This document shows, piece after piece, positions 1 to 64,000 of a stretch of DNA of 64,000 nucleotides; positions within the stretch are counted from its first letter, which is position 1; the number at the start of each line of letters is the position of its first letter. Both the position numbers and the translations under genes were made by a program. The notes under the pieces were generated by a model. The model saw nothing but the letters and a program-made list of their open reading frames with translations. It ran no database searches and had not been told where the DNA came from. This stretch comes from Candidatus Wolfebacteria bacterium GW2011_GWB1_47_1 (lineage in GTDB: Bacteria; Patescibacteriota; Minisyncoccia; UBA6257; UBA9933): positions 683,969 to 747,968 of the forward strand of contig CP011209.1 in the NCBI GenBank assembly GCA_001029635.1. The letters are read 5' to 3'.

Positions 1-952
1 TCTTGACAATTGCAGGAATCAACTTCCTTGGTAGTAGATCGTCAAGGCTATTACGGAACGTCTTGTTCTGATACTTCTTAAAATCCTTTTGCACGCGTTC
101 ATCTAACTGCGTAACAGACAGCGCCGGCTTTAGATCGAGCGTCAATAGAACTTCGGTCGTCTTATCTTTCAATACCTCTCCTACCCGCTTACTTATATCT
201 AATATAGCCGGTCCGCTCATGCCAAAGTGCGTAAATAGGATATTACCCGTTCGAACGGAGTCCTTTTTCCCATTAACCCTTAGCGTCACCTCAATATTGT
301 CCATACTCAACCCTTGTGTCTGCTTTACCCATCCATCACTTATCTTCAGCGGCACCAGTGCCGGGAACGGATTCAGTATCGTATGCCCCAGCGCTGAAGC
401 CCACTTTAATCCTTCTCCTGTTGCTCCGGTTTCCGGTCGTGACCTTCCTCCGGTCGCTAAAATATAAGCTTGCGCCTCAATCTCGCTTCCTCGTAAATTA
501 AGGTGAGTTAGCCTACCCTCCTTTTTATTGAATCCGGCAGCAGTCGCCTCGGTTGCAATAGTTACTCCTCCTTTTTCCATATATGACTTGAGCGCCTCAA
601 GCACGTCCGCTGCATCATTCGATACCGGAAACACCCGTTTACGATCCTCCATTTTCGTCTTAACTCCCAATCCTTCAAAAAAATCTATCGCTTGTCGCGT
701 ACCAAATGCCGCGATCGGTGAAAAGAAAAATTTGCCGTTCTTGCCAAGTTTTTCAATAAATTTGCGTGCATCCGTTTCAGCATTTGTCAGGTTACAACGA
801 CCTCCTCCTGTAATCAGCAGCTTCTTTCCCAATTCGGGATTTTTTTCAACCAAAATAACTCGAGCTCCCAGCTCCGCCGCTCGCCCCGCCGCCATCATAC
901 CCGCAGGACCTCCCCCTATTACCGCAACGTCAAATTGGTTCCGTTTTTTCAT
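1..952 (-). CDS. HI0933/BaiN-like NAD(P)/FAD-dependent flavoprotein (3' partial, runs off window start)
   Basis: Reverse-strand translation from the ATG at 952-950 reads MKKRNQFDVAVIGGGPAGMMAAGRAAELGARVILVEKNPELGKKLLITGGGRCNLTN... This gives a GxGxxG dinucleotide fold plus the GGGRCN motif typical of the HI0933 family. No stop occurs before position 1. The listed + ORF 528..1274 is its antisense shadow. Confidence 0.75.
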   Translation of the reverse strand, partial: MKKRNQFDVAVIGGGPAGMMAAGRAAELGARVILVEKNPELGKKLLITGGGRCNLTNAETDARKFIEKLGKNGKFFFSPIAAFGTRQAIDFFEGLGVKTKMEDRKRVFPVSNDAADVLEALKSYMEKGGVTIATEATAAGFNKKEGRLTHLNLRGSEIEAQAYILATGGRSRPETGATGEGLKWASALGHTILNPFPALVPLKISDGWVKQTQGLSMDNIEVTLRVNGKKDSVRTGNILFTHFGMSGPAILDISKRVGEVLKDKTTEVLLTLDLKPALSVTQLDERVQKDFKKYQNKTFRNSLDDLLPRKLIPAIVK

Positions 953-1133
953 GGTTGTAAATTGTACCCCCCCTTTTAATTTTTGGCATCTTTCCCGTTT
1001 TTGGCAATCTCCTGAGCATACCAGTATTCGGGGAAAAAGCAAATTACATACTCCATCTGATATACATAAGTATACCATATTGCCGACATACGTAACCAAA
1101 AACTCCGCCCGAATGGCGAAGTCCTTAGTACGT

Positions 1134-1517
1134 TTATTTGTACTGTTGCGGGTTGATCAAGAAGTCTTTTACCTTTTCAACCACTTCTTTGATCGGATGT
1201 TGACTCTTCACAAAGTAATCCTTTGCTCCAAGAGAGATCGCCTGCTTGATGTCCTCGTCACCATCAAGATTTGATAGTACGATCACCGGGAGGCTTTCCA
1301 AATCGCGATCTGCCTTGATATCCTTAAGGACATCGATACCATCGCGCTTCGGGAGCATTAAATCGAGCAGTACGAGATCCGGACGCATCTTTTGAATGAT
1401 CGGGAGTGCTACCTTTCCATCCATTGCCAACTCCACCTCAAATTCCTCGCTTTCAAATTTTTCTTTAAGAACTCTTGCCAGAGCCTCCTCGTCTTCGACG
1501 ATAACAATTTTATGCAT
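1134..1517 (-). CDS. receiver-only response regulator (CheY-like REC domain)
   Basis: MHKIVIVEDEE...LLDLMLPKRDG...K fits the REC domain consensus (acidic pocket DD/E, phospho-acceptor D in LLDLMLP, conserved K). No output domain is present. Start chosen at the ATG at 1517. Confidence 0.8.
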   Translation of the reverse strand: MHKIVIVEDEEALARVLKEKFESEEFEVELAMDGKVALPIIQKMRPDLVLLDLMLPKRDGIDVLKDIKADRDLESLPVIVLSNLDGDEDIKQAISLGAKDYFVKSQHPIKEVVEKVKDFLINPQQYK

Positions 1518-1570
1518 GATATACAGTATATAGTAAATATCTCCCTGGGTAAAGTATACACCCAATCGGC

Positions 1571-3286
1571 TTATTTGTTAATCTCCCCGATGCTTTGCAC
1601 GCAATATTTACCCGATTTTTCGATATTTTCACTTGCTCTTTTCGCCAGATGTCTAATTTCCGAAACCTCGGTCTCATCAATCTTATCATCGCTATACTTT
1701 TCTAGGATCCTATCGATATCCTTCTTGAGCATGGCGAGCATATTAGTCACATCGCGCTGACAAATAACAATCTTTCTTGAACGCTGCTCCCGCTCAAATT
1801 TTACGAATAACCATCCCGCAATAAACGCGCCGATCAGGCCGATGATCAATACCGTAAAAAACCAGAATTGGGTCATCTCAAACTTCCCTAGCACTAGTGC
1901 TGGCCGAGGGCGAACCCTAAATACGTCCGATGTTACCGGGTAGCTCAGCGCTCCTCGGCCATCCCGTGCCGTTACCTCGATCACGTAGTCACCCTTCTTT
2001 AGCGGCCGATCGAATCGTGTAGCCCAGCTGCCGTGCGCATCGGAGTGCGTTTCTATCGCTTGCTCGATTTGCCCCTCCTTTGTTTTTAATTGTACTTGTA
2101 ATGTTATATCGGGCAATGCTGTTCCGATAATATCGAGTCGCCCCTCTCCAACGAATACATCACTCGTGAGTGACGTGATTTTTGGCGCCTCAAGCGGTTT
2201 AATCTCAAGATCCAATATATTTTCCACTACGTTTCCCGCATTGTCTTCCGCTCCAACCTTTACTATATATTTCCCAGGTTTTAGCGGTTCGAACGTATAC
2301 GGACCCTTTTCTACCGTAAGCTGCCCACCTCCATTCATTTGGATAAAGTACCGCTTCAATCCGGAAAGACCGTCAGCCGCAGTATAATCCATAGTCGGTG
2401 TTGGACTATCGGTCGCTTCCCCTTCGCGTATGCGCACTTGGAATGCAGGTGGGGGTGTCGTGTCAATAGCGATACGATAATGCAATGTTGGCCCCCATCC
2501 AATATTATTTCTGAAGCGGACATGTAAGTACGAAACCCCTTCGCTCATTGGCGGGAAAATCTTATTATCAAACAACCCCTCCGAGCCAACCGGTATATGG
2601 GTTGGATCTTTACTTATCACGGTTGAGACATCAGTAATATCATTCGGCAACTGCCATGATGCCGAAAAACGGGTTACATGGCTATACCACGTTTCAGGAT
2701 CTCGATATCCCACTACCTGGATTTCCGGCTTTGCCGGGACGCGTTCCGCCCGTTCGGCGGGACGTGTGATCTGTGTCGGCTTCGGTGTGATCGTCTCAAG
2801 TTCTGATTTTGGAGCACTTGTAATCGAAAGCCCCTTCATTGAGGATAGGACGTTCGTGCCGCTTCCGTCGCTTGCCGTTACGGCTCCGTCAGTAAATACG
2901 ATATCCGTTTTTCCGCTCCCTTTAACTCGGAAGGTGACCTTAACAACCTGCAATGAACGCCCGGAAAATCCACTTGTGGATCCTCCGATAAAGTTCACCT
3001 GCCCGGAGTCATTTGAGAATGTAGGCTCGGTTAGCCAAAAATTAAAGACTGATCCACTCTTGTCGACACCTACAATCTCTAGTACATCCTTTGAAATCTG
3101 TACGACTCCTTGCACAGCATTAATTCCGGAACCTTCACTATCCACTTTCACATCAACTGTAAATTGGTCGCCAATGGCGAACGCATCCTTTTCGGTCGAC
3201 AACTGAAGCGTCGCCGCTGACGCAAGGTTAACCCCCGCAAACAATATCAGTGCAACGCTGACAAATAATGCAAGTATATGTTTCAT
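1571..3286 (-). CDS. membrane-anchored cohesin-domain surface protein
   Basis: Has a signal peptide (MKHILALFVSVALILFAGVNLASA). A ~140-aa domain (FTVDVKVDSEGSGINAVQGVVQISKDVLEIVGVDKSGSVFNFWL...VKVTFRVKGSGKTDIVFTDGAVTASDG) matches the cohesin beta-sandwich pattern. Ig-like regions follow, then a single C-terminal TM helix (FWFFTVLIIGLIGAFIAGWLFV) and a charged cytoplasmic tail. The alternative start at 3328 cannot be excluded. Confidence 0.6.
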   Translation of the reverse strand: MKHILALFVSVALILFAGVNLASAATLQLSTEKDAFAIGDQFTVDVKVDSEGSGINAVQGVVQISKDVLEIVGVDKSGSVFNFWLTEPTFSNDSGQVNFIGGSTSGFSGRSLQVVKVTFRVKGSGKTDIVFTDGAVTASDGSGTNVLSSMKGLSITSAPKSELETITPKPTQITRPAERAERVPAKPEIQVVGYRDPETWYSHVTRFSASWQLPNDITDVSTVISKDPTHIPVGSEGLFDNKIFPPMSEGVSYLHVRFRNNIGWGPTLHYRIAIDTTPPPAFQVRIREGEATDSPTPTMDYTAADGLSGLKRYFIQMNGGGQLTVEKGPYTFEPLKPGKYIVKVGAEDNAGNVVENILDLEIKPLEAPKITSLTSDVFVGEGRLDIIGTALPDITLQVQLKTKEGQIEQAIETHSDAHGSWATRFDRPLKKGDYVIEVTARDGRGALSYPVTSDVFRVRPRPALVLGKFEMTQFWFFTVLIIGLIGAFIAGWLFVKFEREQRSRKIVICQRDVTNMLAMLKKDIDRILEKYSDDKIDETEVSEIRHLAKRASENIEKSGKYCVQSIGEINK

Positions 3287-3349
3287 GACTCGGTTCGTAG
3301 TAAATGATCTTTTTTGTAAGTATAGCATAGAATGAACAGCGACACACTC

Positions 3350-6300
3350 TTAGCCGCCTATCGTCGACCTGATAAAAATGCTGAAGTCTGAGATATCAAC
3401 CTTCCCATCATCGTTCAAGTCGACTTGCCTTCTTTTTTCGGCATCCGTCGATCCAAATCGCGTCAAGAAAATACTCCAATCCCCAATATCGACACTTCCA
3501 TTATTATTCAAGTCGGCGCGCGTCACCAAAGTACGTGTTACCGTGAACACCTTTAGCGGAGACCAATCACTTTCAATGCCATTTTTATCAACCTGCTTTA
3601 CGCGGACTACATGCCCTCCATATGCGAGTTCGCGCGTATTAACCAGGAGTCGATATGTTCCTCCACTCCCTACCGCCACCTCTGTTTCGACCAGTTGTCC
3701 ATCGATTTCCGCCTTAACCACACTGCCCGGCGCCGCCGAACCGGTAAGCCCAACATTATTGCCGATGGTCACCGTACGCGACACCAACCCCGCGGTCGGC
3801 GCGATATACAAATTCTTCTCTTCGGTCGCACGCGTCACCTTGTCCATGGTGTAGGTCTTGATCTGCGCGATCTTCCCATCTTTGTCCAAGATGGCAAGCC
3901 CAAACGATTCCAATCCGCGCAATGCGCCCGAGAAGTCTATTGTGAACGTACCATCGGCGCGCACTTCGATGTCTCGCTCAAGCGGAATGTCCTGCCCACC
4001 AACACGCGCGAAAAGCGATACGCGAGCCCCCGGATACGCCCGCCCGGTAAAGGTAACGGACGGCGCAACATATACACCGCCGCCACCTCCCCCCCCACCT
4101 ACGGATGTCTGGCGAACAAAGAACATCACATCCTGCGTCGAGGTGATCCCTAATGTCGATGTCGAACCGGTCAAGCGCTCCAGCGACAACTGCACCGTTT
4201 CAGCAACGGTATCTGAGACCGTCACAGTCCCAATGCCGTCCACTATATTTACAAGAGCCCGACCATCCAATTTCATCGGTGACGACGTGATCGTTGAAGT
4301 ACTAAATACAAGATACACATCCTCCTGTACGGTCGCATCCAATCCGCCATCAGCATCCTGTGCCTGGATGATCACGACCGTATTTTCGTTCAGTCCAGCG
4401 TCTGCCGGATTAAGAACCACATACCGATCTGCCACTACCGGAGCCGCCGTCACAATCAATGAATCCGATGCATCGGCGATGCCCGCCGCTCCATCAGCAG
4501 CCGTTGCATTATCAGATGCCGTTATATCCCATGTACCGGCTTCTTCATCGTAATACCAGAATGTCGTTGACGCGAATCCGTTCGCAAGCGTCACGAATGA
4601 AATGGAGCTTGTGCCCGTTTCGGTCGCCTGAAATCGCGCCTGCGCACCCGTTGAACTGGTGTACAGGTACACGAGATTGCTCCCCGAGGTCACTACGTTC
4701 CCATACTGATCCTTTCGCGTTACCGTATATGACGTACTCGTTCCTGCCACTATACTGGTCTGATCGGTGAGCGTGAACTGCGTCACTGTTCCTGCGGTCC
4801 AGATGATCGACGCGGTGTCGGTCACGGCTAATCCTGTTCCCTGTGTATCGGACAGCGCCAAGTTGACGGTCTCCGCTACCGTATCAGTCAACGTAATCGT
4901 TCCTTCGCCATTTACGATATCAATCAATACCTGTCCATTGGTCAGTCCGGTGCCGCTTACCGATGTCACACCCGTGACCAGTGTCACATCATTTTGATAG
5001 TTCGTGTCGATATTTCCAAAATCATCCTGCACCTGCACCGTCACCAACGAAGATGCTCCCGCTGCCAAGGTCTGCGGATCCGGTTCCGGCTCAAATACGA
5101 ACCGGGTTCCGGTCGCAACCTGCACCGATATCATATCGGATGCATCGATGATACCCGCCACTCCATCCGGCGCGGTCGCATTATCCGAGGCAGTGATCGT
5201 GTGATCTCCGCTGGTCTCTTCGTAATACCACGCACTCTGCGATGACTGGCCGCCGCCGATCGTCACGCTCGTTACCACATTGCCATTTGTTGCAGCATCA
5301 TAGAATGATGTGCCTACTCCTGCTGGATTCGCATAGAGATATGCCGTCGTATCGCCCGCTGTTACCGGGTTATTGAACTGATCCTTGCGCACCACCGTAT
5401 ATTGCACACGGCTTGCCGGGTTCATACTGGTCCGATCATTGATCGTGAACTTGGCGATCGCCGCCGGATCGATCACGATATCATCGTATCCGATCACTGC
5501 GCCCGTCTGAGTAGTCACCTGATAAGACCCTGCCACTTCGTTGTAATACCAAAACTGTGCCGAAGCATTCCCGGCATCAATCGCCACTGACGTAATTACC
5601 GAGCTTGAGGTTGAGTTGCTGCCATAAAACGTCCCCGGGGACGTCGTTGGCGTTGCCGAAATACCTACGGTTATCGAACTGCTAGTGATCTGATTATTGT
5701 ATTGATCGGTGCGCGTGACCGTGTACGCGACCAGATCTCCGGCCGTCGCATTGACCACGTTGTTCAGATTCAATTTTGCGAATGCGCCCACTCCGAACAT
5801 CACATCCTGGGTTGATGTAGCCGCCAAGCCCGTGCTCTGCGTGTCCGACAGCGACAATGTCACGGTCTCCGCTACTGTATCGCTTACCTGGGTCGTGCCA
5901 ATGCCACCTTCAAGATCTACCAATACCGGATTGGCGACCGCACTCCCCGTTACCAACAATGTCACATCTTCGGTAAAGCTCGGCACTACCTGGCCAAATT
6001 CATCCAATGCCCGCACGGTCACCGTGATCGAGGCATCCACCGTACCATCGGTCGGATCTACGATCTCAAACCGCACCGCAGTCGGTGTCACTAAAATTTC
6101 ATTTGATGCATCATTAATACCTTCATCTCCGTCCGGCGCGGTCGCATTGTCCGAGACCGTTACAGTCGTTGTTGCCGGCGTATTGCTATAGAACCAGAAA
6201 CTGGTCGTTGCATTGCCCGGTGTAAACGCGATCGCAGTGATCTCGTTACCGCCCGCATCTGTGTCATAAAACTTTGCCGTACTGGTCGGGCTTGCATACA

Positions 6301-9300
6301 TATATGCAGGCGTCGTGCTCGCGCTTACGAAGTTACCGTATTGATCCTTGCGTCCCGCAACAAATTCCTTGCGCGTATTCTGCTCCATATCACCACTATG
6401 CGTCAATGAGAACTGCGCGACCGCTCCCGGCGCAAATACCACATCCTGTGTCGAAGATGCAACATTCAGTCCGGTGCCCTGCGAATCTAATAGCGAAAGG
6501 AATACCGTTTCCGCTATGGTATTCGAAATGGTTGTTGTACCCGATCCGTTGATGATATCCACCAACGTACTGGTCGCATTTACCTGTCCACCCGTGCTCG
6601 ACGCGATTAGCGTTACATCGCTCTGATAATCGGTGATCAAGCGCCCCAGATTGTCCTGCGCCTGCACTACGACCGTGATCGGTGCGTCCACCGTACCATC
6701 GGTCGGATTGATAATCATAAATCGGGTTGCCACCGCATTGACCGCAATGGTACTGGTCGCATCGTTGATGCCCGCATTGCCATCGGGAGCCGTTCCATTG
6801 TCCGACGATGTGATCGTATAGGTGCCCGGCTCTTCATCGTAATACCATGCCGCTGTTGTACTCGCCCCGGACCCGATGATCGCTGAGGTTATCACCGTTC
6901 CATTGGTCGCGGCGTTGTAAAACACAGCCGACGATGAGGTCGATGTCGTATAGAAATAAACGGTCGTATCCGGACCACTGGTCACCGGATTACCGTACTG
7001 GTCCTTTCGTGTCGTCACAAATCCCGCACGATCTCCCACATTGAGCGTTGCCGGTCCGGCGAGCGCAAGCTGCGTGATCACACCATGCGCAAAGGTCGCC
7101 GATGTGGTCGCGCTTACATCCAAACCCGTTCCTTGTGTATCGGTCAGTGACAATGTCACGGTCTCCGCTACCGTATCCGATATGGTCGTTGTCCCTGCGC
7201 CGTTCACGATATTAACCAGTATGCTCTCCGGCGTTGCAGAGTCGCTCGCATTGAGCGTTATGTCGCTTTGATAATTAGTCACTACCGTTCCATTTTCGCG
7301 CTGCGCCTGGATCGTGGCCGTGATCGGCCCATCTACAGTGCCGCTGTACGGAGCGCCACTAAATGCAAACTTCACCGCACCGCGGGAAATGATAAATGGA
7401 GATGTCGCCGTTCCTCCGCCCGGCCCTGGATTGGTCACTTCAACGGTCGATGTTCCAAACGTTGCCAATAATGATGCCGGGATGCTCGTTTCGATGACCG
7501 TCGTCGAACTTGCCGAGATCGTCAATAACGTACCATCAAAGGTCACCGTCGTACCGCCGATAAAGTTCGTACCATCGATCGTTAACGATGTCGTAGCACT
7601 TCCTTCTTCCGCAGTATCGGGGACCAGCGAAGTAATGGTGGGCGTCTGATTTTTTCTCAGGAATGTGACACTTGTCGTTGAAAGCCCCCCACCTGGAGCC
7701 GGGTTAAATGCGGTAATGGTCGACGTGCCCGCGGTCGTCAACATTGCCGCTGGAATGGTGGCGGTTGCCGTCGTTGCATTGATAAGCGTGGTCGTTAGGT
7801 CGTCGCCATCAAAGCGGATCACTGTTGACGATACGAACCCTACTCCCGTTACGGTAATGATCGTATCCGGCGATCCGATGAACGCTTCACTTGGGTCGAC
7901 ACTAGTGACACTCGGAGTCGGGTTTCTTCGGATGAACGTTTGCCCGCCCGATGTTCCTCCGCCCGGGGTCGGATTAAACACAGTCACGGTCGATGTTCCT
8001 ACTGTCGTCAGCATTGCAGCTGGAATGGTGGCGGTCAGTTCGGTCGGGCTTACATACGTTGTTGTCAGATTGCTACCATCAAAGCGCGCGACGGATATCG
8101 CATAGAAATTAGTGCCGGTCAATGTGATCAGTGTATCCCCGCTTCCTACGTTTGCTTCAGCCGGGTCGATACTCGTCAATGTTGGCGCGCGGTAGTGGAC
8201 ATTGGTCGTGGTCGCCGCAGAGCCTCCGCCCGGTGTCGGGTTGGTGACCGTCAATGAGAATGCGCCGGTGGTCGAAGCGACCGCGGCGGGTACCGTTGCA
8301 ACTATCTCGGTCGCGCTGTTTGTCGTTGACACCAGTGTTGCTCCTGCAAACACAACCACTGAACTGCTGTAAAAATTGGTGCCGGTGATCGTAACGACCG
8401 TCTCTTCATTTACATAGATCGGATCTGGTGCGGCGGTAGTGATGGTCGGCGTCTTGTGATGCACATTGAATGTCTGCGTATTGGATGTTCCTCCGCCTGG
8501 AGTCGGGCTGAACACGGTTATCTGCACCGTATCGGTCGCGGTCGTCAGATCGCTTGCGGGAATGGTCGCTTCAAGCGTGGTCGACGATATATAGGAAGTG
8601 ACCCGGTCCGATCCATTGAATCGCACCACGGAGTCGGAGACGAAGAACGTTCCATTTACCGTCAATGTAAATTGCGCGTCGTTCACAAACTTCGTATCGG
8701 GACTGATCCCGGTCGTGGTCGGCGTCGGATTCAGTTTTGCAAATGGCCTTCCTTCGGAAGTTCCCCCTCCTGGGGTTGGCGTGAACACGGTCACAGTCGA
8801 TGTGCCTACTGTCGTCAGCATTGCAGCTGGAATGGTGGCGGTCAGTTCGGTCGGGCTTACATACGTTGTTGTCAGATTGCTACCATCAAAGCGCGCGACG
8901 GATATCGCATAGAAATTAGTGCCGGTCAATGTGATCAGTGTATCCCCGCTTCCTACGTTTGCTTCAGCCGGGTCGATACTCGTCAATGTTGGCGCGCGGT
9001 AGTGGACATTGGTCGTGGTCGCCGCAGAGCCTCCGCCCGGTGTCGGGTTGGTGACCGTCAATGAGAATGCGCCGGTGGTCGAAGCGACCGATGCTGGCAA
9101 CGTCGCCGTGATACTTGTTGAACCGGTCGTGGTGGACGACAAAGTCGTTCCCGCAAATTTCACTACGGAAGCGCCATAGAAGTTAGTGCCGGTGATCGTG
9201 AGTATCGTGGTCTCATTTACATACACCGGGTCGGGGGTGTTGGACGTGATGGTCGGCGCGCGGTAGTGGACATTGAGATTTCTTGTATCCTCACCCCCTC

Positions 9301-11563
9301 CCGGGGTCGGGTTAGTAACCTTGATCGTAGATGATCCGGTCGTGGTCACCAGCGATGCCGGAATCGTTGCCGTGATGCTCGTCGCCCCGGTTGTCGTTGA
9401 CGATACGATCGTATCGTTATAGCGAACGACCGTCACTCCATAAAAATTAGTGCCCGTGATCGTTATATTCGCGTCTTCGTTCACATAGATCGGATCCGGG
9501 GCAATATTCGTAATGGTCGGTGCGCGGTAGTGCACATTGGTCGTGGTCGCCGCACTCCCCCCGCCTGGCGTGCTATTGGTGACTGTCAACGAGAATGCGC
9601 CAGTCGAAGAAGCGACGACGGCGGGTAAGGTTGCGGTGATCAGTGTAGTTCCTGTAGTTGTAGACGATAACGTCGTTCCTGCAAATGCAACGACGGAGTT
9701 GCTGTAAAAATTGGTGCCGGTAATGGTGAGTATCGTGGTCTCATTTACATACACCGGGTCTGGGGTGTTGGACGTGATAGTCGGTGCGCGGTAGTGCACA
9801 TTGGTCGTGGTCGCCGCAGAGCCTCCACCCGGGGTCGGATTGGTGACCGTCAACGAAAACGCGCCGGTGGTAGAAGCCACGGCGGCGGGCAAGGTCGCGG
9901 TGATCGATGTCGAGCCGGTCGTAGTGGACGACAAGGTTGTCCCCGCAAATGCGACGACAGAGTTGCTGTAAAAGTTTGTGCCGGTAATGGTGAGGATCGT
10001 GGTCTCATTTACGAACACCGGGTCGGGTGTATTGGACGTAATGGTCGGAGTCCTATATTTGACGACAAACGCGGCACTCGTCGTCGACGTGCCTCCGCCC
10101 GGGGTCGGATTGGTGACCGTCACCGTTGAGGTGCCGGTGCTTGCAAGGTCTGTCGTCGTCACGGTCATATCGAGCGTGGTCGAATTAACAAACGCGGTTG
10201 TGCGCGCACTCCCATTCCAGTTTGCCACGGAACCGGAAACAAACTGTTGTCCGGTCACCGTCACGGTCGTTGTCGCGTCCCCGATGAACGCTTCATTCGG
10301 AGAAAGCGTTGTGACTACTGGCACGCGGTTGCGCACTACAAAACTCTGTCCACTCGAAGTACCTCCTCCGGGGGTCGGGTTAAAAACGGTAATCGTTGAA
10401 GTTCCCGCGGTCGTCAGGTCGGACGACGGGACTGTAATTTCCAATGTTGTGGAATTGATGAACGAGGTCATACGATCTGAATCATTCCAGCGCGCGACCG
10501 AGGACGCAACAAATCCCGAACCAGTCAAGGTTACGGTCGTTGTCCCGCTTTGTACCTCGGTCGATGTCGGACTAATGGCCGTCAACACCGGGGTCGGATT
10601 TTTTACCGTGATCGTCGGATGTGACGCGATGTTCGTCAGCGCGCCGGAATCATCGAAGCGCGATGTTGTTGTTGCAGTATATGTTCCAAAGACCGACGGG
10701 ACTGTCACGCCGCTTGTTCCACCACCATCACCATATGTCATTGTTGCAGTCCCTAGCGCTGCAAGTTGCAAAAAACGTGCGTTGATCGAGCTTGACGGAA
10801 ATGTCAAAGAACCCGGACCTAATACTATATCGTCCGCGTACACCGTTATGTTATCAAGTGCGGCATTGTTCGCGATACGAAATCCATAACTAACAACCGA
10901 TGTGCGCGTGGTCACTCCGAAATTGATCGTTACGTATGTCCATGTATTCGCAGTGATCGCCGGGATATTAATGGATTCGATCGGGCTCGCTAAATTTGCG
11001 CTGTTGTCGTAGCTGAATTGCAATCTATTTGCCGCAATATCCACATCCGTCCTGATCCAAAATCCGACCGTAGTGTACGACGCCCAATTTTGCGACGTGA
11101 TATTTTTGTACCACACATCCCCATTTGATTCATTGCCATTGATACAGTGGATTGATGCCGCTCCTTCGTGTTTCACCCCTGTATCCGCCGTAGGCGCCCC
11201 TGCGGCACACGCGCTTCCAGCACTCCACCCCGTCGCGCTATCCATATCATCTATCACGTCTGCAATCGTGCCGGTCGTGCTAACCGTCGTATATCCGGCC
11301 GTGCCCGCCGTCCCTTGCGGAGCACTGAAGCCTGCCGGCATTGCAATATTAATACCGCCCGAATTCATAGTCTCGGCGGCAGTAAAGGTAAACGTAAACG
11401 TATTTCCGGTCGAACTCACGTCCGTACTCGTCGGCGTGACGGCATTTGTCCCCGAGCCGTCGGCAGCGTACGCAGGCGTAACGCCAAAAATTACGCTGCC
11501 GATCATTAATCCGACTAAAGTGATTACGCTAAATAACGACACACCTTTTTTTTGGGACATCAT
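3350..11563 (-). CDS. giant secreted dockerin-bearing adhesin (2737 aa) with IPT/TIG-like and Big-like repeats
   Basis: N-terminal signal peptide. About ten ~90-aa repeats (P.ITS..PDPV.VNETT.LTITGTNFY...PGGG) resemble the IPT/TIG fold. Later repeats (DYQSDVTL...IVNG.GT..ISDTVAETV.LSL.D.QGTGL) are Big-like. The last ~60 aa carry two DLNNNGSVDIGDWSIF / DLNDDGKVDISDFSIF segments, a duplicated dockerin type-I Ca-binding repeat. Confidence 0.8.
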   Translation of the reverse strand: MMSQKKGVSLFSVITLVGLMIGSVIFGVTPAYAADGSGTNAVTPTSTDVSSTGNTFTFTFTAAETMNSGGINIAMPAGFSAPQGTAGTAGYTTVSTTGTIADVIDDMDSATGWSAGSACAAGAPTADTGVKHEGAASIHCINGNESNGDVWYKNITSQNWASYTTVGFWIRTDVDIAANRLQFSYDNSANLASPIESINIPAITANTWTYVTINFGVTTRTSVVSYGFRIANNAALDNITVYADDIVLGPGSLTFPSSSINARFLQLAALGTATMTYGDGGGTSGVTVPSVFGTYTATTTSRFDDSGALTNIASHPTITVKNPTPVLTAISPTSTEVQSGTTTVTLTGSGFVASSVARWNDSDRMTSFINSTTLEITVPSSDLTTAGTSTITVFNPTPGGGTSSGQSFVVRNRVPVVTTLSPNEAFIGDATTTVTVTGQQFVSGSVANWNGSARTTAFVNSTTLDMTVTTTDLASTGTSTVTVTNPTPGGGTSTTSAAFVVKYRTPTITSNTPDPVFVNETTILTITGTNFYSNSVVAFAGTTLSSTTTGSTSITATLPAAVASTTGAFSLTVTNPTPGGGSAATTTNVHYRAPTITSNTPDPVYVNETTILTITGTNFYSNSVVAFAGTTLSSTTTGTTLITATLPAVVASSTGAFSLTVTNSTPGGGSAATTTNVHYRAPTITNIAPDPIYVNEDANITITGTNFYGVTVVRYNDTIVSSTTTGATSITATIPASLVTTTGSSTIKVTNPTPGGGEDTRNLNVHYRAPTITSNTPDPVYVNETTILTITGTNFYGASVVKFAGTTLSSTTTGSTSITATLPASVASTTGAFSLTVTNPTPGGGSAATTTNVHYRAPTLTSIDPAEANVGSGDTLITLTGTNFYAISVARFDGSNLTTTYVSPTELTATIPAAMLTTVGTSTVTVFTPTPGGGTSEGRPFAKLNPTPTTTGISPDTKFVNDAQFTLTVNGTFFVSDSVVRFNGSDRVTSYISSTTLEATIPASDLTTATDTVQITVFSPTPGGGTSNTQTFNVHHKTPTITTAAPDPIYVNEETVVTITGTNFYSSSVVVFAGATLVSTTNSATEIVATVPAAVASTTGAFSLTVTNPTPGGGSAATTTNVHYRAPTLTSIDPAEANVGSGDTLITLTGTNFYAISVARFDGSNLTTTYVSPTELTATIPAAMLTTVGTSTVTVFNPTPGGGTSGGQTFIRRNPTPSVTSVDPSEAFIGSPDTIITVTGVGFVSSTVIRFDGDDLTTTLINATTATATIPAAMLTTAGTSTITAFNPAPGGGLSTTSVTFLRKNQTPTITSLVPDTAEEGSATTSLTIDGTNFIGGTTVTFDGTLLTISASSTTVIETSIPASLLATFGTSTVEVTNPGPGGGTATSPFIISRGAVKFAFSGAPYSGTVDGPITATIQAQRENGTVVTNYQSDITLNASDSATPESILVNIVNGAGTTTISDTVAETVTLSLTDTQGTGLDVSATTSATFAHGVITQLALAGPATLNVGDRAGFVTTRKDQYGNPVTSGPDTTVYFYTTSTSSSAVFYNAATNGTVITSAIIGSGASTTAAWYYDEEPGTYTITSSDNGTAPDGNAGINDATSTIAVNAVATRFMIINPTDGTVDAPITVVVQAQDNLGRLITDYQSDVTLIASSTGGQVNATSTLVDIINGSGTTTISNTIAETVFLSLLDSQGTGLNVASSTQDVVFAPGAVAQFSLTHSGDMEQNTRKEFVAGRKDQYGNFVSASTTPAYMYASPTSTAKFYDTDAGGNEITAIAFTPGNATTSFWFYSNTPATTTVTVSDNATAPDGDEGINDASNEILVTPTAVRFEIVDPTDGTVDASITVTVRALDEFGQVVPSFTEDVTLLVTGSAVANPVLVDLEGGIGTTQVSDTVAETVTLSLSDTQSTGLAATSTQDVMFGVGAFAKLNLNNVVNATAGDLVAYTVTRTDQYNNQITSSSITVGISATPTTSPGTFYGSNSTSSSVITSVAIDAGNASAQFWYYNEVAGSYQVTTQTGAVIGYDDIVIDPAAIAKFTINDRTSMNPASRVQYTVVRKDQFNNPVTAGDTTAYLYANPAGVGTSFYDAATNGNVVTSVTIGGGQSSQSAWYYEETSGDHTITASDNATAPDGVAGIIDASDMISVQVATGTRFVFEPEPDPQTLAAGASSLVTVQVQDDFGNIDTNYQNDVTLVTGVTSVSGTGLTNGQVLIDIVNGEGTITLTDTVAETVNLALSDTQGTGLAVTDTASIIWTAGTVTQFTLTDQTSIVAGTSTSYTVTRKDQYGNVVTSGSNLVYLYTSSTGAQARFQATETGTSSISFVTLANGFASTTFWYYDEEAGTWDITASDNATAADGAAGIADASDSLIVTAAPVVADRYVVLNPADAGLNENTVVIIQAQDADGGLDATVQEDVYLVFSTSTITSSPMKLDGRALVNIVDGIGTVTVSDTVAETVQLSLERLTGSTSTLGITSTQDVMFFVRQTSVGGGGGGGGVYVAPSVTFTGRAYPGARVSLFARVGGQDIPLERDIEVRADGTFTIDFSGALRGLESFGLAILDKDGKIAQIKTYTMDKVTRATEEKNLYIAPTAGLVSRTVTIGNNVGLTGSAAPGSVVKAEIDGQLVETEVAVGSGGTYRLLVNTRELAYGGHVVRVKQVDKNGIESDWSPLKVFTVTRTLVTRADLNNNGSVDIGDWSIFLTRFGSTDAEKRRQVDLNDDGKVDISDFSIFIRSTIGG
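7998..8283. repeat. intragenic perfect direct repeat, copy 1 (286 bp, period 807 bp)
   Basis: The DNA at 7998-8283 is identical to 8805-9090. The ORF-track shadow proteins 7940..8257 / 8456..9064 and 7665..8105 / 8598..8912 end in identical peptides. Confidence 0.85.
8805..9090. repeat. intragenic perfect direct repeat, copy 2
   Basis: See copy 1. Both copies encode the same IPT-like module (APTLTSIDPAEANVGSGDTLITLTGTNFYAISVARFDGSNLTTTYVSPTELTATIPAAMLTTVGTSTVTVF). Confidence 0.85.
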
Positions 11564-11741
11564 ATGTACTTGTTTACGTTTATGAATACTGTATTAGATA
11601 AATTATATCATCATTCTTATTTTCTGTGTATAGAAGTTGAGCACATTCCCGCCTCTGCAGGAATGACATACAGAAGGACAGATTTCTCGACTTCTCCGTC
11701 GGCTAACGGATCCACTCGGGATAATAGAATGTGCCCTTGAT

Positions 11742-12935
11742 TTATTGTAACCCCCCGCTTGTGTAATTGCTTGACGGATTCCATAGCATATACCCGACAT
11801 AGCCATCCTTGAGCGTGTCCTTCGATGCCTTGATTTGTTTACCTATCATCGCCGCATCGTAATCAGCACCAAGATCGAAGTCTTGCAGCCAAGGACGCAG
11901 CTTTGCGGTTGAGGATGCCGTTGCCTTGTGCATATCAAGGCGCTCTTTCCCCTTCTGCATGGAATCTGCCACCACCTCATAGGGCCATGCAGCCGGGTTT
12001 TTATACCCCATGAATCCATCCGGGTAGTGCGATGGATAAACCATTGGTGATATAAAATCAAAGTTGGCATATGCATCCTCGACAATCTGACCAATTCCGA
12101 TATCCTCTGTTTTAATCATCGTGAAGCCGAATAGGTCCGCCGAAATCACAACGCCACGCATCTCCTCACGCAGATATTGCATAAACTTTTTAATTATCTC
12201 CGTATGTGCTGTATTCTCGATGGTCTTTGGATACAGTATCGATGTGATTGAACCGTCGGACGGGAATCGAATGTAGTCGTAATTTAATTCATCGAATCCG
12301 TAACCCAACACGTCTTTTGATAGTGCTACCACATATTCATACACTTCACTTGATGACGGGTCCACCCATGCAAGGTTCTTTCGATCGCGCCAGATTGTTT
12401 TCTTTGACATCGCCCCGCCAGCAGCACGTACTTTTCTCGCATCATGCACCGCTATTTCGGGACGCGCTTCGGCAAATGCCGTATCTTGAAACACCGCAAC
12501 GCGACCGATTACATAAATTCCTTCATCATGGAATCGTTGTACCAACCCTCCAAGATCACGAATAAATTTTTGTCGCAGTTTATATTGTTTAACCGTTTCC
12601 AATTGCGAATCGTATGCCACCATACCGAATGAATCTTTGACATCGATTACCACCGCGTTAAGCCCATTCTTCTTCATCGCGAGCACCGTTTGTATCTTAT
12701 CCTCACGACCCGCCGATGGCGCGGTGAGATAGACTGCCTTCATCACATCGGGCGTCTTCATTCTCTCTATCATCGGCGTAGTCACGTCCTCTCCTTTCTT
12801 TATTTGTTCCTGTTGCGATTCCATACCGGTTGCATTACTAGAACCATTGACCGAGTCCTTGTTTGTATACGATAACCCAAATGCTGCCGCGCTAAGCACT
12901 ACACCCCCGATTCCAATGAAGAAAAGTTTTTTCAT
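11742..12935 (-). CDS. putative glycoside-hydrolase-like TIM-barrel protein (DUF4015-like), secreted
   Basis: N-terminal TM/signal (MKKLFFIGIGGVVLSAAAFG). Motifs NAVVIDVKD, YDYIRFP and WLQDFD are typical of the GHL/DUF4015 family. Start chosen at the internal Met. Confidence 0.5.
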   Translation of the reverse strand: MKKLFFIGIGGVVLSAAAFGLSYTNKDSVNGSSNATGMESQQEQIKKGEDVTTPMIERMKTPDVMKAVYLTAPSAGREDKIQTVLAMKKNGLNAVVIDVKDSFGMVAYDSQLETVKQYKLRQKFIRDLGGLVQRFHDEGIYVIGRVAVFQDTAFAEARPEIAVHDARKVRAAGGAMSKKTIWRDRKNLAWVDPSSSEVYEYVVALSKDVLGYGFDELNYDYIRFPSDGSITSILYPKTIENTAHTEIIKKFMQYLREEMRGVVISADLFGFTMIKTEDIGIGQIVEDAYANFDFISPMVYPSHYPDGFMGYKNPAAWPYEVVADSMQKGKERLDMHKATASSTAKLRPWLQDFDLGADYDAAMIGKQIKASKDTLKDGYVGYMLWNPSSNYTSGGLQ

Positions 12936-13029
12936 AAATATGCTTACAGTATAGCATGGAGCGTCTTCCATAGAATATAGGCACTTGGGTATGGTATTAT
13001 TACCATAACAACCGTTAGTCATTTCTATT

Positions 13030-13674
13030 ATGACCCAAGAACTTCGCTTTATCGACCGTGAAGATGCCGGGCGACAGCTCGCGCAAAAACTTCTTTCCTA
13101 TAAAGATACTGACGCTATTATCTATGCCTTGCCGCGTGGTGGCGTCGTGACCGCAGTCGCAATCGCACGCGCATTATATGCACCGCTCGATCTCATTATC
13201 CCCCGTAAAATCGGCCACCCGTCCAACCCCGAATACGCTATCGGGGCCGTCGCCGAAGACGGACATTTTACCGCTAACCCCACAGAGATCGCGACCGTCG
13301 ATTCGCAATGGCTCCGCTCGGAAATAGAGCATCAACAAGCAGAAGCAAAACGCAGACGCGAAACGTATCTCGCAGGCGCATCGCCAATCGATATCTCCGG
13401 TAAGACTGCCATTATTGTCGACGACGGTATTGCAACCGGCCTTACCATGAAATGCGCCATCAATGAGCTCAAGCACCGCAATCCCAAAAAAATTATTGTT
13501 GCCGTTCCCGTTGCCTCAGCTGGCAGCCTTTGGGAGATCAGCGCGTTGGTCGACAAGGTCGTATGTCTTTCAACTCCGGAATTTATGGGTGCGATCGGCG
13601 CATTCTATGAGTCATTCCCGCAGGTCAAAGACGACGAAGTCATCACATTAATGCAATCCCTTACATCGCAATGA
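13030..13674 (+). CDS. phosphoribosyltransferase family protein (COG1926-like)
   Basis: Carries the PRTase PRPP-binding motif IIVDDGIATGLT and an N-terminal LPRGG loop. The gene overlaps prs by 4 bp. Confidence 0.75.
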   Translation: MTQELRFIDREDAGRQLAQKLLSYKDTDAIIYALPRGGVVTAVAIARALYAPLDLIIPRKIGHPSNPEYAIGAVAEDGHFTANPTEIATVDSQWLRSEIEHQQAEAKRRRETYLAGASPIDISGKTAIIVDDGIATGLTMKCAINELKHRNPKKIIVAVPVASAGSLWEISALVDKVVCLSTPEFMGAIGAFYESFPQVKDDEVITLMQSLTSQ

Positions 13675-14552
13675 TTCTTTTCACCTTTCCCGAATACGAG
13701 TATATAGGAAGCGTATTGCGCAAATCTCCTGGATACAAGAAGGGTAATTTTTTCGTCAACCGTTACGCAAACAGTGAGATGCATATTTCTCTTGACACCG
13801 ATGTGCGCGGACAAGAGTGTACTATTCTCGGGACTATCGCTCCTCCCGATACCAATCTTGTTTCATTTCTTCTCCTTGCTGATACGCTCAAGCGCAAGGG
13901 CGCGCGTAAAGTGACTGCACTCCTTCCTTACCTTGCATATACGCGACACGACAAGATTGTTACTAAAGAAAGTCTCGCAACCGCATGGATCGGCGGACTT
14001 CTTGAACAATCACAGATCGACGCCATTACAACGCTTAGTTTGCATAGCGACGAGGATCGGGAATACATCCCTCTCCCTATCAATGCGCTTTCCCTTGCCG
14101 GCACGTTCGCCACGATCATTGCGGATCGATCATTGACTGATGCAGCCATTGTCGCTCCTGACGAAGGAGCACTCGACCGATGCGAGGCTGTCAAGCGCGC
14201 GGCCGAAATGCAGATGCATGTCGCTTCATTCAAAAAACGCCACACCGCGACGGGCATTGCACTTTCCCGAATATCCGGCACCATCAAGCCCGAAGTTATT
14301 ATTGTCGACGACATGATCGATACCGGACAGACTCTAATCGCATGTTGCAGACAGCTAAAAACGCTTGGCGTAAAACGTATCACTATTTTCGTAACCCACG
14401 GGCTGTTCACCGGAACCGCATGGTCACAACTCTGGAAACTGGGTGTCGATCGCATCTACTGCACCGACTCAATACCGCCTTCACTGCTCCCCAAGGATGC
14501 GCATATCACCATCATTCCCATTGCGCCGTTATTACAAAAAGAACTTTACTAG
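13671..14552 (+). CDS. prs: ribose-phosphate pyrophosphokinase
   Basis: KVTALLPYLAYTRHDK matches the Prs P-Y-x-x-Y-x-R-Q-D-R region. The C-terminal PRPP motif IIVDDMIDTGQTL is present. Two-domain Prs architecture. Confidence 0.8.
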   Translation: MILFTFPEYEYIGSVLRKSPGYKKGNFFVNRYANSEMHISLDTDVRGQECTILGTIAPPDTNLVSFLLLADTLKRKGARKVTALLPYLAYTRHDKIVTKESLATAWIGGLLEQSQIDAITTLSLHSDEDREYIPLPINALSLAGTFATIIADRSLTDAAIVAPDEGALDRCEAVKRAAEMQMHVASFKKRHTATGIALSRISGTIKPEVIIVDDMIDTGQTLIACCRQLKTLGVKRITIFVTHGLFTGTAWSQLWKLGVDRIYCTDSIPPSLLPKDAHITIIPIAPLLQKELY

Positions 14553-14555
14553 TAT

Positions 14556-15180
14556 GGATATCATCATTCCCGTCGATGCTACCACCGAATTACCGGGCAT
14601 ACTTACTATTCCGGAGTATGCGACCGGCATCGTCTTATTCGCGCACGGGAGCGGGAGTAGTCGCTTAAGCCCGCGCAATACATTTGTCGCGACCGAACTC
14701 AATAACGCCAGTATCGCAACACTACTAATAGACCTATTAACCGAAGACGAGGATTCTGTTTATGAAACCCGCTTCGATATCGACTTACTCACCCAACGTC
14801 TCGGTGTAGTGGCGCAATGGCTCTCCAAAAACGAACAGACGCAACATCTCCCACTCGGCCTTTTTGGCGCGAGTACGGGAGCGGCTTCAGCGCTCAATCT
14901 TGCTGTTTCGCAACCGAACCTTATTCACGCCGTCGTGTCACGCGGCGGACGACCTGATATGAGCTTGGCCAGCTTACCGCTTGTTCAAACGCCAACATTA
15001 TTGATCGTTGGCGGCAATGATACTGTTGTTACTGACCTCAATCAGCAGGCATATGAACAGCTCCTCTGTGAAAAAGAGATTGCTATTATTCCCGGCGCAA
15101 CCCACCTATTCGAAGAACCTGGCGCGCTCGAGCAAGTTTCCGAACATGCAATCCGGTGGTTTATAAAATATTTAAAATAA
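14556..15180 (+). CDS. alpha/beta hydrolase (dienelactone hydrolase-like)
   Basis: Has the G-A-S-T-G nucleophile elbow (GxSxG), the HG oxyanion motif (FAHGSG) and a C-terminal PGATHLF His region. Start at MDIIIP. Confidence 0.65.
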
Positions 15181-15192
15181 TAACAATACCGC

Positions 15193-15984
15193 CTAACCTA
15201 ATCTTATTGAATCTTTTACCCCAAACTCCCCCACTCGTATTCGCACTAATCGCATTAGTACCGCATCGGTACTAAGTCGCTTTCCCAACTCATGAGAGAG
15301 CGTTCTGATATATGTACCACTCGCACAATGAACCCGCAGCCGCACTACAGGGAACGCGGTCTTATTCATAAGACCGCTCAGCACCACGCCCCATTGGTGA
15401 AGTATCTCTGTTTGACGAAAGTCTCCCCGGACGTTTTTAACCATCATTGTGACGGTTTTCCGCACCATATCAGCGCTGATCGCGCATAGCTCTAGCAGTT
15501 TGACATCATGCACGCACATGCTTCGCTTTGGAATTTCTATTTCGTGTAATCTTCCCTCTCTCGCCCATTGGAACAGTGGCTTTCCGTTGATCGGTTTTGA
15601 CGAATATGCCGGAAAAGGATATTCACATATACCTTTCAACCCTACCAATTCCTTCTTGATCCGTTCGATGCCAATGGCGCGCGCATCGTATACCGTCGGC
15701 AACCCAAGCAGGTCATGCGTGTCGGTTCCAAATCCGAACACAATATTCGCTTCATACACCTTATCAAGTTGTACATACTCTTCTTTTTTATGTACTGCAT
15801 CACCAACCAGTATGATCAATACACCCTCCGCCATTGGATCCAATCTTCCGGCATAGGTCATTTTTTCATTGCGATATTCGGGGTACGCTTTCCGAACCCG
15901 ATCGATCGCCTGTAATGGTGTCATTCCTTGTGGCTTGTAGATGTTTAAAACAGCTTCCATGATGGGCTTATCGTAACGCATCAT
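15193..15984 (-). CDS. truB: tRNA pseudouridine(55) synthase
   Basis: Contains YAGRLDPMAEGVL (catalytic Asp motif of TruB) and GTYIR. Confidence 0.85.
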   Translation of the reverse strand: MMRYDKPIMEAVLNIYKPQGMTPLQAIDRVRKAYPEYRNEKMTYAGRLDPMAEGVLIILVGDAVHKKEEYVQLDKVYEANIVFGFGTDTHDLLGLPTVYDARAIGIERIKKELVGLKGICEYPFPAYSSKPINGKPLFQWAREGRLHEIEIPKRSMCVHDVKLLELCAISADMVRKTVTMMVKNVRGDFRQTEILHQWGVVLSGLMNKTAFPVVRLRVHCASGTYIRTLSHELGKRLSTDAVLMRLVRIRVGEFGVKDSIRLG

Positions 15985-15997
15985 ATTTTTTATGGCA

Positions 15998-16028
15998 ACT
16001 AAAAAGCGCCCGTTTTTGGGCGCTTTTC
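15998..16028 (-). terminator. rho-independent terminator after the bactofilin-like gene
   Basis: Hairpin AAGCGCCC-GTTTTT-GGGCGCTT with a U-run on the minus strand (plus-strand A-run at 15998-16005). Confidence 0.6.
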
Positions 16029-16029
16029 C

Positions 16030-17187
16030 TTATCTTTTTAGCCAAGTCTTTTGATATGCCATCAATGCAACACTCCCTACAGAGGCAAGGAACAGTAAGA
16101 ATACTGCAACCCAACCAATAATCGGAATAATCCAGATCAATTCCAACACAAGCACACCGATCGTCGCATTTTGCCAATTGACCTCATAGTCTTTTGTCTT
16201 CTTGGCCATCTTCATCAGTACTGCGCCGAGCAGTATACCAGCAAGAACCTTCGCAATCATAAGCAATAGCACATACAGCAATACTCCGGCAACGGCAAAC
16301 CAGATACCAATCAGACTGATCATTGCGATCAGTATTGCCGCAGGCATCACGATCAATACCACAAATCCTCGTACCAACTCACGACCAAAATGGTCGGCTG
16401 CCACCTTTACTAATCCTTGAGTCACCTTTTTGAACAAGATCACACCCGCGATCGCCGTCACTAAGATAATCAGCAATTTAACCAGCGCCATAGCACCAAT
16501 CAGCCCTAGCATCGCCGCACGAATCCGCTTATCAGTGCGATCCGGACGCTCTACTTTTTCAAACTGCGTTTCTCCAATAATCATTCCACCTTCTGCGATT
16601 TCTACCGCATTGGGCGATCGATACCATAGCGCACCTTCTATCTTTGCATCCTTTCCGATTGAAAACCGTTTATCTGATCGGATCGAAACATCCCCATTGA
16701 TAACACCGTTAATGATTACTTCTCCCGCGACGATCTTAACGTCGCCCTTCACTGTTCCATCGATAATCGCTTGGCCTCCCGCAACAATCACGTCCCCCTC
16801 GACCGTTGCGCCCGAGATGACCTGCACGACGCCTCCTGCTGCCACTACGTCCCCACTAACGTTCTTACCAATCGTGATTGCGCCGCCAACCGCACGAATA
16901 TCGTCGCCCACATTACCAAGCACTTCGACCGCTCCTCCTGCCGCAATTACATCCTGATCGACATCCCCCACGACTAATATACTCCCCCCTGCGATCACAA
17001 GGTCCCCCCGGATCTCTCCCGCGACTACGTTGTTTTCCGCCCCTACATAAAGATCACTCTCCACAACCTCACCTTTTTGTAGCGTATATTCTCTCGCCGC
17101 CCGCATGTCCGCACCATATACGAACATCGGCATCACTACCATGGAAATCACAAATGCAGTAACCGCAATTTGTTTGAGCTGTTTCAT
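16030..17187 (-). CDS. membrane protein with bactofilin-like (polymer-forming beta-helix) repeats
   Basis: N-terminal signal/TM. About seven GDV(V/I)(A/I)AGG... repeats as in the bactofilin/CcmA DUF583 beta-helix. C-terminal region with four or more TM helices. Confidence 0.55.
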   Translation of the reverse strand: MKQLKQIAVTAFVISMVVMPMFVYGADMRAAREYTLQKGEVVESDLYVGAENNVVAGEIRGDLVIAGGSILVVGDVDQDVIAAGGAVEVLGNVGDDIRAVGGAITIGKNVSGDVVAAGGVVQVISGATVEGDVIVAGGQAIIDGTVKGDVKIVAGEVIINGVINGDVSIRSDKRFSIGKDAKIEGALWYRSPNAVEIAEGGMIIGETQFEKVERPDRTDKRIRAAMLGLIGAMALVKLLIILVTAIAGVILFKKVTQGLVKVAADHFGRELVRGFVVLIVMPAAILIAMISLIGIWFAVAGVLLYVLLLMIAKVLAGILLGAVLMKMAKKTKDYEVNWQNATIGVLVLELIWIIPIIGWVAVFLLFLASVGSVALMAYQKTWLKR

Positions 17188-17270
17188 ATAAAAATAATAC
17201 GAGTATTAGTTAGCGACTATTACTCGTATTATACCCCTTTCTATTTAATTATTCCACGCACTCTTCAACG

Positions 17271-18722
17271 TTAAATTTTCCCCAGATCGATCTCTTCATC
17301 AATGCGAATCTGCTTCACGAATTCGGGCATGTGACTTACAAGAATCATCGCACCCTCATATTTATCGAGTGCTTTTGCAATGATCGGCAAATGGCGGAAA
17401 TTGATATGATTCGTCGGCTCGTCAAGAATCAACAGCCCTGGCTTCATTAATAAGAATCGGGCGAATGACAACAGACCCTTTTGCCCCTCGGATAGCGCCC
17501 CAACCTTCGTTGCAAGCAACTCTCCAGTGATTAAAAATCGGGCCGCTGCCGCACGCACATCCTGATCGGTCGCATCCTTGGCCACATCCCTCAATACATC
17601 ATATGCGGTCGCATCAAAATCAAGTGTTGAAAAATCTTGCCGATAGTACCCTACAATCGTGTCGCTTTCGATCTTTGCCCCCTTTGCCGTGCCGTTATAC
17701 AACGACTCCAACAATGTACTCTTTCCGATGCCGTTTGGCCCAGAAATAAGCAAGTGCATCTTCTTGCGCAGTACCAGGTCGAACTTTTTTTCTACCGGCT
17801 TATGACCCTTCACTATACCCACTGATTCAAAGCGCACCGCTGGATGTGAGATGTCCTGATTTTCAATAGTAAAATTAGGAATTGTCTTATCCTCCTGCCG
17901 CACATCAACCTTATCCTCCTCCAGCTCTTCAATCTTTTCCTTCATCGTTGCGGCAACGTTGCGCAACTTGCCTCCTTTTTGCGCAAAGAAGTTTGCCTGC
18001 TCCTTGCGGTTCGCAATGTCCTTTTCCAATCGTGCATTCTGACTGCGCTCTCGCTCCAACCGACGCTTGATCTCTTCCACCACCTTGTGATAGTTGCCGA
18101 CGTACTGCTCAACCTTCTTCGTGAATGAGTCTAGGTAGAGAACGCCATCGGAGAATGCGTTCAAAAAGTCCGCATCATGAGAAATGACAAGTAGTGTCTT
18201 ATCATACTCCTTTAGATAATTTGTCAGATGCGCGATACCCGCCTTGTCCAAATTGTTAGTCGGCTCATCCAGTAACAGGATATCAGGCTTTTGAATGAGT
18301 GCAGATGCCAGTAACAAGCGTGCCTGCTGCCCTCCTGAAAACGTCTTCATGAGTCGATCGGTCGGCGCGTGCAGATTAACGACGTCCAAAATCTCGGCTA
18401 TCTTCGGATCAATGTCATACACCTTTCGATCAAACATACTCTCAAAAAACTCCTTTACGGTCATTTCCAGTTGTTCGCGAGCCAATACCTGCTTCGCGAT
18501 TGCAATCGAAGCATCCTTTTCGATAACCACCGCGCCATCCAATGGCTCTATCTCTCCGGTAAGCAGCTTAAATAGGGTGCTCTTTCCCGCACCATTCTGC
18601 CCCATAATGGTCACCTTCATCCCCTCTCGCACCGAAAAATCCACCTCATTTAATAGCGGGCGGTTATGGCGGTATCCGAAGGTTACTTCGTTGAATCTGA
18701 TTATTACGTTGCCGTGTGCCAT
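17271..18722 (-). CDS. ABC-F family ATPase (tandem ABC domains, no TMD)
   Basis: Walker A GQNGAGKST and GPNGIGKST. Signature LSGGQQARLLLA and LSEGQKGLLSFA. Inter-domain linker rich in charged residues. Start at MAHGNVIIRF. Confidence 0.85.
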   Translation of the reverse strand: MAHGNVIIRFNEVTFGYRHNRPLLNEVDFSVREGMKVTIMGQNGAGKSTLFKLLTGEIEPLDGAVVIEKDASIAIAKQVLAREQLEMTVKEFFESMFDRKVYDIDPKIAEILDVVNLHAPTDRLMKTFSGGQQARLLLASALIQKPDILLLDEPTNNLDKAGIAHLTNYLKEYDKTLLVISHDADFLNAFSDGVLYLDSFTKKVEQYVGNYHKVVEEIKRRLERERSQNARLEKDIANRKEQANFFAQKGGKLRNVAATMKEKIEELEEDKVDVRQEDKTIPNFTIENQDISHPAVRFESVGIVKGHKPVEKKFDLVLRKKMHLLISGPNGIGKSTLLESLYNGTAKGAKIESDTIVGYYRQDFSTLDFDATAYDVLRDVAKDATDQDVRAAAARFLITGELLATKVGALSEGQKGLLSFARFLLMKPGLLILDEPTNHINFRHLPIIAKALDKYEGAMILVSHMPEFVKQIRIDEEIDLGKI

Positions 18723-18977
18723 TTTTATAACACGTACTATCGGCAAATTACTTCGTTGCGGGTCCCTGTTGTCTCGGTCATCGTACAATCAGCACGACTT
18801 CCTCGATAACTCTCCCGCACCTCGTACTTCGCTCAATAGCACGTGTTCTGATTTGCGTAAATAAAACGGCTATTTGCCGTACCATACATATACTATAGCA
18901 TACTTTATTTAATTTGACAATAACTATTTTGTATCGCAGAATATAGACAGATTTTTATCACTCTTCTGGAGGTACGT

Positions 18978-19346
18978 ATGATCGTTCTCGCAAAGCAGGC
19001 TCCCGTGCTCGTTCTTGAGACGGCAATACTCGCAGACATCGAATCACATCGCACCCGCAGTGCTACCCGTGGCACGTTACTTCTTCCTGTGGTCAGAAAC
19101 AATGCACCCGTCCCGGGAGCATTCCGCGTCGCCTGGGAATACCGGAACGATGAGCTGACTCCGACCTTCCTTGAACTGATGTCCGGCAACATCCTGGGGG
19201 ATGTCGCCATGCTGCCCAAGGGTACGCGCGTTCCCTATACGCTCTTCATGTACTCCGAGGTCTTTCATCGCAGCCATCAAGACCAGCTCCAATTCGGGCA
19301 TACTGCCTATGCGCTCATCCAAAAACTTACCGCTGCGCGGAAGTGA
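18978..19346 (+). CDS. hypothetical protein
   Basis: ORF with a GGAGG Shine-Dalgarno 7 nt upstream and an intrinsic terminator immediately downstream. No recognisable motifs. Confidence 0.5.
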   Translation: MIVLAKQAPVLVLETAILADIESHRTRSATRGTLLLPVVRNNAPVPGAFRVAWEYRNDELTPTFLELMSGNILGDVAMLPKGTRVPYTLFMYSEVFHRSHQDQLQFGHTAYALIQKLTAARK

Positions 19347-19356
19347 TCCTTCCATA

Positions 19357-19385
19357 AACCGGCACTCTTGTGCCGGCTTTTTTGC
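19357..19385 (+). terminator. rho-independent terminator
   Basis: ACCGGCAC-TCTTG-GTGCCGGC followed by TTTTTTG. Confidence 0.8.
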
Positions 19386-19442
19386 GTATAAAAAAACGGA
19401 CAACCTTTTAGAAGTGTTGTCCGTTGTTCGTATCCGATGTTT

Positions 19443-20504
19443 TTACTGCCACATCGTATATGGGAATTGATCCATAAGCTCTCCCGAAAAGTAAAATTCG
19501 TATCCGATCGATCCGAAGCTGTATTTCCTGTCGACAATCGTGATCATCGCTCCGCCGACCGCAGGGTCTGGCTTTGGCTTCGAGCGATCAAATCCGATGT
19601 TATACAGCGTTGCCAATATGTCAGGCCGATGAGATATATCATACCCCGCCACTTCCCACTGTCGCGTCACCTGCCGCACATACAGCGCGGCATAGAGATA
19701 TGCATAGTAGTGATCCTTCGCGGTGATGCGCTTGAATCGCGCTTCCTCGACATCCTCATCCGAATCAAAGTCTAGTAGGTGTTCATATTGCTCTCCGAGC
19801 CAGAACGACGACTGCCTATTCTTCAGATTCTCTTCGATCCTGATCGCCGTTTCCTCCTTGACGCCTGTTACCCCCCATGAGAACTTCGTTTCGTTTCCCA
19901 GCATCCGGAGTGGCGCAAAGAATCGCTTGTACACCTCGCGACTTGAATTAAACAACCGCAATTGCTCCGCAACGAGTTGCGTAACGATCAGCCTCGGTTC
20001 TACGTCTGCTTCCCGGGCAACCCGCTCGATAATCAGCTCATCCTTTACAATCGCATCCCGAAATACTACCCAGTCCTCGGTCTGCATCCATGGAAACACT
20101 GTCTCTAAATCGCCAGCGGCACCGTGCGGCATTCCTCCTGACTCGCATTGCGCAAGGATGGACCGTATCGGTTTCCCCTCGTCTTCAAGACGCAGTACTA
20201 CAGCTTCTATCATGAATTCGGCCAACGCTTTTGAGTCCGTCTGCCGGTAGGCATTTCCTATCATCTCTGTATTGTATCTGGCATGCGATCCCAGAGCATC
20301 AATTTTACATTGCACAACATCAATCTGCTTTTTCTGCACGGGAATTTCCTTTACCCTCCTCGCAACCTGACGAAACGCATCATTGTGCAGGTCCACCGCT
20401 CCGGCCACGTTCGTCCACTTCCACTTGACCGCGAAAAATCCTGCAGTCTGCACTATAAGTACCAACGCCATCACAATCCCAAATCCGATGCCAATCTTCT
20501 TCAT
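19443..20504 (-). CDS. hypothetical membrane-anchored protein
   Basis: 353-aa ORF with an N-terminal TM helix (IGIGFGIVMALVLIV). No recognised domain. Confidence 0.5.
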   Translation of the reverse strand: MKKIGIGFGIVMALVLIVQTAGFFAVKWKWTNVAGAVDLHNDAFRQVARRVKEIPVQKKQIDVVQCKIDALGSHARYNTEMIGNAYRQTDSKALAEFMIEAVVLRLEDEGKPIRSILAQCESGGMPHGAAGDLETVFPWMQTEDWVVFRDAIVKDELIIERVAREADVEPRLIVTQLVAEQLRLFNSSREVYKRFFAPLRMLGNETKFSWGVTGVKEETAIRIEENLKNRQSSFWLGEQYEHLLDFDSDEDVEEARFKRITAKDHYYAYLYAALYVRQVTRQWEVAGYDISHRPDILATLYNIGFDRSKPKPDPAVGGAMITIVDRKYSFGSIGYEFYFSGELMDQFPYTMWQ

Positions 20505-20558
20505 ATTATTTATCTCCTCGTGTGTTATAGCATGTCAGTATACCGTATTCGTGTGCGC

Positions 20559-20586
20559 ATGAAAACGGCGACCCGTGAGGGTCGCC
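20559..20586 (-). terminator. rho-independent terminator (GNRA-loop hairpin)
   Basis: GGCGACCC-GTGA-GGGTCGCC with a U-run on the minus strand. Confidence 0.6.
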
Positions 20587-20611
20587 GTCAAGTTATGCGA
20601 GCGACAAGCCG

Positions 20612-20908
20612 CTAGCCTCTCTGAGCACGAGCCATTGCCGCCGCCGTCTCTTCCCCGGTGCGCTTGGCATGCGCCACCAGAATCTCGCTACGGAAGGCCC
20701 ATATGGCCGGCGCCGTCGCCAGGAACCAGAGGAACATGCTCAGCGGGATAATGACGAAGGTTAACAACGCTCCCGTATACAGCGCCCCGCTGATCACGAA
20801 GGCGACCCACCGGCCGCGCATGGCGTAGTAGATCGGTGCCAGAAAGAATATCAGCACATACAGCCCGATGCCCGGGATCTCTGTTCTCTGCTCTTCTGCG
20901 TACCGCAT
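20612..20908 (-). CDS. small hypothetical membrane protein (GC-rich insert)
   Basis: 98 aa with two or three TM helices. Local GC is visibly higher than flanks. Confidence 0.45.
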   Translation of the reverse strand: MRYAEEQRTEIPGIGLYVLIFFLAPIYYAMRGRWVAFVISGALYTGALLTFVIIPLSMFLWFLATAPAIWAFRSEILVAHAKRTGEETAAAMARAQRG

Positions 20909-21042
20909 TGTTTTCTCTCCTTTTTGGTTACCTGCACTCGTAAAATATCACTCCAGCTTCTTCTTCCGTCTCCTTATATATTTTTTAACCCATCAGTCTG
21001 ACCAAAGATTGCCATAATACTACTATAATGTCAATCCTTTCC

Positions 21043-21489
21043 TTATCTCACTTCAAGACGTTCCACGATGACGACCCCTCCTCCGGTTAGTGCTCCCATA
21101 ACCATTACCCGGTTCCCCTGTTCTATTTCCGCAGTATTACAAAACCCTTCATTCCCTCTAATCACGCATCTACTGTTCGTCGTGAAGATGAGCCCTTTTG
21201 TTAGTGCCGACTCCCCCGGTCGTTCATAGATTAAGACCCATATATCTTCCTCCACATCTCCCGTTGCCATATTCTTGATATTCCCTATTTGCTCAAAACC
21301 ATATACCGAGACAGTTTTTTTCTGCGCGATGGCGGGCTGATCAAGTTCCAGTTGTCCAACCAATTCGATGGCATCCAAACCTCTTTGATACATGACCCCG
21401 ATATACATACCCAGTAGCAATATTCCAACACCCAAAATTACCGCAGCCACTTTTGAATACCACGTAACCTTGTTCCATTCTATTTTCAT
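21043..21489 (-). CDS. hypothetical membrane-anchored protein
   Basis: 148 aa with an N-terminal TM helix. Confidence 0.45.
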   Translation of the reverse strand: MKIEWNKVTWYSKVAAVILGVGILLLGMYIGVMYQRGLDAIELVGQLELDQPAIAQKKTVSVYGFEQIGNIKNMATGDVEEDIWVLIYERPGESALTKGLIFTTNSRCVIRGNEGFCNTAEIEQGNRVMVMGALTGGGVVIVERLEVR

Positions 21490-21501
21490 ATATGCATTAT
21501 A

Positions 21502-22077
21502 TTATCGTGCGATAGCGCGCCGTATCGCGTTGGTGAATAATCTATATAAGCCCGCATCCTCCCGTAGCGCATCGCGGAGCTTCCTACTTATTTCTATTTC
21601 AACGCCTCCTCCTAACAATCCCCTATTGCAGATGTTTCGTGCGTCGCCCGGATGGAATATCTCCTCAAACGGTCGTACTTCGATATCTATGTCTCCAATA
21701 TTTCTCGCGATCCGTTCTGCTAGCCCTCGATTTAATCCACCTATCATCACAAATTCGTGTTCGGTATTGCGGTGCCCATGCACTGATACGATCGTCTCAG
21801 CCCCCAGTGCCATATCCTGCGCCCGTGGTTCATCGAAGTACATACTTCCGATATGCAGTTCTTTATTGTTATGCGCCCGCACTCCTTCAAACAAATACAA
21901 TCCGTATTCATTCCCTGCGATAGCCGTTGCTATCTCTGTGGTAAATGGTTCAATATTTCCACCATGAATAGCCATGATCAGTATCGATTCGTTCTTCTTT
22001 TGTGCCGTTATTCTAAAATCGACCCCTTCTTGCATATGCGCTGCAAGGTTGGCGAATGTCATAAAAGTATCTATCAT
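21502..22077 (-). CDS. poly-gamma-glutamate hydrolase family protein (YjqB/PghP-like, UPF0714)
   Basis: ILIMAIHGGNIEPFTTEIA...YLFEG...LHIGSMYFDEP matches the family core (HGG.IE.GT ... Y.FEG ... H.TS..FDEP). Confidence 0.65.
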   Translation of the reverse strand: MIDTFMTFANLAAHMQEGVDFRITAQKKNESILIMAIHGGNIEPFTTEIATAIAGNEYGLYLFEGVRAHNNKELHIGSMYFDEPRAQDMALGAETIVSVHGHRNTEHEFVMIGGLNRGLAERIARNIGDIDIEVRPFEEIFHPGDARNICNRGLLGGGVEIEISRKLRDALREDAGLYRLFTNAIRRAIAR

Positions 22078-22166
22078 ATATATTCAGTATACTGCGTAAA
22101 GCGTATCCACGCCACGCGGCAAGTCCGATTTTGACTTCATCAACATAATCCCGTACATTTTTATCA

Positions 22167-22730
22167 ATGACCACCCCCGCTCAAAAACCAACGCTTGTAC
22201 TGCATATTTGTTGTGCCATCTGTGGAGCCTATCTCTCCGAGCTACTCAAAGATCGTTTCGAGATCATTTACTACTATTACAACCCAAACATCCATCCCGA
22301 GGAAGAATATATGAAACGCAGGGAATCCGTGCAGAAGCTTGCCACTATCTACCAGTCTGAATTCATCGAAGGCGACTACGAAACCCAGGAATGGTACAGT
22401 ACTATAGCCGGCTTTGAAGGAGAGCCTGAGGGAGGTAAACGTTGCCCATTATGCTTCCGTATGCGTCTTGCCAAAACTGCACAACTTGCGATCGCAGAAG
22501 GTGCAACTCATTTCACTACGACCCTTGCAACTAGCCCCTACAAGAACGAGGACATCATCGGTGCTATTGGTACTGAGATTGCACAAGACCTTAGACTCAC
22601 ATTCCTGACTGTTACCGATTTTGGAGAATCAAAAAAGGATATTTGGGCAAAGACTCGCACGCTTGCCAAAGATCATGACTTTTATCACCAAAACTATTGC
22701 GGATGCACCTTTAGTATCTGGAAAAAATAA
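22167..22730 (+). CDS. queH: epoxyqueuosine reductase QueH (DUF208)
   Basis: LVLHICCAICGAY ... CPLCFRMRL ... YCGCTFS gives the Cys pattern of the QueH Fe-S/DUF208 family. Confidence 0.75.
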   Translation: MTTPAQKPTLVLHICCAICGAYLSELLKDRFEIIYYYYNPNIHPEEEYMKRRESVQKLATIYQSEFIEGDYETQEWYSTIAGFEGEPEGGKRCPLCFRMRLAKTAQLAIAEGATHFTTTLATSPYKNEDIIGAIGTEIAQDLRLTFLTVTDFGESKKDIWAKTRTLAKDHDFYHQNYCGCTFSIWKK

Positions 22731-22747
22731 AACCGACATAACTGGTT

Positions 22748-23386
22748 TTATTTTTTCTCATCTTTAAATACTATGTACGAGTAGACGACCGTTGCGGCGG
22801 TACTCGCAAGGATCGGGACGATTATGAACCACATCACTGCCCCAGGGAATGCTATTCCTAATAGCGTCACCGCTCCCGACAGCTTGAACAATTTACTTCC
22901 CAGGATGTGCGTCCTGCCCCAGACCACATCGCTGGTCATTGTCCATGGTGTACGGATACCAACAAACCAATTTCGTTTTATATCCTTAATCAACACTCCG
23001 ATACCATAGAACATTCCTGCGAGCGCGGGTAAGAGAGCGGTTGTCATCGAAAATCGCACCCCTTTGCTCCATAGGATGGTCAGCGCAAACACATATAGCA
23101 TAAATGCGCCGAGCAGCAATATAAACCCCTCATATTTATCCCTAAACGTCTCTATATTTTTCTTCAATGGATCGATCTTCGGGATCAACACGAACGTTCC
23201 CTGTATAGCGATCATGATCACTGGCAGAAGAAACAACGCAAGGGCCTTTCCGGAATATCCGTCCGCAATACCCGCGGCATTCCAATGGGTAGCCATACGA
23301 TCCGACATCTCGTCATAGAGCACCAGTGCTGCGACCCACGCAGCCCCGATCAACATCCACGCCACTATACCCTTCTTTGTTTTCAT
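22748..23386 (-). CDS. SdpI/YhfL-family membrane protein (DUF1648-like)
   Basis: HWNAAGIADGYSGK after the first TM helix matches the DUF1648 motif. Four to five TM helices. Start chosen at MKTKKG. Confidence 0.45.
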   Translation of the reverse strand: MKTKKGIVAWMLIGAAWVAALVLYDEMSDRMATHWNAAGIADGYSGKALALFLLPVIMIAIQGTFVLIPKIDPLKKNIETFRDKYEGFILLLGAFMLYVFALTILWSKGVRFSMTTALLPALAGMFYGIGVLIKDIKRNWFVGIRTPWTMTSDVVWGRTHILGSKLFKLSGAVTLLGIAFPGAVMWFIIVPILASTAATVVYSYIVFKDEKK

Positions 23387-23570
23387 ATGTATACAGTATA
23401 CCATATATACCGCCACGCTTGACATCATCATTGTTATATGCAATACTACTCCTACGTAGCAGCAAAAAGGCAGTTTGCAAGTCGCAAGATGAGTAGAAAG
23501 TTTCTAGCTGCTACGTATGCAGAGCACCTCTTCGGAGGTGTTTTGCATACGTACTCCATTTTTAACCGCC

Positions 23571-23610
23571 CGAAGAAACGAAAACGACCCACCGTAGTGG
23601 GTCATTTTTT
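23571..23610. terminator. bidirectional intrinsic terminator downstream of the helicase gene
   Basis: GACCCAC-CGTA-GTGGGTC flanked by GTTTTCGTTTC (minus sense) and ATTTTTT (plus sense). Confidence 0.6.
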
Positions 23611-23625
23611 GCGTCTTAGTTGATC

Positions 23626-25152
23626 TCATCGGTCAGACTTACCGGCGCTTTTGCGCGGCTTCTTGCCGAACATGCGTCCATGCGAAGATCCTCCTCGGTC
23701 ACTCTTTTTGCCGGCTCCCCGTTGGACCGACTTGCGCCGTTCTTCGCGGTTTCCCGAAGTCATCACACGCTCTCGCGGTGATCGCTCTCCGGTCGCAGCC
23801 GCAGTCGCAGCTGATGCCGACACTCCTCCCGTGAATCGTCGCGCCGGCGCTGCGCTTACGCGCGGATCCCGTGTTTCGAACATCGGTTTTCGTGGAGTAA
23901 ATCCTCCGCTGCGATCGTTGCTTCGACCGAAGGGTCGACGATCTCCTCCCCGCGATCCTCCACTAAAACGACTCCCGCGTGATTCCTCTTGTTCCTCTTC
24001 TTCCCGGAATGCCGGCGCACGATGCGGCGGCAATGTCGGCAATGGTGATGTGCCGATTTGTGAATTCACTAAGCGTTCGATCGTTCGAACCTTGAATCGT
24101 TGGTCAGGCGCTGCAAATGAAATTGCGCGTCCTTTTGCCCCTGCACGGCCGGTTCGGCCAATACGGTGCACGTAATCTTCCGGACTATCCGGGAGATCGT
24201 AATTTATGACCAATTCGATACCGGTCACGTCAATACCGCGTGCCGCAATATCCGTCGCAACAAGCGTTCTGTACTTACCTATCTTAAATCCGAGCAATGC
24301 CTCCTTTCTCTGTGACAATGACTTGTCCGAGTGAATTTCTGCGGCAGTGTGCCCCATGCGCTTTATCGCGCGACAGATCTTCGTCGCGCCATGACGCGTG
24401 CGCGAGAATACCAATACGGTTCCCTGATATTTCTCGAGTAACGCCTCAAGCAACCGATCCTTATCATCCTTTCGTACGATGAACATTTCTTGTATCACGT
24501 TCTCGGCCGTCGTGCCTGGGCGTGCCATTTCGACACGTACCGGCATCTGCATATGGCGCTCGGCTATCTTTACGATATCCGTCGGCATTGTTGCAGAGAA
24601 AAGCAATGTCTGGCGAACCTTCGGTAATGCTTCCAAAATCTTATTGATCTGCGGAGCAAATCCCATGTCGAGCATGCGGTCCGCTTCATCGAGTACCAAT
24701 GTATTCACATCGGTCAATCGCAAGGTTCGCTGGTTCATGTGATCGATAAATCGCCCTGGCGTCGCAACAATGATGTGCGGGTTCCTTCGCAGTAGTTTCT
24801 TCTGCGCTTCAATAGATGCACCGCCAATCAAAACGGCAGTGTACAATCCGAGATCGCGGCCAATGGCTTGTATTTGTTCGTCTACCTGCAATGCAAGTTC
24901 GCGGGTCGGAACCAGGATAACACCCTGACTATTTCCTGCGGCAAGACGCTGGATCATCGGGATTCCAAATGCAAGCGTCTTTCCTGTCCCTGTCTGCGCG
25001 ATGCCGATCATGTCCTTGCCGCTTATGGCAACCGGAATAGCCTCGTGCTGAATCGGGGTTGGTACTGTGAATTTTTTCTTATCGAGAATCTCAAGGAGCT
25101 TCGGTGCAATGCCGAGTCCGTAAAAACCCTCGATGGGTTTTTTTGTTGTCAT
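23626..25152 (-). CDS. DEAD-box ATP-dependent RNA helicase with R/G-rich C-terminal tail
   Basis: Q-motif, AQTGTGKT, DEAD, SAT, HRIGRTGRAG. The C-terminal ~120 aa is rich in RG/RS residues. Confidence 0.9.
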   Translation of the reverse strand: MTTKKPIEGFYGLGIAPKLLEILDKKKFTVPTPIQHEAIPVAISGKDMIGIAQTGTGKTLAFGIPMIQRLAAGNSQGVILVPTRELALQVDEQIQAIGRDLGLYTAVLIGGASIEAQKKLLRRNPHIIVATPGRFIDHMNQRTLRLTDVNTLVLDEADRMLDMGFAPQINKILEALPKVRQTLLFSATMPTDIVKIAERHMQMPVRVEMARPGTTAENVIQEMFIVRKDDKDRLLEALLEKYQGTVLVFSRTRHGATKICRAIKRMGHTAAEIHSDKSLSQRKEALLGFKIGKYRTLVATDIAARGIDVTGIELVINYDLPDSPEDYVHRIGRTGRAGAKGRAISFAAPDQRFKVRTIERLVNSQIGTSPLPTLPPHRAPAFREEEEQEESRGSRFSGGSRGGDRRPFGRSNDRSGGFTPRKPMFETRDPRVSAAPARRFTGGVSASAATAAATGERSPRERVMTSGNREERRKSVQRGAGKKSDRGGSSHGRMFGKKPRKSAGKSDR

Positions 25153-25333
25153 ATGTGATTATGTGATTCCTTATAGCAACTCGAATCACATAGCAATAAC
25201 ATGACAAGAAGTTCATTCGCCTACGGTGCCCGTACCTACGGGTGGCGATAAGGAATCCGTCGGCGTCTTTCGAGACCGACCTGATTAAATTGAACTGACG
25301 ATTCACTATACAATATACTCTTTCTCATGTCAA

Positions 25334-25365
25334 CTTAATAAAAGCCCCTTATATACAAGGGGCTT
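25334..25365 (-). terminator. rho-independent terminator after the deacetylase gene
   Basis: AAGCCCCTT-ATATAC-AAGGGGCTT with a minus-strand U-run (TTTTATTAA). Confidence 0.7.
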
Positions 25366-25407
25366 CGTGTTCCCAAAGGAATCCTTCCGTTGTCCAGAGG
25401 GCCACAA

Positions 25408-26214
25408 TTATGTATCGACTAGCAATTCCTTGAGTGTTACCAGACGATATCCTTTGCTTTTTGCATATTGCACCATCTCCTCAAGCTGTCCAACGTCTGC
25501 CTTTCGCGTGTGATACAAATATATCATACCTGGCGAGAGTGTCGTCCGAAAATACCGTTGCACCTCTTCCCCACTACTCTGTTTGCCTCCAATAAATAGC
25601 GAATCGCCCGACCACATGGCAATATCAATCGGGACTCCATTATAGATCCCTAGTCGTTCAACCGCTCTCCGATATGAGGGCATGCATCCGCTTTTTTCGT
25701 AGCCAAATACGCCACTTCCACATGGCGGTCGAACGTACGAAAATGTGACCGCTTCTCCCAACACACTGCGTAGCGTTTCGATATTTTTTCGATAGGCATC
25801 ATACTGCCCTTCCTCGCTCATCTTGGTCATCTGCGTGTGCGATTGCGTGTGTAATTCGATCTCGTGCCCAAAGGCATAGATCTCCTTCCACATCTTAGGA
25901 TACTGACTTACCGCGTTGCCGGTCGGAAAGAAGGTGAATTTCACGTCATTTCTTATTGCCACTTCATGGGCTTTTTCCAGTAATGCTCCACTATAGCAAT
26001 CGTCGATCGTGATCGCTATTACCGGCTGCGCAGTCTTCTTACTCCAGACTACTTGGACCTTGATCGGTCCTACGGGCACCGTCTTTTCGATGACCGCCCC
26101 TTTAGACTCTTCAAGAGTTACCTGTGGCGCATGGGGTATACCGTTATCGATTTGTGCACCACTTGCCAGCCTAGCCATCCCAATCACCATAATACCAATA
26201 GCTATCCGTACCAT
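25408..26214 (-). CDS. polysaccharide deacetylase (NodB homology domain), secreted
   Basis: IAITIDDCY (Asp-Asp metal motif), HEIELHTQSH and PPCGSG. Start chosen at MVRIAIGIMVIGMA, which has a GGGAGG Shine-Dalgarno (the ORF track begins 45 nt earlier). Confidence 0.8.
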   Translation of the reverse strand: MVRIAIGIMVIGMARLASGAQIDNGIPHAPQVTLEESKGAVIEKTVPVGPIKVQVVWSKKTAQPVIAITIDDCYSGALLEKAHEVAIRNDVKFTFFPTGNAVSQYPKMWKEIYAFGHEIELHTQSHTQMTKMSEEGQYDAYRKNIETLRSVLGEAVTFSYVRPPCGSGVFGYEKSGCMPSYRRAVERLGIYNGVPIDIAMWSGDSLFIGGKQSSGEEVQRYFRTTLSPGMIYLYHTRKADVGQLEEMVQYAKSKGYRLVTLKELLVDT

Positions 26215-26300
26215 CTCTTCCTCCCTGGTTGTAAAAAATAATCCCTCGTGGAGATCCATCTTGGATTATTTAAAGCTATTATCATATCCCTGTCAAATCA

Positions 26301-26590
26301 TACTCAACCAACGCATATTTCGGACAAAAGATTAGCGTCATAGCAGGCGATACTATTTGCCACCACATTCACCCTTCCCGGTTCTTGGGAAAAGACATGC
26401 GGGCGGAAACATACACCATAGTAACGGAACATGGTTGTCATCCCGTGCTCCGACACGGGATCCAGGTTCACAACCCTAAAACTATTTTTCCACAACAATG
26501 CTGGATACCGGCCTCCGCCGATATGACAATGTAACCGGAGCCCTATTAGGGTATCGTAAATTACTTTGGCCGAAATGTGCGTTGGTTATA
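26301..26590. mobile_element. MITE-like non-autonomous element, copy A (290 bp)
   Basis: Terminal inverted repeats CCAACGCATATTTCGGACAA (26308-26327) and TTGGCCGAAATGTGCGTTGG (26566-26585). Flanked by the 7-bp direct duplication CAAATCA (26294-26300 and 26591-26597). Internal hairpins (ATCCCGTG/CACGGGAT). No coding capacity. Confidence 0.7.
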
Positions 26591-26594
26591 CAAA

Positions 26595-27884
26595 TCATCG
26601 CAGATAGATCGTATGCGTCAGATATCCGGTAATATATTCGGTATTCAAGCGGTTTGCCTTATCCTCTTCTATCTTTCTAATCAGATCCATAAGAAACAAG
26701 TCTACATCCTTTTCGTCATGATAGTCCGTCAAATTCCGCTTGTTAAAATAGCTGATCAGCGCGTCTATAATTTTTTTATAAAATACGGGATCGCTCATTC
26801 CTGTCGATATCAAATACAGCAATACCATATATGCCGGCGATGCCTTCGCTGTGGCAAGTGCGTCCAATTCCATTACCATCGAACCAAGTATCGGATGTGT
26901 TGCGTCACCCTTTATAAGAGCATAATACATGCCGGACTTTGCCACAATCTCATCAAATATAAGCTTCGGATCCCGCATGATTAATGCCTCATATATCTTT
27001 ACCAGATTTGCCTTCGTTGCTTTCTCAATCGTATTAATCTTTATTTCCGGCCTGAATAAATGAAACGCATTATAGTATTGCCTCAAAAATCTCTCCTGAA
27101 TTGTGTGATTTACTACGTTATCTAAAAATATATTCCATCCTATGAATGCTTCATCAATCTCGACGCCTTTTCGCTCGAGTTCAGACAACATCTTGTTTTT
27201 GATCAGATCGCCTGCCGCCAACGGCACGCCACGGTCATTTAGCCCTTCAAACAACATGAACGCATCCGCGTGCGAACTTACTTCGATCATTACCACGAGA
27301 ATACTATCCACCCAGGTCATCAGTTTCTGCAGTTCTTCCATGTTATACCCCTTCAGTCGTCCCAGAAAATAGTTATATGCCTTATGAATCTTCCGTACTT
27401 TGCTTCCTTTTGACTCAGTCCCAATTTTAAGTATCCCCATTCCTGCCAACAATGCCTCGTAGTCGGCGAAATTATCGTGTTGCTGCGATAATACTACCCG
27501 TGTCTGTATCGGCGACCCCTCTTGAATTAACCGACTCTGTATTATATGCAACACGTCATCTGCCGACCCGATTTGATCTTCGGAGCGCTTTTGTATGCTC
27601 GTATACAATGCACAGAACAAGAGTGAAATTGTTGCGAGTCGCTGCTGTCCATCGACTACTTCCAATTGGCGCATCCCAATCGCCGACGCATCATCATTTT
27701 TTACACATAAGATCGAGCCAATAAAATTACCATCACCGTTTCCCTCCACCATATCATCAAACAATATCTCCCAATTCTCCCGTGACCAAATATACTCCCG
27801 TTGAAACTTAGGTATCACATAACGAATATTTCCTCCTTCGCGAAATAATTCTGCGATTGTATAATGATTTGTATTGTAGATCAT
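26595..27884 (-). CDS. stand-alone DUF262 (ParB/Srx-like, GmrSD N-terminal domain) protein
   Basis: YVIPKFQREYIW and VVDGQQRLATISLL are the two DUF262 hallmark motifs. No C-terminal DUF1524/HNH motif is seen. Confidence 0.75.
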   Translation of the reverse strand: MIYNTNHYTIAELFREGGNIRYVIPKFQREYIWSRENWEILFDDMVEGNGDGNFIGSILCVKNDDASAIGMRQLEVVDGQQRLATISLLFCALYTSIQKRSEDQIGSADDVLHIIQSRLIQEGSPIQTRVVLSQQHDNFADYEALLAGMGILKIGTESKGSKVRKIHKAYNYFLGRLKGYNMEELQKLMTWVDSILVVMIEVSSHADAFMLFEGLNDRGVPLAAGDLIKNKMLSELERKGVEIDEAFIGWNIFLDNVVNHTIQERFLRQYYNAFHLFRPEIKINTIEKATKANLVKIYEALIMRDPKLIFDEIVAKSGMYYALIKGDATHPILGSMVMELDALATAKASPAYMVLLYLISTGMSDPVFYKKIIDALISYFNKRNLTDYHDEKDVDLFLMDLIRKIEEDKANRLNTEYITGYLTHTIYLR

Positions 27885-27901
27885 ATGTCAAATTATTTCT
27901 G

Positions 27902-29290
27902 TCATATCGCTTCACCTTCTCCTTTTTTCAGCGGAAGCGCGATTATGAATTTTGACCCAACACCTTCCATGCTTTCAACGGAAATGACCCCACCCATCGC
28001 CTCACATAACGCCTTCGTAATCCACAGCCCCAACCCCGTTCCCGCAATACTTTCCGTATGCTCGGTTTTTACGCGATAAAACTTTTGAAACAGGCTTCGT
28101 TGTGCCTCCGCGGACATGCCCAACCCGCTATCTTCAACACTAATAATAAATCGCTTATGCATCTTGTCGATCCTTGTGCCGATGCGGATTGTTCCCTTCT
28201 CGGTATATTTTATCGCATTGCCGACCAGGTTAATCATAATCTGGCGCAACCGCTTAGTATCAATAGAGAGTATTGCCGGCTCCAACTGTGTCTTATCTTC
28301 ATATGCCACTACAAGGCCCTTCTGCTCAGCGCTTAACTGTATTGTATCGACAACTTCCTTAATCACTTCATAGGGTGACTCATCCCGCACATCCAGAACC
28401 AATCTATTTTGCTCAATACGCGAGACATCGAGAATATCGGAAATAAGCGACATAAGATTGTCAGCATACGACACGATCGCCTTCAATCTATCCATTTTCT
28501 GTTCTTCCGTCAGATGAACAGCCGATTGCTGCAATATCTCGGCATATCCCTTCATAACCACCACAGGTGTCTTCAATTCATGCGCGGCCATCGAGATGAA
28601 CTCGTCTTTCATCTTGTCGACTTCCCGCAACTTACTCAATGACACGGAGAACTTCACGAAGCGCGTATGGTTAATAACCAGAATAATCACCAATAGAACA
28701 GCAAAAACCATAATCGTATATGAGTTTCTAATGGCCATATTCCTCGCCGCATCCGTCTCCTGTAGCGATATCGTCAGCCGCACCAATCCCACTTTTTCAT
28801 TCTGGTTATCATAAAATGGCTTTACCACATTCCATTGCCGAACATCATTGTCAGTGCTCAAAAACCCTGTGGCCTCATTGTTTTGCCACGCCAAAAGGCC
28901 CGCCGTTTCAAGCGCTTGGACCGTTTGATTGGAAAGATTCTTATGTTCCCGCACAATGGAAACAGCCGAAACAAGCTCCTTGTCTTTTTGCGTCAAAACC
29001 TCGATCGCCGTTATTTCAGGATTGCTTTCTATAACCTCGCGTATTTTGTCCTTAAGATCCGGCCGTTCGACGTATTCGAACATAAACGTATCGAGTACCT
29101 TTTCGGTCAAAAATGCCTTACCTCGCACGATCGTGTTTATGTTTGCATCGAATTGATCAATTGTAAATTGCACGTTTGCATACAGCGCTAGCGGTATTAA
29201 TACAATCAAAATCAAAGACGACAATATACCAGGATATTTCCGTATGAATTCAACCCCTTTTTTCGCGTAATCAATAACCATATCAAACAA
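27902..29290 (-). CDS. sensor histidine kinase (2 TM, HisKA + HATPase_c)
   Basis: H-box FISMAAHELKTP, N-box LVGNAIKYT, G1/G2 DSGLGM / GTGLGLWI. Two TM helices flank a ~150-aa extracytoplasmic domain. Confidence 0.85.
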   Translation of the reverse strand: MFDMVIDYAKKGVEFIRKYPGILSSLILIVLIPLALYANVQFTIDQFDANINTIVRGKAFLTEKVLDTFMFEYVERPDLKDKIREVIESNPEITAIEVLTQKDKELVSAVSIVREHKNLSNQTVQALETAGLLAWQNNEATGFLSTDNDVRQWNVVKPFYDNQNEKVGLVRLTISLQETDAARNMAIRNSYTIMVFAVLLVIILVINHTRFVKFSVSLSKLREVDKMKDEFISMAAHELKTPVVVMKGYAEILQQSAVHLTEEQKMDRLKAIVSYADNLMSLISDILDVSRIEQNRLVLDVRDESPYEVIKEVVDTIQLSAEQKGLVVAYEDKTQLEPAILSIDTKRLRQIMINLVGNAIKYTEKGTIRIGTRIDKMHKRFIISVEDSGLGMSAEAQRSLFQKFYRVKTEHTESIAGTGLGLWITKALCEAMGGVISVESMEGVGSKFIIALPLKKGEGEAI

Positions 29291-31364
29291 TGTCTCTATC
29301 AGGATTTTTGAATGATCGCACTACCATAAAGACGCCGACCAAAAGCCCCAACCCGATAACCAGCGCAACAATGATGCTAAAATTCCGCTTTGATTCATCA
29401 ACTGTTCCAATATTTTCAGATCCTGCGGCCTGCGCCAACCCTTCAATATTTGCAACTGTAATAGCCTGCGCCGTTTTTACAAATCCGACCACCTGACTCT
29501 TTGCCACAATCTTGCCCGAGCTATCGTTGATCGTTACGTACGCCTGATGCTGCCCATCGTCGAGCGGCTTATCGAGTGCGTATGACCAGCTTCCATTCTT
29601 ATCCGCCTTAACCGTTACGATTGTCGGAATGTCGCTATATATGTAGAGCGTCACCAACGCATATGGCAGTGTTTTACCCGCAAGCTTGATCTTCTCCCGT
29701 ATTACCTCTTTTTTCTCCTTCACGGTTTGTACCACCCCTGTCTCCGTTGTCTTTATTACTTCGACTTCCACTACCTCCGTTGTCGTCGCCAATAAGACCG
29801 TTTCTATTTTTAGTAATTCCGGCTTTACTGTTTCTCCAAGCAATTTCGCATTTTCATATTCGATCTTTATTGCCCTATTTGCATCTAGCGGATTTGTCCC
29901 CTGCCTTACTTCAATACCATCGTTGACGCCATCCCCATCCGTATCTTTTTTGAATGGATCCGTATGCAACGCTTCGATCTCTTGATAATCAGTAATACCA
30001 TCCCCATCCGCATCTTTCACAATTCGATCCAATTCGTTTTGTGAAACCACTCCCGTATCTTGAGATGCCTGCTTTAATTCACTTGATACCTGCTCTAGCC
30101 GTTGCACTACGACACTCGTGACCACCACCGGCTTCGGCGGTTCAGGAGTTTGATCCTCCTGAGGCGTAATAGCGGACCGGAATATATTGCGCACATTTTG
30201 GAAAAATCCGGCGTTTTTTGTTTCGACGGGAATCGGCGGGGCGATGGTTGGCGTATTGATAACCGGCTTTGATACATCTACCGCCTCCGGTGTCCGCTCT
30301 GACTCAATCGTCATCGCCGGTCTTTGCTGTGGCACGGTAGGATCAACAGTCGGTATGATCGCCTGAATAGGTGCCGGTTCGATGGCCGGCTCCTGAGTTT
30401 GTTGCGGCGCCACGGAGCTAGTCGTTGTTGCAATACTACCCGTTGTCTGTGCATTATATACCATCACACCAACCGTACCTCCCTTATACCTCTGCCCTAA
30501 TTGATTGGTTATCCGCGCCTCGATTACATAATTTCCATTTGCGACGGTTCGCGTATCCCAACGGTGTAGCCATTCGTCTCCTATCTGCTCCGTTTCTTTG
30601 ATCATAATCGGACTCGTCGTATCTTTCGCATTAAAAATCGCATACTGTACATCTGTCGCAAACACAACAGCCCCTCGTATCTGAAGATACCCCGCTACTT
30701 TTGCATATTGGGCGGGGCTTATAAATAGAAATTTATTCTCCATAGGATCGTTTGCGATCGCAAATGTCACTAGTTCAGTAGTTCGCAATGACCCATCTGG
30801 ATATTTCGCCAATCCACGCAATTGATACCCCTCCCCGTTAGGAAACGATGCGGTGCTAATCGAAAAATAACAATTTTTTCCGGGTATCGCTCCGGCAAGA
30901 AGCGAGGGCTGCGTCTGCGAGCAGTCCGGATAAATCGGATGTATGCTCTTATTTGGCATGATAAATTCCGCTACCACCGCCAGCGGCTCTCCAAACACCC
31001 GAACCGCAGCACTGCGGACACCCTTAATCACTTCATTATTCTGCACGCCTACGATAAGCGGCTTCTCCGATGCCGGTAGCGTTGTCGTAGCCACTTCCAC
31101 AGTCCCATCATCACCTAAAAATACACTGGTCGTCGCAGTACTAGATTTTTTGGTCGAAGTACTTGTTACTACACCAACCGTCATAGTCGAGGTCGTTGAT
31201 TGTGCAGACACGTCCGTCGTAGTTGAAGTCGTCGATTGCGCAAACGCATCCGTCGTAGTTGTCAGCAAGCTCGCAAGTACCGAGCTTGCCGGGTTTGATC
31301 CGACCAATGCGACCGCAATCCCGACTGTCATAATGATTCCGAAACCCGCCAAGTATTTCTTCAT
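29283..31364 (-). CDS. secreted/anchored surface protein with thrombospondin type-3-like Ca-binding repeats
   Basis: Signal peptide. Ser/Thr-rich linker. DADGDGITDYQEIE and DTDGDGVNDGIEV are TSP3-like Asp-rich repeats. C-terminal TM helix (FSIIVALVIGLGLLVGVFMVV). Overlaps the kinase gene by 8 bp. Confidence 0.6.
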   Translation of the reverse strand: MKKYLAGFGIIMTVGIAVALVGSNPASSVLASLLTTTTDAFAQSTTSTTTDVSAQSTTSTMTVGVVTSTSTKKSSTATTSVFLGDDGTVEVATTTLPASEKPLIVGVQNNEVIKGVRSAAVRVFGEPLAVVAEFIMPNKSIHPIYPDCSQTQPSLLAGAIPGKNCYFSISTASFPNGEGYQLRGLAKYPDGSLRTTELVTFAIANDPMENKFLFISPAQYAKVAGYLQIRGAVVFATDVQYAIFNAKDTTSPIMIKETEQIGDEWLHRWDTRTVANGNYVIEARITNQLGQRYKGGTVGVMVYNAQTTGSIATTTSSVAPQQTQEPAIEPAPIQAIIPTVDPTVPQQRPAMTIESERTPEAVDVSKPVINTPTIAPPIPVETKNAGFFQNVRNIFRSAITPQEDQTPEPPKPVVVTSVVVQRLEQVSSELKQASQDTGVVSQNELDRIVKDADGDGITDYQEIEALHTDPFKKDTDGDGVNDGIEVRQGTNPLDANRAIKIEYENAKLLGETVKPELLKIETVLLATTTEVVEVEVIKTTETGVVQTVKEKKEVIREKIKLAGKTLPYALVTLYIYSDIPTIVTVKADKNGSWSYALDKPLDDGQHQAYVTINDSSGKIVAKSQVVGFVKTAQAITVANIEGLAQAAGSENIGTVDESKRNFSIIVALVIGLGLLVGVFMVVRSFKNPDRDIV

Positions 31365-31376
31365 ATATCGTATATA

Positions 31377-31760
31377 TTATTTATTTTTCACGATCGCACT
31401 GACGCGCGCAACAAGCTCATCTAATTCCATTGCCTTGTTCCAATAGTCAATTGCCCCAACTTCCTTTGCCGCCTTTACGTCTTCCGGGCGATCCTCGATG
31501 CTTGTCAAAAACGCAACCGGAATATCCTTGCATTCCGGGTCGCTCTTTAATTTATCAAGCGTTGCGGGCCCGTCCAATTCAGGCATCATCACGTCGAGCA
31601 AAATAAAATCCGGCTTTACCGACCGTGCAAGGTCATATCCTTCGTATCCATTTTTTGCATACGACACCAAAAAACCGGCCATGACTAATTTTTCGCCAAA
31701 AATCTCCCGCAATGCAGGGTCGTCGTCTACCACTAGTATCCGCTTCTTTATTTCTTCCAT
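31377..31760 (-). CDS. receiver-only response regulator (REC domain)
   Basis: ILVVDDD...LLDVMMPELDG...K. No output domain. Confidence 0.8.
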   Translation of the reverse strand: MEEIKKRILVVDDDPALREIFGEKLVMAGFLVSYAKNGYEGYDLARSVKPDFILLDVMMPELDGPATLDKLKSDPECKDIPVAFLTSIEDRPEDVKAAKEVGAIDYWNKAMELDELVARVSAIVKNK

Positions 31761-31831
31761 ACGTGTATGTTGCTCTATTATTATAATTCGTTCTCATTAT
31801 ATCATGAAACTCGCCGCCATTACACATACGA

Positions 31832-32440
31832 TCATCGATGAAACCCTAGATCCGCAGGATTATCATCTCCCGATACACGCTCCACGTGTCCGCCTTTAGC
31901 TTCAAACGTTTCCCGTAGCTTTTTTACCAAAAATGCAAGTGTGCGGGTTTCCGGTGCGATTCCCTCCTTCTTAATCTTTCCTTTTGACCAATAGTCAATA
32001 ATGATCTTACTATCGCCAAAAATATGATTCTCTCCTTCCTGCAATGCCAATTCCAGGGCGTACCTGCACGCAAGTAGTTCGCCGTAGTTGTTTGTCTTCT
32101 CGGTAGACAATAAATGTTTGCCGTGCTCGTTGATGAATTCCTTCGCGATAACTCTTGCAAGCAGATCGCGTCCATGTTCGTCCGTCACGCTTATTTCAAC
32201 CCCGAACCCGCGCCCCGTTCCCGCATCAAAATAGATCCCCGGCACGGCGACCTGCTTTACTTTTACTTCATATCGAGCCCCTGCATTTAGCCATTCGCTT
32301 GCTTCATCCCGACTCTTAAATCCCTTATAGCGCGCATCGCGTTTCCCCGATACAATCATTTTGCATTCTTCCCAATCATCGGTTATCCCTTGTGCGCCGA
32401 TCGATGACACACTATACGCATAGTACTTCTTTTGTTTCAT
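31832..32440 (-). CDS. ribonuclease H1-type protein with N-terminal hybrid-binding (Cauli_VI-like) domain
   Basis: N-terminal YYAYSVSSIGAQGITDDWEECKMIVSGKRDARYKGFKSRDEASEWL fits the viroplasmin/RNase H1 HBD consensus. The C-terminal half has carboxylates spaced as in RNase HI (FDAG...GELLA...GDSK...IDYW...H). Confidence 0.7.
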   Translation of the reverse strand: MKQKKYYAYSVSSIGAQGITDDWEECKMIVSGKRDARYKGFKSRDEASEWLNAGARYEVKVKQVAVPGIYFDAGTGRGFGVEISVTDEHGRDLLARVIAKEFINEHGKHLLSTEKTNNYGELLACRYALELALQEGENHIFGDSKIIIDYWSKGKIKKEGIAPETRTLAFLVKKLRETFEAKGGHVERVSGDDNPADLGFHR

Positions 32441-32444
32441 ATGT

Positions 32445-33128
32445 TCATTTCTTTTTTGCAGCCTCCCGAATACAATCTGTTATCTTCTGTACTTCATCTG
32501 CGCGCAATTGCTGCACCTCCTGACGCTCAATCAGCCTTATTAGTTGATCAATTCCGATCACGTATGCATTATCCGCCTTGTTCAGCTCAACGCCCAATTT
32601 CGCATATGGACTCGAAAAAACGACCACCGGCTGGACATGCACTACTTTAGGAAAACGAGCCCTTAGTGTATCCTTGAGCGCATAGGTAGCCCCCCAAACC
32701 TGACGCAAGAAATCTTTATCAAACGGTCTATTATCCCGCAAGAGTCTGTTGTTCTCGACCCGTATCCTTCCTTTGTGGCTTTTTACTTCAATAACCCAAA
32801 CACCCGTCGGCCCAACTACCACAAAGTCCATGTCCCCTTTGTTACCAATAACCACGCTTCCTAATACCCGAAAGCGGTCATCCAATCCCCGTAAGGTTAT
32901 GCGAACGCCCAATTCCCCCCCCGCTCCCTGCATGCGAACTTGAATCGTTTTAACCGTAGTCCATAATAACTTTACCAAGAGCGCGACCACGATCGCATGT
33001 ATTGCCAATGCCGCACCCGTTCCCCCGAGCACTTCATAGAGCGGTATCACAATACTTCCTCCAATCAGCGCAATAATGCCAATCGTGTATATGATATATT
33101 TTCCGATTTGTTGTTCGTTATGTGCCAT
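32445..33128 (-). CDS. membrane-anchored NERD (nuclease-related domain) protein
   Basis: Two N-terminal TM helices, then GDMDFVVVGPTGVWVIEVKSHKG matching the NERD core. Stop lies 4 bp before the RNase H start codon. Confidence 0.7.
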   Translation of the reverse strand: MAHNEQQIGKYIIYTIGIIALIGGSIVIPLYEVLGGTGAALAIHAIVVALLVKLLWTTVKTIQVRMQGAGGELGVRITLRGLDDRFRVLGSVVIGNKGDMDFVVVGPTGVWVIEVKSHKGRIRVENNRLLRDNRPFDKDFLRQVWGATYALKDTLRARFPKVVHVQPVVVFSSPYAKLGVELNKADNAYVIGIDQLIRLIERQEVQQLRADEVQKITDCIREAAKKK

Positions 33129-33315
33129 AGATCTTTTTTATATACCACTCAGCATACGCTATTTTCTCTTTCATTCCAATCGTTTTTATAACCTGCATTC
33201 TTACATGCTCCGTTTGAATATTTCAGATATGATAGTTACATAAGCACTCTGCGAACCAGAATTTATCTTCTATCTCCTTTTGTATATTTTTTAACGGGGG
33301 TATACTTATTGGTAT

Positions 33316-35790
33316 ATGAAACGCATCTCTTCTGCTCCCGATCATGCGGTTGGACTTACTTCGCGCGAAGTGGAAAAACGCCTCGCGCACTACGGCCTCA
33401 ATACTATCTACAAGAAAAAACACTTGCGCCCGATTATCGTTTTTTTCGAGAAATTTAATAGCCCGCTCCTAATCATCCTCATCACCGCATCCATTGTTTC
33501 ATTCTTCCTCGGTGAGCAGACAAATTCGATTATCATTCTTTCAATGGTCGTCCTTTCTGCCGTCCTTGATTTCATTAACTCGTATCGATCCGAGCAAGCC
33601 GTCTTGCGACTAACTTCCCGCGTCGCCAATACCGCAACGGTACTGCGCGATGGTACGCGACAAGAAATAAATCTCTCCTTAATCGTCCCAGGGGATATTT
33701 TGTTTCTTTCTGCCGGCGACGTCGTTCCTGCGGATGCCGAAATCGTCACTGCGGAAGATTTCTTCGTCAACCAAGCATCCTTAACCGGCGAATCGTTCCC
33801 CATAGAAAAGCATACCTCAGCCGACTCCGCAGATGCCATCATTTTTATGGGGACCAGTGTAGTAACCGGATCGGCCACTGCCGTCGTACGGGCGACCGGT
33901 TCTTCGACTGAATTTGGCAGAATAGCCCAACGACTTGACCAGGCCGCACCCGAATCCGATTTCGATAAGGGTATTAAGCGCTTCAGTTATTTCATTATGC
34001 GGATTACCGTCCTCCTTATCATTGCGGTATTTCTTATCCATATCTTCCTTGGGCATGCCATGTTCGAGACATTTCTGTTTGCCGTTGCGGTCGCGGTCGG
34101 CATCACGCCTGAACTCCTCCCAGTCATCATCTCGATCTCACTGAGTCGCGGATCGATGATCATGGCTAAGAAAGATGTCATCGTAAAACATCTTCCGTCT
34201 ATTCAGAACTTCGGAAGCATGAATGTCCTCTGTACCGATAAGACCGGCACACTCACAGAAGACAAAATTGTTATGGTTAATTATCTTGATAGTTTTGGAG
34301 AAGTGTATGAGCCAATCCTGCTTTACTCCTACATCACCAGTGCGCTCCACACAGGCATTAAGAGTCCACTTGATGCCGCCATTGCGGAGCATAAGAAGCT
34401 TGATATTACAGCGTATAAAAAGATCGATGAAATTCCCTTTGACTTCGAACGCAAGCGCGGTAGTATCGTCGTCGAGCATGCGGGCGAAGGACTCCTAATT
34501 ACCAAAGGTACTCCTGAAGATATTCTTTCTATTTCGACTTCATGCGAGAAATCCCAGTCAGTCTGTGCATTTGATCCAACGATTATCGAGACCGCAACGC
34601 AGCGGTATGAGCAACTGAGCGCCGATGGATTCCGCGTGCTTGCTATTGCTACTCGCTCTATTTCGCTCGACAAAAAACGCTACACCAAGGATGAAGAACA
34701 TGATATGACCTTCTTGGGATTTATCGTGTTTCTCGACCCTCCTAAGACAACGGCACCAGAGGCCGTACGCGATCTACACGACCTCGGCATCGAGATTAAA
34801 ATTCTTACCGGCGATAGCGATATTCTGACCAAAAAGATCTGCTCCGATATTGGACTCCCTATTCGCGGCATCATTACCGGAAAGGAGCTTACTCTAATGA
34901 ACGAGGCGGAGCTTATGCAACGCGTACCCGCGATCACCATCTTCGCGCGCATTAACCCCGAGCAAAAGGAGCGGATTGTTCTCGCACTCAAACGCATCGG
35001 ATCTGTAGTTGGCTATATGGGTGATGGCATCAATGACGCACCCGCACTGCGTGCTGCCGATGTTGGCATCTCGGTCAATAACGCCGTTGATGTCGCAAAG
35101 GAAACCGCGGGGATTATTCTGCTCCGTAAAAGCCTACGCGCTCTGCGCGACGGCGTTGTTGAAGGGCGCAAAACATTTCACAACACCCAAAAATATATTC
35201 TTATGGGGCTCAGTTCGAACTTTGGAAACATGCTTTCGATGACCGTCGTATCGCTATTCATCCCCTTTCTTCCTATGCTTCCCTCACAGATCCTTCTTAA
35301 TAACTTTCTCTATGACTCTTCCCAAGGGACTCTACCGAGCGATGCCGTCGACAATACCGAAATCTGCAAACCTCCAAAATGGGATCTCCCCTTTCTTAAG
35401 CGTTTTATGCTCGTATTTGGATTAATGAGTACGCTTTTTGATTTCGTAACATTCGGGCTATTATTCTTTGTCTTCAATCTCTCCGAACGGCAATTCCAGA
35501 CCGGCTGGTTCATCGAATCGCTCGCTACCCAGATATTTGTCATCTATATCATCCGCACCAAGAAGGTGCCGTTTCTACAAAGTTCGCCCGGCGCATTCCT
35601 CGTCACAACCACCGCTGGTGCCGTTGCGATCGCATGGATCATCCCATTCACGCCACTGGGGAGATATTTCCTTTTCGAGCGATTACCGTTACCTATTCTT
35701 CTCAGTATTAGTGGTATCGTCATTGTCTATCTTTTCTCAGTCGAATTTATAAAGCGCATCTTCTACAAGCGCATTACCGCTACAACCTAA
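33316..35790 (+). CDS. P-type cation-transporting ATPase (P3/MgtA-like)
   Basis: Motifs LTGESFP (TGES actuator), CTDKTGTLT (phosphorylation site), KGTPEDIL, GDGINDAPAL. About ten TM segments. Subfamily assignment is tentative. Confidence 0.8.
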   Translation: MKRISSAPDHAVGLTSREVEKRLAHYGLNTIYKKKHLRPIIVFFEKFNSPLLIILITASIVSFFLGEQTNSIIILSMVVLSAVLDFINSYRSEQAVLRLTSRVANTATVLRDGTRQEINLSLIVPGDILFLSAGDVVPADAEIVTAEDFFVNQASLTGESFPIEKHTSADSADAIIFMGTSVVTGSATAVVRATGSSTEFGRIAQRLDQAAPESDFDKGIKRFSYFIMRITVLLIIAVFLIHIFLGHAMFETFLFAVAVAVGITPELLPVIISISLSRGSMIMAKKDVIVKHLPSIQNFGSMNVLCTDKTGTLTEDKIVMVNYLDSFGEVYEPILLYSYITSALHTGIKSPLDAAIAEHKKLDITAYKKIDEIPFDFERKRGSIVVEHAGEGLLITKGTPEDILSISTSCEKSQSVCAFDPTIIETATQRYEQLSADGFRVLAIATRSISLDKKRYTKDEEHDMTFLGFIVFLDPPKTTAPEAVRDLHDLGIEIKILTGDSDILTKKICSDIGLPIRGIITGKELTLMNEAELMQRVPAITIFARINPEQKERIVLALKRIGSVVGYMGDGINDAPALRAADVGISVNNAVDVAKETAGIILLRKSLRALRDGVVEGRKTFHNTQKYILMGLSSNFGNMLSMTVVSLFIPFLPMLPSQILLNNFLYDSSQGTLPSDAVDNTEICKPPKWDLPFLKRFMLVFGLMSTLFDFVTFGLLFFVFNLSERQFQTGWFIESLATQIFVIYIIRTKKVPFLQSSPGAFLVTTTAGAVAIAWIIPFTPLGRYFLFERLPLPILLSISGIVIVYLFSVEFIKRIFYKRITATT

Positions 35791-35802
35791 AGAATTATGC
35801 GT

Positions 35803-35835
35803 AAAAAACCGCCGAATTTCTTCGGCGGTTTTTTA
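35803..35835. terminator. bidirectional rho-independent terminator
   Basis: AACCGCCGAA-TTTC-TTCGGCGGTT flanked by an A-run and a T-run. Confidence 0.85.
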
Positions 35836-36042
35836 ATTCCACTCGCCTACGTCCATGCGCATCTTGATCTCTGCGTTGAGCATTTCGATATGCTTTTTAT
35901 CATTCTCGAGCATCTGCTTCATCGCATCAATACTATGACACTGCACCTTCTCCGCATCTTCGATATAATGTTTTTCAAGACGCCACACCGTATCGAGTTT
36001 TGTATGTAGTAGCTTCAACAGATCGTAATTGATATTTTTCAT
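35833..36042 (-). CDS. small hypothetical protein
   Basis: 69-aa ORF directly downstream of the hemerythrin gene. Helical and charged. Confidence 0.4.
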   Translation of the reverse strand: MKNINYDLLKLLHTKLDTVWRLEKHYIEDAEKVQCHSIDAMKQMLENDKKHIEMLNAEIKMRMDVGEWN

Positions 36043-36074
36043 GCTATGGTATTTAGTGTTTGTTTGTTGACCTT

Positions 36075-36482
36075 TTATTGTAACCCATGCTCTTCGAAAC
36101 AGCGAACATATTTTTTATCCACCTCCATAATATGATCGATCATCCACCCCTCTAGAAATTCGATCATCTCACTTGCAATATTCACTTCCCCTTCGTCAAA
36201 GGCCTTTTGGAATCCTTCCACTCGAGCCAGTAGATCGCGATGCCTCCTTTTATGATCCTCCGCAAATTCATAGTTAAATTCATCAAAATATTTTTCTTCG
36301 GTAGCGAAGTGCATTACTGCGTATTCCGCTAGTCGCGTAATAATGTCGCCTATTTTGCTTTCAGTATTCAGCGATATGATCGCATCGAACAATTCATTTA
36401 GTAGGGTCAAAAAATATCGATGCTGTTCGTCTATTAATTCAACCCCGACACTATATTCCTTAATCCAGTTAATATGCGCCAT
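36075..36482 (-). CDS. bacteriohemerythrin (hemerythrin-like metal-binding protein)
   Basis: WIKEYSVGVELIDEQHRYFL ... H..E...H and HF..EE motifs. Size and His/Glu spacing are typical of the family. Confidence 0.85.
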   Translation of the reverse strand: MAHINWIKEYSVGVELIDEQHRYFLTLLNELFDAIISLNTESKIGDIITRLAEYAVMHFATEEKYFDEFNYEFAEDHKRRHRDLLARVEGFQKAFDEGEVNIASEMIEFLEGWMIDHIMEVDKKYVRCFEEHGLQ

Positions 36483-36589
36483 ATTTTTATATTTTTTAGT
36501 ATACCATATCTACGCCATCCATGCATTATTCCATTGCATTCATTTTACAAATACGCTACCATAAAAAACATCATCTATCATTTCACATT

Positions 36590-37009
36590 ATGAAGATCAC
36601 CAAAAAGGGTACTCAAAAAAATATCTTTACCGTGCGTCGCGCGCGACCAGGGGCCGGACTCGGACTCTTCGCAACGGCCGACATTCCCAAGCATACATTC
36701 GTCATCGAATACACCGGTGAAAAAATAACCAATGCCGAAGCAGACCGCCGAGGAGGCCGGTATTTATTTAACATCAATTCCAAGTGGACGATCGACGGCA
36801 AAGAGCACCGCAACACTGCCCGCTACATTAACCATTCCTGTGATCCAAATTGTGAATCCCGTATTGTCGGCGGAAAGGTAAAAATATTCGCTATCAAGAA
36901 CATTACAGCAGGCGAAGAACTTGCCTATGACTATGGAACGGAGTACTTTGAAGAGTTCCTTAAACCACATGGATGCCGGTGCGATATGTGCCACATACTA
37001 CGCAAATAA
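36590..37009 (+). CDS. SET-domain protein (putative protein-lysine methyltransferase)
   Basis: GLGLFA, RYINHSCDPNC, ELAYDYG and the post-SET Cys cluster CRCDMC. Start chosen at MKITKKG. Confidence 0.75.
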   Translation: MKITKKGTQKNIFTVRRARPGAGLGLFATADIPKHTFVIEYTGEKITNAEADRRGGRYLFNINSKWTIDGKEHRNTARYINHSCDPNCESRIVGGKVKIFAIKNITAGEELAYDYGTEYFEEFLKPHGCRCDMCHILRK

Positions 37010-37011
37010 GA

Positions 37012-37046
37012 AACAAAAACAGCCCACACTTAGTAGGCTGTTTTTG
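37012..37046. terminator. bidirectional intrinsic terminator
   Basis: AAAAACAGCC-CACACTTAGTA-GGCTGTTTTT. Confidence 0.6.
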
Positions 37047-37047
37047 T

Positions 37048-37965
37048 TCAAAGATATACGCATACAAGACCAACTAATATAACTGCGATCGCGCTGAGCT
37101 TAAGCAATAGCGTCCCCCGCTTAATATCTTCCCGAATAATCTCCGGGAACCAAATCGACATCACCACCCCCGTTATCAGAGCGAATAATGGCTGGATACC
37201 CCCAACGACCGATACCAGCGCAGTCGGCCCGATCAATGTCGCATAAAACAACAACCCACGCGCAGCCAAGTACAACACCTCGTTTGTACCGACGATGCCC
37301 CATGTGCCGATCGACAAGGCCCGCAACCCGCTCCACATATTTATGCGTGCATAATAGCGCAATGCAACCGAACCCAACCCCGCACCGATCATCTCATACA
37401 CAAGCGCATCCCAAAAATTACCACCAATGGCAACCATTTTGAATAATACCGCAACGGGCGCCCAAAGCATGATGGAGAGCAGCACATACCAGAATGATCT
37501 TCTTATTCGAAATAACTCCTGTGATGGTCGTTCTACGGCCAATGATAATCCTCCTCCTATAATCAATACAAATCCAATCAGCTGATCACGAGTTAATCGC
37601 TCGTCAAGGAGCAGATAGGATAATCCTAATACCACAACGGGGATCAGCTGAAAAAACGGCACCACGCGCGATGTATCATCGATCTTGATTGCCTTGTACC
37701 ACGGAACCAATGCAATAATGGACACAAATCCGCTCAAGAGCAGAATACCTGCATCTCCCCATCCGAGCACTGATAATCCTCTCATCCCAATGATTATCCC
37801 GGCGGCGATGACTGCGGCTATTCCTCCGATGATACTCACAAAAAACGGGTCTTTGATCCGCTTTTCTACCAAAAATCGATCTATAAAATTTGTCATTCCA
37901 AACAGGAACGATGCGGTGAGCGCAATAATAAGCCAGGACATATCGTATGTATATAATACTATCAC
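37048..37965 (-). CDS. EamA/DMT-family transporter
   Basis: About ten TM helices with two EamA-like halves. Confidence 0.7.
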   Translation of the reverse strand: MIVLYTYDMSWLIIALTASFLFGMTNFIDRFLVEKRIKDPFFVSIIGGIAAVIAAGIIIGMRGLSVLGWGDAGILLLSGFVSIIALVPWYKAIKIDDTSRVVPFFQLIPVVVLGLSYLLLDERLTRDQLIGFVLIIGGGLSLAVERPSQELFRIRRSFWYVLLSIMLWAPVAVLFKMVAIGGNFWDALVYEMIGAGLGSVALRYYARINMWSGLRALSIGTWGIVGTNEVLYLAARGLLFYATLIGPTALVSVVGGIQPLFALITGVVMSIWFPEIIREDIKRGTLLLKLSAIAVILVGLVCVYL

Positions 37966-37984
37966 ACCGCCTAACTATTATCGA

Positions 37985-38160
37985 CCAATAAATGACGTCC
38001 TCCCCGCACTCCCTCCGGTCGTACGGGGTTTCCTCCGCTCCACTACTCGCGCTGCTGCGCGCTAACGAAAAATGCAGTAGCACTTTTCACATTCATCCCC
38101 CGCGCTCCCATCCTCTACTCTTTCCACGACGGAATGAATCGTGCGGGGTTTCCTGGTAAG
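37985..38160 (-). promoter_or_regulatory. GC-rich, repeat-containing structured 5' leader upstream of the EamA transporter gene (candidate cis-regulatory RNA)
   Basis: ~180-nt non-coding stretch with duplicated GGAAACCCCG(C/T)ACGA segments and several self-complementary GC tracts. No family assigned. Confidence 0.3.
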
Positions 38161-38162
38161 GT

Positions 38163-38190
38163 AGTAAAAAAAGGCCCATAATAGGGCCTC
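38163..38190 (-). terminator. rho-independent terminator
   Basis: AGGCCC-ATAATA-GGGCCT preceded by A8 (a U-run on the minus strand). Confidence 0.75.
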
Positions 38191-38216
38191 TAGAGTTTCT
38201 ACCTAAAACATCATGG

Positions 38217-38600
38217 CTAAGAAAGTGCGTCATACTGGATCGCAAGGCGCTTGGTCTTGTCCTGCATTTCGGGACGAAGGCCTTCTTCTGTGGTGTATAC
38301 CGGGCATGGCATGCATCCGAATGCGCGCTCGAACAAGATCCACTGCCCCGTAATCCTGAGAAGCACCGCCAGCATGCACGTCGGATCACCGATCAACGCC
38401 CTACTGATTTCCTCGAAATGCTGCTCCTCTTCGGGCTCGAATACGAGCCACCATACCTTCTTCCTGCTTTCTGCATAGAATGTGGCGCCCAACTCCATGA
38501 TCTGTTCGGCAAACGGCCTCCCGCTACACATCTCATCGAAGCTCTTATATTGCGCCTTTCCTCCCTCTCTTGCTTCCGGATTGAACGCCCATATCTCCAT
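38217..38600 (-). CDS. hypothetical protein
   Basis: ORF with start chosen at MEIWAFNPEAREG. No recognised motif. Confidence 0.4.
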   Translation of the reverse strand: MEIWAFNPEAREGGKAQYKSFDEMCSGRPFAEQIMELGATFYAESRKKVWWLVFEPEEEQHFEEISRALIGDPTCMLAVLLRITGQWILFERAFGCMPCPVYTTEEGLRPEMQDKTKRLAIQYDALS

Positions 38601-38653
38601 ATATACCTCCTTCCCTATTGGTATCGTGCTAAATATTAAATATCGCTTTTGTA

Positions 38654-39415
38654 CTACTTTGTCAATTTTATTTCCGCTCCTACCGGGCAATGATCTGATC
38701 CTTTTATACCGGGCAATATGAATGCTTTCTGTATGTTCTTACCTAACTTTTTTGAAGCAATCATATAATCAATGCGCCATCCAAGATTCCGCTCCCGAGC
38801 ATTTGCAAAATAGGGCCACCAGGAATAATTCCCTCCCTCTTTATTGAATATTCGAAAGGTGTCCACAAATTCTAGCTTGATCAGGCGATCCAACTTCCCC
38901 CGCTCTTCTGGTGTGAACATGGTGTTATTCATATTTTGCTTCGGCCGGGCAAGATCCAATTCCGTATGCGCAATATTGAGATCGCCGATCACGATCACCT
39001 TTTTATTTTTCAACTTTGCCAGATATTCTAGTAACGCATCGTACACCTCTAATTTATATTGCATATTCCGCTTATCGCGCGCACCTTGCGGCATATATAA
39101 TGCGATCACAATAAACTCGGCGTAATCAAGCCGTAAAAATCTCCCCTCTTCATCGAATCGCTTTATCCCCAGTATCGTTGTTACCTCTTTAGGAGCCTGT
39201 CGCGTATACACTGCCACGCCCGCATATCCCTTTCGTGATCCGGTATTATAATACGCCTCGTATCCATTTATCATCCTTATCTCCTCAGGTATCTGTCCCT
39301 CCTGAATCTTGATCTCTTGCAGACACACAATATCCGCCTTTTCCTTTTTAAACCAATCCAAAAATCCCTTCCGATATACCGAACGCAGCCCATTCACATT
39401 CCATGACACGATCTT
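38654..39415 (-). CDS. xth: exodeoxyribonuclease III
   Basis: MKIVSWNVNGLRS, LQEIK, GDLNIAH, SDHCPV are Xth/APE1 family motifs. Confidence 0.9.
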   Translation of the reverse strand, partial: KIVSWNVNGLRSVYRKGFLDWFKKEKADIVCLQEIKIQEGQIPEEIRMINGYEAYYNTGSRKGYAGVAVYTRQAPKEVTTILGIKRFDEEGRFLRLDYAEFIVIALYMPQGARDKRNMQYKLEVYDALLEYLAKLKNKKVIVIGDLNIAHTELDLARPKQNMNNTMFTPEERGKLDRLIKLEFVDTFRIFNKEGGNYSWWPYFANARERNLGWRIDYMIASKKLGKNIQKAFILPGIKGSDHCPVGAEIKLTK

Positions 39416-39495
39416 CATATACCCATTAAACCAACAAATCTTTGCGCCGTCTACCACAAAAAAAGAAGTCCGAAGACTTCTTTTTTGATCTTTAA

Positions 39496-41028
39496 TCAGT
39501 ACGCAGATTGTGCAAGCGTTTGAAACATCGCTTCCGTTGATGTCGAGGTGTTCCCCGCGGCATCCCCGGACGATACGACATAATAATATGTCGTACTCGA
39601 AGTAAGTCCACTCAATAAGAAATCATGATCGAATAGAGGTGTCTCATTGCTTGCTGATGGAGCCACCGTGGTAACCACTGGTGTCGAAGTGCTGTACCAC
39701 AACTTGCCGGTTGCCTGTTCATTTGTAGTCCATACAATACGCGAAGCCGAACTTGTCGTGCTTGTCGCAGCAATCCCGGAAATAGCCGGTGCGGTCGTAT
39801 CGAGTATTGCGGCCGTTATGAACGAGTACTGGCTCGATGTTGCCGTGTTGCCCGCACCATCGGCCGACACTACCATGTAATAATACGTGGTATTTGCCGA
39901 CAAGCCCGAAAGGGTCAAATCATGCCCCGATACCAATGCCGAAGAACTCGACGATACTCCGTTTGCGGTCGTAACCGGTGTAGAGGTACCGTACCAGGCG
40001 ACGCTTGTTGCCGGTTCGTTGGTTGTCCACTGCACATGCGATCCGTTGGCGGTCGTGCTCGCCGTCAATACATTCGAAATAATCGGCGTGGTCGTATCCG
40101 GTATCAACAATGTCGTAAACGAACGCTGACTCGACGTTGCCGTATTTCCTTTGACATCAGCCGATGCCACAATATAGTAATAGGTCGTACTTGCGGAAAG
40201 CCCCGAGAGTACCAACTCGTGATCGCGAACTAGCGTCGTGGAACTTATCGTCAACCCGTTTCCGATGGAAACCGAGGTTGCCGTTCCATACCAGATGACG
40301 CTTGTTGCCGGTTCGTTGGTTTCCCATTCGATTTTCACACTGTTTGCTGCTATGTTTTTTATTTCCACATCGGAAATCTTCGGAGCGGTTGTATCAGGAG
40401 TTGTCGTCGCCAACCCAAGCTTCGCCGCTATCCCCGGTGGCAACGTCTGGCATACCGATACGATCGGTGCCACTCCTTCCATCTTGCGCAGCCATCCCGG
40501 CGCGATCAGATGTCCTGGTGGCACGATTGCACAAATGGTCTTGACTCCATTTCTTGTTTCCACGGTGACCGGATTCTTCTCGAGTTGTTCCCGAATCTTC
40601 TCGAGTGTTTTTGGTCCAACGTTTCCAACCTGGTCCAGTTTATACAATTTCTGGAACCGTTTCACCGCTTGCGCGGTCAACTTCCCGTAGTAGCCGGTGA
40701 TGCGACCCTCAGGGTAAACACTTACATCTGCTGCCAAAATAGCCTGAAGCAGTTTTACATCATCTCCCGATGATCCTTCCCTTAATTGTTTAATGAGCTT
40801 TAACGTATCCTGCACATCACCTGTCGTTGTTACAACCTGCTGCTGCGCCTGGCGCAATACCTGTAACTGCGCATTTAAACTTTCGATCTGCTTTTGCAAA
40901 TTCTGAATCAACGCCTGCAATGCCATGGCCGGTGTGGTCGTCGCCGTTTGCGCAGACACAACGAACACATTTCCAAATATGAGCCCGACGACCACTATGG
41001 CCGTCAAAGAACGTTTCATGTTTTTCAT
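39496..41028 (-). CDS. secreted protein with peptidoglycan-binding domain and three fibronectin type III repeats
   Basis: Signal peptide, coiled-coil. SGDDVKLLQAILAAD...GYYGKLTAQAVKRFQ matches PG_binding_1. Three ~95-aa repeats (TTAP.IS....T.....W.TNEPATS..WYGT). Confidence 0.7.
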   Translation of the reverse strand: MKNMKRSLTAIVVVGLIFGNVFVVSAQTATTTPAMALQALIQNLQKQIESLNAQLQVLRQAQQQVVTTTGDVQDTLKLIKQLREGSSGDDVKLLQAILAADVSVYPEGRITGYYGKLTAQAVKRFQKLYKLDQVGNVGPKTLEKIREQLEKNPVTVETRNGVKTICAIVPPGHLIAPGWLRKMEGVAPIVSVCQTLPPGIAAKLGLATTTPDTTAPKISDVEIKNIAANSVKIEWETNEPATSVIWYGTATSVSIGNGLTISSTTLVRDHELVLSGLSASTTYYYIVASADVKGNTATSSQRSFTTLLIPDTTTPIISNVLTASTTANGSHVQWTTNEPATSVAWYGTSTPVTTANGVSSSSSALVSGHDLTLSGLSANTTYYYMVVSADGAGNTATSSQYSFITAAILDTTAPAISGIAATSTTSSASRIVWTTNEQATGKLWYSTSTPVVTTVAPSASNETPLFDHDFLLSGLTSSTTYYYVVSSGDAAGNTSTSTEAMFQTLAQSAY

Positions 41029-41104
41029 AGTTATGTTATGTTAATTTTCAATTATATATACGATTTGTTTATTTTTTTGTTACATAACGACCTTTTATAT
41101 GTGA

Positions 41105-41482
41105 TTATCCTCCTTCTTTCTTTAGTTCGAGGCATGCCGAATTAATACAAAACCGTCTTCCCCCCTTTTCCAGTGGTCCATCATTGAATACATGCCCCAA
41201 ATGTGCCCCGCATTTCTTACAGACGACCTCCGTTCTATCTATTCCTATACTTGGGTCATTCCGCAATTCAATGTGCTCGAGATTCATCGGTTCGGTAAAA
41301 CTCGGCCATCCCGTCCCGGAGTCAAACTTAGTGTCGGACGAAAACAGCTCCGTACCGCATACCGCACATCGATATATCCCTTTTTCGTGCGTATCCCAAT
41401 ACTTTCCGGAGAAGGGTGCCTCCGTACCCTTTTCCCGGGCAATATGGTACAACTCGGGAGATAATTCTTCGTCTTTTTTCAT
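41105..41482 (-). CDS. msrB: peptide-methionine (R)-S-oxide reductase
   Basis: CAVCGTELF...GWPSF...CKKCGAHLGHVFNDGP gives the Zn-binding CxxC pairs and the SelR motif RYCINSA. Confidence 0.9.
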   Translation of the reverse strand: MKKDEELSPELYHIAREKGTEAPFSGKYWDTHEKGIYRCAVCGTELFSSDTKFDSGTGWPSFTEPMNLEHIELRNDPSIGIDRTEVVCKKCGAHLGHVFNDGPLEKGGRRFCINSACLELKKEGG

Positions 41483-42036
41483 AGTTCTTTTTTATGCGAT
41501 TGAAGCAGTTCGGCAAACTGCTTTTGTAATTTTTCAAGCTTCGGATCAATGATCGCCCGACAATACGGCATATCCTTATGATTCTCATAATACCGTTGAT
41601 GATAATCTTCCGCCTTATAAAATACTTCGAATGGTCGTATTTCCGTTACGATCGGATCATTGAACGAGCCTTGTAGCGCGCTAATATATTCTTCTGCCTG
41701 CGCACGTTGCGCATCCGTGGTATATAAGATCACTGACCGATATTGGGAACCAACGTCATTCCCTTGTCGATTCAATGTCGTTGGGTCATGTGTCGCAAAA
41801 AATACCGTCAAAAGATCCTTAAACATTACTTGTCCCGGGTCAAATTCTAATTGCGTCACCTCTGCATGCCCCGTTTCTCCCGTGCTCACTTCTTCATACG
41901 AAGGATCTTCCATATGACCACCAGCATATCCTGGCACCGCCGAAACAATCCCTTTAAGACTCCCAAACACCGCTTCCGTGCACCAGAAGCATCCTCCTCC
42001 AAATACCGCTGTCTCTATTTTTTGTTCCATGTACAA
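41479..42036 (-). CDS. msrA: peptide-methionine (S)-S-oxide reductase
   Basis: AVFGGGCFWCTEAVF active-site motif. Overlaps msrB by 4 bp. Confidence 0.9.
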   Translation of the reverse strand: MYMEQKIETAVFGGGCFWCTEAVFGSLKGIVSAVPGYAGGHMEDPSYEEVSTGETGHAEVTQLEFDPGQVMFKDLLTVFFATHDPTTLNRQGNDVGSQYRSVILYTTDAQRAQAEEYISALQGSFNDPIVTEIRPFEVFYKAEDYHQRYYENHKDMPYCRAIIDPKLEKLQKQFAELLQSHKKEL

Positions 42037-42070
42037 GTGTTTCTTGTTATGTTATCAACTATTACATCAC

Positions 42071-43291
42071 TTATCCGAATGTGAATGTATACGCCTCCAA
42101 CCCTGGACCTTGTACCTCCATTTCGAGGACATGTTCGCCATAGGTTGTGCCATTAACCAATTCATACAACCTATCCTCTTTTACCCGTACCACACCATCA
42201 GCGCCGACATCCTTACCCGCATCGATACCTAACAGCTCTCCGTCGCGAGTTATTTTTATTACTACGTCACTATCAGCACGCGCGACAAAATAAACATTCT
42301 TTGCACTATACCGATATATGATCGTAGCACCGCTACTTTCGGTTCGCGCAAACTCATCATCAAAATACCATGAACCACCCAAATACAACCTATTCAAAAC
42401 TGAGTCTTCAGGAGTATCTAATATCTGCAATCCTCTTAAACCCTCTTTGCCGTTTTTCAGACTCGCATTACGCGCCGCGCCAAAATAAACTTCCGGACTC
42501 TTAACTCCGGACATATTCATGGTCACGGCTTCCTTTGGGGCTACTACCCCTCCCGCAATTGAGTCACTCATATCAAACGCATCCTGTCGCTCCTTAAGTG
42601 CCTTTTGGATGACCCGCTCTGTCCCATCATAATCACCTTCGCCAATATGGTCATATACGATAAACCCATCGATATCGATCAAGTACTTCCTTGGCCAAAA
42701 TCGATTGGCGTAGGCGTTCCATGTTCCATATTCGTTATCTTGTACCACTGGATATTGTATACCCGCATTCCTCGTTGCTTTTACGACATTTTCATACATC
42801 TTTTCAAATCCAAATTCGGGTGTATGCACGCCAACGATGACCAATCCTTGATCCTTATATTTTTCATACCACGCGTTGAGATATGGTGTGGTTCGCTGGC
42901 AATTAATGCAACTATACGTCCAAAAATCAATCAGAATCACTTTCTTTCCTGCAAAATCCGCAAGCCTAAACGAGTCTCCATTAATAAATCCCCCTGGGTT
43001 TACCAATTCTTTTAGCCTGTCAAACTTCAGCGCCTTTTCTTTTTGGATTGACGAGCGATCTATGGACCGTGTTGGTTCCTGCGCCTGAAGGCCACTCACC
43101 GTAACTGTTTTTGTTGCATTCTGTTGAGGTTTTTCATCTGTTATTGTCGATACCGTAAGTATCGCCGGAACCTGAATCTCGGTACCCGTCGTACCTATCC
43201 GCTTCGGCTTCTGTAGCTCGAAATATCCGATTGCCACCACTATCATCGCAACTACCAGAACTAATACTGTTTTTCTGATATTGTCCTGCAT
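42071..43291 (-). CDS. membrane-anchored thioredoxin-fold (TlpA/redoxin-like) protein with C-terminal extension
   Basis: N-terminal TM. WTYSCINCQRTTPYLNAWYEKYKDQGLVIVGVHTPEF gives the CxxC redoxin motif in a thioredoxin fold. Extra ~180-aa C-terminal domain. Confidence 0.7.
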   Translation of the reverse strand: MQDNIRKTVLVLVVAMIVVAIGYFELQKPKRIGTTGTEIQVPAILTVSTITDEKPQQNATKTVTVSGLQAQEPTRSIDRSSIQKEKALKFDRLKELVNPGGFINGDSFRLADFAGKKVILIDFWTYSCINCQRTTPYLNAWYEKYKDQGLVIVGVHTPEFGFEKMYENVVKATRNAGIQYPVVQDNEYGTWNAYANRFWPRKYLIDIDGFIVYDHIGEGDYDGTERVIQKALKERQDAFDMSDSIAGGVVAPKEAVTMNMSGVKSPEVYFGAARNASLKNGKEGLRGLQILDTPEDSVLNRLYLGGSWYFDDEFARTESSGATIIYRYSAKNVYFVARADSDVVIKITRDGELLGIDAGKDVGADGVVRVKEDRLYELVNGTTYGEHVLEMEVQGPGLEAYTFTFG

Positions 43292-43296
43292 ATTTT

Positions 43297-44058
43297 TTAT
43301 TCACGCGATGCGGTCGATGCAAGATACGAAAGAAACCCGGGAATCAACGGGAGAATACATGGGCTTAAGAACGAGACAAGGCCTGCAATGAACGCAATTC
43401 CTATGTTTAAAACGCTTAGTGAGCCAATATTTCCACCAACGCCGGTGCTAATATCAAGCGCAAGTAATACATTTGTCAGTACTTCAAAATTTGCGATTCT
43501 GCTTAATTGCCCGACGAAGATTAATACCCCCATACCAATCAGCAATACCCCGAATGCATATTGGATATATATAAGCCACCTTCCTGCCCGCTCGATCACG
43601 CCCTGTACCTGATCAGCAAATAACCCTACCATTAAAAATGGGATACCGATTCCAAACGTATACGCCATCAATAGAAAAAATGCACTTCCTGCCTGAGTTG
43701 TTGCAAGAACCAGAATTGCTCCCAGTGCCGCAGTCACGCATGGTGTCCACCCTGCGGCAAATGCAGCGCCGAACAAGAATGACGTTACCCAATATGATTT
43801 AAACTGACCAGCCACTTGCACCTTATGATCTCGCTGTAAAAATTTAGGTTTAAGCAACCCAACCAAAAAGAGTCCGAATAGAATGATAATAACCCCGCCA
43901 ACCCGCCCAAGCCAGACTTGAGCAGAATAGGACACGTTGGCCAATATGGTCTGCAACAATATGCCGACCAGAGAAAAAACCGTCGAGAATCCCAATACGA
44001 AAAAGACACTACTTAAGAATATTGTCCAATTCTTTTTTTGCTCTACCGCTTCATTCAT
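43297..44058 (-). CDS. ccdA: cytochrome c-type biogenesis/thiol-disulfide transporter CcdA-like (DsbD TM domain)
   Basis: Six TM helices. Conserved Cys in TM1 (AGWTPCV) and TM4 (FLSPCILPLIP). Confidence 0.7.
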   Translation of the reverse strand: MNEAVEQKKNWTIFLSSVFFVLGFSTVFSLVGILLQTILANVSYSAQVWLGRVGGVIIILFGLFLVGLLKPKFLQRDHKVQVAGQFKSYWVTSFLFGAAFAAGWTPCVTAALGAILVLATTQAGSAFFLLMAYTFGIGIPFLMVGLFADQVQGVIERAGRWLIYIQYAFGVLLIGMGVLIFVGQLSRIANFEVLTNVLLALDISTGVGGNIGSLSVLNIGIAFIAGLVSFLSPCILPLIPGFLSYLASTASRE

Positions 44059-44097
44059 ATAATACGGGCTAGCTATTAATTATATCCTCTCTCACTG

Positions 44098-44493
44098 TTA
44101 TTCCATTTTTAATTCCTTCCTGATCGCTCTTACGACATCTTCCAATCTCCATGTTGCCTTTATCAAAAAATAGGCAAAATCAGTCGGAGCATTCCGTCGC
44201 ACAATCTCATCATCCGGGTTCAGATTGGTTAAAATTATTGCCGGGACACTCTTCCCCCATTCGTCCTGACGCAATGTATTAAGCATCGTCAGCCCATCCA
44301 TCTCCGGCATTACAATGTCGAGCAAGATCAGATCAGGATGATCGGCAAATGCGCGCTCAAGCCCCGTGCGCCCGTTTTCTGCAGTGCTCACGATAAAACC
44401 TTCTCGAGTTAGCGTATCTTCCAGCGCATTCATCTCGGCTCTATCGTCTTCAACGACAAGAATCTTTTTATTGGTTCCCGCTTTCATTACCAT
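44098..44493 (-). CDS. receiver-only response regulator (REC domain)
   Basis: ILVVEDD...LLDIVMPEMDG...K. No output domain. Confidence 0.8.
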   Translation of the reverse strand: MVMKAGTNKKILVVEDDRAEMNALEDTLTREGFIVSTAENGRTGLERAFADHPDLILLDIVMPEMDGLTMLNTLRQDEWGKSVPAIILTNLNPDDEIVRRNAPTDFAYFLIKATWRLEDVVRAIRKELKME

Positions 44494-44537
44494 TAGTATA
44501 CCATATTACCCCACACATGCCTACGTCAATCAACAAG

Positions 44538-44567
44538 AAAAAAATCCTCGCTAAGAGGATCTTTTTC
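44538..44567. terminator. bidirectional intrinsic terminator
   Basis: A7-ATCCTC-GCTAA-GAGGAT-CTTTTTC. Confidence 0.65.
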
Positions 44568-44574
44568 TATTTCT

Positions 44575-44973
44575 TTATTCGGTTGTAATACCATCGAATT
44601 CCGCTTCGTTTGCCTCCGCTTCCTCCTTGGTCACTCTCACAATTCCATCCTTGTGATGGGCTGGGGAATAGATCGTGTAGAGCTTCAGATCCTCCGTCTC
44701 AGATACGTTAATGATATTATGCTCCGCTCCCGCAGGAACAATAATCACTGAACCATCAGATAATGCATATTCATTGCCGTCGATGATACACTTCCCTTCT
44801 CCCTTTTCAAATCGGAAGAATTGATCATTCTCTTTATGCACCTCCATGCCGATCTCTTCCATTGGTTTAATACTCATCAATACCAACTGACAATACTTTC
44901 CGGTATACAATACCTTACGAAAATTTTCGTTTTCCAAGGTCTCCTTTTCGATATTTGCGTTAAATCCTTTCAT
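44575..44973 (-). CDS. cupin-domain protein
   Basis: Two-motif cupin pattern (G.EVH.....F.F..GEG ... G......PAG.EHN). Confidence 0.65.
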   Translation of the reverse strand: MKGFNANIEKETLENENFRKVLYTGKYCQLVLMSIKPMEEIGMEVHKENDQFFRFEKGEGKCIIDGNEYALSDGSVIIVPAGAEHNIINVSETEDLKLYTIYSPAHHKDGIVRVTKEEAEANEAEFDGITTE

Positions 44974-45048
44974 ATCCGTATATTTTTATTATTTTTATAT
45001 ATAACCCCACTACTATAGTAGTATAAAATGCCTCCTCCTGCCACTTGC

Positions 45049-45384
45049 TTAAATAAGCGGGAGCCCTGCTTTACTCCAATCATCCTTCCCCCCCTTATAG
45101 TCAACTACGTTCACGTATCCCATTGACTGTAGCAATCGCGTCGCTCCCGTCGAGGCAGTGCACAAAAAGTCCGAGCAATACACTACTATCAGTTTCTGTT
45201 TATCGGGCAATTGCGTCGGCGCCATGTCCTGAATCTTATCGACCGGAATATTAATTGCCATCGGCAGATGTCCCGCGTCATAGCTTTCCTTCGAAAGCAC
45301 TTCTACCAGGATAAAATCCTCCCGATTCTCTATCAGTTCGAATAACCCTTCTTTTGCGATGATTTTTATCTTTTGTCCATTCAT
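45049..45384 (-). CDS. rhodanese-like domain protein
   Basis: Rhodanese fold with the active-site loop VVYCSDFLC and DYKGG. Confidence 0.65.
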   Translation of the reverse strand: MNGQKIKIIAKEGLFELIENREDFILVEVLSKESYDAGHLPMAINIPVDKIQDMAPTQLPDKQKLIVVYCSDFLCTASTGATRLLQSMGYVNVVDYKGGKDDWSKAGLPLI

Positions 45385-45392
45385 ATATGCAA

Positions 45393-45932
45393 TCATTGTT
45401 TTACCGCCTCCGCACTGATCGTAATATCAACCTCCCCGCCGACCATACTCGCTCCATCTCCCAACCCGGGTACATCCCAATTAAGTCCGAAATCATGGCG
45501 ATCGAGCGCCACCTTGCCGGTAAATCCTACTCTTATCTCAGTACCCCCCTTAAGTGAAGGAACTTCCTGCGGCTTGATATATCCCACTATAAGTACGATG
45601 GGTTTGGTAATATCACGGATTATCAGATCTCCCCTTACTGCGAATTCCTTTTCTCCGGTTTTATCGACCCCGGTCGTTTTAAACGTCGCCTCCGGAAACT
45701 GTTCGACATTAAAGAAATCTTTACTGCGCAAGTGATTGTCGCGCATTTCATTTCCCGTCCAAATACTCTGCATATCGATCGTAATCTCCGCAGAGCCTTG
45801 TTCAATACCTCCTTCGTCGAATATCGCCATACCTTGCACCTTACTAAATCTCCCTTTTACCCACGCAACACCCCAGTGCCGCACACTGAATTCAATAATA
45901 CAATGCGGTTCATCAAATTTCCATTGAGTCAT
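45393..45932 (-). CDS. YceI-family protein
   Basis: DEPHCIIEFSVRHWGVAWVKGRF ... RDNHLRS..FF matches the YceI lipid/polyisoprenoid-binding family. Confidence 0.8.
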   Translation of the reverse strand: MTQWKFDEPHCIIEFSVRHWGVAWVKGRFSKVQGMAIFDEGGIEQGSAEITIDMQSIWTGNEMRDNHLRSKDFFNVEQFPEATFKTTGVDKTGEKEFAVRGDLIIRDITKPIVLIVGYIKPQEVPSLKGGTEIRVGFTGKVALDRHDFGLNWDVPGLGDGASMVGGEVDITISAEAVKQ

Positions 45933-46019
45933 GTTTTTTGAGAATTATACTAATAGATTCATCAACCGACCCTCTCTATATATAGTATACCAAAAAAACA
46001 GCCCTCAAAGAATATTTCC

Positions 46020-46646
46020 TTATATTCGCTTAAATCCTCTTCGTAAGATAGTCAGCACCAGAGCAACAATGCCCACCGCAATGACTATCTGCCAATATAT
46101 CGGAATCACAATCGCATACGAAAAGAATAAAATAAATGGGATCATCCCCACTGTCGTTGCCACACAATAGGGAATAAACTTGATCGTTGAAAAGAGCCCT
46201 AGCGCATAGCTTAATATATCCACCGGAACAACCATGCGCAGTAGTAGCGTACTCGCAAATACATTCCTATGCCCCATGATTCCCTCAAGCTTCCCCATAC
46301 TCCTCGCATCCACCACCTTCCCAATAATCCTTCTGCCATATGTGCGCGCCAGTAAAAATGCAATACCTGCGCCTATACTCCACGCCACAAGCGTCACCAC
46401 CGCAGTCGTAAAGCTGCCCCAGATGGCTGCTGCAATTGGTACCAACGGCAACGAACTTACCGGGGCAATGACGATCGCGATAATCGCAACAAGTCCATAT
46501 GCGATCATGCCAACCGCCCGCTGATCCGTGGCGACTAATGTCTGCAACTGATCCGCATACTGCCGGGCATAATATTGCGCAACCACAAAAAATAACACTA
46601 CCGCCACAATCCCCATTAATTCTTTTTTTGTATAGGGTATGCGCAT
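46020..46646 (-). CDS. TVP38/TMEM64 (DedA-superfamily) membrane protein
   Basis: Five to six TM helices. LVAWSIGAGIAFLLARTYGRRII matches the DedA/TVP38 core motif. Confidence 0.7.
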   Translation of the reverse strand: MRIPYTKKELMGIVAVVLFFVVAQYYARQYADQLQTLVATDQRAVGMIAYGLVAIIAIVIAPVSSLPLVPIAAAIWGSFTTAVVTLVAWSIGAGIAFLLARTYGRRIIGKVVDARSMGKLEGIMGHRNVFASTLLLRMVVPVDILSYALGLFSTIKFIPYCVATTVGMIPFILFFSYAIVIPIYWQIVIAVGIVALVLTILRRGFKRI

Positions 46647-46648
46647 GC

Positions 46649-48241
46649 TTACCGTATGATCGTTTTCATTGCCGCATAGAGCACCCCCATGTGTCGAATG
46701 CCTTTATACATCGGCGATGGCCGTTTATCCAGACCAAATAGCGTATCGACAGCAATCTGGGCCGATCGGATCGAATATTCGACCGTAAACACAACATCCC
46801 CCGGAACTTCACAATATTGCCCCACAAACGCAAAGTTCATCGCCCCTTGTGGTACAACCGCGGGCCGATCGGAAATCTTCCTCGGTAAAAACAGACTCGT
46901 TATATACGGAGTTCCGCATGGAATACATACCGCGCTCCCGAGTATCGCATCCCTATGCGCTTCAAATCCCAGGTGGTGAACCAGCTCGATAAGTATTTCC
47001 TCACCAGTACATTCGGACATCTTCTTTTTAACAATGTTCCCCACGGCGTCAGAACGCAATCCGTATCCCCAACACAGATTTATAGTATTAGGCTGATGCA
47101 AAAAATATGGCTTATACGATAACACTACGGACATAAACCAATTCGAATCCACTATGTTAACACCCCCATAGGTCGTCACTTTTTTATGCACAAATTTTTC
47201 CATCAGATCGAAGAACGTCCGGTCTCGGAATGTGATCGTAAACGATGTCCACCCTGATCTATCCGTGTGCCCACCAAATACCGCGGGCACACCAAATTCT
47301 GGCCTCCCCGCAGCGATGCGCTCCCATAATGCCCATGATCCACTTTTGTTCCGCAAATCGACTATCGGCACAGTGTGCATTGAACCAATCGCAGAGTTCG
47401 CGACGATCGATCCCAGCGTCATAATGACGCGATCACTCTCTTTAACCATAACCTTGGTCTCAGTTCCGCACTGCCCATATATAATGTATTCCACCCGTTG
47501 TCCTTTTCGCGTCGACACAAATCCTACATCTGTCACTTTCGCATTCGTCACAAACACAACCCCCCGACTCTTGAGCCAGTCAACAATCGGCATCACCAGA
47601 AATTCATATTGGTTATATGGTGAGATCTCGATATCCTCCAACGTATCTATTGTCGAAAACCCCTGTATAAACCGCAGGAAATAACGCCTAAATTCTATGG
47701 CACTATGCCACGGTTGAAACGCAAAGACGGTACAAAATTCATACCAAAAATTCGACGTAAAAAAATCATTGGTAAACAAGCTCTTAATATCTCTATCTTC
47801 CAACGAAACCTCACTTCTCAATAACAAACCAATAAGATTAAGCCTGTCTTTACTACTTAAGCCTAATGGATGACTATCGATAACTTGCCTATTCTTTAGC
47901 AACCGCGCCTTTGAATATGATCTACTCTTTTTATTGAATTCGACAAATTCTTCTCTAAGCGTTTTTCCCTTCGCAATCAACGATGGGATACTCGCCATTA
48001 GATCAAACGTTGCCGTAAATGCTTTTTCTTCAAACATGCGAATCCCCCGCATAACATACCCTTCGGATTCGGAAAGATCTTGCGCATCTAGGCTTCCCCC
48101 AATCCTTTTTGCCTCATCAAATATAGAGATGCTCTCACCTTTTATACCCGCGTCTTTGATACAGTATACAGCCGCCGCAAGCGATGCAATTCCCCCGCCG
48201 ATCAAATATACCTTTGTTTCCTTATCTTTGTTCATTATCAT
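46649..48241 (-). CDS. ohyA: oleate hydratase / myosin-cross-reactive-antigen family FAD enzyme
   Basis: KVYLIGGGIASLAAAVYCIKDAG (FAD GxGxxG/A). MCRA family motifs (RGIRMFEE..F, FQPWHSAIEFRRY). Somewhat short at 530 aa. Confidence 0.7.
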   Translation of the reverse strand: MIMNKDKETKVYLIGGGIASLAAAVYCIKDAGIKGESISIFDEAKRIGGSLDAQDLSESEGYVMRGIRMFEEKAFTATFDLMASIPSLIAKGKTLREEFVEFNKKSRSYSKARLLKNRQVIDSHPLGLSSKDRLNLIGLLLRSEVSLEDRDIKSLFTNDFFTSNFWYEFCTVFAFQPWHSAIEFRRYFLRFIQGFSTIDTLEDIEISPYNQYEFLVMPIVDWLKSRGVVFVTNAKVTDVGFVSTRKGQRVEYIIYGQCGTETKVMVKESDRVIMTLGSIVANSAIGSMHTVPIVDLRNKSGSWALWERIAAGRPEFGVPAVFGGHTDRSGWTSFTITFRDRTFFDLMEKFVHKKVTTYGGVNIVDSNWFMSVVLSYKPYFLHQPNTINLCWGYGLRSDAVGNIVKKKMSECTGEEILIELVHHLGFEAHRDAILGSAVCIPCGTPYITSLFLPRKISDRPAVVPQGAMNFAFVGQYCEVPGDVVFTVEYSIRSAQIAVDTLFGLDKRPSPMYKGIRHMGVLYAAMKTIIR

Positions 48242-48319
48242 TATACTGTATCATTTCTTGATTTTTTACCTACATTGGCCCACATAAAATACCCCAAAGG
48301 GGCATTTTATGGTTTTAAA

Positions 48320-49066
48320 TCACTTTTTTGCAAACCCTTCCAATGCCTTCAGTGCCTCTATCGGCACCATGTAAACGACAGTATTTGACTGATCCGATGA
48401 CATATCATTGATCGACTGCAGTGTCCTCAGGTGTAACGCACCCGGCGTAGCAGCAAGCATTTCTGCCGCCTTTGCAATATTTTGCGATGCCGCAAGTTCA
48501 CCCTCGGAGTTGATAATAACAGCACGCTTTTCACGCTCCGCTTCCGCCTGTTTACCGATTGTCCGCTCCATTTCCGCGGGTAGACTAACATCCTTCAATT
48601 CGACATTATTTACCTTCAATCCCCACGCATCCGTCTCCTTGTCGACGATCTCGCGGATCCGGTCGGCTATCTTGTCTCTGCTTGAGAGCAACTCGTCGAG
48701 CGTTACCTCACCGACTATGTTTCGCATCGTCGTTTGCGCATACTGCGAGATCGCATATCGGAAATCTTCCACTTCGATCACGGATTTCGGCGCGTCGCTC
48801 ACCTTGTAATAGATGACGGCATTCACCTTTACTGAAACATTATCGCGAGTAATCGCGTTTTGATCCGGCACATCGACCGCTTTGATACGCACATCAACTT
48901 TCTGATAAGTCTGAATCACGGGCCATACAATCCTCCACCCCGGCTCCATAACGGCTGTAAATTTCCCAAACGTGAATTTAACACCCTTTTCGTATTGATT
49001 TATTTGACGAATGCTCGTGATAATAACGAGTATGATCGCTATTGCGATCGGGGTGATTATTGTCAT
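48320..49066 (-). CDS. SPFH/band-7 (stomatin-like) protein
   Basis: N-terminal TM, then the PHB domain (VDVRIKAVDVPDQNAITRDNVSVKVNAVIYYKV) and a coiled-coil tail. Confidence 0.85.
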   Translation of the reverse strand: MTIITPIAIAIILVIITSIRQINQYEKGVKFTFGKFTAVMEPGWRIVWPVIQTYQKVDVRIKAVDVPDQNAITRDNVSVKVNAVIYYKVSDAPKSVIEVEDFRYAISQYAQTTMRNIVGEVTLDELLSSRDKIADRIREIVDKETDAWGLKVNNVELKDVSLPAEMERTIGKQAEAEREKRAVIINSEGELAASQNIAKAAEMLAATPGALHLRTLQSINDMSSDQSNTVVYMVPIEALKALEGFAKK

Positions 49067-49118
49067 ATGTTTTGATAATTGCGAATATTACTCATTATAC
49101 CGCCCACTTCCCAAAATG

Positions 49119-49146
49119 ACAAAAAAGGGGGCACATGCGTGCCCCC
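49119..49146 (-). terminator. rho-independent terminator
   Basis: A6-GGGGGCAC-ATGC-GTGCCCCC, with a U-run on the minus strand. Confidence 0.75.
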
Positions 49147-49158
49147 TTGCTCCACCTT

Positions 49159-49824
49159 CTAAAAGTGGATTGCGGTGCTGACGGCGTACGAATCGTATCC
49201 GTCCATCCCGTGAAAGTAATCGGCGCCGACCTCTATAGACCCTATGCGCAGACTTGCGCCACTCCCTATGAACGCGCCCTGGAGCTGGTACCCGCCGGTC
49301 ACGTTGACCGTCAGGCAATCTAGGGGTTTGATTTGTGCGATGCCGCCCGTACGCAATTGGTGGAATCGAGGAATATCCAAAGTGAATGCGTAGTTCCCGT
49401 TCTGCGTAGGAATCACGAAATCCTGCGAGTACAGGCCGAAGTGGTAGACGTAGTTTAGAAACCCGCCCACCCGCAGGTCTCCTACGTCGGTCAACTTAAC
49501 CCCCTGACTCAGCTCGATCCCCAGGCCGGAAATCTTCTCGTCCTTAAGCCCCATGCCTGGCATAACTGCGTCGACGATCTCGAGCTTCGTGTAGAAACCT
49601 TGGATCTCAACCCTGGTCACGGTCGGCTCGTACTCGTACCCGATGACCGGTCCGTAATTGGTCAGATGCATCGGCTGGGCATCCTTTTCGGTCGGCATGT
49701 AGCGCTCCTCCTGGAGCTTCATGCCGACATAGAAGCCGGACTCGGTTGCCAGGGTTACTGCGTATACGGGAACGGAAGCTACCAGTACTATTATTGCCAC
49801 TGCGAGACTCACAATACGCTTCAT
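49159..49824 (-). CDS. OMP-like beta-barrel protein (signal peptide, C-terminal Phe), GC-rich insert
   Basis: Signal peptide MKRIVSLAVAIIVLVASVPVYA. Alternating hydrophobic beta-strand pattern. The C-terminal ...AIHF ends in an aromatic residue as in outer-membrane barrels. Local GC clearly exceeds flanks. Confidence 0.5.
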   Translation of the reverse strand: MKRIVSLAVAIIVLVASVPVYAVTLATESGFYVGMKLQEERYMPTEKDAQPMHLTNYGPVIGYEYEPTVTRVEIQGFYTKLEIVDAVMPGMGLKDEKISGLGIELSQGVKLTDVGDLRVGGFLNYVYHFGLYSQDFVIPTQNGNYAFTLDIPRFHQLRTGGIAQIKPLDCLTVNVTGGYQLQGAFIGSGASLRIGSIEVGADYFHGMDGYDSYAVSTAIHF

Positions 49825-49964
49825 ACTGCCCCCTTTTATGTGTTTATTTAACAGCTATTTAAAGCAATATCACATATATAACTATTTTGCAAATTCTTCG
49901 ATTGTACAAAAAAGGGGTAGTAATCATACTATCCCTTATATGCCGCTACGCTGCGACAGCTGCT

Positions 49965-50261
49965 TCACTTTTTGGACTGCTGACATCCTTCGTCTCCTTT
50001 TCCTTCCTGATATTTCTTTCCGATCTTAAATCTCCATCCCGAAACTTCTTTATCCAAAGTCTCTTCCAACAGTTTAATCCGCCCTTTCAGAAATAATAGA
50101 TCGTGCTGAGTCGGACTATTTTCTATGACATACCGAAGTACCTGGTACTGCTCATAGATCCCCGCTGCCCGTTGTTCTGCTTCCACTACCTGTTTAGCCA
50201 GCTCCCCATTCAATCTCTCAAGTTCAACAATCCTTCTTTGTTGCTCGATTTCCTTTGTCAT
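49965..50261 (-). CDS. hypothetical coiled-coil protein
   Basis: 98 aa with a heptad-like EQ-rich sequence. Confidence 0.4.
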   Translation of the reverse strand: MTKEIEQQRRIVELERLNGELAKQVVEAEQRAAGIYEQYQVLRYVIENSPTQHDLLFLKGRIKLLEETLDKEVSGWRFKIGKKYQEGKGDEGCQQSKK

Positions 50262-50349
50262 AACACCCTCCTTCCTGTCTTACGCCCGTATGCAGTTGGT
50301 AGTTAGCTATCTCATTAATACCAATACTTACTGACTTCGTCAAACAATG

Positions 50350-50521
50350 TATAACGAACGCACATTTCGGACAACAGAAGACATTTATGTGCTGTTGCGG
50401 AAAAAGTGTGTGTCATCCCGGCCTTCGCCGGTATGACAATTCGGTCAATGCGTCTATTTGACGCATTGATTATTCCCATGGAATTATATACTTTTTGTCC
50501 GAAATGTGCGTTGGCGGAGTA
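50350..50521. mobile_element. MITE-like non-autonomous element, copy B (172 bp, same family as copy A, opposite orientation)
   Basis: Terminal inverted repeats AACGCACATTTCGGACAA (50357-50374) and TTGTCCGAAATGTGCGTTGG (50495-50514). Internal hairpin TGTCATCCCGGC/GCCGGTATGACA shared with copy A. Flanking AACAA-type duplication is imperfect. Confidence 0.65.
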
Positions 50522-50576
50522 AACAAATAAAAAACATATCACCAAAGCCAATGTGTTTTCCATTTATACATTACCA

Positions 50577-51206
50577 TCACTCATTCATCCTCTTTGTTCT
50601 AAAGTGCCAATAGATAAGCACACTCAATATCGCCGCAAAGAAGCACCAGACTGAAAAGAACACATTTACAAAAAACCATGCCGCAACGGCAAACGATCCA
50701 AAAAGCGTTAGCCCAAATATATTCATCATCCTATAACTTGAGACGAGCAAACTCCCACAGACGATCGTGACATATACCGCCGTAGTGACAAGCGGGTACA
50801 ACGTCATGGAATTGTACCCGATACTTCGATCGATAATGCAAGACGTGACCGAATTCAAGCCAATAAAATATGCAATATATAACCCTACTCCTAACCCAAT
50901 TGCCAAAAATAAACCCAGAATCCTTTTTCTTCTCGGATCTTTTTCTATTAGTAGCACAGAAAGCGGAATAAAGATCGGCCACAGTATATGCGAAAAAAAT
51001 ACATACGCATACGTTGCAATCATATTGAGTATCGGCTTACCGAATGAAATCCATACCACTCCCTCGATGGCTTGCTGAATCCCGAGAAGGAGCGGTACGC
51101 TTGCGAGCGGAAGCTCCTTTTTCTTTTTTGCCTTTGCAATCGTCAAAACGCCAGCCACGCTCAGCGCTCCTCCTGCTGCAAAACTTGCTGTTGCTGAAAA
51201 ACACAT
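50577..51206 (-). CDS. hypothetical polytopic membrane protein
   Basis: About six TM helices. No motif recognised. Confidence 0.5.
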   Translation of the reverse strand: MCFSATASFAAGGALSVAGVLTIAKAKKKKELPLASVPLLLGIQQAIEGVVWISFGKPILNMIATYAYVFFSHILWPIFIPLSVLLIEKDPRRKRILGLFLAIGLGVGLYIAYFIGLNSVTSCIIDRSIGYNSMTLYPLVTTAVYVTIVCGSLLVSSYRMMNIFGLTLFGSFAVAAWFFVNVFFSVWCFFAAILSVLIYWHFRTKRMNE

Positions 51207-51295
51207 ATCATTTTATTTTAGCAAATTACGTCGCGTTGATACAGTAAGCAAAAACACGCCCATATATAAGCGTGCTTTTGCTTCTCTCTTATTTA

Positions 51296-53062
51296 TTATT
51301 CAATGCCAATCATCCGATACAAGATATGTACCATTCGATCCAATAGCGGCATAACTTTCCCCGATGAGGTTTCCGTCTTGGTTTCAGTCGGTAATACATA
51401 CGTGCCGTCCGCTGGCGGTTGTGTCATTTGCTCGCCCGGCATCGGCTGATACTGCTGATAATCAGCGGGGGGCATTTTCCCTTCTGTCGGGTATGTTTGA
51501 ATACCCTCCTTGTATATCTGCTGCCCTTCCATCCCTGACTGCTGAATCGGCACACCACATTCCTGCGGATGATTTTGACAGTACACTCTGCACTCTTCAG
51601 GACTCGTACAACCTCCCGGGCCCATCATCCGCTGCTGTTCCTGTATAGGTATCATCAGTTCCTTATACTCTTCCTTGCGAATGCCTTCGGGTATCATTTG
51701 CCCGCTCGTCGAAAACGATTCGTAATTCCTCACGGGAAGTTGTTGTGGCGTCCGTTGCTGTTGTCCATACTGTTCAAAACAACTCCGCATTTTCCCTTCG
51801 ATCTCTGGCGTCGGCCGGAATGTTCCCGTTTTTATTTGCTCGGCCACATCTTCCCCTGTCGAATCTTTCAAACACCGCGCAACCTCGCTCGGCATTTGAT
51901 TCGCATTTATCATCGGACGCTCAACGAAAGGCATTTGGCCCTCTCCTTGTCCCTGTCGAGGCTCTCCACCTTGCCCTTTAAATTCCTCTCTTCGGAAATC
52001 ATCTTGCTGCATTTGGCCTTCCTGCGAGCGCATCGCGCTCTCGAAGCATTTCTGCATCGTATCGCCAATCTCCATCGACGGCATGGCGGTTCCGTTCTTC
52101 AATTTCTCAATACGCTCGCTTCCCAAAGCCTCATTCAAGCACTGCTGAACCTCCGGCGGCGCCTGATTGAATCCTTGCATCATCTGTTGCTTACCTTCTT
52201 CCATTCGCTTCAGATCCCCCTCCTTTACTAATCCATACTCCTTGGCAAAATTGAAACATGTCTCCTGATTGGTCTGGTTTCCGCAAAATGCGTCACACTC
52301 TTCCTTACCTCGGCATCCACCCGGACCCTTACCGCCCGTCTTGCGCGCCATCTGCACTTCCTCCGGCTTCATAAAACCTGCCGCTTCGGCAAATGCGATA
52401 CATTCTTCAACATGACTTTCCTCGCTGCAATATACATCACACTCTTCCTTACCTCGGCACGCAGGAGGTTTGATGCCGCTCTTGATCGCGCTCAACACCT
52501 TCTTTGCTTCTACGAGCTCTTTTTCCTTCATGAAGCCGGCTGCTTCGGCAAATGTCATACATTCTTCCATATGATCTACTTGCGAACAATACGCATCGCA
52601 CGATTTTTTGTTCTTGCACGCGGGCGGCTTCACTCCGCGCTGAATCGCCGATTGTATCTTCTTTGCCTCCTCCAACTCCTGCGCCGGCATTAGGCCGTTC
52701 TTTTCGGCGAATGCCACGCATTCATTAATATGACTTATGTCATCACAGAATGTTTTACACTCTTCCTTACCTCGGCATCCACCCGGACCCTTCGCTCCGG
52801 CTGCTATGAATTTCTCCGCCGTTTCGACTTCCCGCGTCGACATCAACTTATTCTTCTTTGCGAACGCAATACATGCCTGGATATTGTCCGGCTTATCGCA
52901 ATATGTCTTGCAAGCTGCTTTATTTTTACAATTATCCAGTTCCTCAACGGGATATTGCACGTTTGAAATATTTTGAGCAGTCGCCGATTGTATTAGGGTA
53001 AAAGAAAATACCACCGAGAAGGCAATGATCGTCAAGCTGAGATACTGTTGTGTATGTTTCAT
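51296..53062 (-). CDS. secreted cysteine-rich repeat protein (six C-x5-C-x3-C-x8-C modules)
   Basis: Signal peptide. Repeated ~45-aa modules (C.(G/N)K..C..(Y/F)C........EC..FAE..G.M...E...A.K) plus a Q/M/P-rich low-complexity segment. Confidence 0.55.
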   Translation of the reverse strand: MKHTQQYLSLTIIAFSVVFSFTLIQSATAQNISNVQYPVEELDNCKNKAACKTYCDKPDNIQACIAFAKKNKLMSTREVETAEKFIAAGAKGPGGCRGKEECKTFCDDISHINECVAFAEKNGLMPAQELEEAKKIQSAIQRGVKPPACKNKKSCDAYCSQVDHMEECMTFAEAAGFMKEKELVEAKKVLSAIKSGIKPPACRGKEECDVYCSEESHVEECIAFAEAAGFMKPEEVQMARKTGGKGPGGCRGKEECDAFCGNQTNQETCFNFAKEYGLVKEGDLKRMEEGKQQMMQGFNQAPPEVQQCLNEALGSERIEKLKNGTAMPSMEIGDTMQKCFESAMRSQEGQMQQDDFRREEFKGQGGEPRQGQGEGQMPFVERPMINANQMPSEVARCLKDSTGEDVAEQIKTGTFRPTPEIEGKMRSCFEQYGQQQRTPQQLPVRNYESFSTSGQMIPEGIRKEEYKELMIPIQEQQRMMGPGGCTSPEECRVYCQNHPQECGVPIQQSGMEGQQIYKEGIQTYPTEGKMPPADYQQYQPMPGEQMTQPPADGTYVLPTETKTETSSGKVMPLLDRMVHILYRMIGIE

Positions 53063-53080
53063 GATTATATTAGTCGATAC

Positions 53081-53365
53081 TTATTCAAACGGATTCGTCT
53101 TCACGTCCGTGAACGGATTTGTTTTTTCGACTGGATTTGTTTCTGAAACAGGCTGATACGGATTTGCCGATGTGTTCAACTCGGGCAATACCTCTTCAAC
53201 CGTACTGCCGGTGAGATCCGGCGCCTGCGGGACCGACGACCCTTTCCAATACACATAGCCGCCGATTCCAAGCGCGACTATGACGATCACTGCGATCGCC
53301 AAACCAAGCGTCTTTTTATTCAACACTTTCACCGGCGGAACACCGGGAATTTGTGGGGTATTCAT
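53081..53365 (-). CDS. small membrane-anchored protein with NPF/NPV repeats
   Basis: 94 aa. TM helix, then a Pro-rich tail with four TNPF/TNPV repeats. Confidence 0.4.
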   Translation of the reverse strand: MNTPQIPGVPPVKVLNKKTLGLAIAVIVIVALGIGGYVYWKGSSVPQAPDLTGSTVEEVLPELNTSANPYQPVSETNPVEKTNPFTDVKTNPFE

Positions 53366-53441
53366 ATACTATAGTATACAACAAGCACATGATAAACACA
53401 TCACACGTACCAGCAAAAAATCCCCTTCCCGCACCGCCCAC

Positions 53442-54614
53442 TCAAAATATAACCCCGATATATTGCTTGATATACGATGTTTTGTCGGCAAATCGCCCCG
53501 CGCTCAAGTTTACTACGCTTCTATCTTCACCGGTATCTATAGTATGCATTCGCACCTCCCACCCGCTGTCATACTCTATTGTATATATGAATGTCGCACT
53601 ATTGGGAAGAAAATCGCGCACTTCTTTTTGCCCTCTCTTTGCTGTATTCACCAAATTAGACGGCAAAATATGATAGCGTTCCCCACTATTGATATTTACT
53701 CCTTTAATTTCTTGTTTGGGCGGATAATACGCCAAAACACTTCTATCGACAAAAACATCATATACGACATCCTTGCCGTTAAAGGCCATCGTTCCAACTC
53801 CCAGATCATCCGCCAGTCGCTTCTGCGACATATCCGTTAACGAGATCAAATCTACCGAACCTGCCTTGTCATGTCTAGCGCTTATGATCTTGAACGCAAG
53901 GTCATACCGAGGATAGAGTTTGTAATACTCATTAGAGAAATACGGGAGGTGCATATCGACAATATTCCCGCTTTCCAGCTCCACATATAGATATTTAAGA
54001 TCGGAATCCGAGTCTAAAGGATGATTCGCTCTATCCCTGACCACATTAAAATAGAGCCGATTGGTATCGCCCGAAAATCCGACCGCATATGCCTCCGTGT
54101 AATTTTTACATTCCGCGCATGGGTATTTTTTTATTTGACCGGTCTTGGTATTTAATACACTTACCTCATGCGCGCCTTCGCGCGTACGCCCGGCGATACC
54201 GATCAGACCGCCATCAGCAGTGTAGGCGGGCGACATTTCATATGGCGTTATATCTATATCCAAATCCTTATATGTATCCGAAATATCCTTTCCTTTTTTA
54301 TCAAAAAATCTGCTCGCGGTACTTGTTCCAATTCCAATATCGCTATGATTAAATACGGTCAACGTTTCCCATTGCTCGGTGGTCGAGTGGATCAATATAT
54401 CGTCCGTCCCGTCTATACTCACCGAACGATAGTCGTCCCGTACCGATTCGCCTTGCGCGTCAAAATTCTGTACCCTATAAACTATCCTTGGCTGACCATT
54501 CATTGTAGCTACATTATATTTTTGCAGATACAAAAAGACGGCAGTCAACATGGCCGTCGCAAAAACTCCCACGCCGATCATTAATGCTTTTTGTTCAAGT
54601 AGACGTTTCAGCAT
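53442..54614 (-). CDS. hypothetical membrane-anchored extracytoplasmic protein
   Basis: 390 aa with an N-terminal TM. Beta-rich composition. Confidence 0.5.
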   Translation of the reverse strand: MLKRLLEQKALMIGVGVFATAMLTAVFLYLQKYNVATMNGQPRIVYRVQNFDAQGESVRDDYRSVSIDGTDDILIHSTTEQWETLTVFNHSDIGIGTSTASRFFDKKGKDISDTYKDLDIDITPYEMSPAYTADGGLIGIAGRTREGAHEVSVLNTKTGQIKKYPCAECKNYTEAYAVGFSGDTNRLYFNVVRDRANHPLDSDSDLKYLYVELESGNIVDMHLPYFSNEYYKLYPRYDLAFKIISARHDKAGSVDLISLTDMSQKRLADDLGVGTMAFNGKDVVYDVFVDRSVLAYYPPKQEIKGVNINSGERYHILPSNLVNTAKRGQKEVRDFLPNSATFIYTIEYDSGWEVRMHTIDTGEDRSVVNLSAGRFADKTSYIKQYIGVIF

Positions 54615-54642
54615 ATATATCGCTCGGGCAACCTCTTTACAT

Positions 54643-55581
54643 TTACAGATCCCCGAAAAAACTCAGATTGCTTTCATAGCTCAAAACATTGCCGGTATTC
54701 GTGACCACTACTTGCACAAAAGGAAACATCTCCGAAACCAGTCCTGCGGGCGGAACATAACGTCTATTTTCCCAGCGCAATACATGATCTTTCCCCGCGT
54801 AACGGGCATCATTATCGGAATTGCCAGAAACTTCCTTTCCCACGCTGTGCGTAAATTCATATTCCACCGCGCTTATTTTGCCGAATAATTCCACCCCAAG
54901 AATATCCCGCAAACAACGCTTCGCGCTTTCTTCGGTCGCCTCGCGGATCACTTCCGCCATATCGGGATTCTGAGGCAGCTCGCTAAATGTGTACAATGCC
55001 CTTTTCTCACCACCGATTCGGTTTGCTTCGTCGGCAGTCATCGCATACGAAGGAGTCCCGTTGGGGTCGGCAATCGAACGCATACTCACTACCCTATTTG
55101 TCTTAAAGTCGACCATGTATTCGTTGATCTTCCCCGCCCATATATCATTGTCCCGGAATATACCCACTTTCTCCTCTACGGTCGGAATGTGGCCGTTTTC
55201 CGTCGACGTTCCGATGCCGAAATTATCATACTGTGCATCCATGTCAACCGCCGTAAAATTCAAAAGAGTGGCTTGACTACCAAAGCTTTGGCACTTATCA
55301 ATTTTTTCGGCAAAGTCCCTAAGCGCATCGGACGGTCCGGGCGCATACCGCTTTACAAATTTCTCCCCGGTCCACAAGATGCATTCCTGCTCGATATCGT
55401 TTTCGGTGGGTGCTACATAGTCATAGACTACCATCGCACGAACCAGCCAGCCACCCTCCCGACATTCTTCAAATGAATTTATTTTTGCGCTTTTCGCCAC
55501 CATAATTATATATGATACGCCAATCGCCGCTAGAACTACATTAACGCAACCAAAAATTTTCATTTTTCTAGATTTAATCAT
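54643..55581 (-). CDS. hypothetical membrane-anchored protein
   Basis: 312 aa with an N-terminal TM. Confidence 0.5.
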   Translation of the reverse strand: MIKSRKMKIFGCVNVVLAAIGVSYIIMVAKSAKINSFEECREGGWLVRAMVVYDYVAPTENDIEQECILWTGEKFVKRYAPGPSDALRDFAEKIDKCQSFGSQATLLNFTAVDMDAQYDNFGIGTSTENGHIPTVEEKVGIFRDNDIWAGKINEYMVDFKTNRVVSMRSIADPNGTPSYAMTADEANRIGGEKRALYTFSELPQNPDMAEVIREATEESAKRCLRDILGVELFGKISAVEYEFTHSVGKEVSGNSDNDARYAGKDHVLRWENRRYVPPAGLVSEMFPFVQVVVTNTGNVLSYESNLSFFGDL

Positions 55582-55668
55582 TTTTCGTCTCTCAAGAGGG
55601 GCTTCTTAATGCATCAATTCATCGTCCTGATTACTTAGCCTATTCACTATTTTCCCGTCTACCTCACC

Positions 55669-56661
55669 TCACATAATATTCCCGTATGCTAGCACGATTT
55701 TTTGATTAACCACAAGAGCTGTCGCCATTATGATCAGTAGCATCACTCCATTCACTATTAATTGCGAATGTTGGATCTTTATTCTAATAAATACCTTAAG
55801 CATTAATGCCAGCGAGACAATAGTCAGAAGTACGCCGTAGAGATACATATTCATCAAGCGCGGCATTGTCATCGCCTTTTTAATGAAGGATGCGTCAATT
55901 GGTGCGATAGCAGAATCGACCTGAGCCACTTCATTCGATTGGGTAAAGGCGCCGCTTACTTCCCCTTCCACCTCGATCGCTTGATTCAGAGTTGCTTCCT
56001 TATGCTCTTTTGGCGTTGCAAACGGCTGAATACCCCCCCTACTATTCTTCTGCGCGCTCACCGTGGCAATCGACTCTTGCTCTTCAACTTTCTTTGCCGG
56101 GCGTCCGAATATCTGTACGATAAAGGTTGTTTCCCTTCCCTCGTACACGCCATTTGCCGTTGCGATCCCGATCTCGGTAAAGTTGGCATTCAAAATATTT
56201 TTCCTATGCGTAGGTGAATCCATCCATGCCTTGCTTACATCCGAAGAGTCGATGAAGTCTACAGCTAAATTTTCTCCTGCATAATCATATTTATAGCCGG
56301 CCCTATCAATCCAATACCATGGAGTCACGCCTTCGGGACTATTGTGCGCGAAATACCCCTTCTGGGCCATATCGTCAGCCTTCATTTGGGCAGCTTTTTG
56401 CAATACCTCGCTTGTCTGTAGTCTGGGCAGCTTGTCAATCTGCCTATTGTCATTGGCCAGGCCGGCGATCACCGACGGCAAGACTTGAGCGAAATAACCC
56501 TTGCGTGAATGTAGCATCTCAACCTGCAATAAAAAAATCATTTCCACTAGTAAAATGACTGCGAAAAAAAACATAACCACTTCGGTCCGCAATATATGCG
56601 GCTTATGGTCGTTGTGCTCCCCTGGAATAAAATACTTCTTCAGTAGATGAATTCCTTTCAT
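55669..56661 (-). CDS. CAP/SCP/PR-1 domain membrane protein
   Basis: AQMKADDMAQKGYFAHNSPEGVTPWYWI ... AGENLAV ... WMDSPTHRKNIL matches CAP-domain motifs. TM helices at both ends. Confidence 0.7.
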   Translation of the reverse strand: MKGIHLLKKYFIPGEHNDHKPHILRTEVVMFFFAVILLVEMIFLLQVEMLHSRKGYFAQVLPSVIAGLANDNRQIDKLPRLQTSEVLQKAAQMKADDMAQKGYFAHNSPEGVTPWYWIDRAGYKYDYAGENLAVDFIDSSDVSKAWMDSPTHRKNILNANFTEIGIATANGVYEGRETTFIVQIFGRPAKKVEEQESIATVSAQKNSRGGIQPFATPKEHKEATLNQAIEVEGEVSGAFTQSNEVAQVDSAIAPIDASFIKKAMTMPRLMNMYLYGVLLTIVSLALMLKVFIRIKIQHSQLIVNGVMLLIIMATALVVNQKIVLAYGNIM

Positions 56662-56778
56662 GATTTTTGATCATTACCACTCCCCCTGACAAGGCTTATA
56701 TGAATAAATAATGACACAAATGCAAAAAAACAGCAAGACAATGCAAGTCCTGCTGTTTTTATCAGTATCGTTTAACGC

Positions 56779-58371
56779 TTACTGTTTTGCCTTAAGCTGC
56801 TCCACGAGCTGCTTCATTATCTCAAGTAGCTGCGTCTGTAATGTTGCTATCTGTGCGCGAAGCGCATCACCACTTGCTGTACTTACTCCCAAGACCTGAC
56901 CGCCTTGCACTTTGTTCAGCTCCGCCCGCGTGAGCGAACCGACAAAACCTGAGGCCGGGTTGATGTTGTGCGCCTTCTGGTATGCAATAACAGCATTCTT
57001 CGTAACCTGCCCGAAGTATCCCGTGGCTGAAAGATTAAAGAATCCTTCCTTTGCCAATACATTCTGCAATTCGGTCACCGTATTGCCAGTCGAACCGATT
57101 GTAAGATTCTCAGAGAAGGCAAATGTTTCAACACCAAGCACCTGCCCAGCGGGCTTTTCGGTAATGGCAGGCTTTGCCGCGTTTACTACAGTGACCGGGG
57201 TCTCTACAACTGTCGACACCACAGCAGGAGCCGTTGTTACTACTGGTTGCCCATACGATCCGTAATACGTATAAGAACCTCCGCCTCCTCCTCCGCTAAC
57301 GACTACTACGGGAGCCGGTGCTGCGACATTAACTGTCCTCGTGCTCGTTGCTCCGTTTCCGGCAAGGTCACTGACCACATAGGTCACAAGATATGTTCCA
57401 GCAACGGTCGTGTTGACCGTGCTTGTAGTTACAATCCTAGCTGTAATATCCCCATCAATATTATCTGAAGACGTTGCCCCGGCATCCGTGTAAGTTCCTC
57501 CCACGGTCATATCGATCGGATTTGAACCAAGGAGGGAAATGGTCGGCGCGGTGGTGTCGGCCGGCGCCGTTGCCATGATCGTGATCATCACGTTGGTGAC
57601 GTTGTTGCTTGTATCGGTCAAGGTGCCCGATACGGTAAGCGATCCTCCCGCAAGGGTCTGGCCCAGTTCAGTCGCAAGGATGTTGTAGCCAAACAATCCT
57701 GCCGTTGTGAGGACATTGGCTCCTGCGACAAGCTCGATCGAAGGTAGCGGCTGCGAGGTGATCTGCAGCGTTGCCGCTTCGGAAACGGTGATACTTCCTG
57801 CTGTTGCCAAGTCGGTATCGGTGGCTTCAAATAAATTGAGGGCGATGCCGCTGTCCGTAACAGTGCCGGTCTTGTTGGCGAATGAGATCGCGGAAATGGT
57901 CGGCGCGGTGGTGTCGGCCGGCGCCGTTGCCATGATCGTGATCATCACGTCAGTGACGTTGTTGCTTGTATCGGTCAAGGTGCCCGATACGGTAAGCGAT
58001 CCTCCCGCAAGGGTCTGGCCCAGTTCAGTCGCAAGGATGTTGTAGCCAAACAATCCTGCCGTTGTGAGGACATTGGCTCCTGCGACAAGCTCGATCGAAG
58101 GTAGCGGCTGCGAGGTGATCTGCAGCGTTGCCGCTTCGGAAACGGTGATACTTCCTGCTGTTGCCAAGTCGGCATCGGTGGCTTCAAATAAATTGAGGGC
58201 GATGCCGCTGTCCGTAACAGTGCCGGTCTTGTTGGCAAATGAGATCGCGGAAATGGTCGGCGCGGTGGTGTCGGCTTCAGCCATTGCCGAATTGATCGGC
58301 AATGCCGAACTCGCAGTGCCTATGAGAGCTACTAATATAAGAACCTGAAACAAGGACTTTATTTTTGACAT
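56779..58371 (-). CDS. secreted repeat protein with Ig-like (DUF5011-like) domain, Gly6 tract and C-terminal peptidoglycan-binding domain
   Basis: Signal peptide. Two near-identical 119-aa repeats. DNIDGDITARIV...TYLVTYVVSDLAGN is Ig-like. GNTVTELQNVLAKEGFF...GYFGQVTKNAVIAYQ matches PG_binding_1. C-terminal coiled coil. Confidence 0.6.
   Translation of the reverse strand: MSKIKSLFQVLILVALIGTASSALPINSAMAEADTTAPTISAISFANKTGTVTDSGIALNLFEATDADLATAGSITVSEAATLQITSQPLPSIELVAGANVLTTAGLFGYNILATELGQTLAGGSLTVSGTLTDTSNNVTDVMITIMATAPADTTAPTISAISFANKTGTVTDSGIALNLFEATDTDLATAGSITVSEAATLQITSQPLPSIELVAGANVLTTAGLFGYNILATELGQTLAGGSLTVSGTLTDTSNNVTNVMITIMATAPADTTAPTISLLGSNPIDMTVGGTYTDAGATSSDNIDGDITARIVTTSTVNTTVAGTYLVTYVVSDLAGNGATSTRTVNVAAPAPVVVVSGGGGGGSYTYYGSYGQPVVTTAPAVVSTVVETPVTVVNAAKPAITEKPAGQVLGVETFAFSENLTIGSTGNTVTELQNVLAKEGFFNLSATGYFGQVTKNAVIAYQKAHNINPASGFVGSLTRAELNKVQGGQVLGVSTASGDALRAQIATLQTQLLEIMKQLVEQLKAKQ
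57562..58275. repeat. in-frame tandem duplication, 2 x 357 bp (near-perfect, 2 aa differences)
   Basis: ORF-track shadow peptides 57618..57830 vs 57975..58238 and 57707..58045 vs 58064..58348 are identical at a 357-bp offset. Confidence 0.8.
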
Positions 58372-58774
58372 AGGATTATTTAGTTAATTAATTTACTCGC
58401 ACAGTGTTGCCATATTATTTGTTTAGATCGGCAATACTCAAACACACTAAAAAACTGATTCATATCAGTCAATATGCTTCGGCGATACGAATAACCATCG
58501 ACACCCGGGCTTATCTCTCCCCAAAAACTTATCTTCTTCCTCTTCTTCTATTCCCTCTGGCCGACTAGATCGTTTCTTACAGTCGCTTTCTTCTCTGTGC
58601 ATCTCAACTACTATAGGTAGCTTGGTCCATAATTTTGACTTTGTCAACTTTTTACCTACCAGTAGGTAGGTGCCTGAAAATGAACCGCGGTCTCTTATTC
58701 GTGGTTGGTTAACCCAACTCAAATAATCTTCCACTTTATCTCTTTTGGTTTTTCCGCATTCTCCTGTATCATAT

Positions 58775-59101
58775 ATGAATATGACACTTATTTATGGAAT
58801 CGATACCACGCAGCCGATCACACCACGTATGGTGCGCGATGCGATCATCGAATGCTTTCATCAAGCGCACGACGAAGAACTAAGAAACAGAACAGTAGAT
58901 GAACAAGTTAACCGGTCATTTTGCGCGGCTATTGTCGAAAAGGCATTCCTTGATATCGGTGCCGATTTTCAAAATCCCACAAAAGAAGATCTCCTTCGAG
59001 TCATCGAGCAGCTTGCCGTTTTTACCATACAATTCCGAGATCCATTAATTGTCGACCGCCATATAGCGGAAATACGACAACTCATCGATAAACTCCCCTA
59101 A
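58775..59101 (+). CDS. hypothetical protein
   Basis: ORF in the AT-rich island. Start uncertain (58745, 58775 or 58781). Confidence 0.4.
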   Translation: MNMTLIYGIDTTQPITPRMVRDAIIECFHQAHDEELRNRTVDEQVNRSFCAAIVEKAFLDIGADFQNPTKEDLLRVIEQLAVFTIQFRDPLIVDRHIAEIRQLIDKLP

Positions 59102-59150
59102 GTAGAAACGGGGGTCAGATACCACTATTTTAGAAAATGTTCGCATTGCT

Positions 59151-60053
59151 CTATCCTCTCTTCAGATAGACTTTAACAAAAGCGCTTTTTAATTCAGCTG
59201 CTTTAGCTGATAAACTATCGGCATTACCAGTCTTAGCTAGTACTAGCACTTCTTCAAGCCTTGCTCGAATTGCTTGGATTTCACTATCGTTAGCCTCCGC
59301 CTCCACTGCCTTTAATTTATCACTTACCCCAGGATAGACATTTATGACGCCGGCCAAGTCTTTTGCGTCAGCTTTTGCAATTATTTCTTCCATTGCGTCA
59401 TGAAAATCGACTAACGATACCGCGAGCATGGAAAATCCATTGCGCTTCAAAATATCCTGGAAAATCGGACGCACCTGTTCAAAATTTATGTGCGCCTCCT
59501 GTAGATCTCCATCCTTAACATCTTCTTCAAGTCCTGTAATAATATCTGACACTTTTACTAGATCGGCATTGAATTGACTATCTTTTTTCAATACATACGG
59601 ATGAAATTTTTGATATTTATTATTGAATAGCGTGAATTCAGAAACCAACTTAGTATAGTTATCCAATGCTTCAACTCTCTTATCTTGCCCCGTATAAAAT
59701 AGCGTTTGCTTATAATAGTTATTCATCCTATTATAATCCTCAAGAAAAAATTTCTTTGTGAAAAAATTACTATAATAACTACCAGCAACTGCAATCACGA
59801 CAAATATCACAATGAATAACCCTAGGACTACTTTAGAAACTTTCTTATTATCTTGTTTTTCCGTATTTATCCCTAATACCTTATACAGACCACAAAAACC
59901 TGTTCCAGCAGTTATAAGCATTGCCGCTGCCATCACGTAGAAAACTACTTGCCCAGTACCACTAAACCAGAACAGCGCAATGATAAATAATATCTCGGCT
60001 AGAATGACTCTCGCTAATCGATCGAGGATATTTTCGTTTGGGATAATTTTCAT
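59151..60053 (-). CDS. membrane protein with N-terminal DUF2892 (YgaP-like) domain
   Basis: RLARVILAEILFIIALFWF...AAAMLITAGTGFCGLYKVLGINT gives two TM helices with the G.C..Y motif of DUF2892. A ~200-aa C-terminal soluble region has no recognised domain. Confidence 0.5.
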   Translation of the reverse strand: MKIIPNENILDRLARVILAEILFIIALFWFSGTGQVVFYVMAAAMLITAGTGFCGLYKVLGINTEKQDNKKVSKVVLGLFIVIFVVIAVAGSYYSNFFTKKFFLEDYNRMNNYYKQTLFYTGQDKRVEALDNYTKLVSEFTLFNNKYQKFHPYVLKKDSQFNADLVKVSDIITGLEEDVKDGDLQEAHINFEQVRPIFQDILKRNGFSMLAVSLVDFHDAMEEIIAKADAKDLAGVINVYPGVSDKLKAVEAEANDSEIQAIRARLEEVLVLAKTGNADSLSAKAAELKSAFVKVYLKRG

Positions 60054-60184
60054 ATGCTATAAGTATATTCTTATATTTATCTCAAATAAATAGGCGCCCA
60101 CTATTCCTCAAAATACGTCGAAGGCGAATGTATTTTTTGCTCCGCCCAATGAGCGACGTTAGAGCCTCATTTTCTCTACATAAT

Positions 60185-60215
60185 TTATAAAAACCGCCCT
60201 CATTACTGAGAGCGG
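60185..60215 (-). terminator. rho-independent terminator
   Basis: CCGCCCTC-ATTACT-GAGAGCGG (one mismatch) with a U-run on the minus strand. Confidence 0.5.
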
Positions 60216-60238
60216 CTGCGTGATTTTAAATCAGTTCT

Positions 60239-60619
60239 TTATCCTTCTACTTCAACTTGAAAACCACCGTAAGCCATTCGCTTCATATCAAAAGGCATCA
60301 GTATATTTTTGTGTCCTTCCATCTGATTATTCATGTCTTTCATCACTTTAGCATTGACCTCATCTCGATGCTCTTTGGATTTAAAGACTATGAAAGAAAA
60401 CCAAACTATATCCTCACTTGTTGCTCCAGTCATTTCAGGAAATGCACGTGCTTTTTCACCCCCCATTTCCTGTGGAACAAGATCGTCACCTCGACATTCA
60501 TAGTATTCAAGCGCACCATACTTTATCCAAGTATCACGGCCACTTTCTGCCATTTTCTTGTATTCTTCAGCTTTGTCCTTTGGAACTACAAGTACAAATC
60601 CGTCTACATATTTTGCCAT
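60239..60619 (-). CDS. DUF1428 (YbaA-like) protein
   Basis: MAKYVDGFVLVVPKDKAEEY... Whole-length resemblance to the DUF1428 family. Confidence 0.6.
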   Translation of the reverse strand: MAKYVDGFVLVVPKDKAEEYKKMAESGRDTWIKYGALEYYECRGDDLVPQEMGGEKARAFPEMTGATSEDIVWFSFIVFKSKEHRDEVNAKVMKDMNNQMEGHKNILMPFDMKRMAYGGFQVEVEG

Positions 60620-60894
60620 ATTTTATTTACCACCTTTATAATAGTTATTATTACTATTAATATAGCATTTACCAAAATCAACCACAACGCATATTTTTTG
60701 AAATAGTAACGGAACAAGATGTAACCCTGGATTTTGAGGTTATTTTTCTCCCTGGAAGGGAATCGCCCCCGTCGTCGCTTTCGCAAGCTCAAGTTCCTCT
60801 CAATAGGGCTTCCGCCCTCTTGTCCTCGCTATGCTCGGTCACCCCAACGGGGAAATTACAATTTCCCCGACCCCCTAAGAGGTTTCTCATCTGC

Positions 60895-60947
60895 ACCCGC
60901 AAAACAAAAAGCAAAAATACGATCCATGCGGACCGTATTTTTGCTTT
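60895..60947 (-). terminator. strong minus-strand intrinsic terminator with no annotated gene feeding it (possible sRNA 3' end)
   Basis: 14-bp stem AAAGCAAAAATACG / CGTATTTTTGCTTT with a 12-nt loop, followed on the minus strand by TTTTGTTTTG. Confidence 0.5.
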
Positions 60948-60977
60948 CTGCTCGAATATCAGGACGCGTTTCGAACT

Positions 60978-61057
60978 TTTGACTGGGTTGGGGCGTTTCC
61001 GGATCCAGGAATTACGCTGCGACAAATCAATGGGCTATTAGCACTGGTATAAATACC
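60978..61057. repeat. degenerate ~80-bp direct repeat, copy R1
   Basis: TGACTGGGTTGGGGCGTTTCCGGATCCAGGAATTACGCTGCGACAAATCAATGGGCTATTAGCACTGGTATAAA aligns at about 75-80% identity with 61585-61666. Confidence 0.6.
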
Positions 61058-61131
61058 CCGGATCTCGTCCGGAGCTTTTGGAAACATATAAATTTGACCC
61101 CGCCTTCCTGCTGGCTTATGCTTGGGCTTAA

Positions 61132-61521
61132 ATGGACCCAACGACATTTTATACTACATATTTCTTTCCATCGATTTGCCAAATTGTCACTTCTATACCA
61201 ACGTCAGAACGAAGCGCATTTTGGCTTATTATAGGACTTTTGGGATTTTGGGGATGGGTTGCTGTGATTATCGCCTTTCTTATTTGGGGTGCAATTGAAT
61301 TAACTCTTCGCCCAGGCAAATCGGCGAATGGTTGCACCTGGGAATTTAATGTAGCCGTCGGAAGCTTCACCTTTGCAGTATTCCAGTCGATTACTTATTT
61401 ATTTTTTAGTAAATTATTTGAGCCTTCGATCTACTGCACAATTTGGCCTAATCTTAGTTATTTACTTGTTTTTCCCTTAGTCTGGCTCTTCCTTCGGGGA
61501 ATTGGCTTTTGGGTATATTAG
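61132..61521 (+). CDS. small hypothetical membrane protein
   Basis: 129 aa with three or four TM helices. Lies between the two direct repeats. Low coding confidence because the region is AT-rich. Confidence 0.35.
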   Translation: MDPTTFYTTYFFPSICQIVTSIPTSERSAFWLIIGLLGFWGWVAVIIAFLIWGAIELTLRPGKSANGCTWEFNVAVGSFTFAVFQSITYLFFSKLFEPSIYCTIWPNLSYLLVFPLVWLFLRGIGFWVY

Positions 61522-61584
61522 CTTTTCTTTACTTTTTAAATTGGCAAGTGCAAGGTAAGGCCCCGTGAGGCATAATTTACACAC

Positions 61585-61666
61585 TTCTGACTGGATTGAG
61601 GCGTTCCCTGATCCTACTGTTACGCTTAGGCAAATTAATGCGTTATTAGCACTAATACAAAACTCA
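61585..61666. repeat. degenerate ~80-bp direct repeat, copy R2
   Basis: TGACTGGATTGAGGCGTTCCCTGATCCTACTGTTACGCTTAGGCAAATTAATGCGTTATTAGCACTAATACAAA. Confidence 0.6.
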
Positions 61667-61687
61667 AATTGTTAAAAGTCTGTAAAA

Positions 61688-62260
61688 TCAAAGCTCACTA
61701 ATATTATCGTCTTCATTAATTTTCAATTCTGATACTGTATTTTTAAAAAAGGCAACAACTTTAGCAAAAACTTCGCCTGGATGATCATCTCCTTGGTCGA
61801 ACGCCAACCGTTCATTTTTGGGATCTACAAATAATTGGGTTTTTGTCTTGTCCTTCTTATGCCCAGCTAAAACCATCAATTGCACTTCCTTTTTCTTATT
61901 CCTCGACAACTTAACATCCACCCAATAATCATTGTCTTTTAGCTCTTCTCGCTGTATGCGTATAAGTTCACCATCTATGTTGATTATTTCCGCGTCTTTA
62001 TATTTTTGCGACTCAATAATATCCAAAAGGTCAGAGACTTTCTCCTCTATTGGTTTATTTAAAGTTATTTTAAAATCACATCTGGAACAGCAGTATTTGT
62101 ATTCACCAATAGAATATACTTCTTTAGATTTCTTTAATTTACAATTACACTTCTGCTTTGGGCATAATGCAATTTGAGAACAAGGGTTTCCATTAATATC
62201 ATAATCAATGTCCCAGTGTAGCCCCTCCCATAAATATAATTTTATTTTTGAGTAATCCAT
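61688..62260 (-). CDS. hypothetical protein with N-terminal Cys-cluster (zinc-ribbon-like), coupled to the HerA-like ATPase
   Basis: C-x6-C-x4-C-x-C ... CC-x2-C cluster in the first 60 aa. The K/E-rich remainder has no nuclease motif I recognise. Start lies 10 bp after the upstream gene's stop. Confidence 0.5.
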   Translation of the reverse strand: MDYSKIKLYLWEGLHWDIDYDINGNPCSQIALCPKQKCNCKLKKSKEVYSIGEYKYCCSRCDFKITLNKPIEEKVSDLLDIIESQKYKDAEIINIDGELIRIQREELKDNDYWVDVKLSRNKKKEVQLMVLAGHKKDKTKTQLFVDPKNERLAFDQGDDHPGEVFAKVVAFFKNTVSELKINEDDNISEL

Positions 62261-62270
62261 CTTATTCTAT

Positions 62271-64000
62271 TTATATTTCCTCGCCTTCTAATGGATCCTG
62301 TTCAGTATCACTACTTATAAAAAACTTCTGATCATTCAACTTAATAATTACTGGCTGCTTCAATCTCAACCCCTTTCCGATTGTAATAGCACATCTTTCT
62401 TCGAGGGTCGACAATGCGTCAGCATAATCTTTCCCAATATAATTGGAAAGGAAATCTTTCCCGGTGTCATCAAAAACTCTGAGTGCAAAAATTGTATTAC
62501 ATTGGTTTAAGATACTCTTGCTTATATTTGCCGTTCTCTGAGTAATAACAAAACAACCAAGTCCATATTTCCTACCCTGTAGTATGACTTTTGCGGTTCC
62601 GCTTGTTGCCCTTTCTTCGCCTTCATTTGAGGCTGACGACCATTCTGGGACAAGAGAATGCGCCTCCTCGTACACTAAAAGACACCGAGGCTCTTTAGTG
62701 CGACCTCTTTTCTTGCAAATATCCAGCGCAATTTCTGAAATAATCCTTGTTATCTCGGCAACGCTTATATCTCTCATTGGGGCCTGATCTTCCCAATCAT
62801 TTTGCCCAGGACCAATTTTTTTCGGCTTTATGTCATTAGTTTGAATACTTACAAAAAAATTCTCTGGATTTATTATTAAAATCTTGGAGCCGGTCGTGGC
62901 ATCAATAAATTTAACCAATTCCTCCTCTATTGCCATCTTAAACTCCTCATAATTGCCACCCTTGTGCTTATCTTTATTAATCCTTACATAGCTTGAGGAA
63001 ATCACTGTATTTATCCGACTCTCATCTATTGAAGATGCGCCGCATCCATAACGAGCGAGCTCCTCAGTATATTCATTTGTAATATCTATACAAATTACTT
63101 TGGCTGATGTTTTCTCTACTATCTTTGTAATAAGTTCGTAAGTAAGACAAGATTTTCCTATCCCCAAAATACCCAAAATTGCTGTATTATGTGTAATTAA
63201 TGAGGCATAATCTTTTATAGGTATTTCTAAATCCGTTTCAGGCAATCTTCCTATAGAATTATGGGCTATTCGCTCGATTTCTTCAGACCCCACTGTCCCG
63301 GAGTAGGCAAAAAATACCGGCGAATAAATATCCGGGACCCATTTGCTAACATCTAATTCTTTCAGTTCCCTGTTATATTTACCCAACTTTCTTGCTATGC
63401 CTATAACGTATCCATGTGTGTCAAAATTCTCCAAATGCTCTTCCTTTGTATTCCCATTTATAACCTGATATAGCACTTCATCTCCATATATTGTTGTTTT
63501 TAAAATAGATCCTTCTGAAACATTCTTTTCTTCGCCAATATCCCTTATAACTGAAAAATTAACTAAATTTATATTCGATCCAGCGGCAATATAGCCAACA
63601 AAATTATCCTTATTCTTAAATAATATATTTTCATAAATTATATCTTTTTCATCTGCTCCTAATGAGTCGGCATCGATTAAATACACCCCATTATCTTGTG
63701 CAAAAATAGAACGATCATCAGTTATTCTTTTTTTAGACTGAAGATTTATCCTAATCGGATTGCCTTCCTCATCGCGAAAAAGATAGACACTTAGCCATCT
63801 CTTATTCAATAGATATTTCTTATTTATCACCATTCCAACGGATCCAATATTTGAGCTTGTTTCCATGGCAACAAGATCGCCATACTCAGCATCTCCATTG
63901 TTCTTTTTGTCATAAAAATCAATCTCTACTTTATATAGAGATGGATTTTCGCATCCGATTGCAACCCCCAATCTTTCACCCTTCTTATTCTTAAATACCC
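62271..64000 (-). CDS. HerA-like ATPase of the FtsK/HerA superfamily (5' end probably beyond window)
   Basis: Walker A GILGIGKS. Walker B-like LLVYEEAH. FVITQRTANISKSILNQCNTIFALRVFDDTGKDFL matches the HerA ITQRP...SQC.T.I.LR..N..D arginine-finger region. Beta-rich N-terminal ~230 aa, as in the HerA HAS-barrel. The listed start at 63971 is TTG, and the frame stays open to position 64000. Confidence 0.65.
   Translation of the reverse strand, partial: VFKNKKGERLGVAIGCENPSLYKVEIDFYDKKNNGDAEYGDLVAMETSSNIGSVGMVINKKYLLNKRWLSVYLFRDEEGNPIRINLQSKKRITDDRSIFAQDNGVYLIDADSLGADEKDIIYENILFKNKDNFVGYIAAGSNINLVNFSVIRDIGEEKNVSEGSILKTTIYGDEVLYQVINGNTKEEHLENFDTHGYVIGIARKLGKYNRELKELDVSKWVPDIYSPVFFAYSGTVGSEEIERIAHNSIGRLPETDLEIPIKDYASLITHNTAILGILGIGKSCLTYELITKIVEKTSAKVICIDITNEYTEELARYGCGASSIDESRINTVISSSYVRINKDKHKGGNYEEFKMAIEEELVKFIDATTGSKILIINPENFFVSIQTNDIKPKKIGPGQNDWEDQAPMRDISVAEITRIISEIALDICKKRGRTKEPRCLLVYEEAHSLVPEWSSASNEGEERATSGTAKVILQGRKYGLGCFVITQRTANISKSILNQCNTIFALRVFDDTGKDFLSNYIGKDYADALSTLEERCAITIGKGLRLKQPVIIKLNDQKFFISSDTEQDPLEGEEI

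Follow-up and report, generated by a model that had tools for sequence, protein, structure and literature searches.

A putative two-part cohesin–dockerin module for surface display in Parcubacteria-type Patescibacteria

Related cohesin and dockerin systems

In Ruminococcus flavefaciens, CttA-XDoc binds ScaE, a surface-anchored single cohesin (PMC5301203). This is the closest known analogue of the locus described here, which resembles it in several respects: its giant secreted protein (the cargo), like CttA, is a non-catalytic, CBM-bearing candidate adhesion protein with a C-terminal dockerin after a supporting module, it would dock on a one-cohesin surface protein (the anchor), and both genes lie in one cluster (PMC5301203). 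The proposed docking principle is not unprecedented, since CttA–ScaE operates likewise. However, ScaE is linked to the wall via sortase and LPXTG and also holds the whole cellulosome via ScaB, whereas the anchor has a C-terminal transmembrane helix and conserved cytoplasmic tail, with no enzymes and no scaffoldin. Compared with CttA, the dockerin is short, symmetric and type-I-like, without type III insertions; also unlike CttA–ScaE, the pair has been conserved through much of a phylum-level radiation and shows linkage to a receiver gene. In Clostridium thermocellum, OlpA and OlpC are anchored to wall polymer by SLH domains. These single type I cohesin proteins differ from the anchor in that their cargo consists of cellulosomal enzymes and that they are not known to have a transmembrane helix, a tail or a dedicated neighbouring partner.

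Non-cellulosomal cohesin and dockerin modules have been described (Peer et al. 2009, as cited in later papers), as have those of Archaeoglobus fulgidus, C. perfringens glycoside hydrolases and ANME archaea. These are scattered domains not known to have a fixed partner gene; by contrast, the genes here form a well-defined cassette, of two and often three members, that includes a dedicated membrane anchor. A literature search found no paper on such a cohesin-anchor/dockerin-cargo cassette. In the order of domain types only, the anchor resembles the holozoan adhesion molecules TMEM132, in which a cohesin is followed by three Ig-like (BIG) domains, a transmembrane helix and a cytoplasmic tail linked to the machinery inside the cell (PMC6030884). 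TMEM132 is nevertheless eukaryotic, with an extra N-terminal conserved region and no known dockerin partner. A Patescibacteria envelope protein that, like the cargo, combines Ig-like domains with a dockerin is SEML1_0315 of Southlakia epibionticum (Saccharibacteria); it scored as essential by Tn-seq, and its gene closely follows, on the same strand, those for a PAS histidine kinase and a response regulator of 130 aa (PMC10633639). This comparison is by description only, and no adjacent cohesin gene is listed for SEML1_0315 (PMC10633639).

Gene and domain organization of the locus

Within the 64-kb stretch of DNA analysed (the window), the cargo, anchor and receiver ORFs lie on the minus strand at the positions given in Table 1, in agreement with an earlier sequence-only reading.

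Table 1. Features of the cassette, listed in the direction of transcription; topology and folds are predicted.
Feature	Position	Strand	Remarks
Promoter-like site TACACA-17-TATAAT with TG	11602..11630	−	~40 nt upstream of cargo ATG
Cargo gene, secreted 2737-aa dockerin-tipped surface protein	3350..11563	−	ORF and translation; Pfam TIG/Dockerin_1
Cargo signal peptide, residues 1–33	11465..11563	−	...TPAYA/ADGSG, read from sequence
Cargo N-terminal head, residues 34–320	10604..11464	−	Beta-jelly-roll, CBM-like, inside Ig-like frame
Twelve TIG/PGGG ('choice-of-anchor Z') repeats, residues 321–1385	7409..10603	−	Pfam and NCBIfam
Cargo middle region, residues 1386–2488	4100..7408	−	Two kinds of Ig-like module in alternation, each present five times
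Gly8 hinge, residues 2489–2496	4076..4099	−	Separates variable part from constant base
Constant base, residues 2497–2675: pair of Ig-like domains of Big_6/Big_13 type	3539..4075	−	Directly N-terminal of dockerin
C-terminal dockerin, residues 2676–2737	3353..3538	−	Two Ca-loop and helix segments, DWSIF and DFSIF
Anchor gene, 571-aa membrane-anchored cohesin protein	1571..3286	−	ORF, orthologues
Cohesin domain (beta-sandwich), residues 25–158	2813..3214	−	Membrane-distal end of anchor
Pro-rich linker (159–188) and three Ig-like stalk domains (189–471)	1874..2812	−	AlphaFold, Pfam
Single transmembrane helix, residues 474–495	1802..1867	−	Sequence; followed by KFEREQRSRK (positive-inside)
Cytoplasmic helical-hairpin tail, residues 496–571	1574..1801	−	Helices 473–530 and 538–570 (model)
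Receiver-only response regulator, 127 aa	1134..1517	−	PF00072, 4.4e-25; without output domain

The start of the anchor at 3286 is consistent with its orthologues and with the NCBI record, and the protein is 100% identical to a hypothetical protein (P0001) of Candidatus Wolfebacteria bacterium GW2011_GWE1_48_7. Full-length orthologues share 42–80% identity, and 2889 representative proteins match the anchor at E<=1e-30. The signal peptide (residues 1–24), C-terminal transmembrane anchor and cytoplasmic tail noted in the sequence-only reading were all recovered. Its assignment of a cohesin to this protein is supported through the orthologues and the predicted fold: the window copy gave no match to Pfam Cohesin even at E<=10, whereas the model matches 21 of 32 full-length orthologues (best 1.2e-9). 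On the negative side, a profile search of PDB sequences gave only weak cohesin matches (E 0.04–0.06). Within the cohesin, conservation peaks on strands 3, 5, 6 and 8 and in the 8–9 loop, the canonical dockerin-binding face of solved complexes. The stalk is modelled by AlphaFold at pLDDT ~90, matches Pfam Big_13 and Y_Y_Y, and includes the most conserved region of the anchor, its first domain (189–275). An unbroken helix (473–530) spans the membrane segment in the model. Every orthologue keeps the tail at full length, and its QRD motif is conserved, with R511 and D512 near-invariant (orthologue alignment A1); overall, its sequence conservation is modest (0.42). The anchor locus encodes a single cohesin, and no scaffoldin, SLH or sortase anchor was found there.

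The cargo is Thr-rich (18.6%). Its promoter-like site is the top sigma-70-type match in 900–13100 (10/12), as a consensus match only. The signal peptide region is modelled as a helix (10–25), and the mature N-terminus 'AADGSGTN' is kept in homologues. The head has a CBM-like fold in the predicted structure, in line with the earlier suggestion, and this fold does not itself demonstrate sugar binding. Twelve stretches match Pfam TIG (1.9e-65) and NCBIfam NF058597 (CoaZ_rpt_PGGG; 750 bits), with certain repeats 92–95% identical to one another; residues 826–1094 are missing in another assembly. The middle region, in which RKDQYGN and AETV each occur five times, comprises ~10 Ig-like modules and matched no Pfam model. 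The constant base matches Big_6 (1.3e-07), and its two Ig-like domains possibly serve as an X-module. The TIG- and Big-like repeat types named in the sequence-only reading stand, with its count of 'about 20' revised to ~24 (12 TIG, ~10 Ig-like and two Big_6-like), and domain searches bore out its statement that the cargo has no catalytic domain.

The dockerin consists of two repeats, DLNNNGSVDIGDWSIF at residues 2684–2699 and DLNDDGKVDISDFSIF at 2715–2730, each a canonical 12-residue Ca loop followed by a helix. Of the two HMM searches that had been proposed, the dockerin search was thus positive in the window itself: Dockerin_1 (PF00404) scores 23.6 bits with the whole protein and 27.9 bits with the C-terminal fragment, against a cutoff of 22.9 bits. 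A dockerin family HMM yields a 2.1e-27 match, the sole one within the window. In an alignment of ~80 orthologous tails, the near-invariant positions are the D, N and G of the loops and the DWSIF/DFSIF helices, including S and F.

Recurrence of the gene pair and its interpretation

Among 84 related Patescibacteria loci, 81 have a dockerin-ended ORF on the same strand that stops at −100 to +150 nt from the cohesin gene start; the survey of related genomes thus returned the same gene order, and its recurrence places the adjacency beyond chance. The pair occurs in Wolfe-, Colwell-, Pace-, Staskawicz-, Yonath-, Harrison-, Azam-, Nomura-, Uhr-, Magasanik-, Buchanan-, Lloyd-, Adler- and Jorgensenbacteria, with exactly one dockerin to one cohesin in the window and at each related locus; this count covers the loci themselves, and additional partners may be encoded elsewhere in the genomes. 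Across these loci the cargo proteins combine a constant base with variable heads and repeats: base and dockerin are conserved in 81–82 of 86 upstream cargo proteins, the middle repeats are homologous in 43, the window-type head occurs in 14 and TIG repeats in five, while lengths range from ~420 to >3300 aa and heads are unrelated.

A natural fusion, P0299 (1014 aa), encoded on one 7.9-kb metagenomic contig with receiver genes on its flanks, contains neither cohesin nor dockerin. Its head is 57% identical (E 5e-82) to that of a dockerin-bearing cargo at another locus (L012), and is joined directly to the linker, stalk, transmembrane helix and tail of the anchor (profile positions 168–571). It is a Rosetta-stone case, with a covalent link in place of both modules.

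Taken with the conserved 1:1 pair, the conservation of the cohesin face and the receiver linkage described below, this fusion lends strong comparative support to the earlier proposal of scaffoldin-less docking of a non-enzymatic giant onto a membrane anchor, which is largely upheld. The cassette is probably a two-part surface-display module common in Parcubacteria-type Patescibacteria (candidate phyla radiation, CPR). The anchor would be exported, its signal peptide cleaved, and the protein retained in the membrane by its C-terminal helix, with the Pro-rich linker and three Ig-like domains holding the cohesin away from the membrane. Into this cohesin, the base of the cargo, two Ig domains and a Ca-binding dockerin, would plug non-covalently, and presumably in a Ca-dependent manner. 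The variable part, comprising the CBM-like head, 12 TIG/PGGG repeats and ~10 Ig-like modules, would form a long Thr-rich fibre; judged from its domain types, this most likely binds a glycan-bearing surface, for example that of a host cell, and so would act as an adhesin. Given its recurrence in many related lineages, the cassette is probably their usual way to attach variable surface proteins to the cell.

Alternatively, though this is rather unlikely, the same cohesin–dockerin link may build the envelope, with dockerin proteins as S-layer or coat subunits and the anchor as their membrane stalk, much as SlaB forms the stalk and SlaA the canopy in Sulfolobus. A pair conserved as a single copy per locus is expected of a core envelope component, and the cargo proteins are highly variable and Thr-rich, as S-layer proteins frequently are. 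Luef et al. reportedly observed S-layers on CPR cells by cryo-EM in 2015. However, cargo proteins of such disparate lengths and unrelated heads are ill-suited to a single lattice fold, a linear string of ~25 Ig/TIG modules with a CBM-like tip has the look of a fibre, and Pfam and NCBIfam searches returned no match to S-layer family models.

It is improbable that the neighbours do not bind each other and that gene order reflects co-expression only. In that case the EF-hand pair would only help the protein to fold or stay stable in a Ca-dependent way, or would bind a host molecule, and the partner of the cohesin-fold domain would be something else, such as a glycan or a different surface protein; these versions share the low probability jointly. 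In favour of this reading, mutual-information covariation between cohesin and dockerin was uninformative across 75 pairs, Pfam does not recognise the divergent window cohesin, and cohesin-fold domains without a known dockerin partner exist, such as that of TMEM132 (PMC6030884). Against this, the 1:1 adjacency is tight across deep lineages while the rest of the cargo varies, and P0299 exchanges both modules for a covalent link. Conservation is moreover strongest on the canonical binding face of the cohesin and in the helices of the dockerin.

A minimal cellulosome-like system, in which the anchor displays dockerin-bearing polysaccharide-degrading enzymes and the giant protein targets the substrate, is very improbable and largely refuted: cohesin and dockerin are cellulosome assembly modules, the cargo head is CBM-like, and a DUF4015 putative glycosyl hydrolase (11742–13022, directly upstream on the same strand) and a polysaccharide deacetylase (25408–26259) are encoded in the window, but the one dockerin in the window and at each related locus is always on a non-catalytic cargo, the DUF4015 protein has no dockerin and adjoins only in close Wolfebacteria loci, and the single cohesin comes with neither scaffoldin nor SLH/sortase anchor.

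The linked receiver gene

The downstream gene, as the sequence-only reading had it, encodes a receiver with no other domain; the canonical acidic pocket, phospho-acceptor Asp, Ser and Lys are present. A receiver-only protein cannot by itself control transcription. In the proposed display module, the receiver is a genetically linked third component and would tie the module to a two-component phosphorelay, possibly via the conserved cytoplasmic tail of the anchor. A promoter-like site for its gene lies at 1581–1553 (consensus match). Linkage to the cassette is statistically strong: in 41 of 80 loci the gene immediately 3' of that for the anchor encodes a receiver (binomial P ~1e-27, against a background of 6.4% of genes). 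These neighbourhoods are generally receiver-rich (9.5% of ORFs), and in about one-third of loci no receiver occurs in the 3 kb downstream. In other loci a receiver gene closely precedes the cargo gene or sits between the cargo and anchor genes.

The dockerin-ended protein and its gene context

The genes for the giant surface protein (the cargo), the membrane-anchored cohesin protein (the anchor) and the receiver are arranged in tandem on the minus strand (see table), and a consensus scan found no terminator-like site in the interval between the cargo and anchor genes. Scans of the window with tRNA and Rfam models gave no match. A hypothetical protein of Candidatus Wolfebacteria bacterium GW2011_GWE1_48_7, whose genome was derived from metagenomes and belongs to the candidate phyla radiation (CPR; Patescibacteria), matches the anchor at 100% identity. 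Upstream, the cargo gene adjoins a same-strand gene for a putative DUF4015 glycoside hydrolase (11742-13022, minus; 2.7e-88), which lacks a dockerin; this neighbour is confined to close Wolfebacteria loci and is absent from the other lineages compared.

Genes, promoter-like matches and protein regions of the cargo-anchor-receiver locus (window positions in nucleotides, protein regions in residues)
Feature	Location	Strand	Basis or remark
Cargo gene, 2737 aa	3350-11563	minus	ORF
Anchor gene, 571 aa	1571-3286	minus	ORF; start 63 nt past cargo stop
Receiver gene, 127 aa	1134-1517	minus	ORF; start 53 nt past anchor stop
Region's best promoter-like match, just upstream of cargo gene	11630-11602	minus	Consensus match only
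Second promoter-like match, ahead of receiver gene	1581-1553	minus	Consensus match only
Cargo: signal peptide	residues 1-33
Cargo: twelve TIG repeats	after signal peptide		Pfam 1.9e-65
Cargo: two alternating Ig-like module types, five copies each	1100-residue region after TIG repeats
Cargo: Gly8 hinge, then two Big_6-type Ig domains	ahead of dockerin
Cargo: dockerin, 62 residues	C-terminus
Anchor: signal-peptide helix	N-terminus		AlphaFold
Anchor: cohesin domain, nine-stranded sandwich	residues 25-158		AlphaFold
Anchor: disordered Pro-rich linker	residues 159-188		AlphaFold
Anchor: three beta domains (Ig stalk)	residues 189-471		AlphaFold
Anchor: TM segment inside one long helix	residues 474-495		AlphaFold
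Anchor: second cytoplasmic helix	residues 538-570		AlphaFold

The cargo has a CBM-like head at residues 34-320, is rich in threonine (18.6%) and contains two cysteines. Pfam and NCBIfam models detect no catalytic domain in it, in agreement with the sequence-only reading, and the IPT/TIG- and Big-like repeats described there were likewise recovered (see table). These repeats match the NCBIfam family NF058597 (CoaZ_rpt_PGGG, 'choice-of-anchor Z') in 12 stretches, with 750 bits against a cutoff of 30. The family name implies a repeat paired with various C-terminal anchors, the dockerin being the anchor in the cargo.

Dockerin Ca loops follow the pattern D-x-N/D-x-D/N-G-x-x-D-x-x-D. The cargo dockerin consists of two tandem segments of ~22 residues in which an EF-hand-like Ca loop of 12 residues precedes a helix, with the segments spaced 31 residues apart at the extreme C-terminus (DLNNNGSVDIGD followed by WSIFLTRF, and DLNDDGKVDISD followed by FSIFIRS; Ca-loop helices DWSIF and DFSIF). 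The Pfam dockerin model PF00404 (cutoff 22.9) matches residues 2683-2732, narrowly in the whole protein (23.6 bits) and with 27.9 bits in the C-terminal fragment, which bears out the duplicated Ca-binding repeat first noticed by eye. A search with the C-terminal 281 aa of the cargo found 12 homologues, seven of them with a precomputed PF00404 match; its word prefilter apparently misses large proteins, and the 12 matches give no basis for comparing the dockerin and cohesin families in size.

Other assemblies of the locus differ in the giant gene. In another assembly of the same organism (L005; GCA_003453235.1, DMLX01000006.1), the cargo has 2468 aa versus 2737 aa, with 0 mismatches otherwise; exactly three PGGG/TIG repeats are missing (cargo residues 826-1094, window 8282-9088), which reflects either real variation in repeat number or the collapse, during assembly, of repeats with 92-95% identity to one another. 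In a second (L004; GCA_001000945.1, LCNR01000010.1), the giant gene is split into three ORFs (870 + 1596 + 204 aa) and the DUF4015 gene into two. Both genes are intact in the window and in a 633-kb JGI contig (L003), and the splits are probably frameshift errors in the older L004 assembly.

The membrane anchor and its cohesin domain

The AlphaFold model of the anchor, built from a 32-sequence alignment (pLDDT 84.9), contains all the features that had been read from the sequence, namely a signal peptide, a cohesin-like sandwich, a single C-terminal TM helix and a cytoplasmic tail, the last spanning 76 aa (residues 496-571). In this model, the N-terminal domain adopts a beta-jelly-roll fold of nine strands that can be superimposed on solved cohesins. 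Hundreds of orthologues align with the protein over its full length (42-80% identity), and a profile-based search covering 1.84 billion representative proteins returned 2889 anchor matches at E<=1e-30; among the best 150 of these, most are single-stretch full-length proteins of 550-610 aa. The anchor family is large.

Profile evidence for the cohesin is divided between the window and its relatives. The window's own domain has no match to Pfam Cohesin (PF00963) even at E<=10, including when searched in isolation, a result that formally counts against the cohesin assignment of the sequence-only reading. However, 21 of the 32 full-length orthologues sampled match the same model at E<=0.01 (best 1.2e-9), and this evidence overrides the failure of the single copy. 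Against PDB sequences, the family profile found weak matches only, to cohesins of Ruminococcus flavefaciens (E 0.04-0.06). NCBI or UniRef already lists several orthologues as 'cohesin domain-containing protein', and the identity of the domain is therefore not new. Positions conserved in at least 90% of sequences (N56, A57, Q59, F83, W84, P88, F99, G101, G102, A135, T137, A138 and D140-N145) map to strands 3, 5, 6 and 8 and to the 8-9 loop, which we take to be the canonical dockerin-binding sheet (8-3-6-5) of solved complexes, a pattern in keeping with dockerin binding there. Mutual-information covariation between cohesin and dockerin (134 x 58 columns, 75 pairs) gave no interpretable signal, with top scores of at most 0.34 scattered over non-interface strands.

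The best-conserved part of the anchor, above the cohesin as a whole, is the first stalk domain (residues 189-275; window 2462-2722), whose invariant aromatic residues include W200, W211, F239, Y253, H255 and W264. This domain matched no family model; it may itself bind a partner, such as the wall or the Ig base of the cargo. Two more distant anchor relatives (P0270, 886 aa; P0296, 866 aa) are each predicted as a single protein with two units: a first unit of ~330 aa with signal peptide, cohesin-like domain, small domain and TM helix, and a complete anchor-like second unit with its own signal-peptide-like segment. Either two neighbouring genes were fused in gene calling, or the units may be tandem paralogous anchors.

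Conservation of the gene pair and predicted docking

The same gene order was surveyed in the surroundings of four orthologues and in 80 species-representative genomes by our own ORF calling and HMMs; lineage names are those of the records, in which the labels 'uncultured Saccharibacteria' and 'Gammaproteobacteria' on automated MAGs are probably unreliable. At 81 of the 84 loci with a dockerin match, a dockerin-ended ORF stops -100 to +150 nt from the start of the cohesin gene on the same strand, and at two of the three exceptions the two are separated by a receiver gene. Each locus, like the whole 64-kb window, contains exactly one dockerin and one cohesin. In ~80 orthologous tails, the dockerin lies at the extreme C-terminus with its Ca loops at fixed positions (-53/-54 and -22/-23) and a near-invariant signature, D[LF]NxDGx[VI]DIxDWSIFLxRW...DLNxDGKVDIxDFSIFIR. 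Cargo length ranges from ~420 to >3300 aa across loci. A base of two Ig domains plus dockerin is common to 81-82 of 86 cargo proteins, among which the middle repeats occur in 43, the head found in the window in 14 and TIG repeats in five.

A natural fusion links the two proteins in another way. The database protein P0299 (1014 aa; positions 1771-4815 of locus L088), from a single 7.9-kb groundwater metagenome contig, matches the anchor profile from position 168 only, that is, over linker, stalk, TM helix and tail. Its N-terminal 320 residues share 57% identity (E 5e-82) with the head of the L012 cargo, a dockerin-bearing protein whose gene lies upstream of the anchor gene at that locus, and are followed by a PGGG repeat, a PA14 domain and the anchor portion, with neither cohesin nor dockerin. 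Head modules that elsewhere are joined by dockerin and cohesin are therefore covalently attached here to the anchor stalk, the pattern that would be expected if cargo and anchor form one functional unit. Another protein (P0145, 362 aa; three contigs of up to 62 kb) joins an 'ADGSGT' CBM-like head directly to a receiver domain and may have arisen by deletion or as a chimera across the cargo-to-receiver interval.

In the proposed arrangement, Sec would insert the anchor so that its C-terminal helix sits in the membrane, and the three-Ig stalk and linker would project the cohesin outward, with a roughly estimated reach of some 10-15 nm, sufficient to span a wall. The secreted cargo would plug into the cohesin via its Ca-loaded dockerin, with the two preceding Ig domains possibly acting as mechanical support, similar to the X-modules of type II/III dockerins. 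The near-symmetry of the dockerin halves would allow a dual binding mode. The variable fibre would then bind a glycan-bearing surface through its CBM-like tip. The original sequence observation is confirmed, and its interpretation as a predicted cohesin-dockerin docking of the giant protein on a membrane anchor is supported.

For the window and the loci surveyed, a cellulosome can be rejected. The sole dockerin of the window and of each locus is borne by a non-catalytic cargo rather than by an enzyme, no scaffoldin is present (one cohesin per protein and per locus), and the anchor has no SLH match in Pfam and no sortase (LPXTG) anchor. OlpA/OlpC of C. thermocellum follow the docking logic proposed for the present pair. 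So does CttA-XDoc/ScaE of R. flavefaciens (PMC5301203), in which a non-catalytic CBM-bearing cargo with a C-terminal module-plus-dockerin dyad is likewise encoded beside a single-cohesin surface anchor, a likeness of function and not of sequence family. Unlike that system, which has a type III dockerin with X-module insertions and a sortase anchor, the cargo dockerin is short, symmetric and free of insertions, and the anchor is held by a TM helix. Non-cellulosomal cohesin and dockerin modules are documented in 2009 work, as cited in PMC9012536 and PMC6030884. The holozoan adhesion molecules TMEM132 share with the anchor the order cohesin, three Ig-like domains, TM helix and cytoplasmic tail (PMC6030884). 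The nearest mention found in the literature, likened by description and not by sequence, is SEML1_0315 of Southlakia epibionticum, an essential dockerin-domain envelope protein encoded beside a receiver and a PAS kinase (PMC10633639).

No description of the cassette in CPR was found in the literature covered, which excluded most subscription-journal papers. The apparent novelty lies in the anchor family, with its order of cohesin, three Ig domains, TM helix and tail, and in its dedicated neighbouring partner, its breadth across Parcubacteria-type lineages and its linkage to a receiver. Anchoring by a C-terminal TM helix with a cytoplasmic tail would be a new mode, and the predicted pair would carry the cohesin-dockerin interaction beyond cellulosomes, into the general architecture of the envelope in a major lineage of bacteria. 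The Patescibacteria form a very large radiation of ultra-small, mostly uncultured bacteria, of which many are host-attached; to our knowledge, their mode of attachment and host-range determinants are largely unknown. The cassette is a candidate attachment system in which a conserved socket in the membrane would receive a hypervariable plug-in protein rich in repeats, and its constant base with swappable heads makes the cargo an obvious candidate for host or substrate recognition. An HMM of the dockerin tail, or simply the gene upstream of the anchor, should retrieve the main exposed surface protein from any Parcubacteria-type genome.

Receiver linkage and other surface proteins

The receiver is, as first described, a receiver-only response regulator: PF00072 matches residues 4-108 of 127 (4.4e-25), with no output or other domain. 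The predicted D52 phospho-acceptor, the acidic pair, S81 and the Lys can be read in the sequence. At 41 of 80 non-redundant loci, the anchor gene is immediately followed by a receiver-only ORF, and at 53 of 80 a receiver-domain ORF occurs within 3 kb downstream on the same strand; in Yonath- and Nomura-type loci, the receiver lies just upstream of the cargo gene instead. Compared with 6.4% receiver ORFs among neighbouring genes, the 41 of 80 correspond to a binomial P of ~1e-27, which is no true probability because the loci are phylogenetically related. PAS histidine kinases are also frequent neighbours. P0299 is flanked by a 128-aa receiver on one side and a 263-aa receiver-domain protein on the other; in this covalently fused variant, the receiver linkage follows the stalk-TM-tail portion and not the cohesin-dockerin joint.

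This steady association hints at signalling tied to the surface structure. Lacking an output domain, the receiver must act through protein contacts, and the cytoplasmic hairpin of the anchor, which is always retained with a conserved QRD motif and otherwise modest conservation, is speculatively a candidate partner. It seems improbable that the cassette serves as a surface-contact sensor besides an anchor, coupling host attachment to a phosphorelay via tail and receiver. In such a sensor, load or ligand on the dockerin-held fibre would be relayed via the single-pass anchor to the hairpin, which would recruit or release the neighbouring regulator; in bacteria dependent on contact with a host, attachment would then feed into a phosphorelay.

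A second cluster in the window (27902-31760, minus) repeats the theme of a C-terminally anchored Ig-domain surface protein beside a stand-alone receiver, without cohesin or dockerin. Its receiver-only regulator is encoded at 31377-31760 and its histidine kinase at 27902-29290. The third gene (29283-31364) encodes a secreted, Thr-rich protein of 693 aa in which bacterial TSP3 Ca-binding repeats and a Big_13 domain are combined with a C-terminal TM anchor of its own; this protein was considered as a counterpart of the 687-aa gene product that follows the anchor in Colwellbacteria, which was rejected for lack of similarity. Two further predicted envelope proteins on the minus strand (39496-41028 and 56779-58371) carry PG_binding_1 peptidoglycan-binding domains, one with fn3/purple-acid-phosphatase-N-type domains and the other with a bacterial surface Ig-like domain, and a CAP-domain protein is encoded at 55669-56661. 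Other modes of anchoring are thus used by several surface proteins of the window.

Follow-up and report, generated by a model that had tools for sequence, protein, structure and literature searches.

Why does a 64,000-nt stretch of a Candidatus Wolfebacteria genome (hereafter the window, meaning the whole of this stretch) hold two short elements with the same terminal inverted repeats (TIRs), and are these the traces of a transposable family? A first-pass annotation of the window described the two elements, copies A and B, as MITE-like. Following up this proposal, we consider it probable that A and B, together with a third copy, C, form a small family of MITE-type non-autonomous DNA transposons in one ~0.98-Mb Candidatus Wolfebacteria (CPR/Parcubacteria) genome. 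The copies show the features by which MITEs are recognized: they are small, carry TIRs and a target-site duplication (TSD), lack coding capacity, and occur at several unrelated loci with sharp common boundaries. Below, we set out the evidence for this reading and weigh it against the other explanations that the same elements invite.

The 20-bp TIRs ascribed to both A and B are readily recovered from the window. When up to three mismatches were allowed, the 20-nt end sequence CCAACGCACATTTCGGACAA gave four matches with zero or one mismatch each, at 26308-26327(+), 26566-26585(-), 50355-50374(+), and 50495-50514(-), compared with no matches in 100 dinucleotide-preserving shuffles. Within each copy, a TIR core of 18-23 nt is perfect or nearly perfect, and the whole ends measure 27-29 nt. 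The asymmetry of the outer ends described in the first-pass annotation is also borne out by the comparison of A with B, with a repeat finder aligning the TACTC-type ends over 29 nt at 90% match and the TGTATAAC-type ends over 27 nt at 93% match, and the left/right asymmetry is conserved. Judged by these ends, A on the plus strand is equivalent to B on the minus strand. Predicted folding of each of the three copies is much more stable than that of shuffled sequences, with z values of -9.3 (B), -4.4 (A), and -6.1 (C).

The exact limits of the elements come from copy C, which spans 393 bp at 10765-11157 of a 247-kb contig (L019). This copy was first met on a 1,152-bp JGI metagenome contig (L014) carrying 99 nt from the start of an A-type element beside an unrelated flank; that contig stops inside the element, and its HD-like neighbor protein led to the full copy on L019. 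A and C are 99.4% identical over 165 nt and 94.9% identical over 157 nt, differing by five substitutions and one 101-nt indel, with ~98% identity outside the indel. Their identity begins exactly at TACTC and stops exactly at GTTATACA, and their flanks are unrelated, which sets the limits of A at 26301-26592 and those of B at 50348-50521. The elements originally outlined at 26301-26590 and 50350-50521 are real, although their limits needed revision, and the resulting sizes are 174 bp for B, 292 bp for A, and 393 bp for C. Apart from the ends and a single hairpin, nothing in B resembles A or C. This comparison shows two subfamilies, A/C and B, with nothing in common but their ends, as would be expected if the mobilizing enzyme needs nothing but the ends.

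Fixing the boundaries in this way also defines the target-site duplication. A perfect 7-bp duplication, CAAATCA, had been reported for A, and the heptamer is literally present at 26294-26300 and 26591-26597, but since A/C identity reaches GTTATACA, the terminal CA lies inside the element and the duplication is 5 bp rather than 7. The apparent 7-bp repeat thus arises because the left flank happens to carry a CA next to the 5-bp duplication. The 5-bp duplication is perfect both in A (AATCA) and in B (AACAA), the latter having been overlooked in the first-pass annotation, and is imperfect in C, where three of the five positions agree (TTATC/TTAAT). The targets duplicated at A and B are A/T-rich, and the reconstructed empty sites are CCCTGTCAAATCATCGCAGATAG for A and GACTTCGTCAAACAAATAAAAAACATATC for B. 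A TA duplication of the IS630/mariner type was considered and rejected, as TACA would have to recur by chance outside all three copies and the 5-bp model fits. The positions of these and the other features of the window are collected in Table 1.

Table 1. Element copies, terminal repeats, target-site duplications, hairpins, and hexamers, in window coordinates
Feature	Position	Strand	Remarks
Copy A	26301..26592	+	292 bp, from TACTC end to GTTATACA end; boundaries from A/C alignment
TACTC-type terminal inverted repeat of A	26301..26329	+	29 nt, 90% match to 50493-50521 of B
TGTATAAC-type terminal inverted repeat of A	26564..26592	-	27 nt, 93% match to 50348-50374 of B
Left 5-bp target-site duplication of A, AATCA	26296..26300		Direct reading; boundaries from A/C alignment
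Right 5-bp target-site duplication of A, AATCA	26593..26597		Includes TGA stop 26595-26597 of GmrSD_N/DUF262 gene
TTGACA hexamer (-35-like) at A	26291..26296	-	Gene-proximal side; first T is last base of the duplication
Nested NIME-like unit in A	26435..26530	+	SRM/NTS-like hairpin 26436-26465, ~35-nt spacer, degenerate inverted partner 26501-26530
Copy B	50348..50521	-	174 bp, from TACTC end to GTTATACA end on - strand
Target-site duplication of B, AACAA	50343..50347		Direct reading
Target-site duplication of B, AACAA	50522..50526		Direct reading
TTGACG hexamer at B	50338..50343	-	Then 17-nt spacer and TGgTATTAA; 86 nt upstream of ATG 50261
Solo degenerate NTS-like hairpin in B, GTCATCCCGGCCTTCGCCGGTATGACAAT	50412..50440	+	Right half 18/21 identical to solo hairpin L019:11167-11194
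Second hairpin of B, CAATGCGTC-TATTT-GACGCATTG	50446..50468		Absent from A and C
Solo degenerate NTS/dRS3-like hairpin, TGTCATTCCTGCAGAGGCGGGAATGTGC	11641..11668	-	Intergenic, outside any TIR element

On the MITE-type reading, a transposase encoded elsewhere would bind both 28-nt ends and act in trans, insertion would proceed through a 5-bp staggered cut, and the hairpins carried as passengers would promote internal rearrangement. The 5-bp duplication and TGT...ACA-type end are, we presume, most like those of the retroviral-integrase-like DDE group (IS3/IS481, Tn7, Mu, Tn402).

Copy C belongs to the same genome as the window. The ParB and PGK proteins encoded near it are exact matches to proteins of the 984,447-bp Candidatus Wolfebacteria contig, the one encoding AKM78103, AKM78105, and AKM78109, and a single 633-kb JGI contig (Ga0209212_1000002) carries C at 610-617 kb and the window at about 223-287 kb, placing C ~330-390 kb away. 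These protein matches and contig coordinates led us to reject horizontal transfer between two species, with C residing in another member of the Parcubacteria. The idea of another species had arisen because a protein neighboring C (P0002) occurred on one contig only. The locus of C differs somewhat between assemblies, with a scaffold gap (NN) in one contig (L031), a contig break inside the element in the short JGI contig (L014), and a 119-nt internal deletion in GCA_001003425.1 (L029). Breaks and gaps of this kind are expected at a repeat, and the differences between assemblies at C may be assembly effects.

Neither A nor B had been thought to encode a transposase, and our results agree. No open reading frame within a copy exceeds 82 aa, and none has a Pfam match at E<=1. 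A search of 5.8 billion proteins with an 82-aa open reading frame across B, called as a gene by JGI, returned no homolog but the query itself. Transposase domains were absent from the window open reading frames examined and from the precomputed Pfam annotation of ~100 kb of this genome.

The presence of two copies in 64 kb had been taken to imply a high genome-wide copy number, a prediction that our searches do not support. Scans with the TIRs covered GTDB species representatives, JGI metagenomes, and IMG/VR, collections in which none of the window's own copies was among the matches. They gave five matches in the GTDB representatives, all due to chance, eight in the JGI metagenomes, comprising seven chance matches and copy C, and none in IMG/VR. 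The five GTDB and seven JGI matches were rejected as copies, being single and without outer ends, with several lying in coding sequence; one such chance match falls inside an FG-GAP-like gene in Nitrospira. A search beyond the window thus did yield a further copy, in the same genome and at an unrelated locus, and C is the only one so gained. No additional copies were found in ~8 kb past each window edge (L025, L027), bringing the count to three, with ~100 kb of the ~984-kb genome read. The autonomous partner foreseen by the first-pass annotation, a full-length element with the same TIRs, was found neither in GTDB representatives, JGI metagenomes, and IMG/VR nor in plasmid and phage blastn searches, which returned no matches.

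The search for empty sites came out similarly, with none found in the retrieved assemblies or in relatives of the flanking genes. The assemblies containing the window were JGI 3300025309 contig Ga0209212_1000002, NCBI GCA_003453235.1, and ENA assemblies of Rifle-type groundwater, and all of those retrieved represent one strain, 99.9-100% identical to the window. The sole variant contig (variant P0122) also derives from this strain and has the element. With a chimeric query joining the deacetylase and DUF6629 sequences, the nearest homologs of the flanking genes were 35-46% identical, with none above 46%. Relatives of the gene beside C are closer (88-89% identical); they have a different downstream gene and are not syntenic, and no empty site was seen there.

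These results could also be read as showing that the copies are the fossil ends of a degraded larger element, either an insertion sequence or a transposable prophage, that are now immobile, with A and C related by an old duplication. Such a history would account for the lack of an autonomous partner in any searched collection, for a count of three known copies in the ~100 kb of genome read, for the absence of a clean duplication at C, and for the lack of polymorphism between assemblies, which all come from one strain. Against it, the ~98% identity of A and C outside the indel argues for a recent event, and perfect duplications have been kept at A and B. We judge this history improbable, and it departs from the MITE-type reading only on whether the family is still active.

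Inside the elements, the first-pass annotation had noted hairpins common to A and B, and the inner motif GTCATCCCG...ATGACAAT does occur in both, at 26435-26465 and 26501-26530 in A and at 50412-50440 in B. These hairpins are, however, not private to the element; they are members or close relatives of the NTS/SRM/dRS3 class. NTS/SRM hairpins are described as targets of Ssn GIY-YIG ssDNA nucleases (PMC11893778). NIME arrays of Neisseria have the structure dRS3-RS-dRS3, in which inverted 20-bp dRS3 repeats flank an RS segment of 19-214 bp (PMC1797815). The SRM search pattern published in PMC11893778, HGTCWYN(0-2)YYVSBRHN(0-5)WNVSBRGN(0-2)RNCYNB, matched at 26436-26465 of the window (in A), at 10900-10929 of L019 (in C), and at 11167-11194 of L019 (a solo hairpin), and shuffles of the window gave a mean of 0.33 matches. 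The hairpin of B, the right halves, and the second unit of C fail this strict form of the pattern.

Hairpin content varies from copy to copy. B has one solo hairpin, A has one hairpin-spacer-hairpin unit, and C has two such units in tandem. The units of A and C are ~95 nt long, each with a variable spacer of ~35 nt between two inverted hairpins, and their hairpin arms have diverged (ATCCCGTG...CACGGGAT). The single unit of A corresponds to the left hairpin of the first unit of C followed by the rest of the second. The 101-nt indel between A and C is bounded by two hairpin copies, and its best explanation is that recombination between hairpins remodels the element. Relative to the outer ends, the hairpin of B is oriented opposite to those in A and C, which fits with independent acquisition.

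Hairpins of the same class also occur outside the TIR elements. A solo hairpin, TGTCATTCCCGCGAAGGCGGGAATCCAC, occupies L019:11167-11194, ~10 nt beyond the right end of C; it matches the Neisseria Transformation Sequence consensus CGTCATTCCCGCGMAVGCGGGAATCYRG at 26 of 28 positions and holds a perfect dRS3 (ATTCCC-N8-GGGAAT), an exact motif that, among the hairpins seen, is present only here and in the viral copies. The hairpin at 11641-11668 of the window, ATTCCCGC-CTCT-GCAGGAAT, has six mismatches to the same consensus, and a further degenerate hairpin lies outside any TIR element at about 14575-14612 of L019. In a related contig, a hairpin-spacer-hairpin arrangement occupies the ParA-ParB spacer (L020:538-622), a spacer that is just 3 nt long in L019. 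Overall, about nine hairpins, strict or degenerate, were seen in the ~100 kb read of the ~984-kb genome. A scan of IMG/VR with 19 nt of the hairpin found it in 12 viral contigs of 44-71% GC. All 12 of these viral hairpins extend to a 30-nt consensus, CTGGATTCCSGCCTTCGCSGGAATGACAAT, and many sit a few tens of nucleotides upstream of a ribosome-binding site and start codon. The dRS3-RS-dRS3-like architecture is found in A, in C, in the ParA-ParB spacer of L020, and in two of the viral contigs (L034 and L036). Searches of the literature for the hairpin sequence itself gave no reports.

Given this distribution, the elements might instead be NIME- or BIME-like mosaics built on NTS/SRM hairpins and moved or remodeled by a hairpin-specific enzyme, be it a GIY-YIG nuclease of the Ssn type or a recombinase resembling RAYT/IS200 or IS110, and not by a DDE transposase that binds the TIRs. 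Every copy does contain NTS/SRM-like hairpins, with the canonical solo hairpin close by the right end of C; hairpin copies bound the A/C indel; and the class has a wide distribution, with hairpin-spacer-hairpin units in other places too. The literature ties such hairpins to Ssn nucleases (PMC11893778) and also, for Neisseria, to a phage recombinase of the IS110 type. The hairpins are nevertheless the variable component of the family, both in number (one, two, or four) and in orientation to the outer ends, and beyond the ends and hairpin, B has nothing in common with A or C. What is conserved is the pair of 28-nt outer TIRs together with the perfect 5-bp duplications, a combination that indicates staggered-cut transposition and not hairpin-directed ssDNA cleavage or site-specific recombination. 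Neither GIY-YIG (PF01541) genes such as ssnA (GIY-YIG_unchar_3) nor Y1-transposase genes were found in the precomputed Pfam annotation of ~100 kb, a weak test, and approximate GIY-YIG queries were unmatched. We therefore think it unlikely that the hairpins drive the family's movement, and favor the MITE-type reading, with the hairpins as passengers.

We turn lastly to the position of the elements relative to genes. All three copies are intergenic. A lies directly after the TGA stop of the minus-strand GmrSD_N/DUF262 gene (26595-27884), and as its right duplication includes this stop, the reading frame was left intact by the insertion. Both A and B had been placed ~90 bp upstream of a minus-strand gene. 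This holds for B, whose TTGACG hexamer is 86 nt from a downstream ATG preceded by a good Shine-Dalgarno sequence; for A, the distance is likewise 86 nt only if the deacetylase begins at ATG 26214, and with the annotated ATG 26259 it shrinks to 41 nt. The internal ATG 26214 is preceded by a GGAGG and begins a hydrophobic N-terminus, and is, on these sequence features, the likely start. Read from the element towards the gene, the junctions are TGATT/TGACAGG at A and TTGTT/TGACGAAG at B, such that both gene-proximal spacers open with TTTGAC, equally far from where the element inserted. The hexamer at B was not flagged by a strict promoter scan and was found by direct reading. One possibility is that A and B reflect a shared target preference for an A/T-rich pentamer beside TTGAC.

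The same observations might suggest that selection at promoters has kept the elements as cis-regulatory or structured-RNA modules, the inverted repeats serving as an RNA stem or a protein-binding palindrome. In keeping with this, a TTGAC(A/G) hexamer abuts both A and B at 86 nt before the start codon (for A, the internal codon judged likely), the predicted structure is very stable, and the TACTCAA end of A contributes a TTGAGT hexamer with a GATAAT 18 nt away. A and B are, however, oppositely oriented relative to their downstream genes and present opposite ends to them, and C is flanked by two convergent genes and their terminators, in surroundings free of promoters. Promoter scans of the elements gave results at chance level, and a consistent outward promoter was rejected on the basis of these scans and the opposite ends facing the genes. 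Moreover, Rfam gave no matches in the window, nothing around B, and sub-threshold noise only around C, and B has an interior unlike those of the other two copies, such that selection as a regulatory module seems very improbable as an explanation of the family. Any regulatory role of A and B, or effect of theirs on expression, is hypothetical.

On a more far-reaching reading, this ~1-Mb CPR genome, in ~100 kb of which no transposase was found, would carry a recently active TIR element mobilized in trans by an outside enzyme, that of a transposable (Mu/Tn7-like) phage or of the presumed episymbiont's host. The element would prefer sites directly upstream of -35-like TTGAC hexamers and act as a vehicle spreading NTS/SRM hairpins, as targets of Ssn-type ssDNA nucleases, into CPR genomes and phages. 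We hold this extended scenario to be improbable.

The MITE-type reading finds several parallels among known bacterial MITEs, such as Correia (CREE) of Neisseria, RUP of Streptococcus pneumoniae, and Nezha of cyanobacteria. Like these, the elements described here are 170-390 bp in size, have ~28-nt TIRs and TSDs, lack coding capacity, have strong hairpin potential, include subfamilies with only the ends in common, and occupy intergenic locations close to promoters or terminators. No sequence similarity to them was found in a comparison made through Rfam, phage, and plasmid searches, and the present family differs in its very low copy number (three known) and its ~1-Mb CPR host. Identity with the Correia element specifically was rejected, as Correia duplicates TA rather than 5 bp and its ends differ too. 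The variable number of internal units between conserved ends recalls the modular BOX elements of S. pneumoniae, boxA-boxB(n)-boxC. We know of no sequence relation between BOX and the elements described here, and BOX, to our knowledge, is without a clear TIR-plus-TSD signature.

The inner hairpins invite a second set of comparisons. They keep the same oriented flanks as NTS/SRM hairpins (GTCAT...ATCCAG), and differ from them in being passengers inside a TIR element, in that several are degenerate, and in that no ssnA homolog was seen. Neither the CPR phylum nor viral contigs are mentioned in the passages of PMC11893778 consulted, and a text search for the phylum gave no match. As in neisserial NIMEs, which can be mixed with other repeats, the number of units varies between A and C (one vs two) through a hairpin-bounded indel, although here one or two units sit within a transposon-like element instead of forming long chromosomal arrays, and the arms have diverged (PMC1797815). 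The occurrence of NTS/dRS3-like hairpins in the element, solo in the genome, and in 12 unrelated viral contigs, taken with a published survey (PMC11893778), suggests a wider spread of this class, for which a link to Ssn ssDNA nucleases was recently drawn. Its presence in a CPR genome and in viral contigs is a side observation worth recording.

In conclusion, the element is an ordinary MITE-type repeat that leaves current concepts unchanged, and its interest is the modest one of a family of a known kind of element in a CPR genome. Full-text literature searches returned no reports of MITEs in CPR or Parcubacteria, and reduced CPR genomes are considered poor in mobile elements. A three-copy family with defined ends and duplications offers a concrete handle on transposition in CPR bacteria.

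Outside the TIR elements, NTS/SRM (dRS3-like) hairpins were seen either solo or as hairpin-spacer-hairpin units (see table below), and while one such unit fills the ParA-ParB spacer of the related contig L020, the corresponding spacer in L019, the 247-kb contig carrying copy C, is just 3 nt long. The 30-nt hairpin CTGGATTCCSGCCTTCGCSGGAATGACAAT is also kept in 12 viral contigs from IMG/VR (L033-L044; GC 44-71%), retrieved in a scan with 19 nt of the hairpin. These viral copies are intergenic, often with an RBS and ATG 10-35 nt downstream and often preceded by GTGAATA-type heptamer repeats, and in two of the 12 contigs they form inverted pairs. The retrieved stretches of these contigs showed no GIY-YIG gene.

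Copy C itself is assembled differently among assemblies of the same organism. In GCA_001003425.1, it has an apparent 119-nt internal deletion without obvious flanking repeat (L029:3863 vs L030:3863-3982), and a second apparent length difference lies within the OMP-decarboxylase gene of that assembly; in another (L031), an NN gap spans the left half of copy C. The palindrome neighboring copy C was the sole source of sub-threshold Rfam noise.

Next to copy A, the right target-site duplication contains the stop codon of the GmrSD_N/DUF262 gene. Two genes upstream of copy B, at higher window coordinates, lies a gene for a protein built of Cys-rich modules, for which Pfam returned no match. The 2,737-aa ORF breaks assemblies, with several contigs (L027) terminating in it.

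Features in the window and in other contigs
Feature	Location	Strand	Remarks
Perfect 40-nt palindrome GCATTACTTTTATCTGACGATCGTCAGATAAAAGTAATGC	L019:10692-10731		Between HD-like gene terminator and copy C
Near-canonical solo NTS/SRM hairpin	L019:11167-11194	minus	Matches the Neisseria NTS consensus at 26/28 positions; copy C lies ~10 nt away
NTS/SRM hairpin	window 11641-11668	minus	
NTS/SRM hairpin	L019 ~14575-14612		
NTS/SRM-type unit	L020:538-622		Whole ParA-ParB spacer
Viral hairpin example	L036:8449-8690		
Viral hairpin example	L034 ~3292-3365		Minus-strand numbering
2,737-aa ORF	window 3350-11563	minus	Many diverged ~264-270 nt tandem repeats; Big_13/TSP3-type neighbors
GmrSD_N/DUF262 protein	window 26595-27884	minus	Type IV restriction-like N-terminal domain; adjoins copy A, directly upstream
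fn3/purple-acid-phosphatase-like ORF	window 39496-41028	minus	Related 297-nt repeats at 39778-40411
588-aa protein	window 51296-53062	minus	Repeated modules (C..C...C.YC...H..EC..FA), then Q/E/P-rich tail
530-aa ORF	window 56779-58371	minus	Near-identical (99%) 357-nt tandem repeats at 57535-58290

Finally, a low-GC block (0.35-0.42) occupies window ~58000-64000 and continues through positions 1-10000 of the same-genome contig L025, ~8 kb past the right edge of the window. Its content includes a 767-aa DUF87 ATPase, a 549-aa large serine recombinase (Resolvase+Recombinase) and numerous small unannotated ORFs, and the block probably represents either a phage that has integrated or another type of integrative element.

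Follow-up and report, generated by a model that had tools for sequence, protein, structure and literature searches.

A membrane-domain HerA ATPase and a zinc-ribbon protein encoded side by side in a Candidatus Wolfebacteria integrated element are probably neighbours rather than a dedicated pair

Within a 64,000-nucleotide stretch of the Candidatus Wolfebacteria bacterium GW2011_GWB1_47_1 chromosome (hereafter the window), the gene for a HerA-like ATPase lies directly upstream of a gene for a small cysteine-rich protein. Comparison of the two families at other loci reveals that these genes are probably neighbours and not the components of a dedicated two-part system. The account that we favour, with somewhat more confidence than doubt, is that two independent, horizontally mobile defence-island genes have come to stand side by side at one end of an integrated element. 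The ATPase carries a membrane domain at its N-terminus, and we refer to its family as membrane-HerA. The features of the locus, in window coordinates, are as follows.

62271..64000, minus strand: HerA-like ORF, C-terminal 576 codons with the barrel region and the P-loop ATPase; open at base 64000
63150..63173, minus strand: Walker A P-loop, G468-S475 GILGIGKS (preceded by L, LGILGIGKS), read from the sequence
62658..62675, minus strand: Walker B block, V634-H639 VYEEAH, read from the sequence
61688..62260, minus strand: small-protein ORF, 190 aa, with a predicted C4 zinc ribbon at the N-terminus, joined through a linker helix to a beta-rich C-terminal domain
62078..62164, minus strand: predicted zinc-ribbon core, C33-P-x3-C38 to C58-x2-C61, placed by the alignment and the beta-hairpins of the model
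61583..61661: copy A of an imperfect direct repeat (~80 nt), close to the 3′ end of the small gene
61132-61521, plus strand: 129-aa membrane ORF downstream of the small gene
60975..61053: copy B of the direct repeat, 76% identical to copy A, on the far side of the 129-aa ORF

The HerA stop codon (62271-62273) is separated from the small-gene ATG at 62260 by a gap of 10 nt, and both this spacing and the ATPase frame left open at the window end, which the sequence-only reading had reported, are confirmed on the minus strand. A promoter and terminator scan of the gap gave nothing informative, with no promoter- or terminator-like site predicted, and the two genes are probably co-transcribed in the window. 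The locus occupies one end of an ~11-kb AT-rich integrated element in the chromosome; the GC content across it falls from ~0.47 to 0.35, and on the full contig (L001) a large serine recombinase bounds the far end of the low-GC element. The same reading had placed the pair in an AT-rich island with flanking repeats. The integrated element stands, but the repeat surrounds the 129-aa ORF and not the gene pair. It is the sole repeat found in the search for att-type repeats bounding the island, with two matches in the window versus none in 100 shuffles, and its copy A may be a duplicated gene 3′ end that marks the island edge.

The island is rich in small membrane-protein genes, and no Rfam family was detected in 58300-64000. 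In the window itself no R-M gene adjoins the small gene. On the full contig, no SIR2, DUF4297 or NurA-like gene is present among the genes called around HerA, and no relaxase, replication or T4SS gene was found near it.

The HerA-clade ATPase and its membrane domain

The window carries only the C-terminal part of the ATPase, and the full gene was therefore read from contigs L001-L004. Extension past base 64000, which the sequence-only reading had recommended, reveals a protein of 767 aa (L001 7687-9990) whose start lies 574 nt past the window end. A TTG at 63971 was rejected as the start codon because it is an internal codon on all four of these contigs. The N-terminus beyond the window forms a conserved domain of ~190 aa with 5-6 hydrophobic helices, in which the motif YIVEPFFTKPSDAI and many invariant residues are kept across homologs of 45-62% identity. 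Upstream of HerA, a 213-aa multi-pass membrane ORF overlaps its start by 11 nt. A further upstream component, as had been anticipated from the open frame, is thus present in this genome, but it is not conserved, with no counterpart in the other membrane-HerA loci.

The membrane-HerA family comprises at least 790 sequence clusters, and its best-conserved stretch is the ITQRT...FALRVFDDTGKDFL block. The P-loop is invariant from G468 through S475 in 27 homologs, as are E636, E637, A638 and H639 of the Walker B block (the Walker motifs were compared in 27-40 homologs). In an AF2 model built for P0106, a homolog 62% identical to the window ATPase, strands spanning residues ~201-425 form a beta-rich region ahead of the ATPase domain, in keeping with the barrel-like region noted earlier from the window letters.

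The window ATPase is a member of the HerA clade rather than an FtsK or VirD4 protein. Pfam DUF87 (PF01935), which is also the precomputed annotation on its homologs, matches with 38 bits (cut-off 23.2, E=2.5e-9), PADLOC HerA models match its C-terminal ATPase block down to E=1.6e-28, and the closest solved structures by sequence are HerA without exception. The top 50 Foldseek matches of the P0106 model are HerA chains throughout, with 450-720 aligned columns; they are led by Sulfolobus HerA (4d2i) and include NurA-HerA complexes. FtsK_SpoIIIE gave no match at E<=1 in the Pfam search, TrwB_AAD_bind reached 15.7 bits, below its cut-off of 20.5 and over 49 residues around the P-loop only, and AAA_10 fell under its Pfam cut-off. 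Two NCBIfam HerA_antiphage models (NF042943, 68.6 versus 800 bits; NF042944, 55.5 versus 850 bits) stay below equivalog level and cover only the C-terminal ~125-145 residues, and NF040819/NF040937, which include helicase_HerA, likewise fall short of equivalog status (49.5 versus 970 and 42.6 versus 800 bits). The earlier identification of a HerA-like ATPase from its Walker A, Walker B-like and ITQRT segments is therefore upheld: the motifs are present and conserved, DUF87, PADLOC, PDB and fold agree, and no clustering with VirD4/TraG or FtsK was found by HMM, PDB sequence or fold.

Among known systems, SIR2-HerA (Nezha/Gao19) and DUF4297-HerA have ATPases of the same clade and fold as that of the window, with the P-loop ATPase domain placed after a barrel, and their complexes rank with the best matches of its family by sequence and by fold. 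A defence-island setting is also common to them and to membrane-HerA. In contrast to those HerAs, membrane-HerA carries the fused, conserved membrane domain, has no adjoining SIR2 or DUF4297 gene at this locus and is usually a single gene. The NurA-HerA end-resection machine of archaea and bacteria is a ring translocase, as membrane-HerA is predicted to be from its modelled fold; membrane-HerA, however, is membrane-embedded, lacks a NurA-like gene at this locus, and is mobile and patchy in distribution rather than housekeeping. FtsK, Streptomyces TraB, TcpA and VirD4 likewise have N-terminal membrane helices followed by an FtsK-HerA-superfamily P-loop ATPase, and the likeness extends to an association with integrative elements at some loci, but the lack of an FtsK_SpoIIIE match and the HerA identity of the top structural matches set membrane-HerA apart from them.

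Viruses with an internal membrane also use FtsK/HerA-superfamily ATPases for DNA packaging (PMC4158269). Weak PHROG matches (phrog_7035 and a terminase-labelled phrog), together with the many small membrane proteins encoded by the island, could be taken to point to a prophage whose ATPase is the genome-packaging enzyme of a membrane-containing virus. Scans of INPHARED phages and IMG/VR for the two families returned no homolog, and the prophage interpretation is therefore rejected as highly improbable. Moreover, virion genes, capsid genes included, were not detected in the island, and the ATPase brings a multi-pass membrane domain of its own and can be found within R-M operons.

Membrane-HerA loci and serine recombinases

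Twelve membrane-HerA loci were compared, that of the window and 11 others. The gene is usually solitary in R-M, Abi or CBASS surroundings, often near serine recombinases. On an Arcobacter plasmid it sits inside a type I R-M operon, beside a CD-NTase and SLATT pair, and in Aminobacter it is flanked by AbiEi/Eii and two reverse transcriptases; both of these plasmids are typed non-mobilizable. One locus carries HpaII R-M and Vsr genes, then HerA, then a Pif1 helicase, and one has HerA three nt before a DEDDh-DinG fusion. The family is abundant in Patescibacteria.

A large serine recombinase lies within ~6 kb of membrane-HerA in four of the 12 loci (L001, L025, L062 and L071), and a Xis-like HTH_17 gene is found directly upstream of it in L062 and L073; L062 resembles a minimal module of recombinase, HTH and ATPase. 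TraB is the FtsK-like translocase of actinomycete integrative elements, and these recombinases and Xis-like genes, along with the combination of a membrane anchor and a ring-translocase fold in one protein, would fit a membrane-HerA that, like TraB or TcpA, serves as the integrated element's own DNA pump for transfer or partition of the excised element, with the small gene as unrelated cargo. We consider this unlikely. The ATPase is of the HerA clade, with TrwB sub-threshold and FtsK_SpoIIIE unmatched, and the Arcobacter R-M operon and the Aminobacter Abi/RT setting both lie on the non-mobilizable-typed plasmids. Neither the L001 recombinase nor the other genes of its island have a counterpart in any of eight membrane-HerA loci tested, and several membrane-HerA loci have no recombinase at all. 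Small-gene loci without HerA can also carry serine recombinases, and the recombinases may thus simply mobilise defence cargo.

The zinc-ribbon family and its neighbours

The cysteines of the small protein are spaced C27-x5-C33-x4-C38-x-C40...C57-C58-x2-C61. The zinc-ribbon-like character assigned to this cluster by the sequence-only reading is retained, while its first interval, given as C-x6-C, is corrected to C27-x5-C33, and four of the cysteines prove to be invariant. Across 29 homologs C33, C38, C58 and C61 are the only invariant cysteines, and C40 is kept at 90% or more. The four in their CPxxxC...CxxC arrangement identify the N-terminus as a C4 zinc ribbon with a predicted metal site, and the structure model places strands at residues 26-32, 41-44, 54-58 and 64-67 with pLDDT of ~90.

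Comparison of the small protein with Pfam, NCBIfam, PADLOC and PHROGs gave nothing above threshold; Glyco_hydro_32C and RecO_C matched weakly, under their cut-offs, and were disregarded. The family profile had no match to PDB sequences at E<=10, and Foldseek found no match to the model in the BFVD viral library at E<=0.001. Domain-library and PDB profile searches detected no recognisable nuclease, ATPase or other catalytic domain, and neither a DNA-binding HTH nor a known antitoxin fold was detected. No homolog was found in the plasmid collection. Both the small family and membrane-HerA are undescribed in the libraries searched.

The small family, of about 200 sequence clusters, spans distant phyla and keeps 45-80% identity across very different neighbours. 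Its neighbourhoods were scanned at 42 loci, a modest sample skewed to short metagenomic contigs. Type I R-M genes adjoin the small gene in 15 of these, and some recognised defence gene does so in 23, many of the remaining contigs being very short. Most commonly the small gene immediately follows a methylase or specificity gene of a type I R-M system. The small gene often precedes effector-type genes by 2-50 nt on the same strand, and the genes downstream of it include HEPN_Cthe2314, SduA_C (Shedu-type), an RNxxxH-motif family, NOV_C, AAA_13, RelA_SpoT, OLD nuclease, PD-(D/E)xK-type and trypsin-like genes; in one homolog (P0226) the small domain is fused to HEPN_AbiU2. No same-strand gene follows at several loci, including L009, L019, L021 and L052-54. 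The defence-type setting that had been proposed for the window is borne out in other genomes, where both families sit among R-M, Abi, CBASS, HEPN, Shedu and OLD genes.

Two reports document defence genes lodged within type I R-M loci (PMC11411939, PMC3710099). As with the passengers of such loci (the PrrC/RloC anticodon nucleases, RhuM and HEPN), the small gene lies between hsdM/hsdS and hsdR or right after them, often alongside RhuM, and the Arcobacter membrane-HerA shares that position. Unlike PrrC/RloC-type passengers, members of the zinc-ribbon family contain neither a nuclease nor an ATPase domain that can be recognised, and they are found outside R-M operons too.

Panacea/SocA domains are hyperpromiscuous, antitoxin-type accessory domains. 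The zinc-ribbon family recalls them as a small conserved upstream gene with many unrelated effectors and one HEPN fusion, but it has no sequence or fold similarity to Panacea and several of its loci have no downstream effector. The small gene could be imagined as the first gene of a two-gene module, with an antitoxin-like or regulatory role towards a variable toxic effector encoded after it; in the window it would then have been orphaned by loss of that effector and would lie next to HerA by accident. We regard this as quite unlikely. The close same-strand placement ahead of HEPN, PD-(D/E)xK-type, OLD, RelA_SpoT, AAA_13 and trypsin-like genes and the HEPN_AbiU2 fusion are consistent with such a module, and in the window the next gene is on the opposite strand and flanked by the 80-nt repeat, which suggests rearrangement. 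However, L009, L019, L021 and L052-54 are among the loci at which the expected downstream gene is missing, such strong conservation of the small protein next to unrelated downstream genes speaks against binding that is specific to one partner, and the protein shows neither an HTH nor a known antitoxin fold.

Neighbours or partners, and proposed roles

Outside the window, the small gene stands beside a membrane-HerA gene in one of 45 other distinct small-gene loci (L071, profile-checked), and the same locus is the one case among the 11 other membrane-HerA loci in which a small gene adjoins. The order of the two genes in L071 is reversed relative to the window, with a gap of 4 nt. Its small protein is the closest homolog of that in the window, at 80% identity, whereas its HerA, full-length yet divergent, shares 25%. 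The reversed order and the discordant identities indicate that the HerA and small genes assort independently. Because L071 exists, it is not strictly the case that the two are never co-located elsewhere; an obligate pair is nevertheless argued against, and these counts do not support the earlier proposal that cast the small protein as a dedicated partner or effector of HerA.

A true two-gene defence system, in which the zinc-ribbon protein acts as HerA partner, effector or sensor, is improbable in our estimation. The short gap free of predicted promoters and terminators speaks for it, as does the second, independent locus with a small-gene homolog 4 nt from a membrane-HerA gene, and since both families are rare, two tight adjacencies are suggestive. 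These points are set against the absence of the partner from 44 of the 45 other small-gene loci and from 10 of the 11 other membrane-HerA loci, the differing order and identities of the two pairs, and a small protein that has no recognisable catalytic domain. In addition, Patescibacteria commonly carry both genes, and in genomes as small as theirs two genes of a defence island are likelier to adjoin by chance. One tightly adjoining pair at a single locus is insufficient to define a system. A facultative functional link between HerA and the small protein may exist, since two tight adjacencies to a rare ATPase family among 46 loci may be more than chance would give.

In the favoured account of two independent defence-island genes, membrane-HerA would be self-contained, running from its N-terminal hydrophobic helices through the barrel to the P-loop ATPase, and by analogy with solved HerA proteins it may form a ring-shaped, ATP-driven DNA-handling motor. 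In HerA complex structures separate partners (NurA, SIR2 or DUF4297) dock at the barrel end; the membrane domain is fused at this very end and so may be a built-in effector or anchor. We infer that such a motor could sense or engage foreign DNA at the membrane, and that it would then block entry or abort infection through membrane damage. The small protein would be an accessory gene product travelling in defence operons, conceivably a promiscuous sensor, regulator or adaptor for its neighbours, and not a HerA-specific partner. Direct binding of each neighbour seems unlikely because the small protein is so conserved across very different neighbours, and it may act entirely alone.

A bolder but doubtful proposal is that membrane-HerA is a new single-protein anti-phage system in which the conserved multi-pass membrane domain stands in for SIR2, DUF4297 or NurA as the effector on the barrel face of a HerA ring. 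The zinc-ribbon protein would then be a promiscuous sensor or adaptor for HEPN, Shedu-type, OLD, RelA/SpoT and type I R-M systems and occasionally for membrane-HerA, modulating HerA at this locus.

The main value of the analysis of this locus is negative, in that the pair is not supported as a system despite its tight adjacency. The small family is conserved across distant phyla, unmatched, and recurrent in type I R-M operons beside different effectors, which makes it a good candidate for a general defence-island accessory or regulatory component. No account of this architecture came up in literature searches on membrane-anchored or DUF87 HerA defence systems, which did not extend to Iyer et al. 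2004 on the FtsK-HerA superfamily. To our knowledge, HerA ATPases in defence are known only as half of a two-protein machine. Membrane-HerA is a large, widely transferred family in which the position of the partner is taken by a fused membrane domain, and, if active, it would represent a new coupling of a DNA-sensing motor to a membrane outcome, in a family that is abundant in the Patescibacteria, whose immune repertoire is poorly known.

Locus layout and the AT-rich element

The ATPase gene, membrane-HerA, lies 10 nt upstream of the gene for a small zinc-ribbon protein, on the same strand (window coordinates unless stated).

Features of the locus
62271–64000, − strand: membrane-HerA ORF, open at base 64000 (ORF listing)
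61688–62260, − strand: 190-aa ORF, the small protein (ORF listing)
61132–61521, + strand: 129-aa membrane ORF between the repeat copies, just downstream of the small gene
60975–61053 and 61583–61661: ~80-nt imperfect direct repeat, 76% identity, bracketing the 129-aa ORF
L001 217–10573, equal to 61688 to ~8.3 kb beyond the window end: low-GC element, recombinase at its start

On the full contigs carrying this locus (L001–L004; window position = 72261 minus L001 position), membrane-HerA encodes 767 aa and starts 574 nt past the window end. The TTG at 63971 listed as its start is an internal codon. The identical 190-aa protein recurs in many assemblies, including Candidatus Wolfebacteria genomes and a 633-kb JGI contig. 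GC content, ~0.47 over most of the window, drops to 0.33–0.40 across the locus and stays low for ~8 kb more, as far as a 549-aa large serine recombinase. Between recombinase and membrane-HerA lie about ten small ORFs, mostly predicted membrane or secreted proteins, with one DUF6804 and one phrog_29674 match as the sole family assignments. Within the element (L001 217–10573) no gene for replication, a relaxase or a capsid and no canonical defence gene could be recognised, and searches of INPHARED phages and IMG/VR yielded no member of either the membrane-HerA or the small family; a prophage packaging ATPase is a highly improbable reading of the gene. Translated on the + strand, both repeat copies read ...DW(I/V)(E/G)AFPDP..TLRQIN.LLAL with a stop within a few codons. 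The repeat resembles the 3′ end of a gene that has been duplicated, perhaps the remnant of an att site or target gene where the island ends.

Elsewhere in the window, a 530-aa secreted protein (56779–58371, − strand) has a pair of almost identical ~120-aa tandem repeats (...TAPTISAISFANKTGTVTDSGIALNLFEATD...) and, after them, Bact_surface_Ig-like and PG_binding_1 domains, and a single 2737-aa ORF (3350–11563, − strand) lies where GC is raised to 0.52–0.56.

The ATPase and its N-terminal membrane domain

The sequence-only reading had called the ATPase HerA-like with a barrel-like N-terminal region, and both calls hold. The protein exceeds the gathering score of Pfam DUF87, the model of the HerA central domain, and matches at least nine PADLOC HerA models, with E=1.6e-28 for the best. 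Sequence comparison with solved structures gave only HerA proteins as the nearest, some from anti-phage HerA complexes and some from Sulfolobus. Its motifs, together with the QGRKYG and ITQRT...FALRVFDDTGK blocks, are invariant or nearly so among 27–40 full-length homologs.

ATPase motifs
63150–63173, − strand: Walker A, GILGIGKS
62658–62675, − strand: Walker B, VYEEAH

The fold was tested on the AF2 model of P0106, a homolog 62% identical to membrane-HerA (mean pLDDT 77), in which eight helices at the N-terminus precede a barrel region rich in beta strands (~201–425) and then the ATPase (~430–756). The top 50 Foldseek matches in the PDB are HerA chains only, from Sulfolobus HerA, SIR2-HerA, DUF4297-HerA, NurA-HerA and TdpAB. 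By motifs, Pfam model and fold alike, the ATPase belongs to the HerA clade. Membership of FtsK/TraB and VirD4 failed, with no FtsK_SpoIIIE match in the Pfam search and with TrwB_AAD_bind, like AAA_10, sub-threshold and covering the P-loop only; that the ATPase is an element-encoded TraB-like pump for DNA transfer or partition is unlikely. Assignment to SIR2-HerA, DUF4297-HerA or NurA-HerA also failed, since NCBIfam HerA families match with scores far under the equivalog cut-offs and, unlike in those systems, the partner gene is missing.

The N-terminal ~190 residues, encoded beyond the window and thus outside what the earlier reading could see, form five to six strongly hydrophobic helices. 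Because this predicted membrane domain is itself well conserved across the homolog alignment (motif YIVEPFFTKPSDAI; invariant F65, P68 and N74), its sequence argues for a role beyond that of a passive anchor. Searches of the domain libraries and the accessible literature (Iyer et al. 2004 not included) found neither a HerA defence gene fused to a membrane domain nor the zinc-ribbon family described.

The small protein and its pairing with membrane-HerA

Four cysteines are invariant among 29 small-protein homologs (C33-P-x3-C38 and C58-x2-C61), a pattern by which the N-terminus is assigned as a C4 zinc ribbon. The ribbon leads into a helix and then a C-terminal domain that is rich in beta structure and highly conserved (...AEIINIDGELIRVQRE...DYWVDVKISKNKKGE.QLMVLAGSKK...QLFLDPKNERL.FDQNNDHP... 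in the 29 homologs). When 1.84 billion representative proteins were searched with a profile of the family, 201 clusters matched, nearly all stand-alone proteins of 170–200 aa. The only informative fusion is P0226 (380 aa), in which a HEPN_AbiU2-like domain (E=4e-6, RHKRIAH) is attached C-terminally to the small domain.

The proposal that the small protein is a new HerA partner was not supported. We sampled 18 genome and 36 metagenome loci, giving 42 distinct small-gene loci besides the window's, and added three by exact look-up of the closest relatives. tblastn with the 767-aa query found membrane-HerA in 0 of the 42, and when all the fetched loci were scanned with the family profile HMM, the only hits came from the window's own genome and L071. 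In L071, the gene of the closest small-protein relative (80% identity) has a ResIII helicase on one side and, beginning 4 nt downstream, a 660-aa DUF87 protein on the other, with a large serine recombinase nearby; the DUF87 protein aligns with the window ATPase over its full length, membrane motif included, at only 25% identity. Conversely, the small gene accompanies one of 11 other distinct membrane-HerA loci, again L071, and the rest of the L001 island has no gene in common with any of the eight such loci tested. With the window counted, pairing occurs in 2/46 small-gene and 2/12 membrane-HerA loci. Partners co-evolving as a two-gene system would not be expected to pair so rarely, in both gene orders and with discordant divergence. 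Two close adjacencies to so rare a family still allow a facultative link, and a facultative but true system of HerA and small protein is a minor possibility.

Defence-island context and proposed roles

In 15/42 scanned loci the small gene comes straight after hsdM, hsdS or an hsdM-S fusion of a type I R-M system, frequently with hsdR and RhuM as well. A recognised defence gene of some kind adjoins it in 23/42, and many of the other contigs are too short for a judgement. Downstream, on the same strand and within 2–50 nt, there is often a variable effector-type gene.

Genes downstream of the small gene
~220–270-aa family with R-N-[DE]-x-[LI]-[AG]-H motif (HEPN Rx4-6H signature), four loci
HEPN_Cthe2314
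Shedu SduA_C, two loci
NOV_C, two loci
AAA_13
trypsin-like protease
RelA_SpoT protein, 978 aa
OLD-family ATPase-TOPRIM nuclease

That the small gene is the orphaned, antitoxin-like half of such an effector pair is rather doubtful. In L052, L053 and L054 the upstream hsdM-S fusion falls into consecutive fragments under table 11, which suggests pseudogenes or an alternative code, such as the UGA recoding of some candidate phyla. A Moraniibacteriota locus (L006, 2846–3667) encodes, ~185 nt downstream of the small gene, a stand-alone 273-aa protein with an FtsK/SpoIIIE-like P-loop (GGVSGSGKS...LILIDPK, assigned by eye); it is the only other FtsK-HerA-superfamily-like neighbour and lacks a membrane-HerA profile match.

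Membrane-HerA, too, resides in defence islands. The Aminobacter gene has AbiEi/Eii on one side and two reverse transcriptases on the other, and the L023 gene follows HpaII R-M and Vsr. Large serine recombinases occur within ~6 kb in four loci, and Xis-like HTH_17 genes directly upstream in two. Helicases recur near or directly beside it and could be a facultative partner class.

Neighbours of membrane-HerA
L069, Arcobacter plasmid CP146529.1, 49364–65610: membrane-HerA inside a type I R-M operon
L023, 8310–9698: Pif1 helicase, after membrane-HerA
L073, 4536–7412: DEDDh exonuclease-DinG fusion, 3 nt after membrane-HerA
L071, 353–2665: ResIII/SNF2 helicase

The Arcobacter operon runs hsdS, hsdM, RhuM, hsdS, CD-NTase, SLATT, membrane-HerA, a pAgo-associated-related protein and hsdR. 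It stacks four passengers, namely RhuM, a CBASS-like CD-NTase and SLATT pair, membrane-HerA and the pAgo-associated/CARF-like-model protein, ahead of hsdR and SprT.

The most likely reading is that two defence-island modules, independent of each other and both horizontally mobile, have come to lie next to one another on an AT-rich element that has integrated here. Membrane-HerA would be a stand-alone, membrane-embedded HerA ring. In published HerA complex structures NurA, SIR2 and DUF4297 dock at the barrel end, where membrane-HerA would instead carry its fused, conserved membrane domain. This domain would serve as a built-in effector or anchor, through which, we infer, DNA engagement would lead to entry blockade or membrane damage. 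The small protein, given its operonic position, varied effector neighbours and HEPN fusion, would be a promiscuous accessory of defence operons, whether sensor, regulator or adaptor; that it is so highly conserved beside neighbours unrelated to one another is a caution that it may instead act alone.
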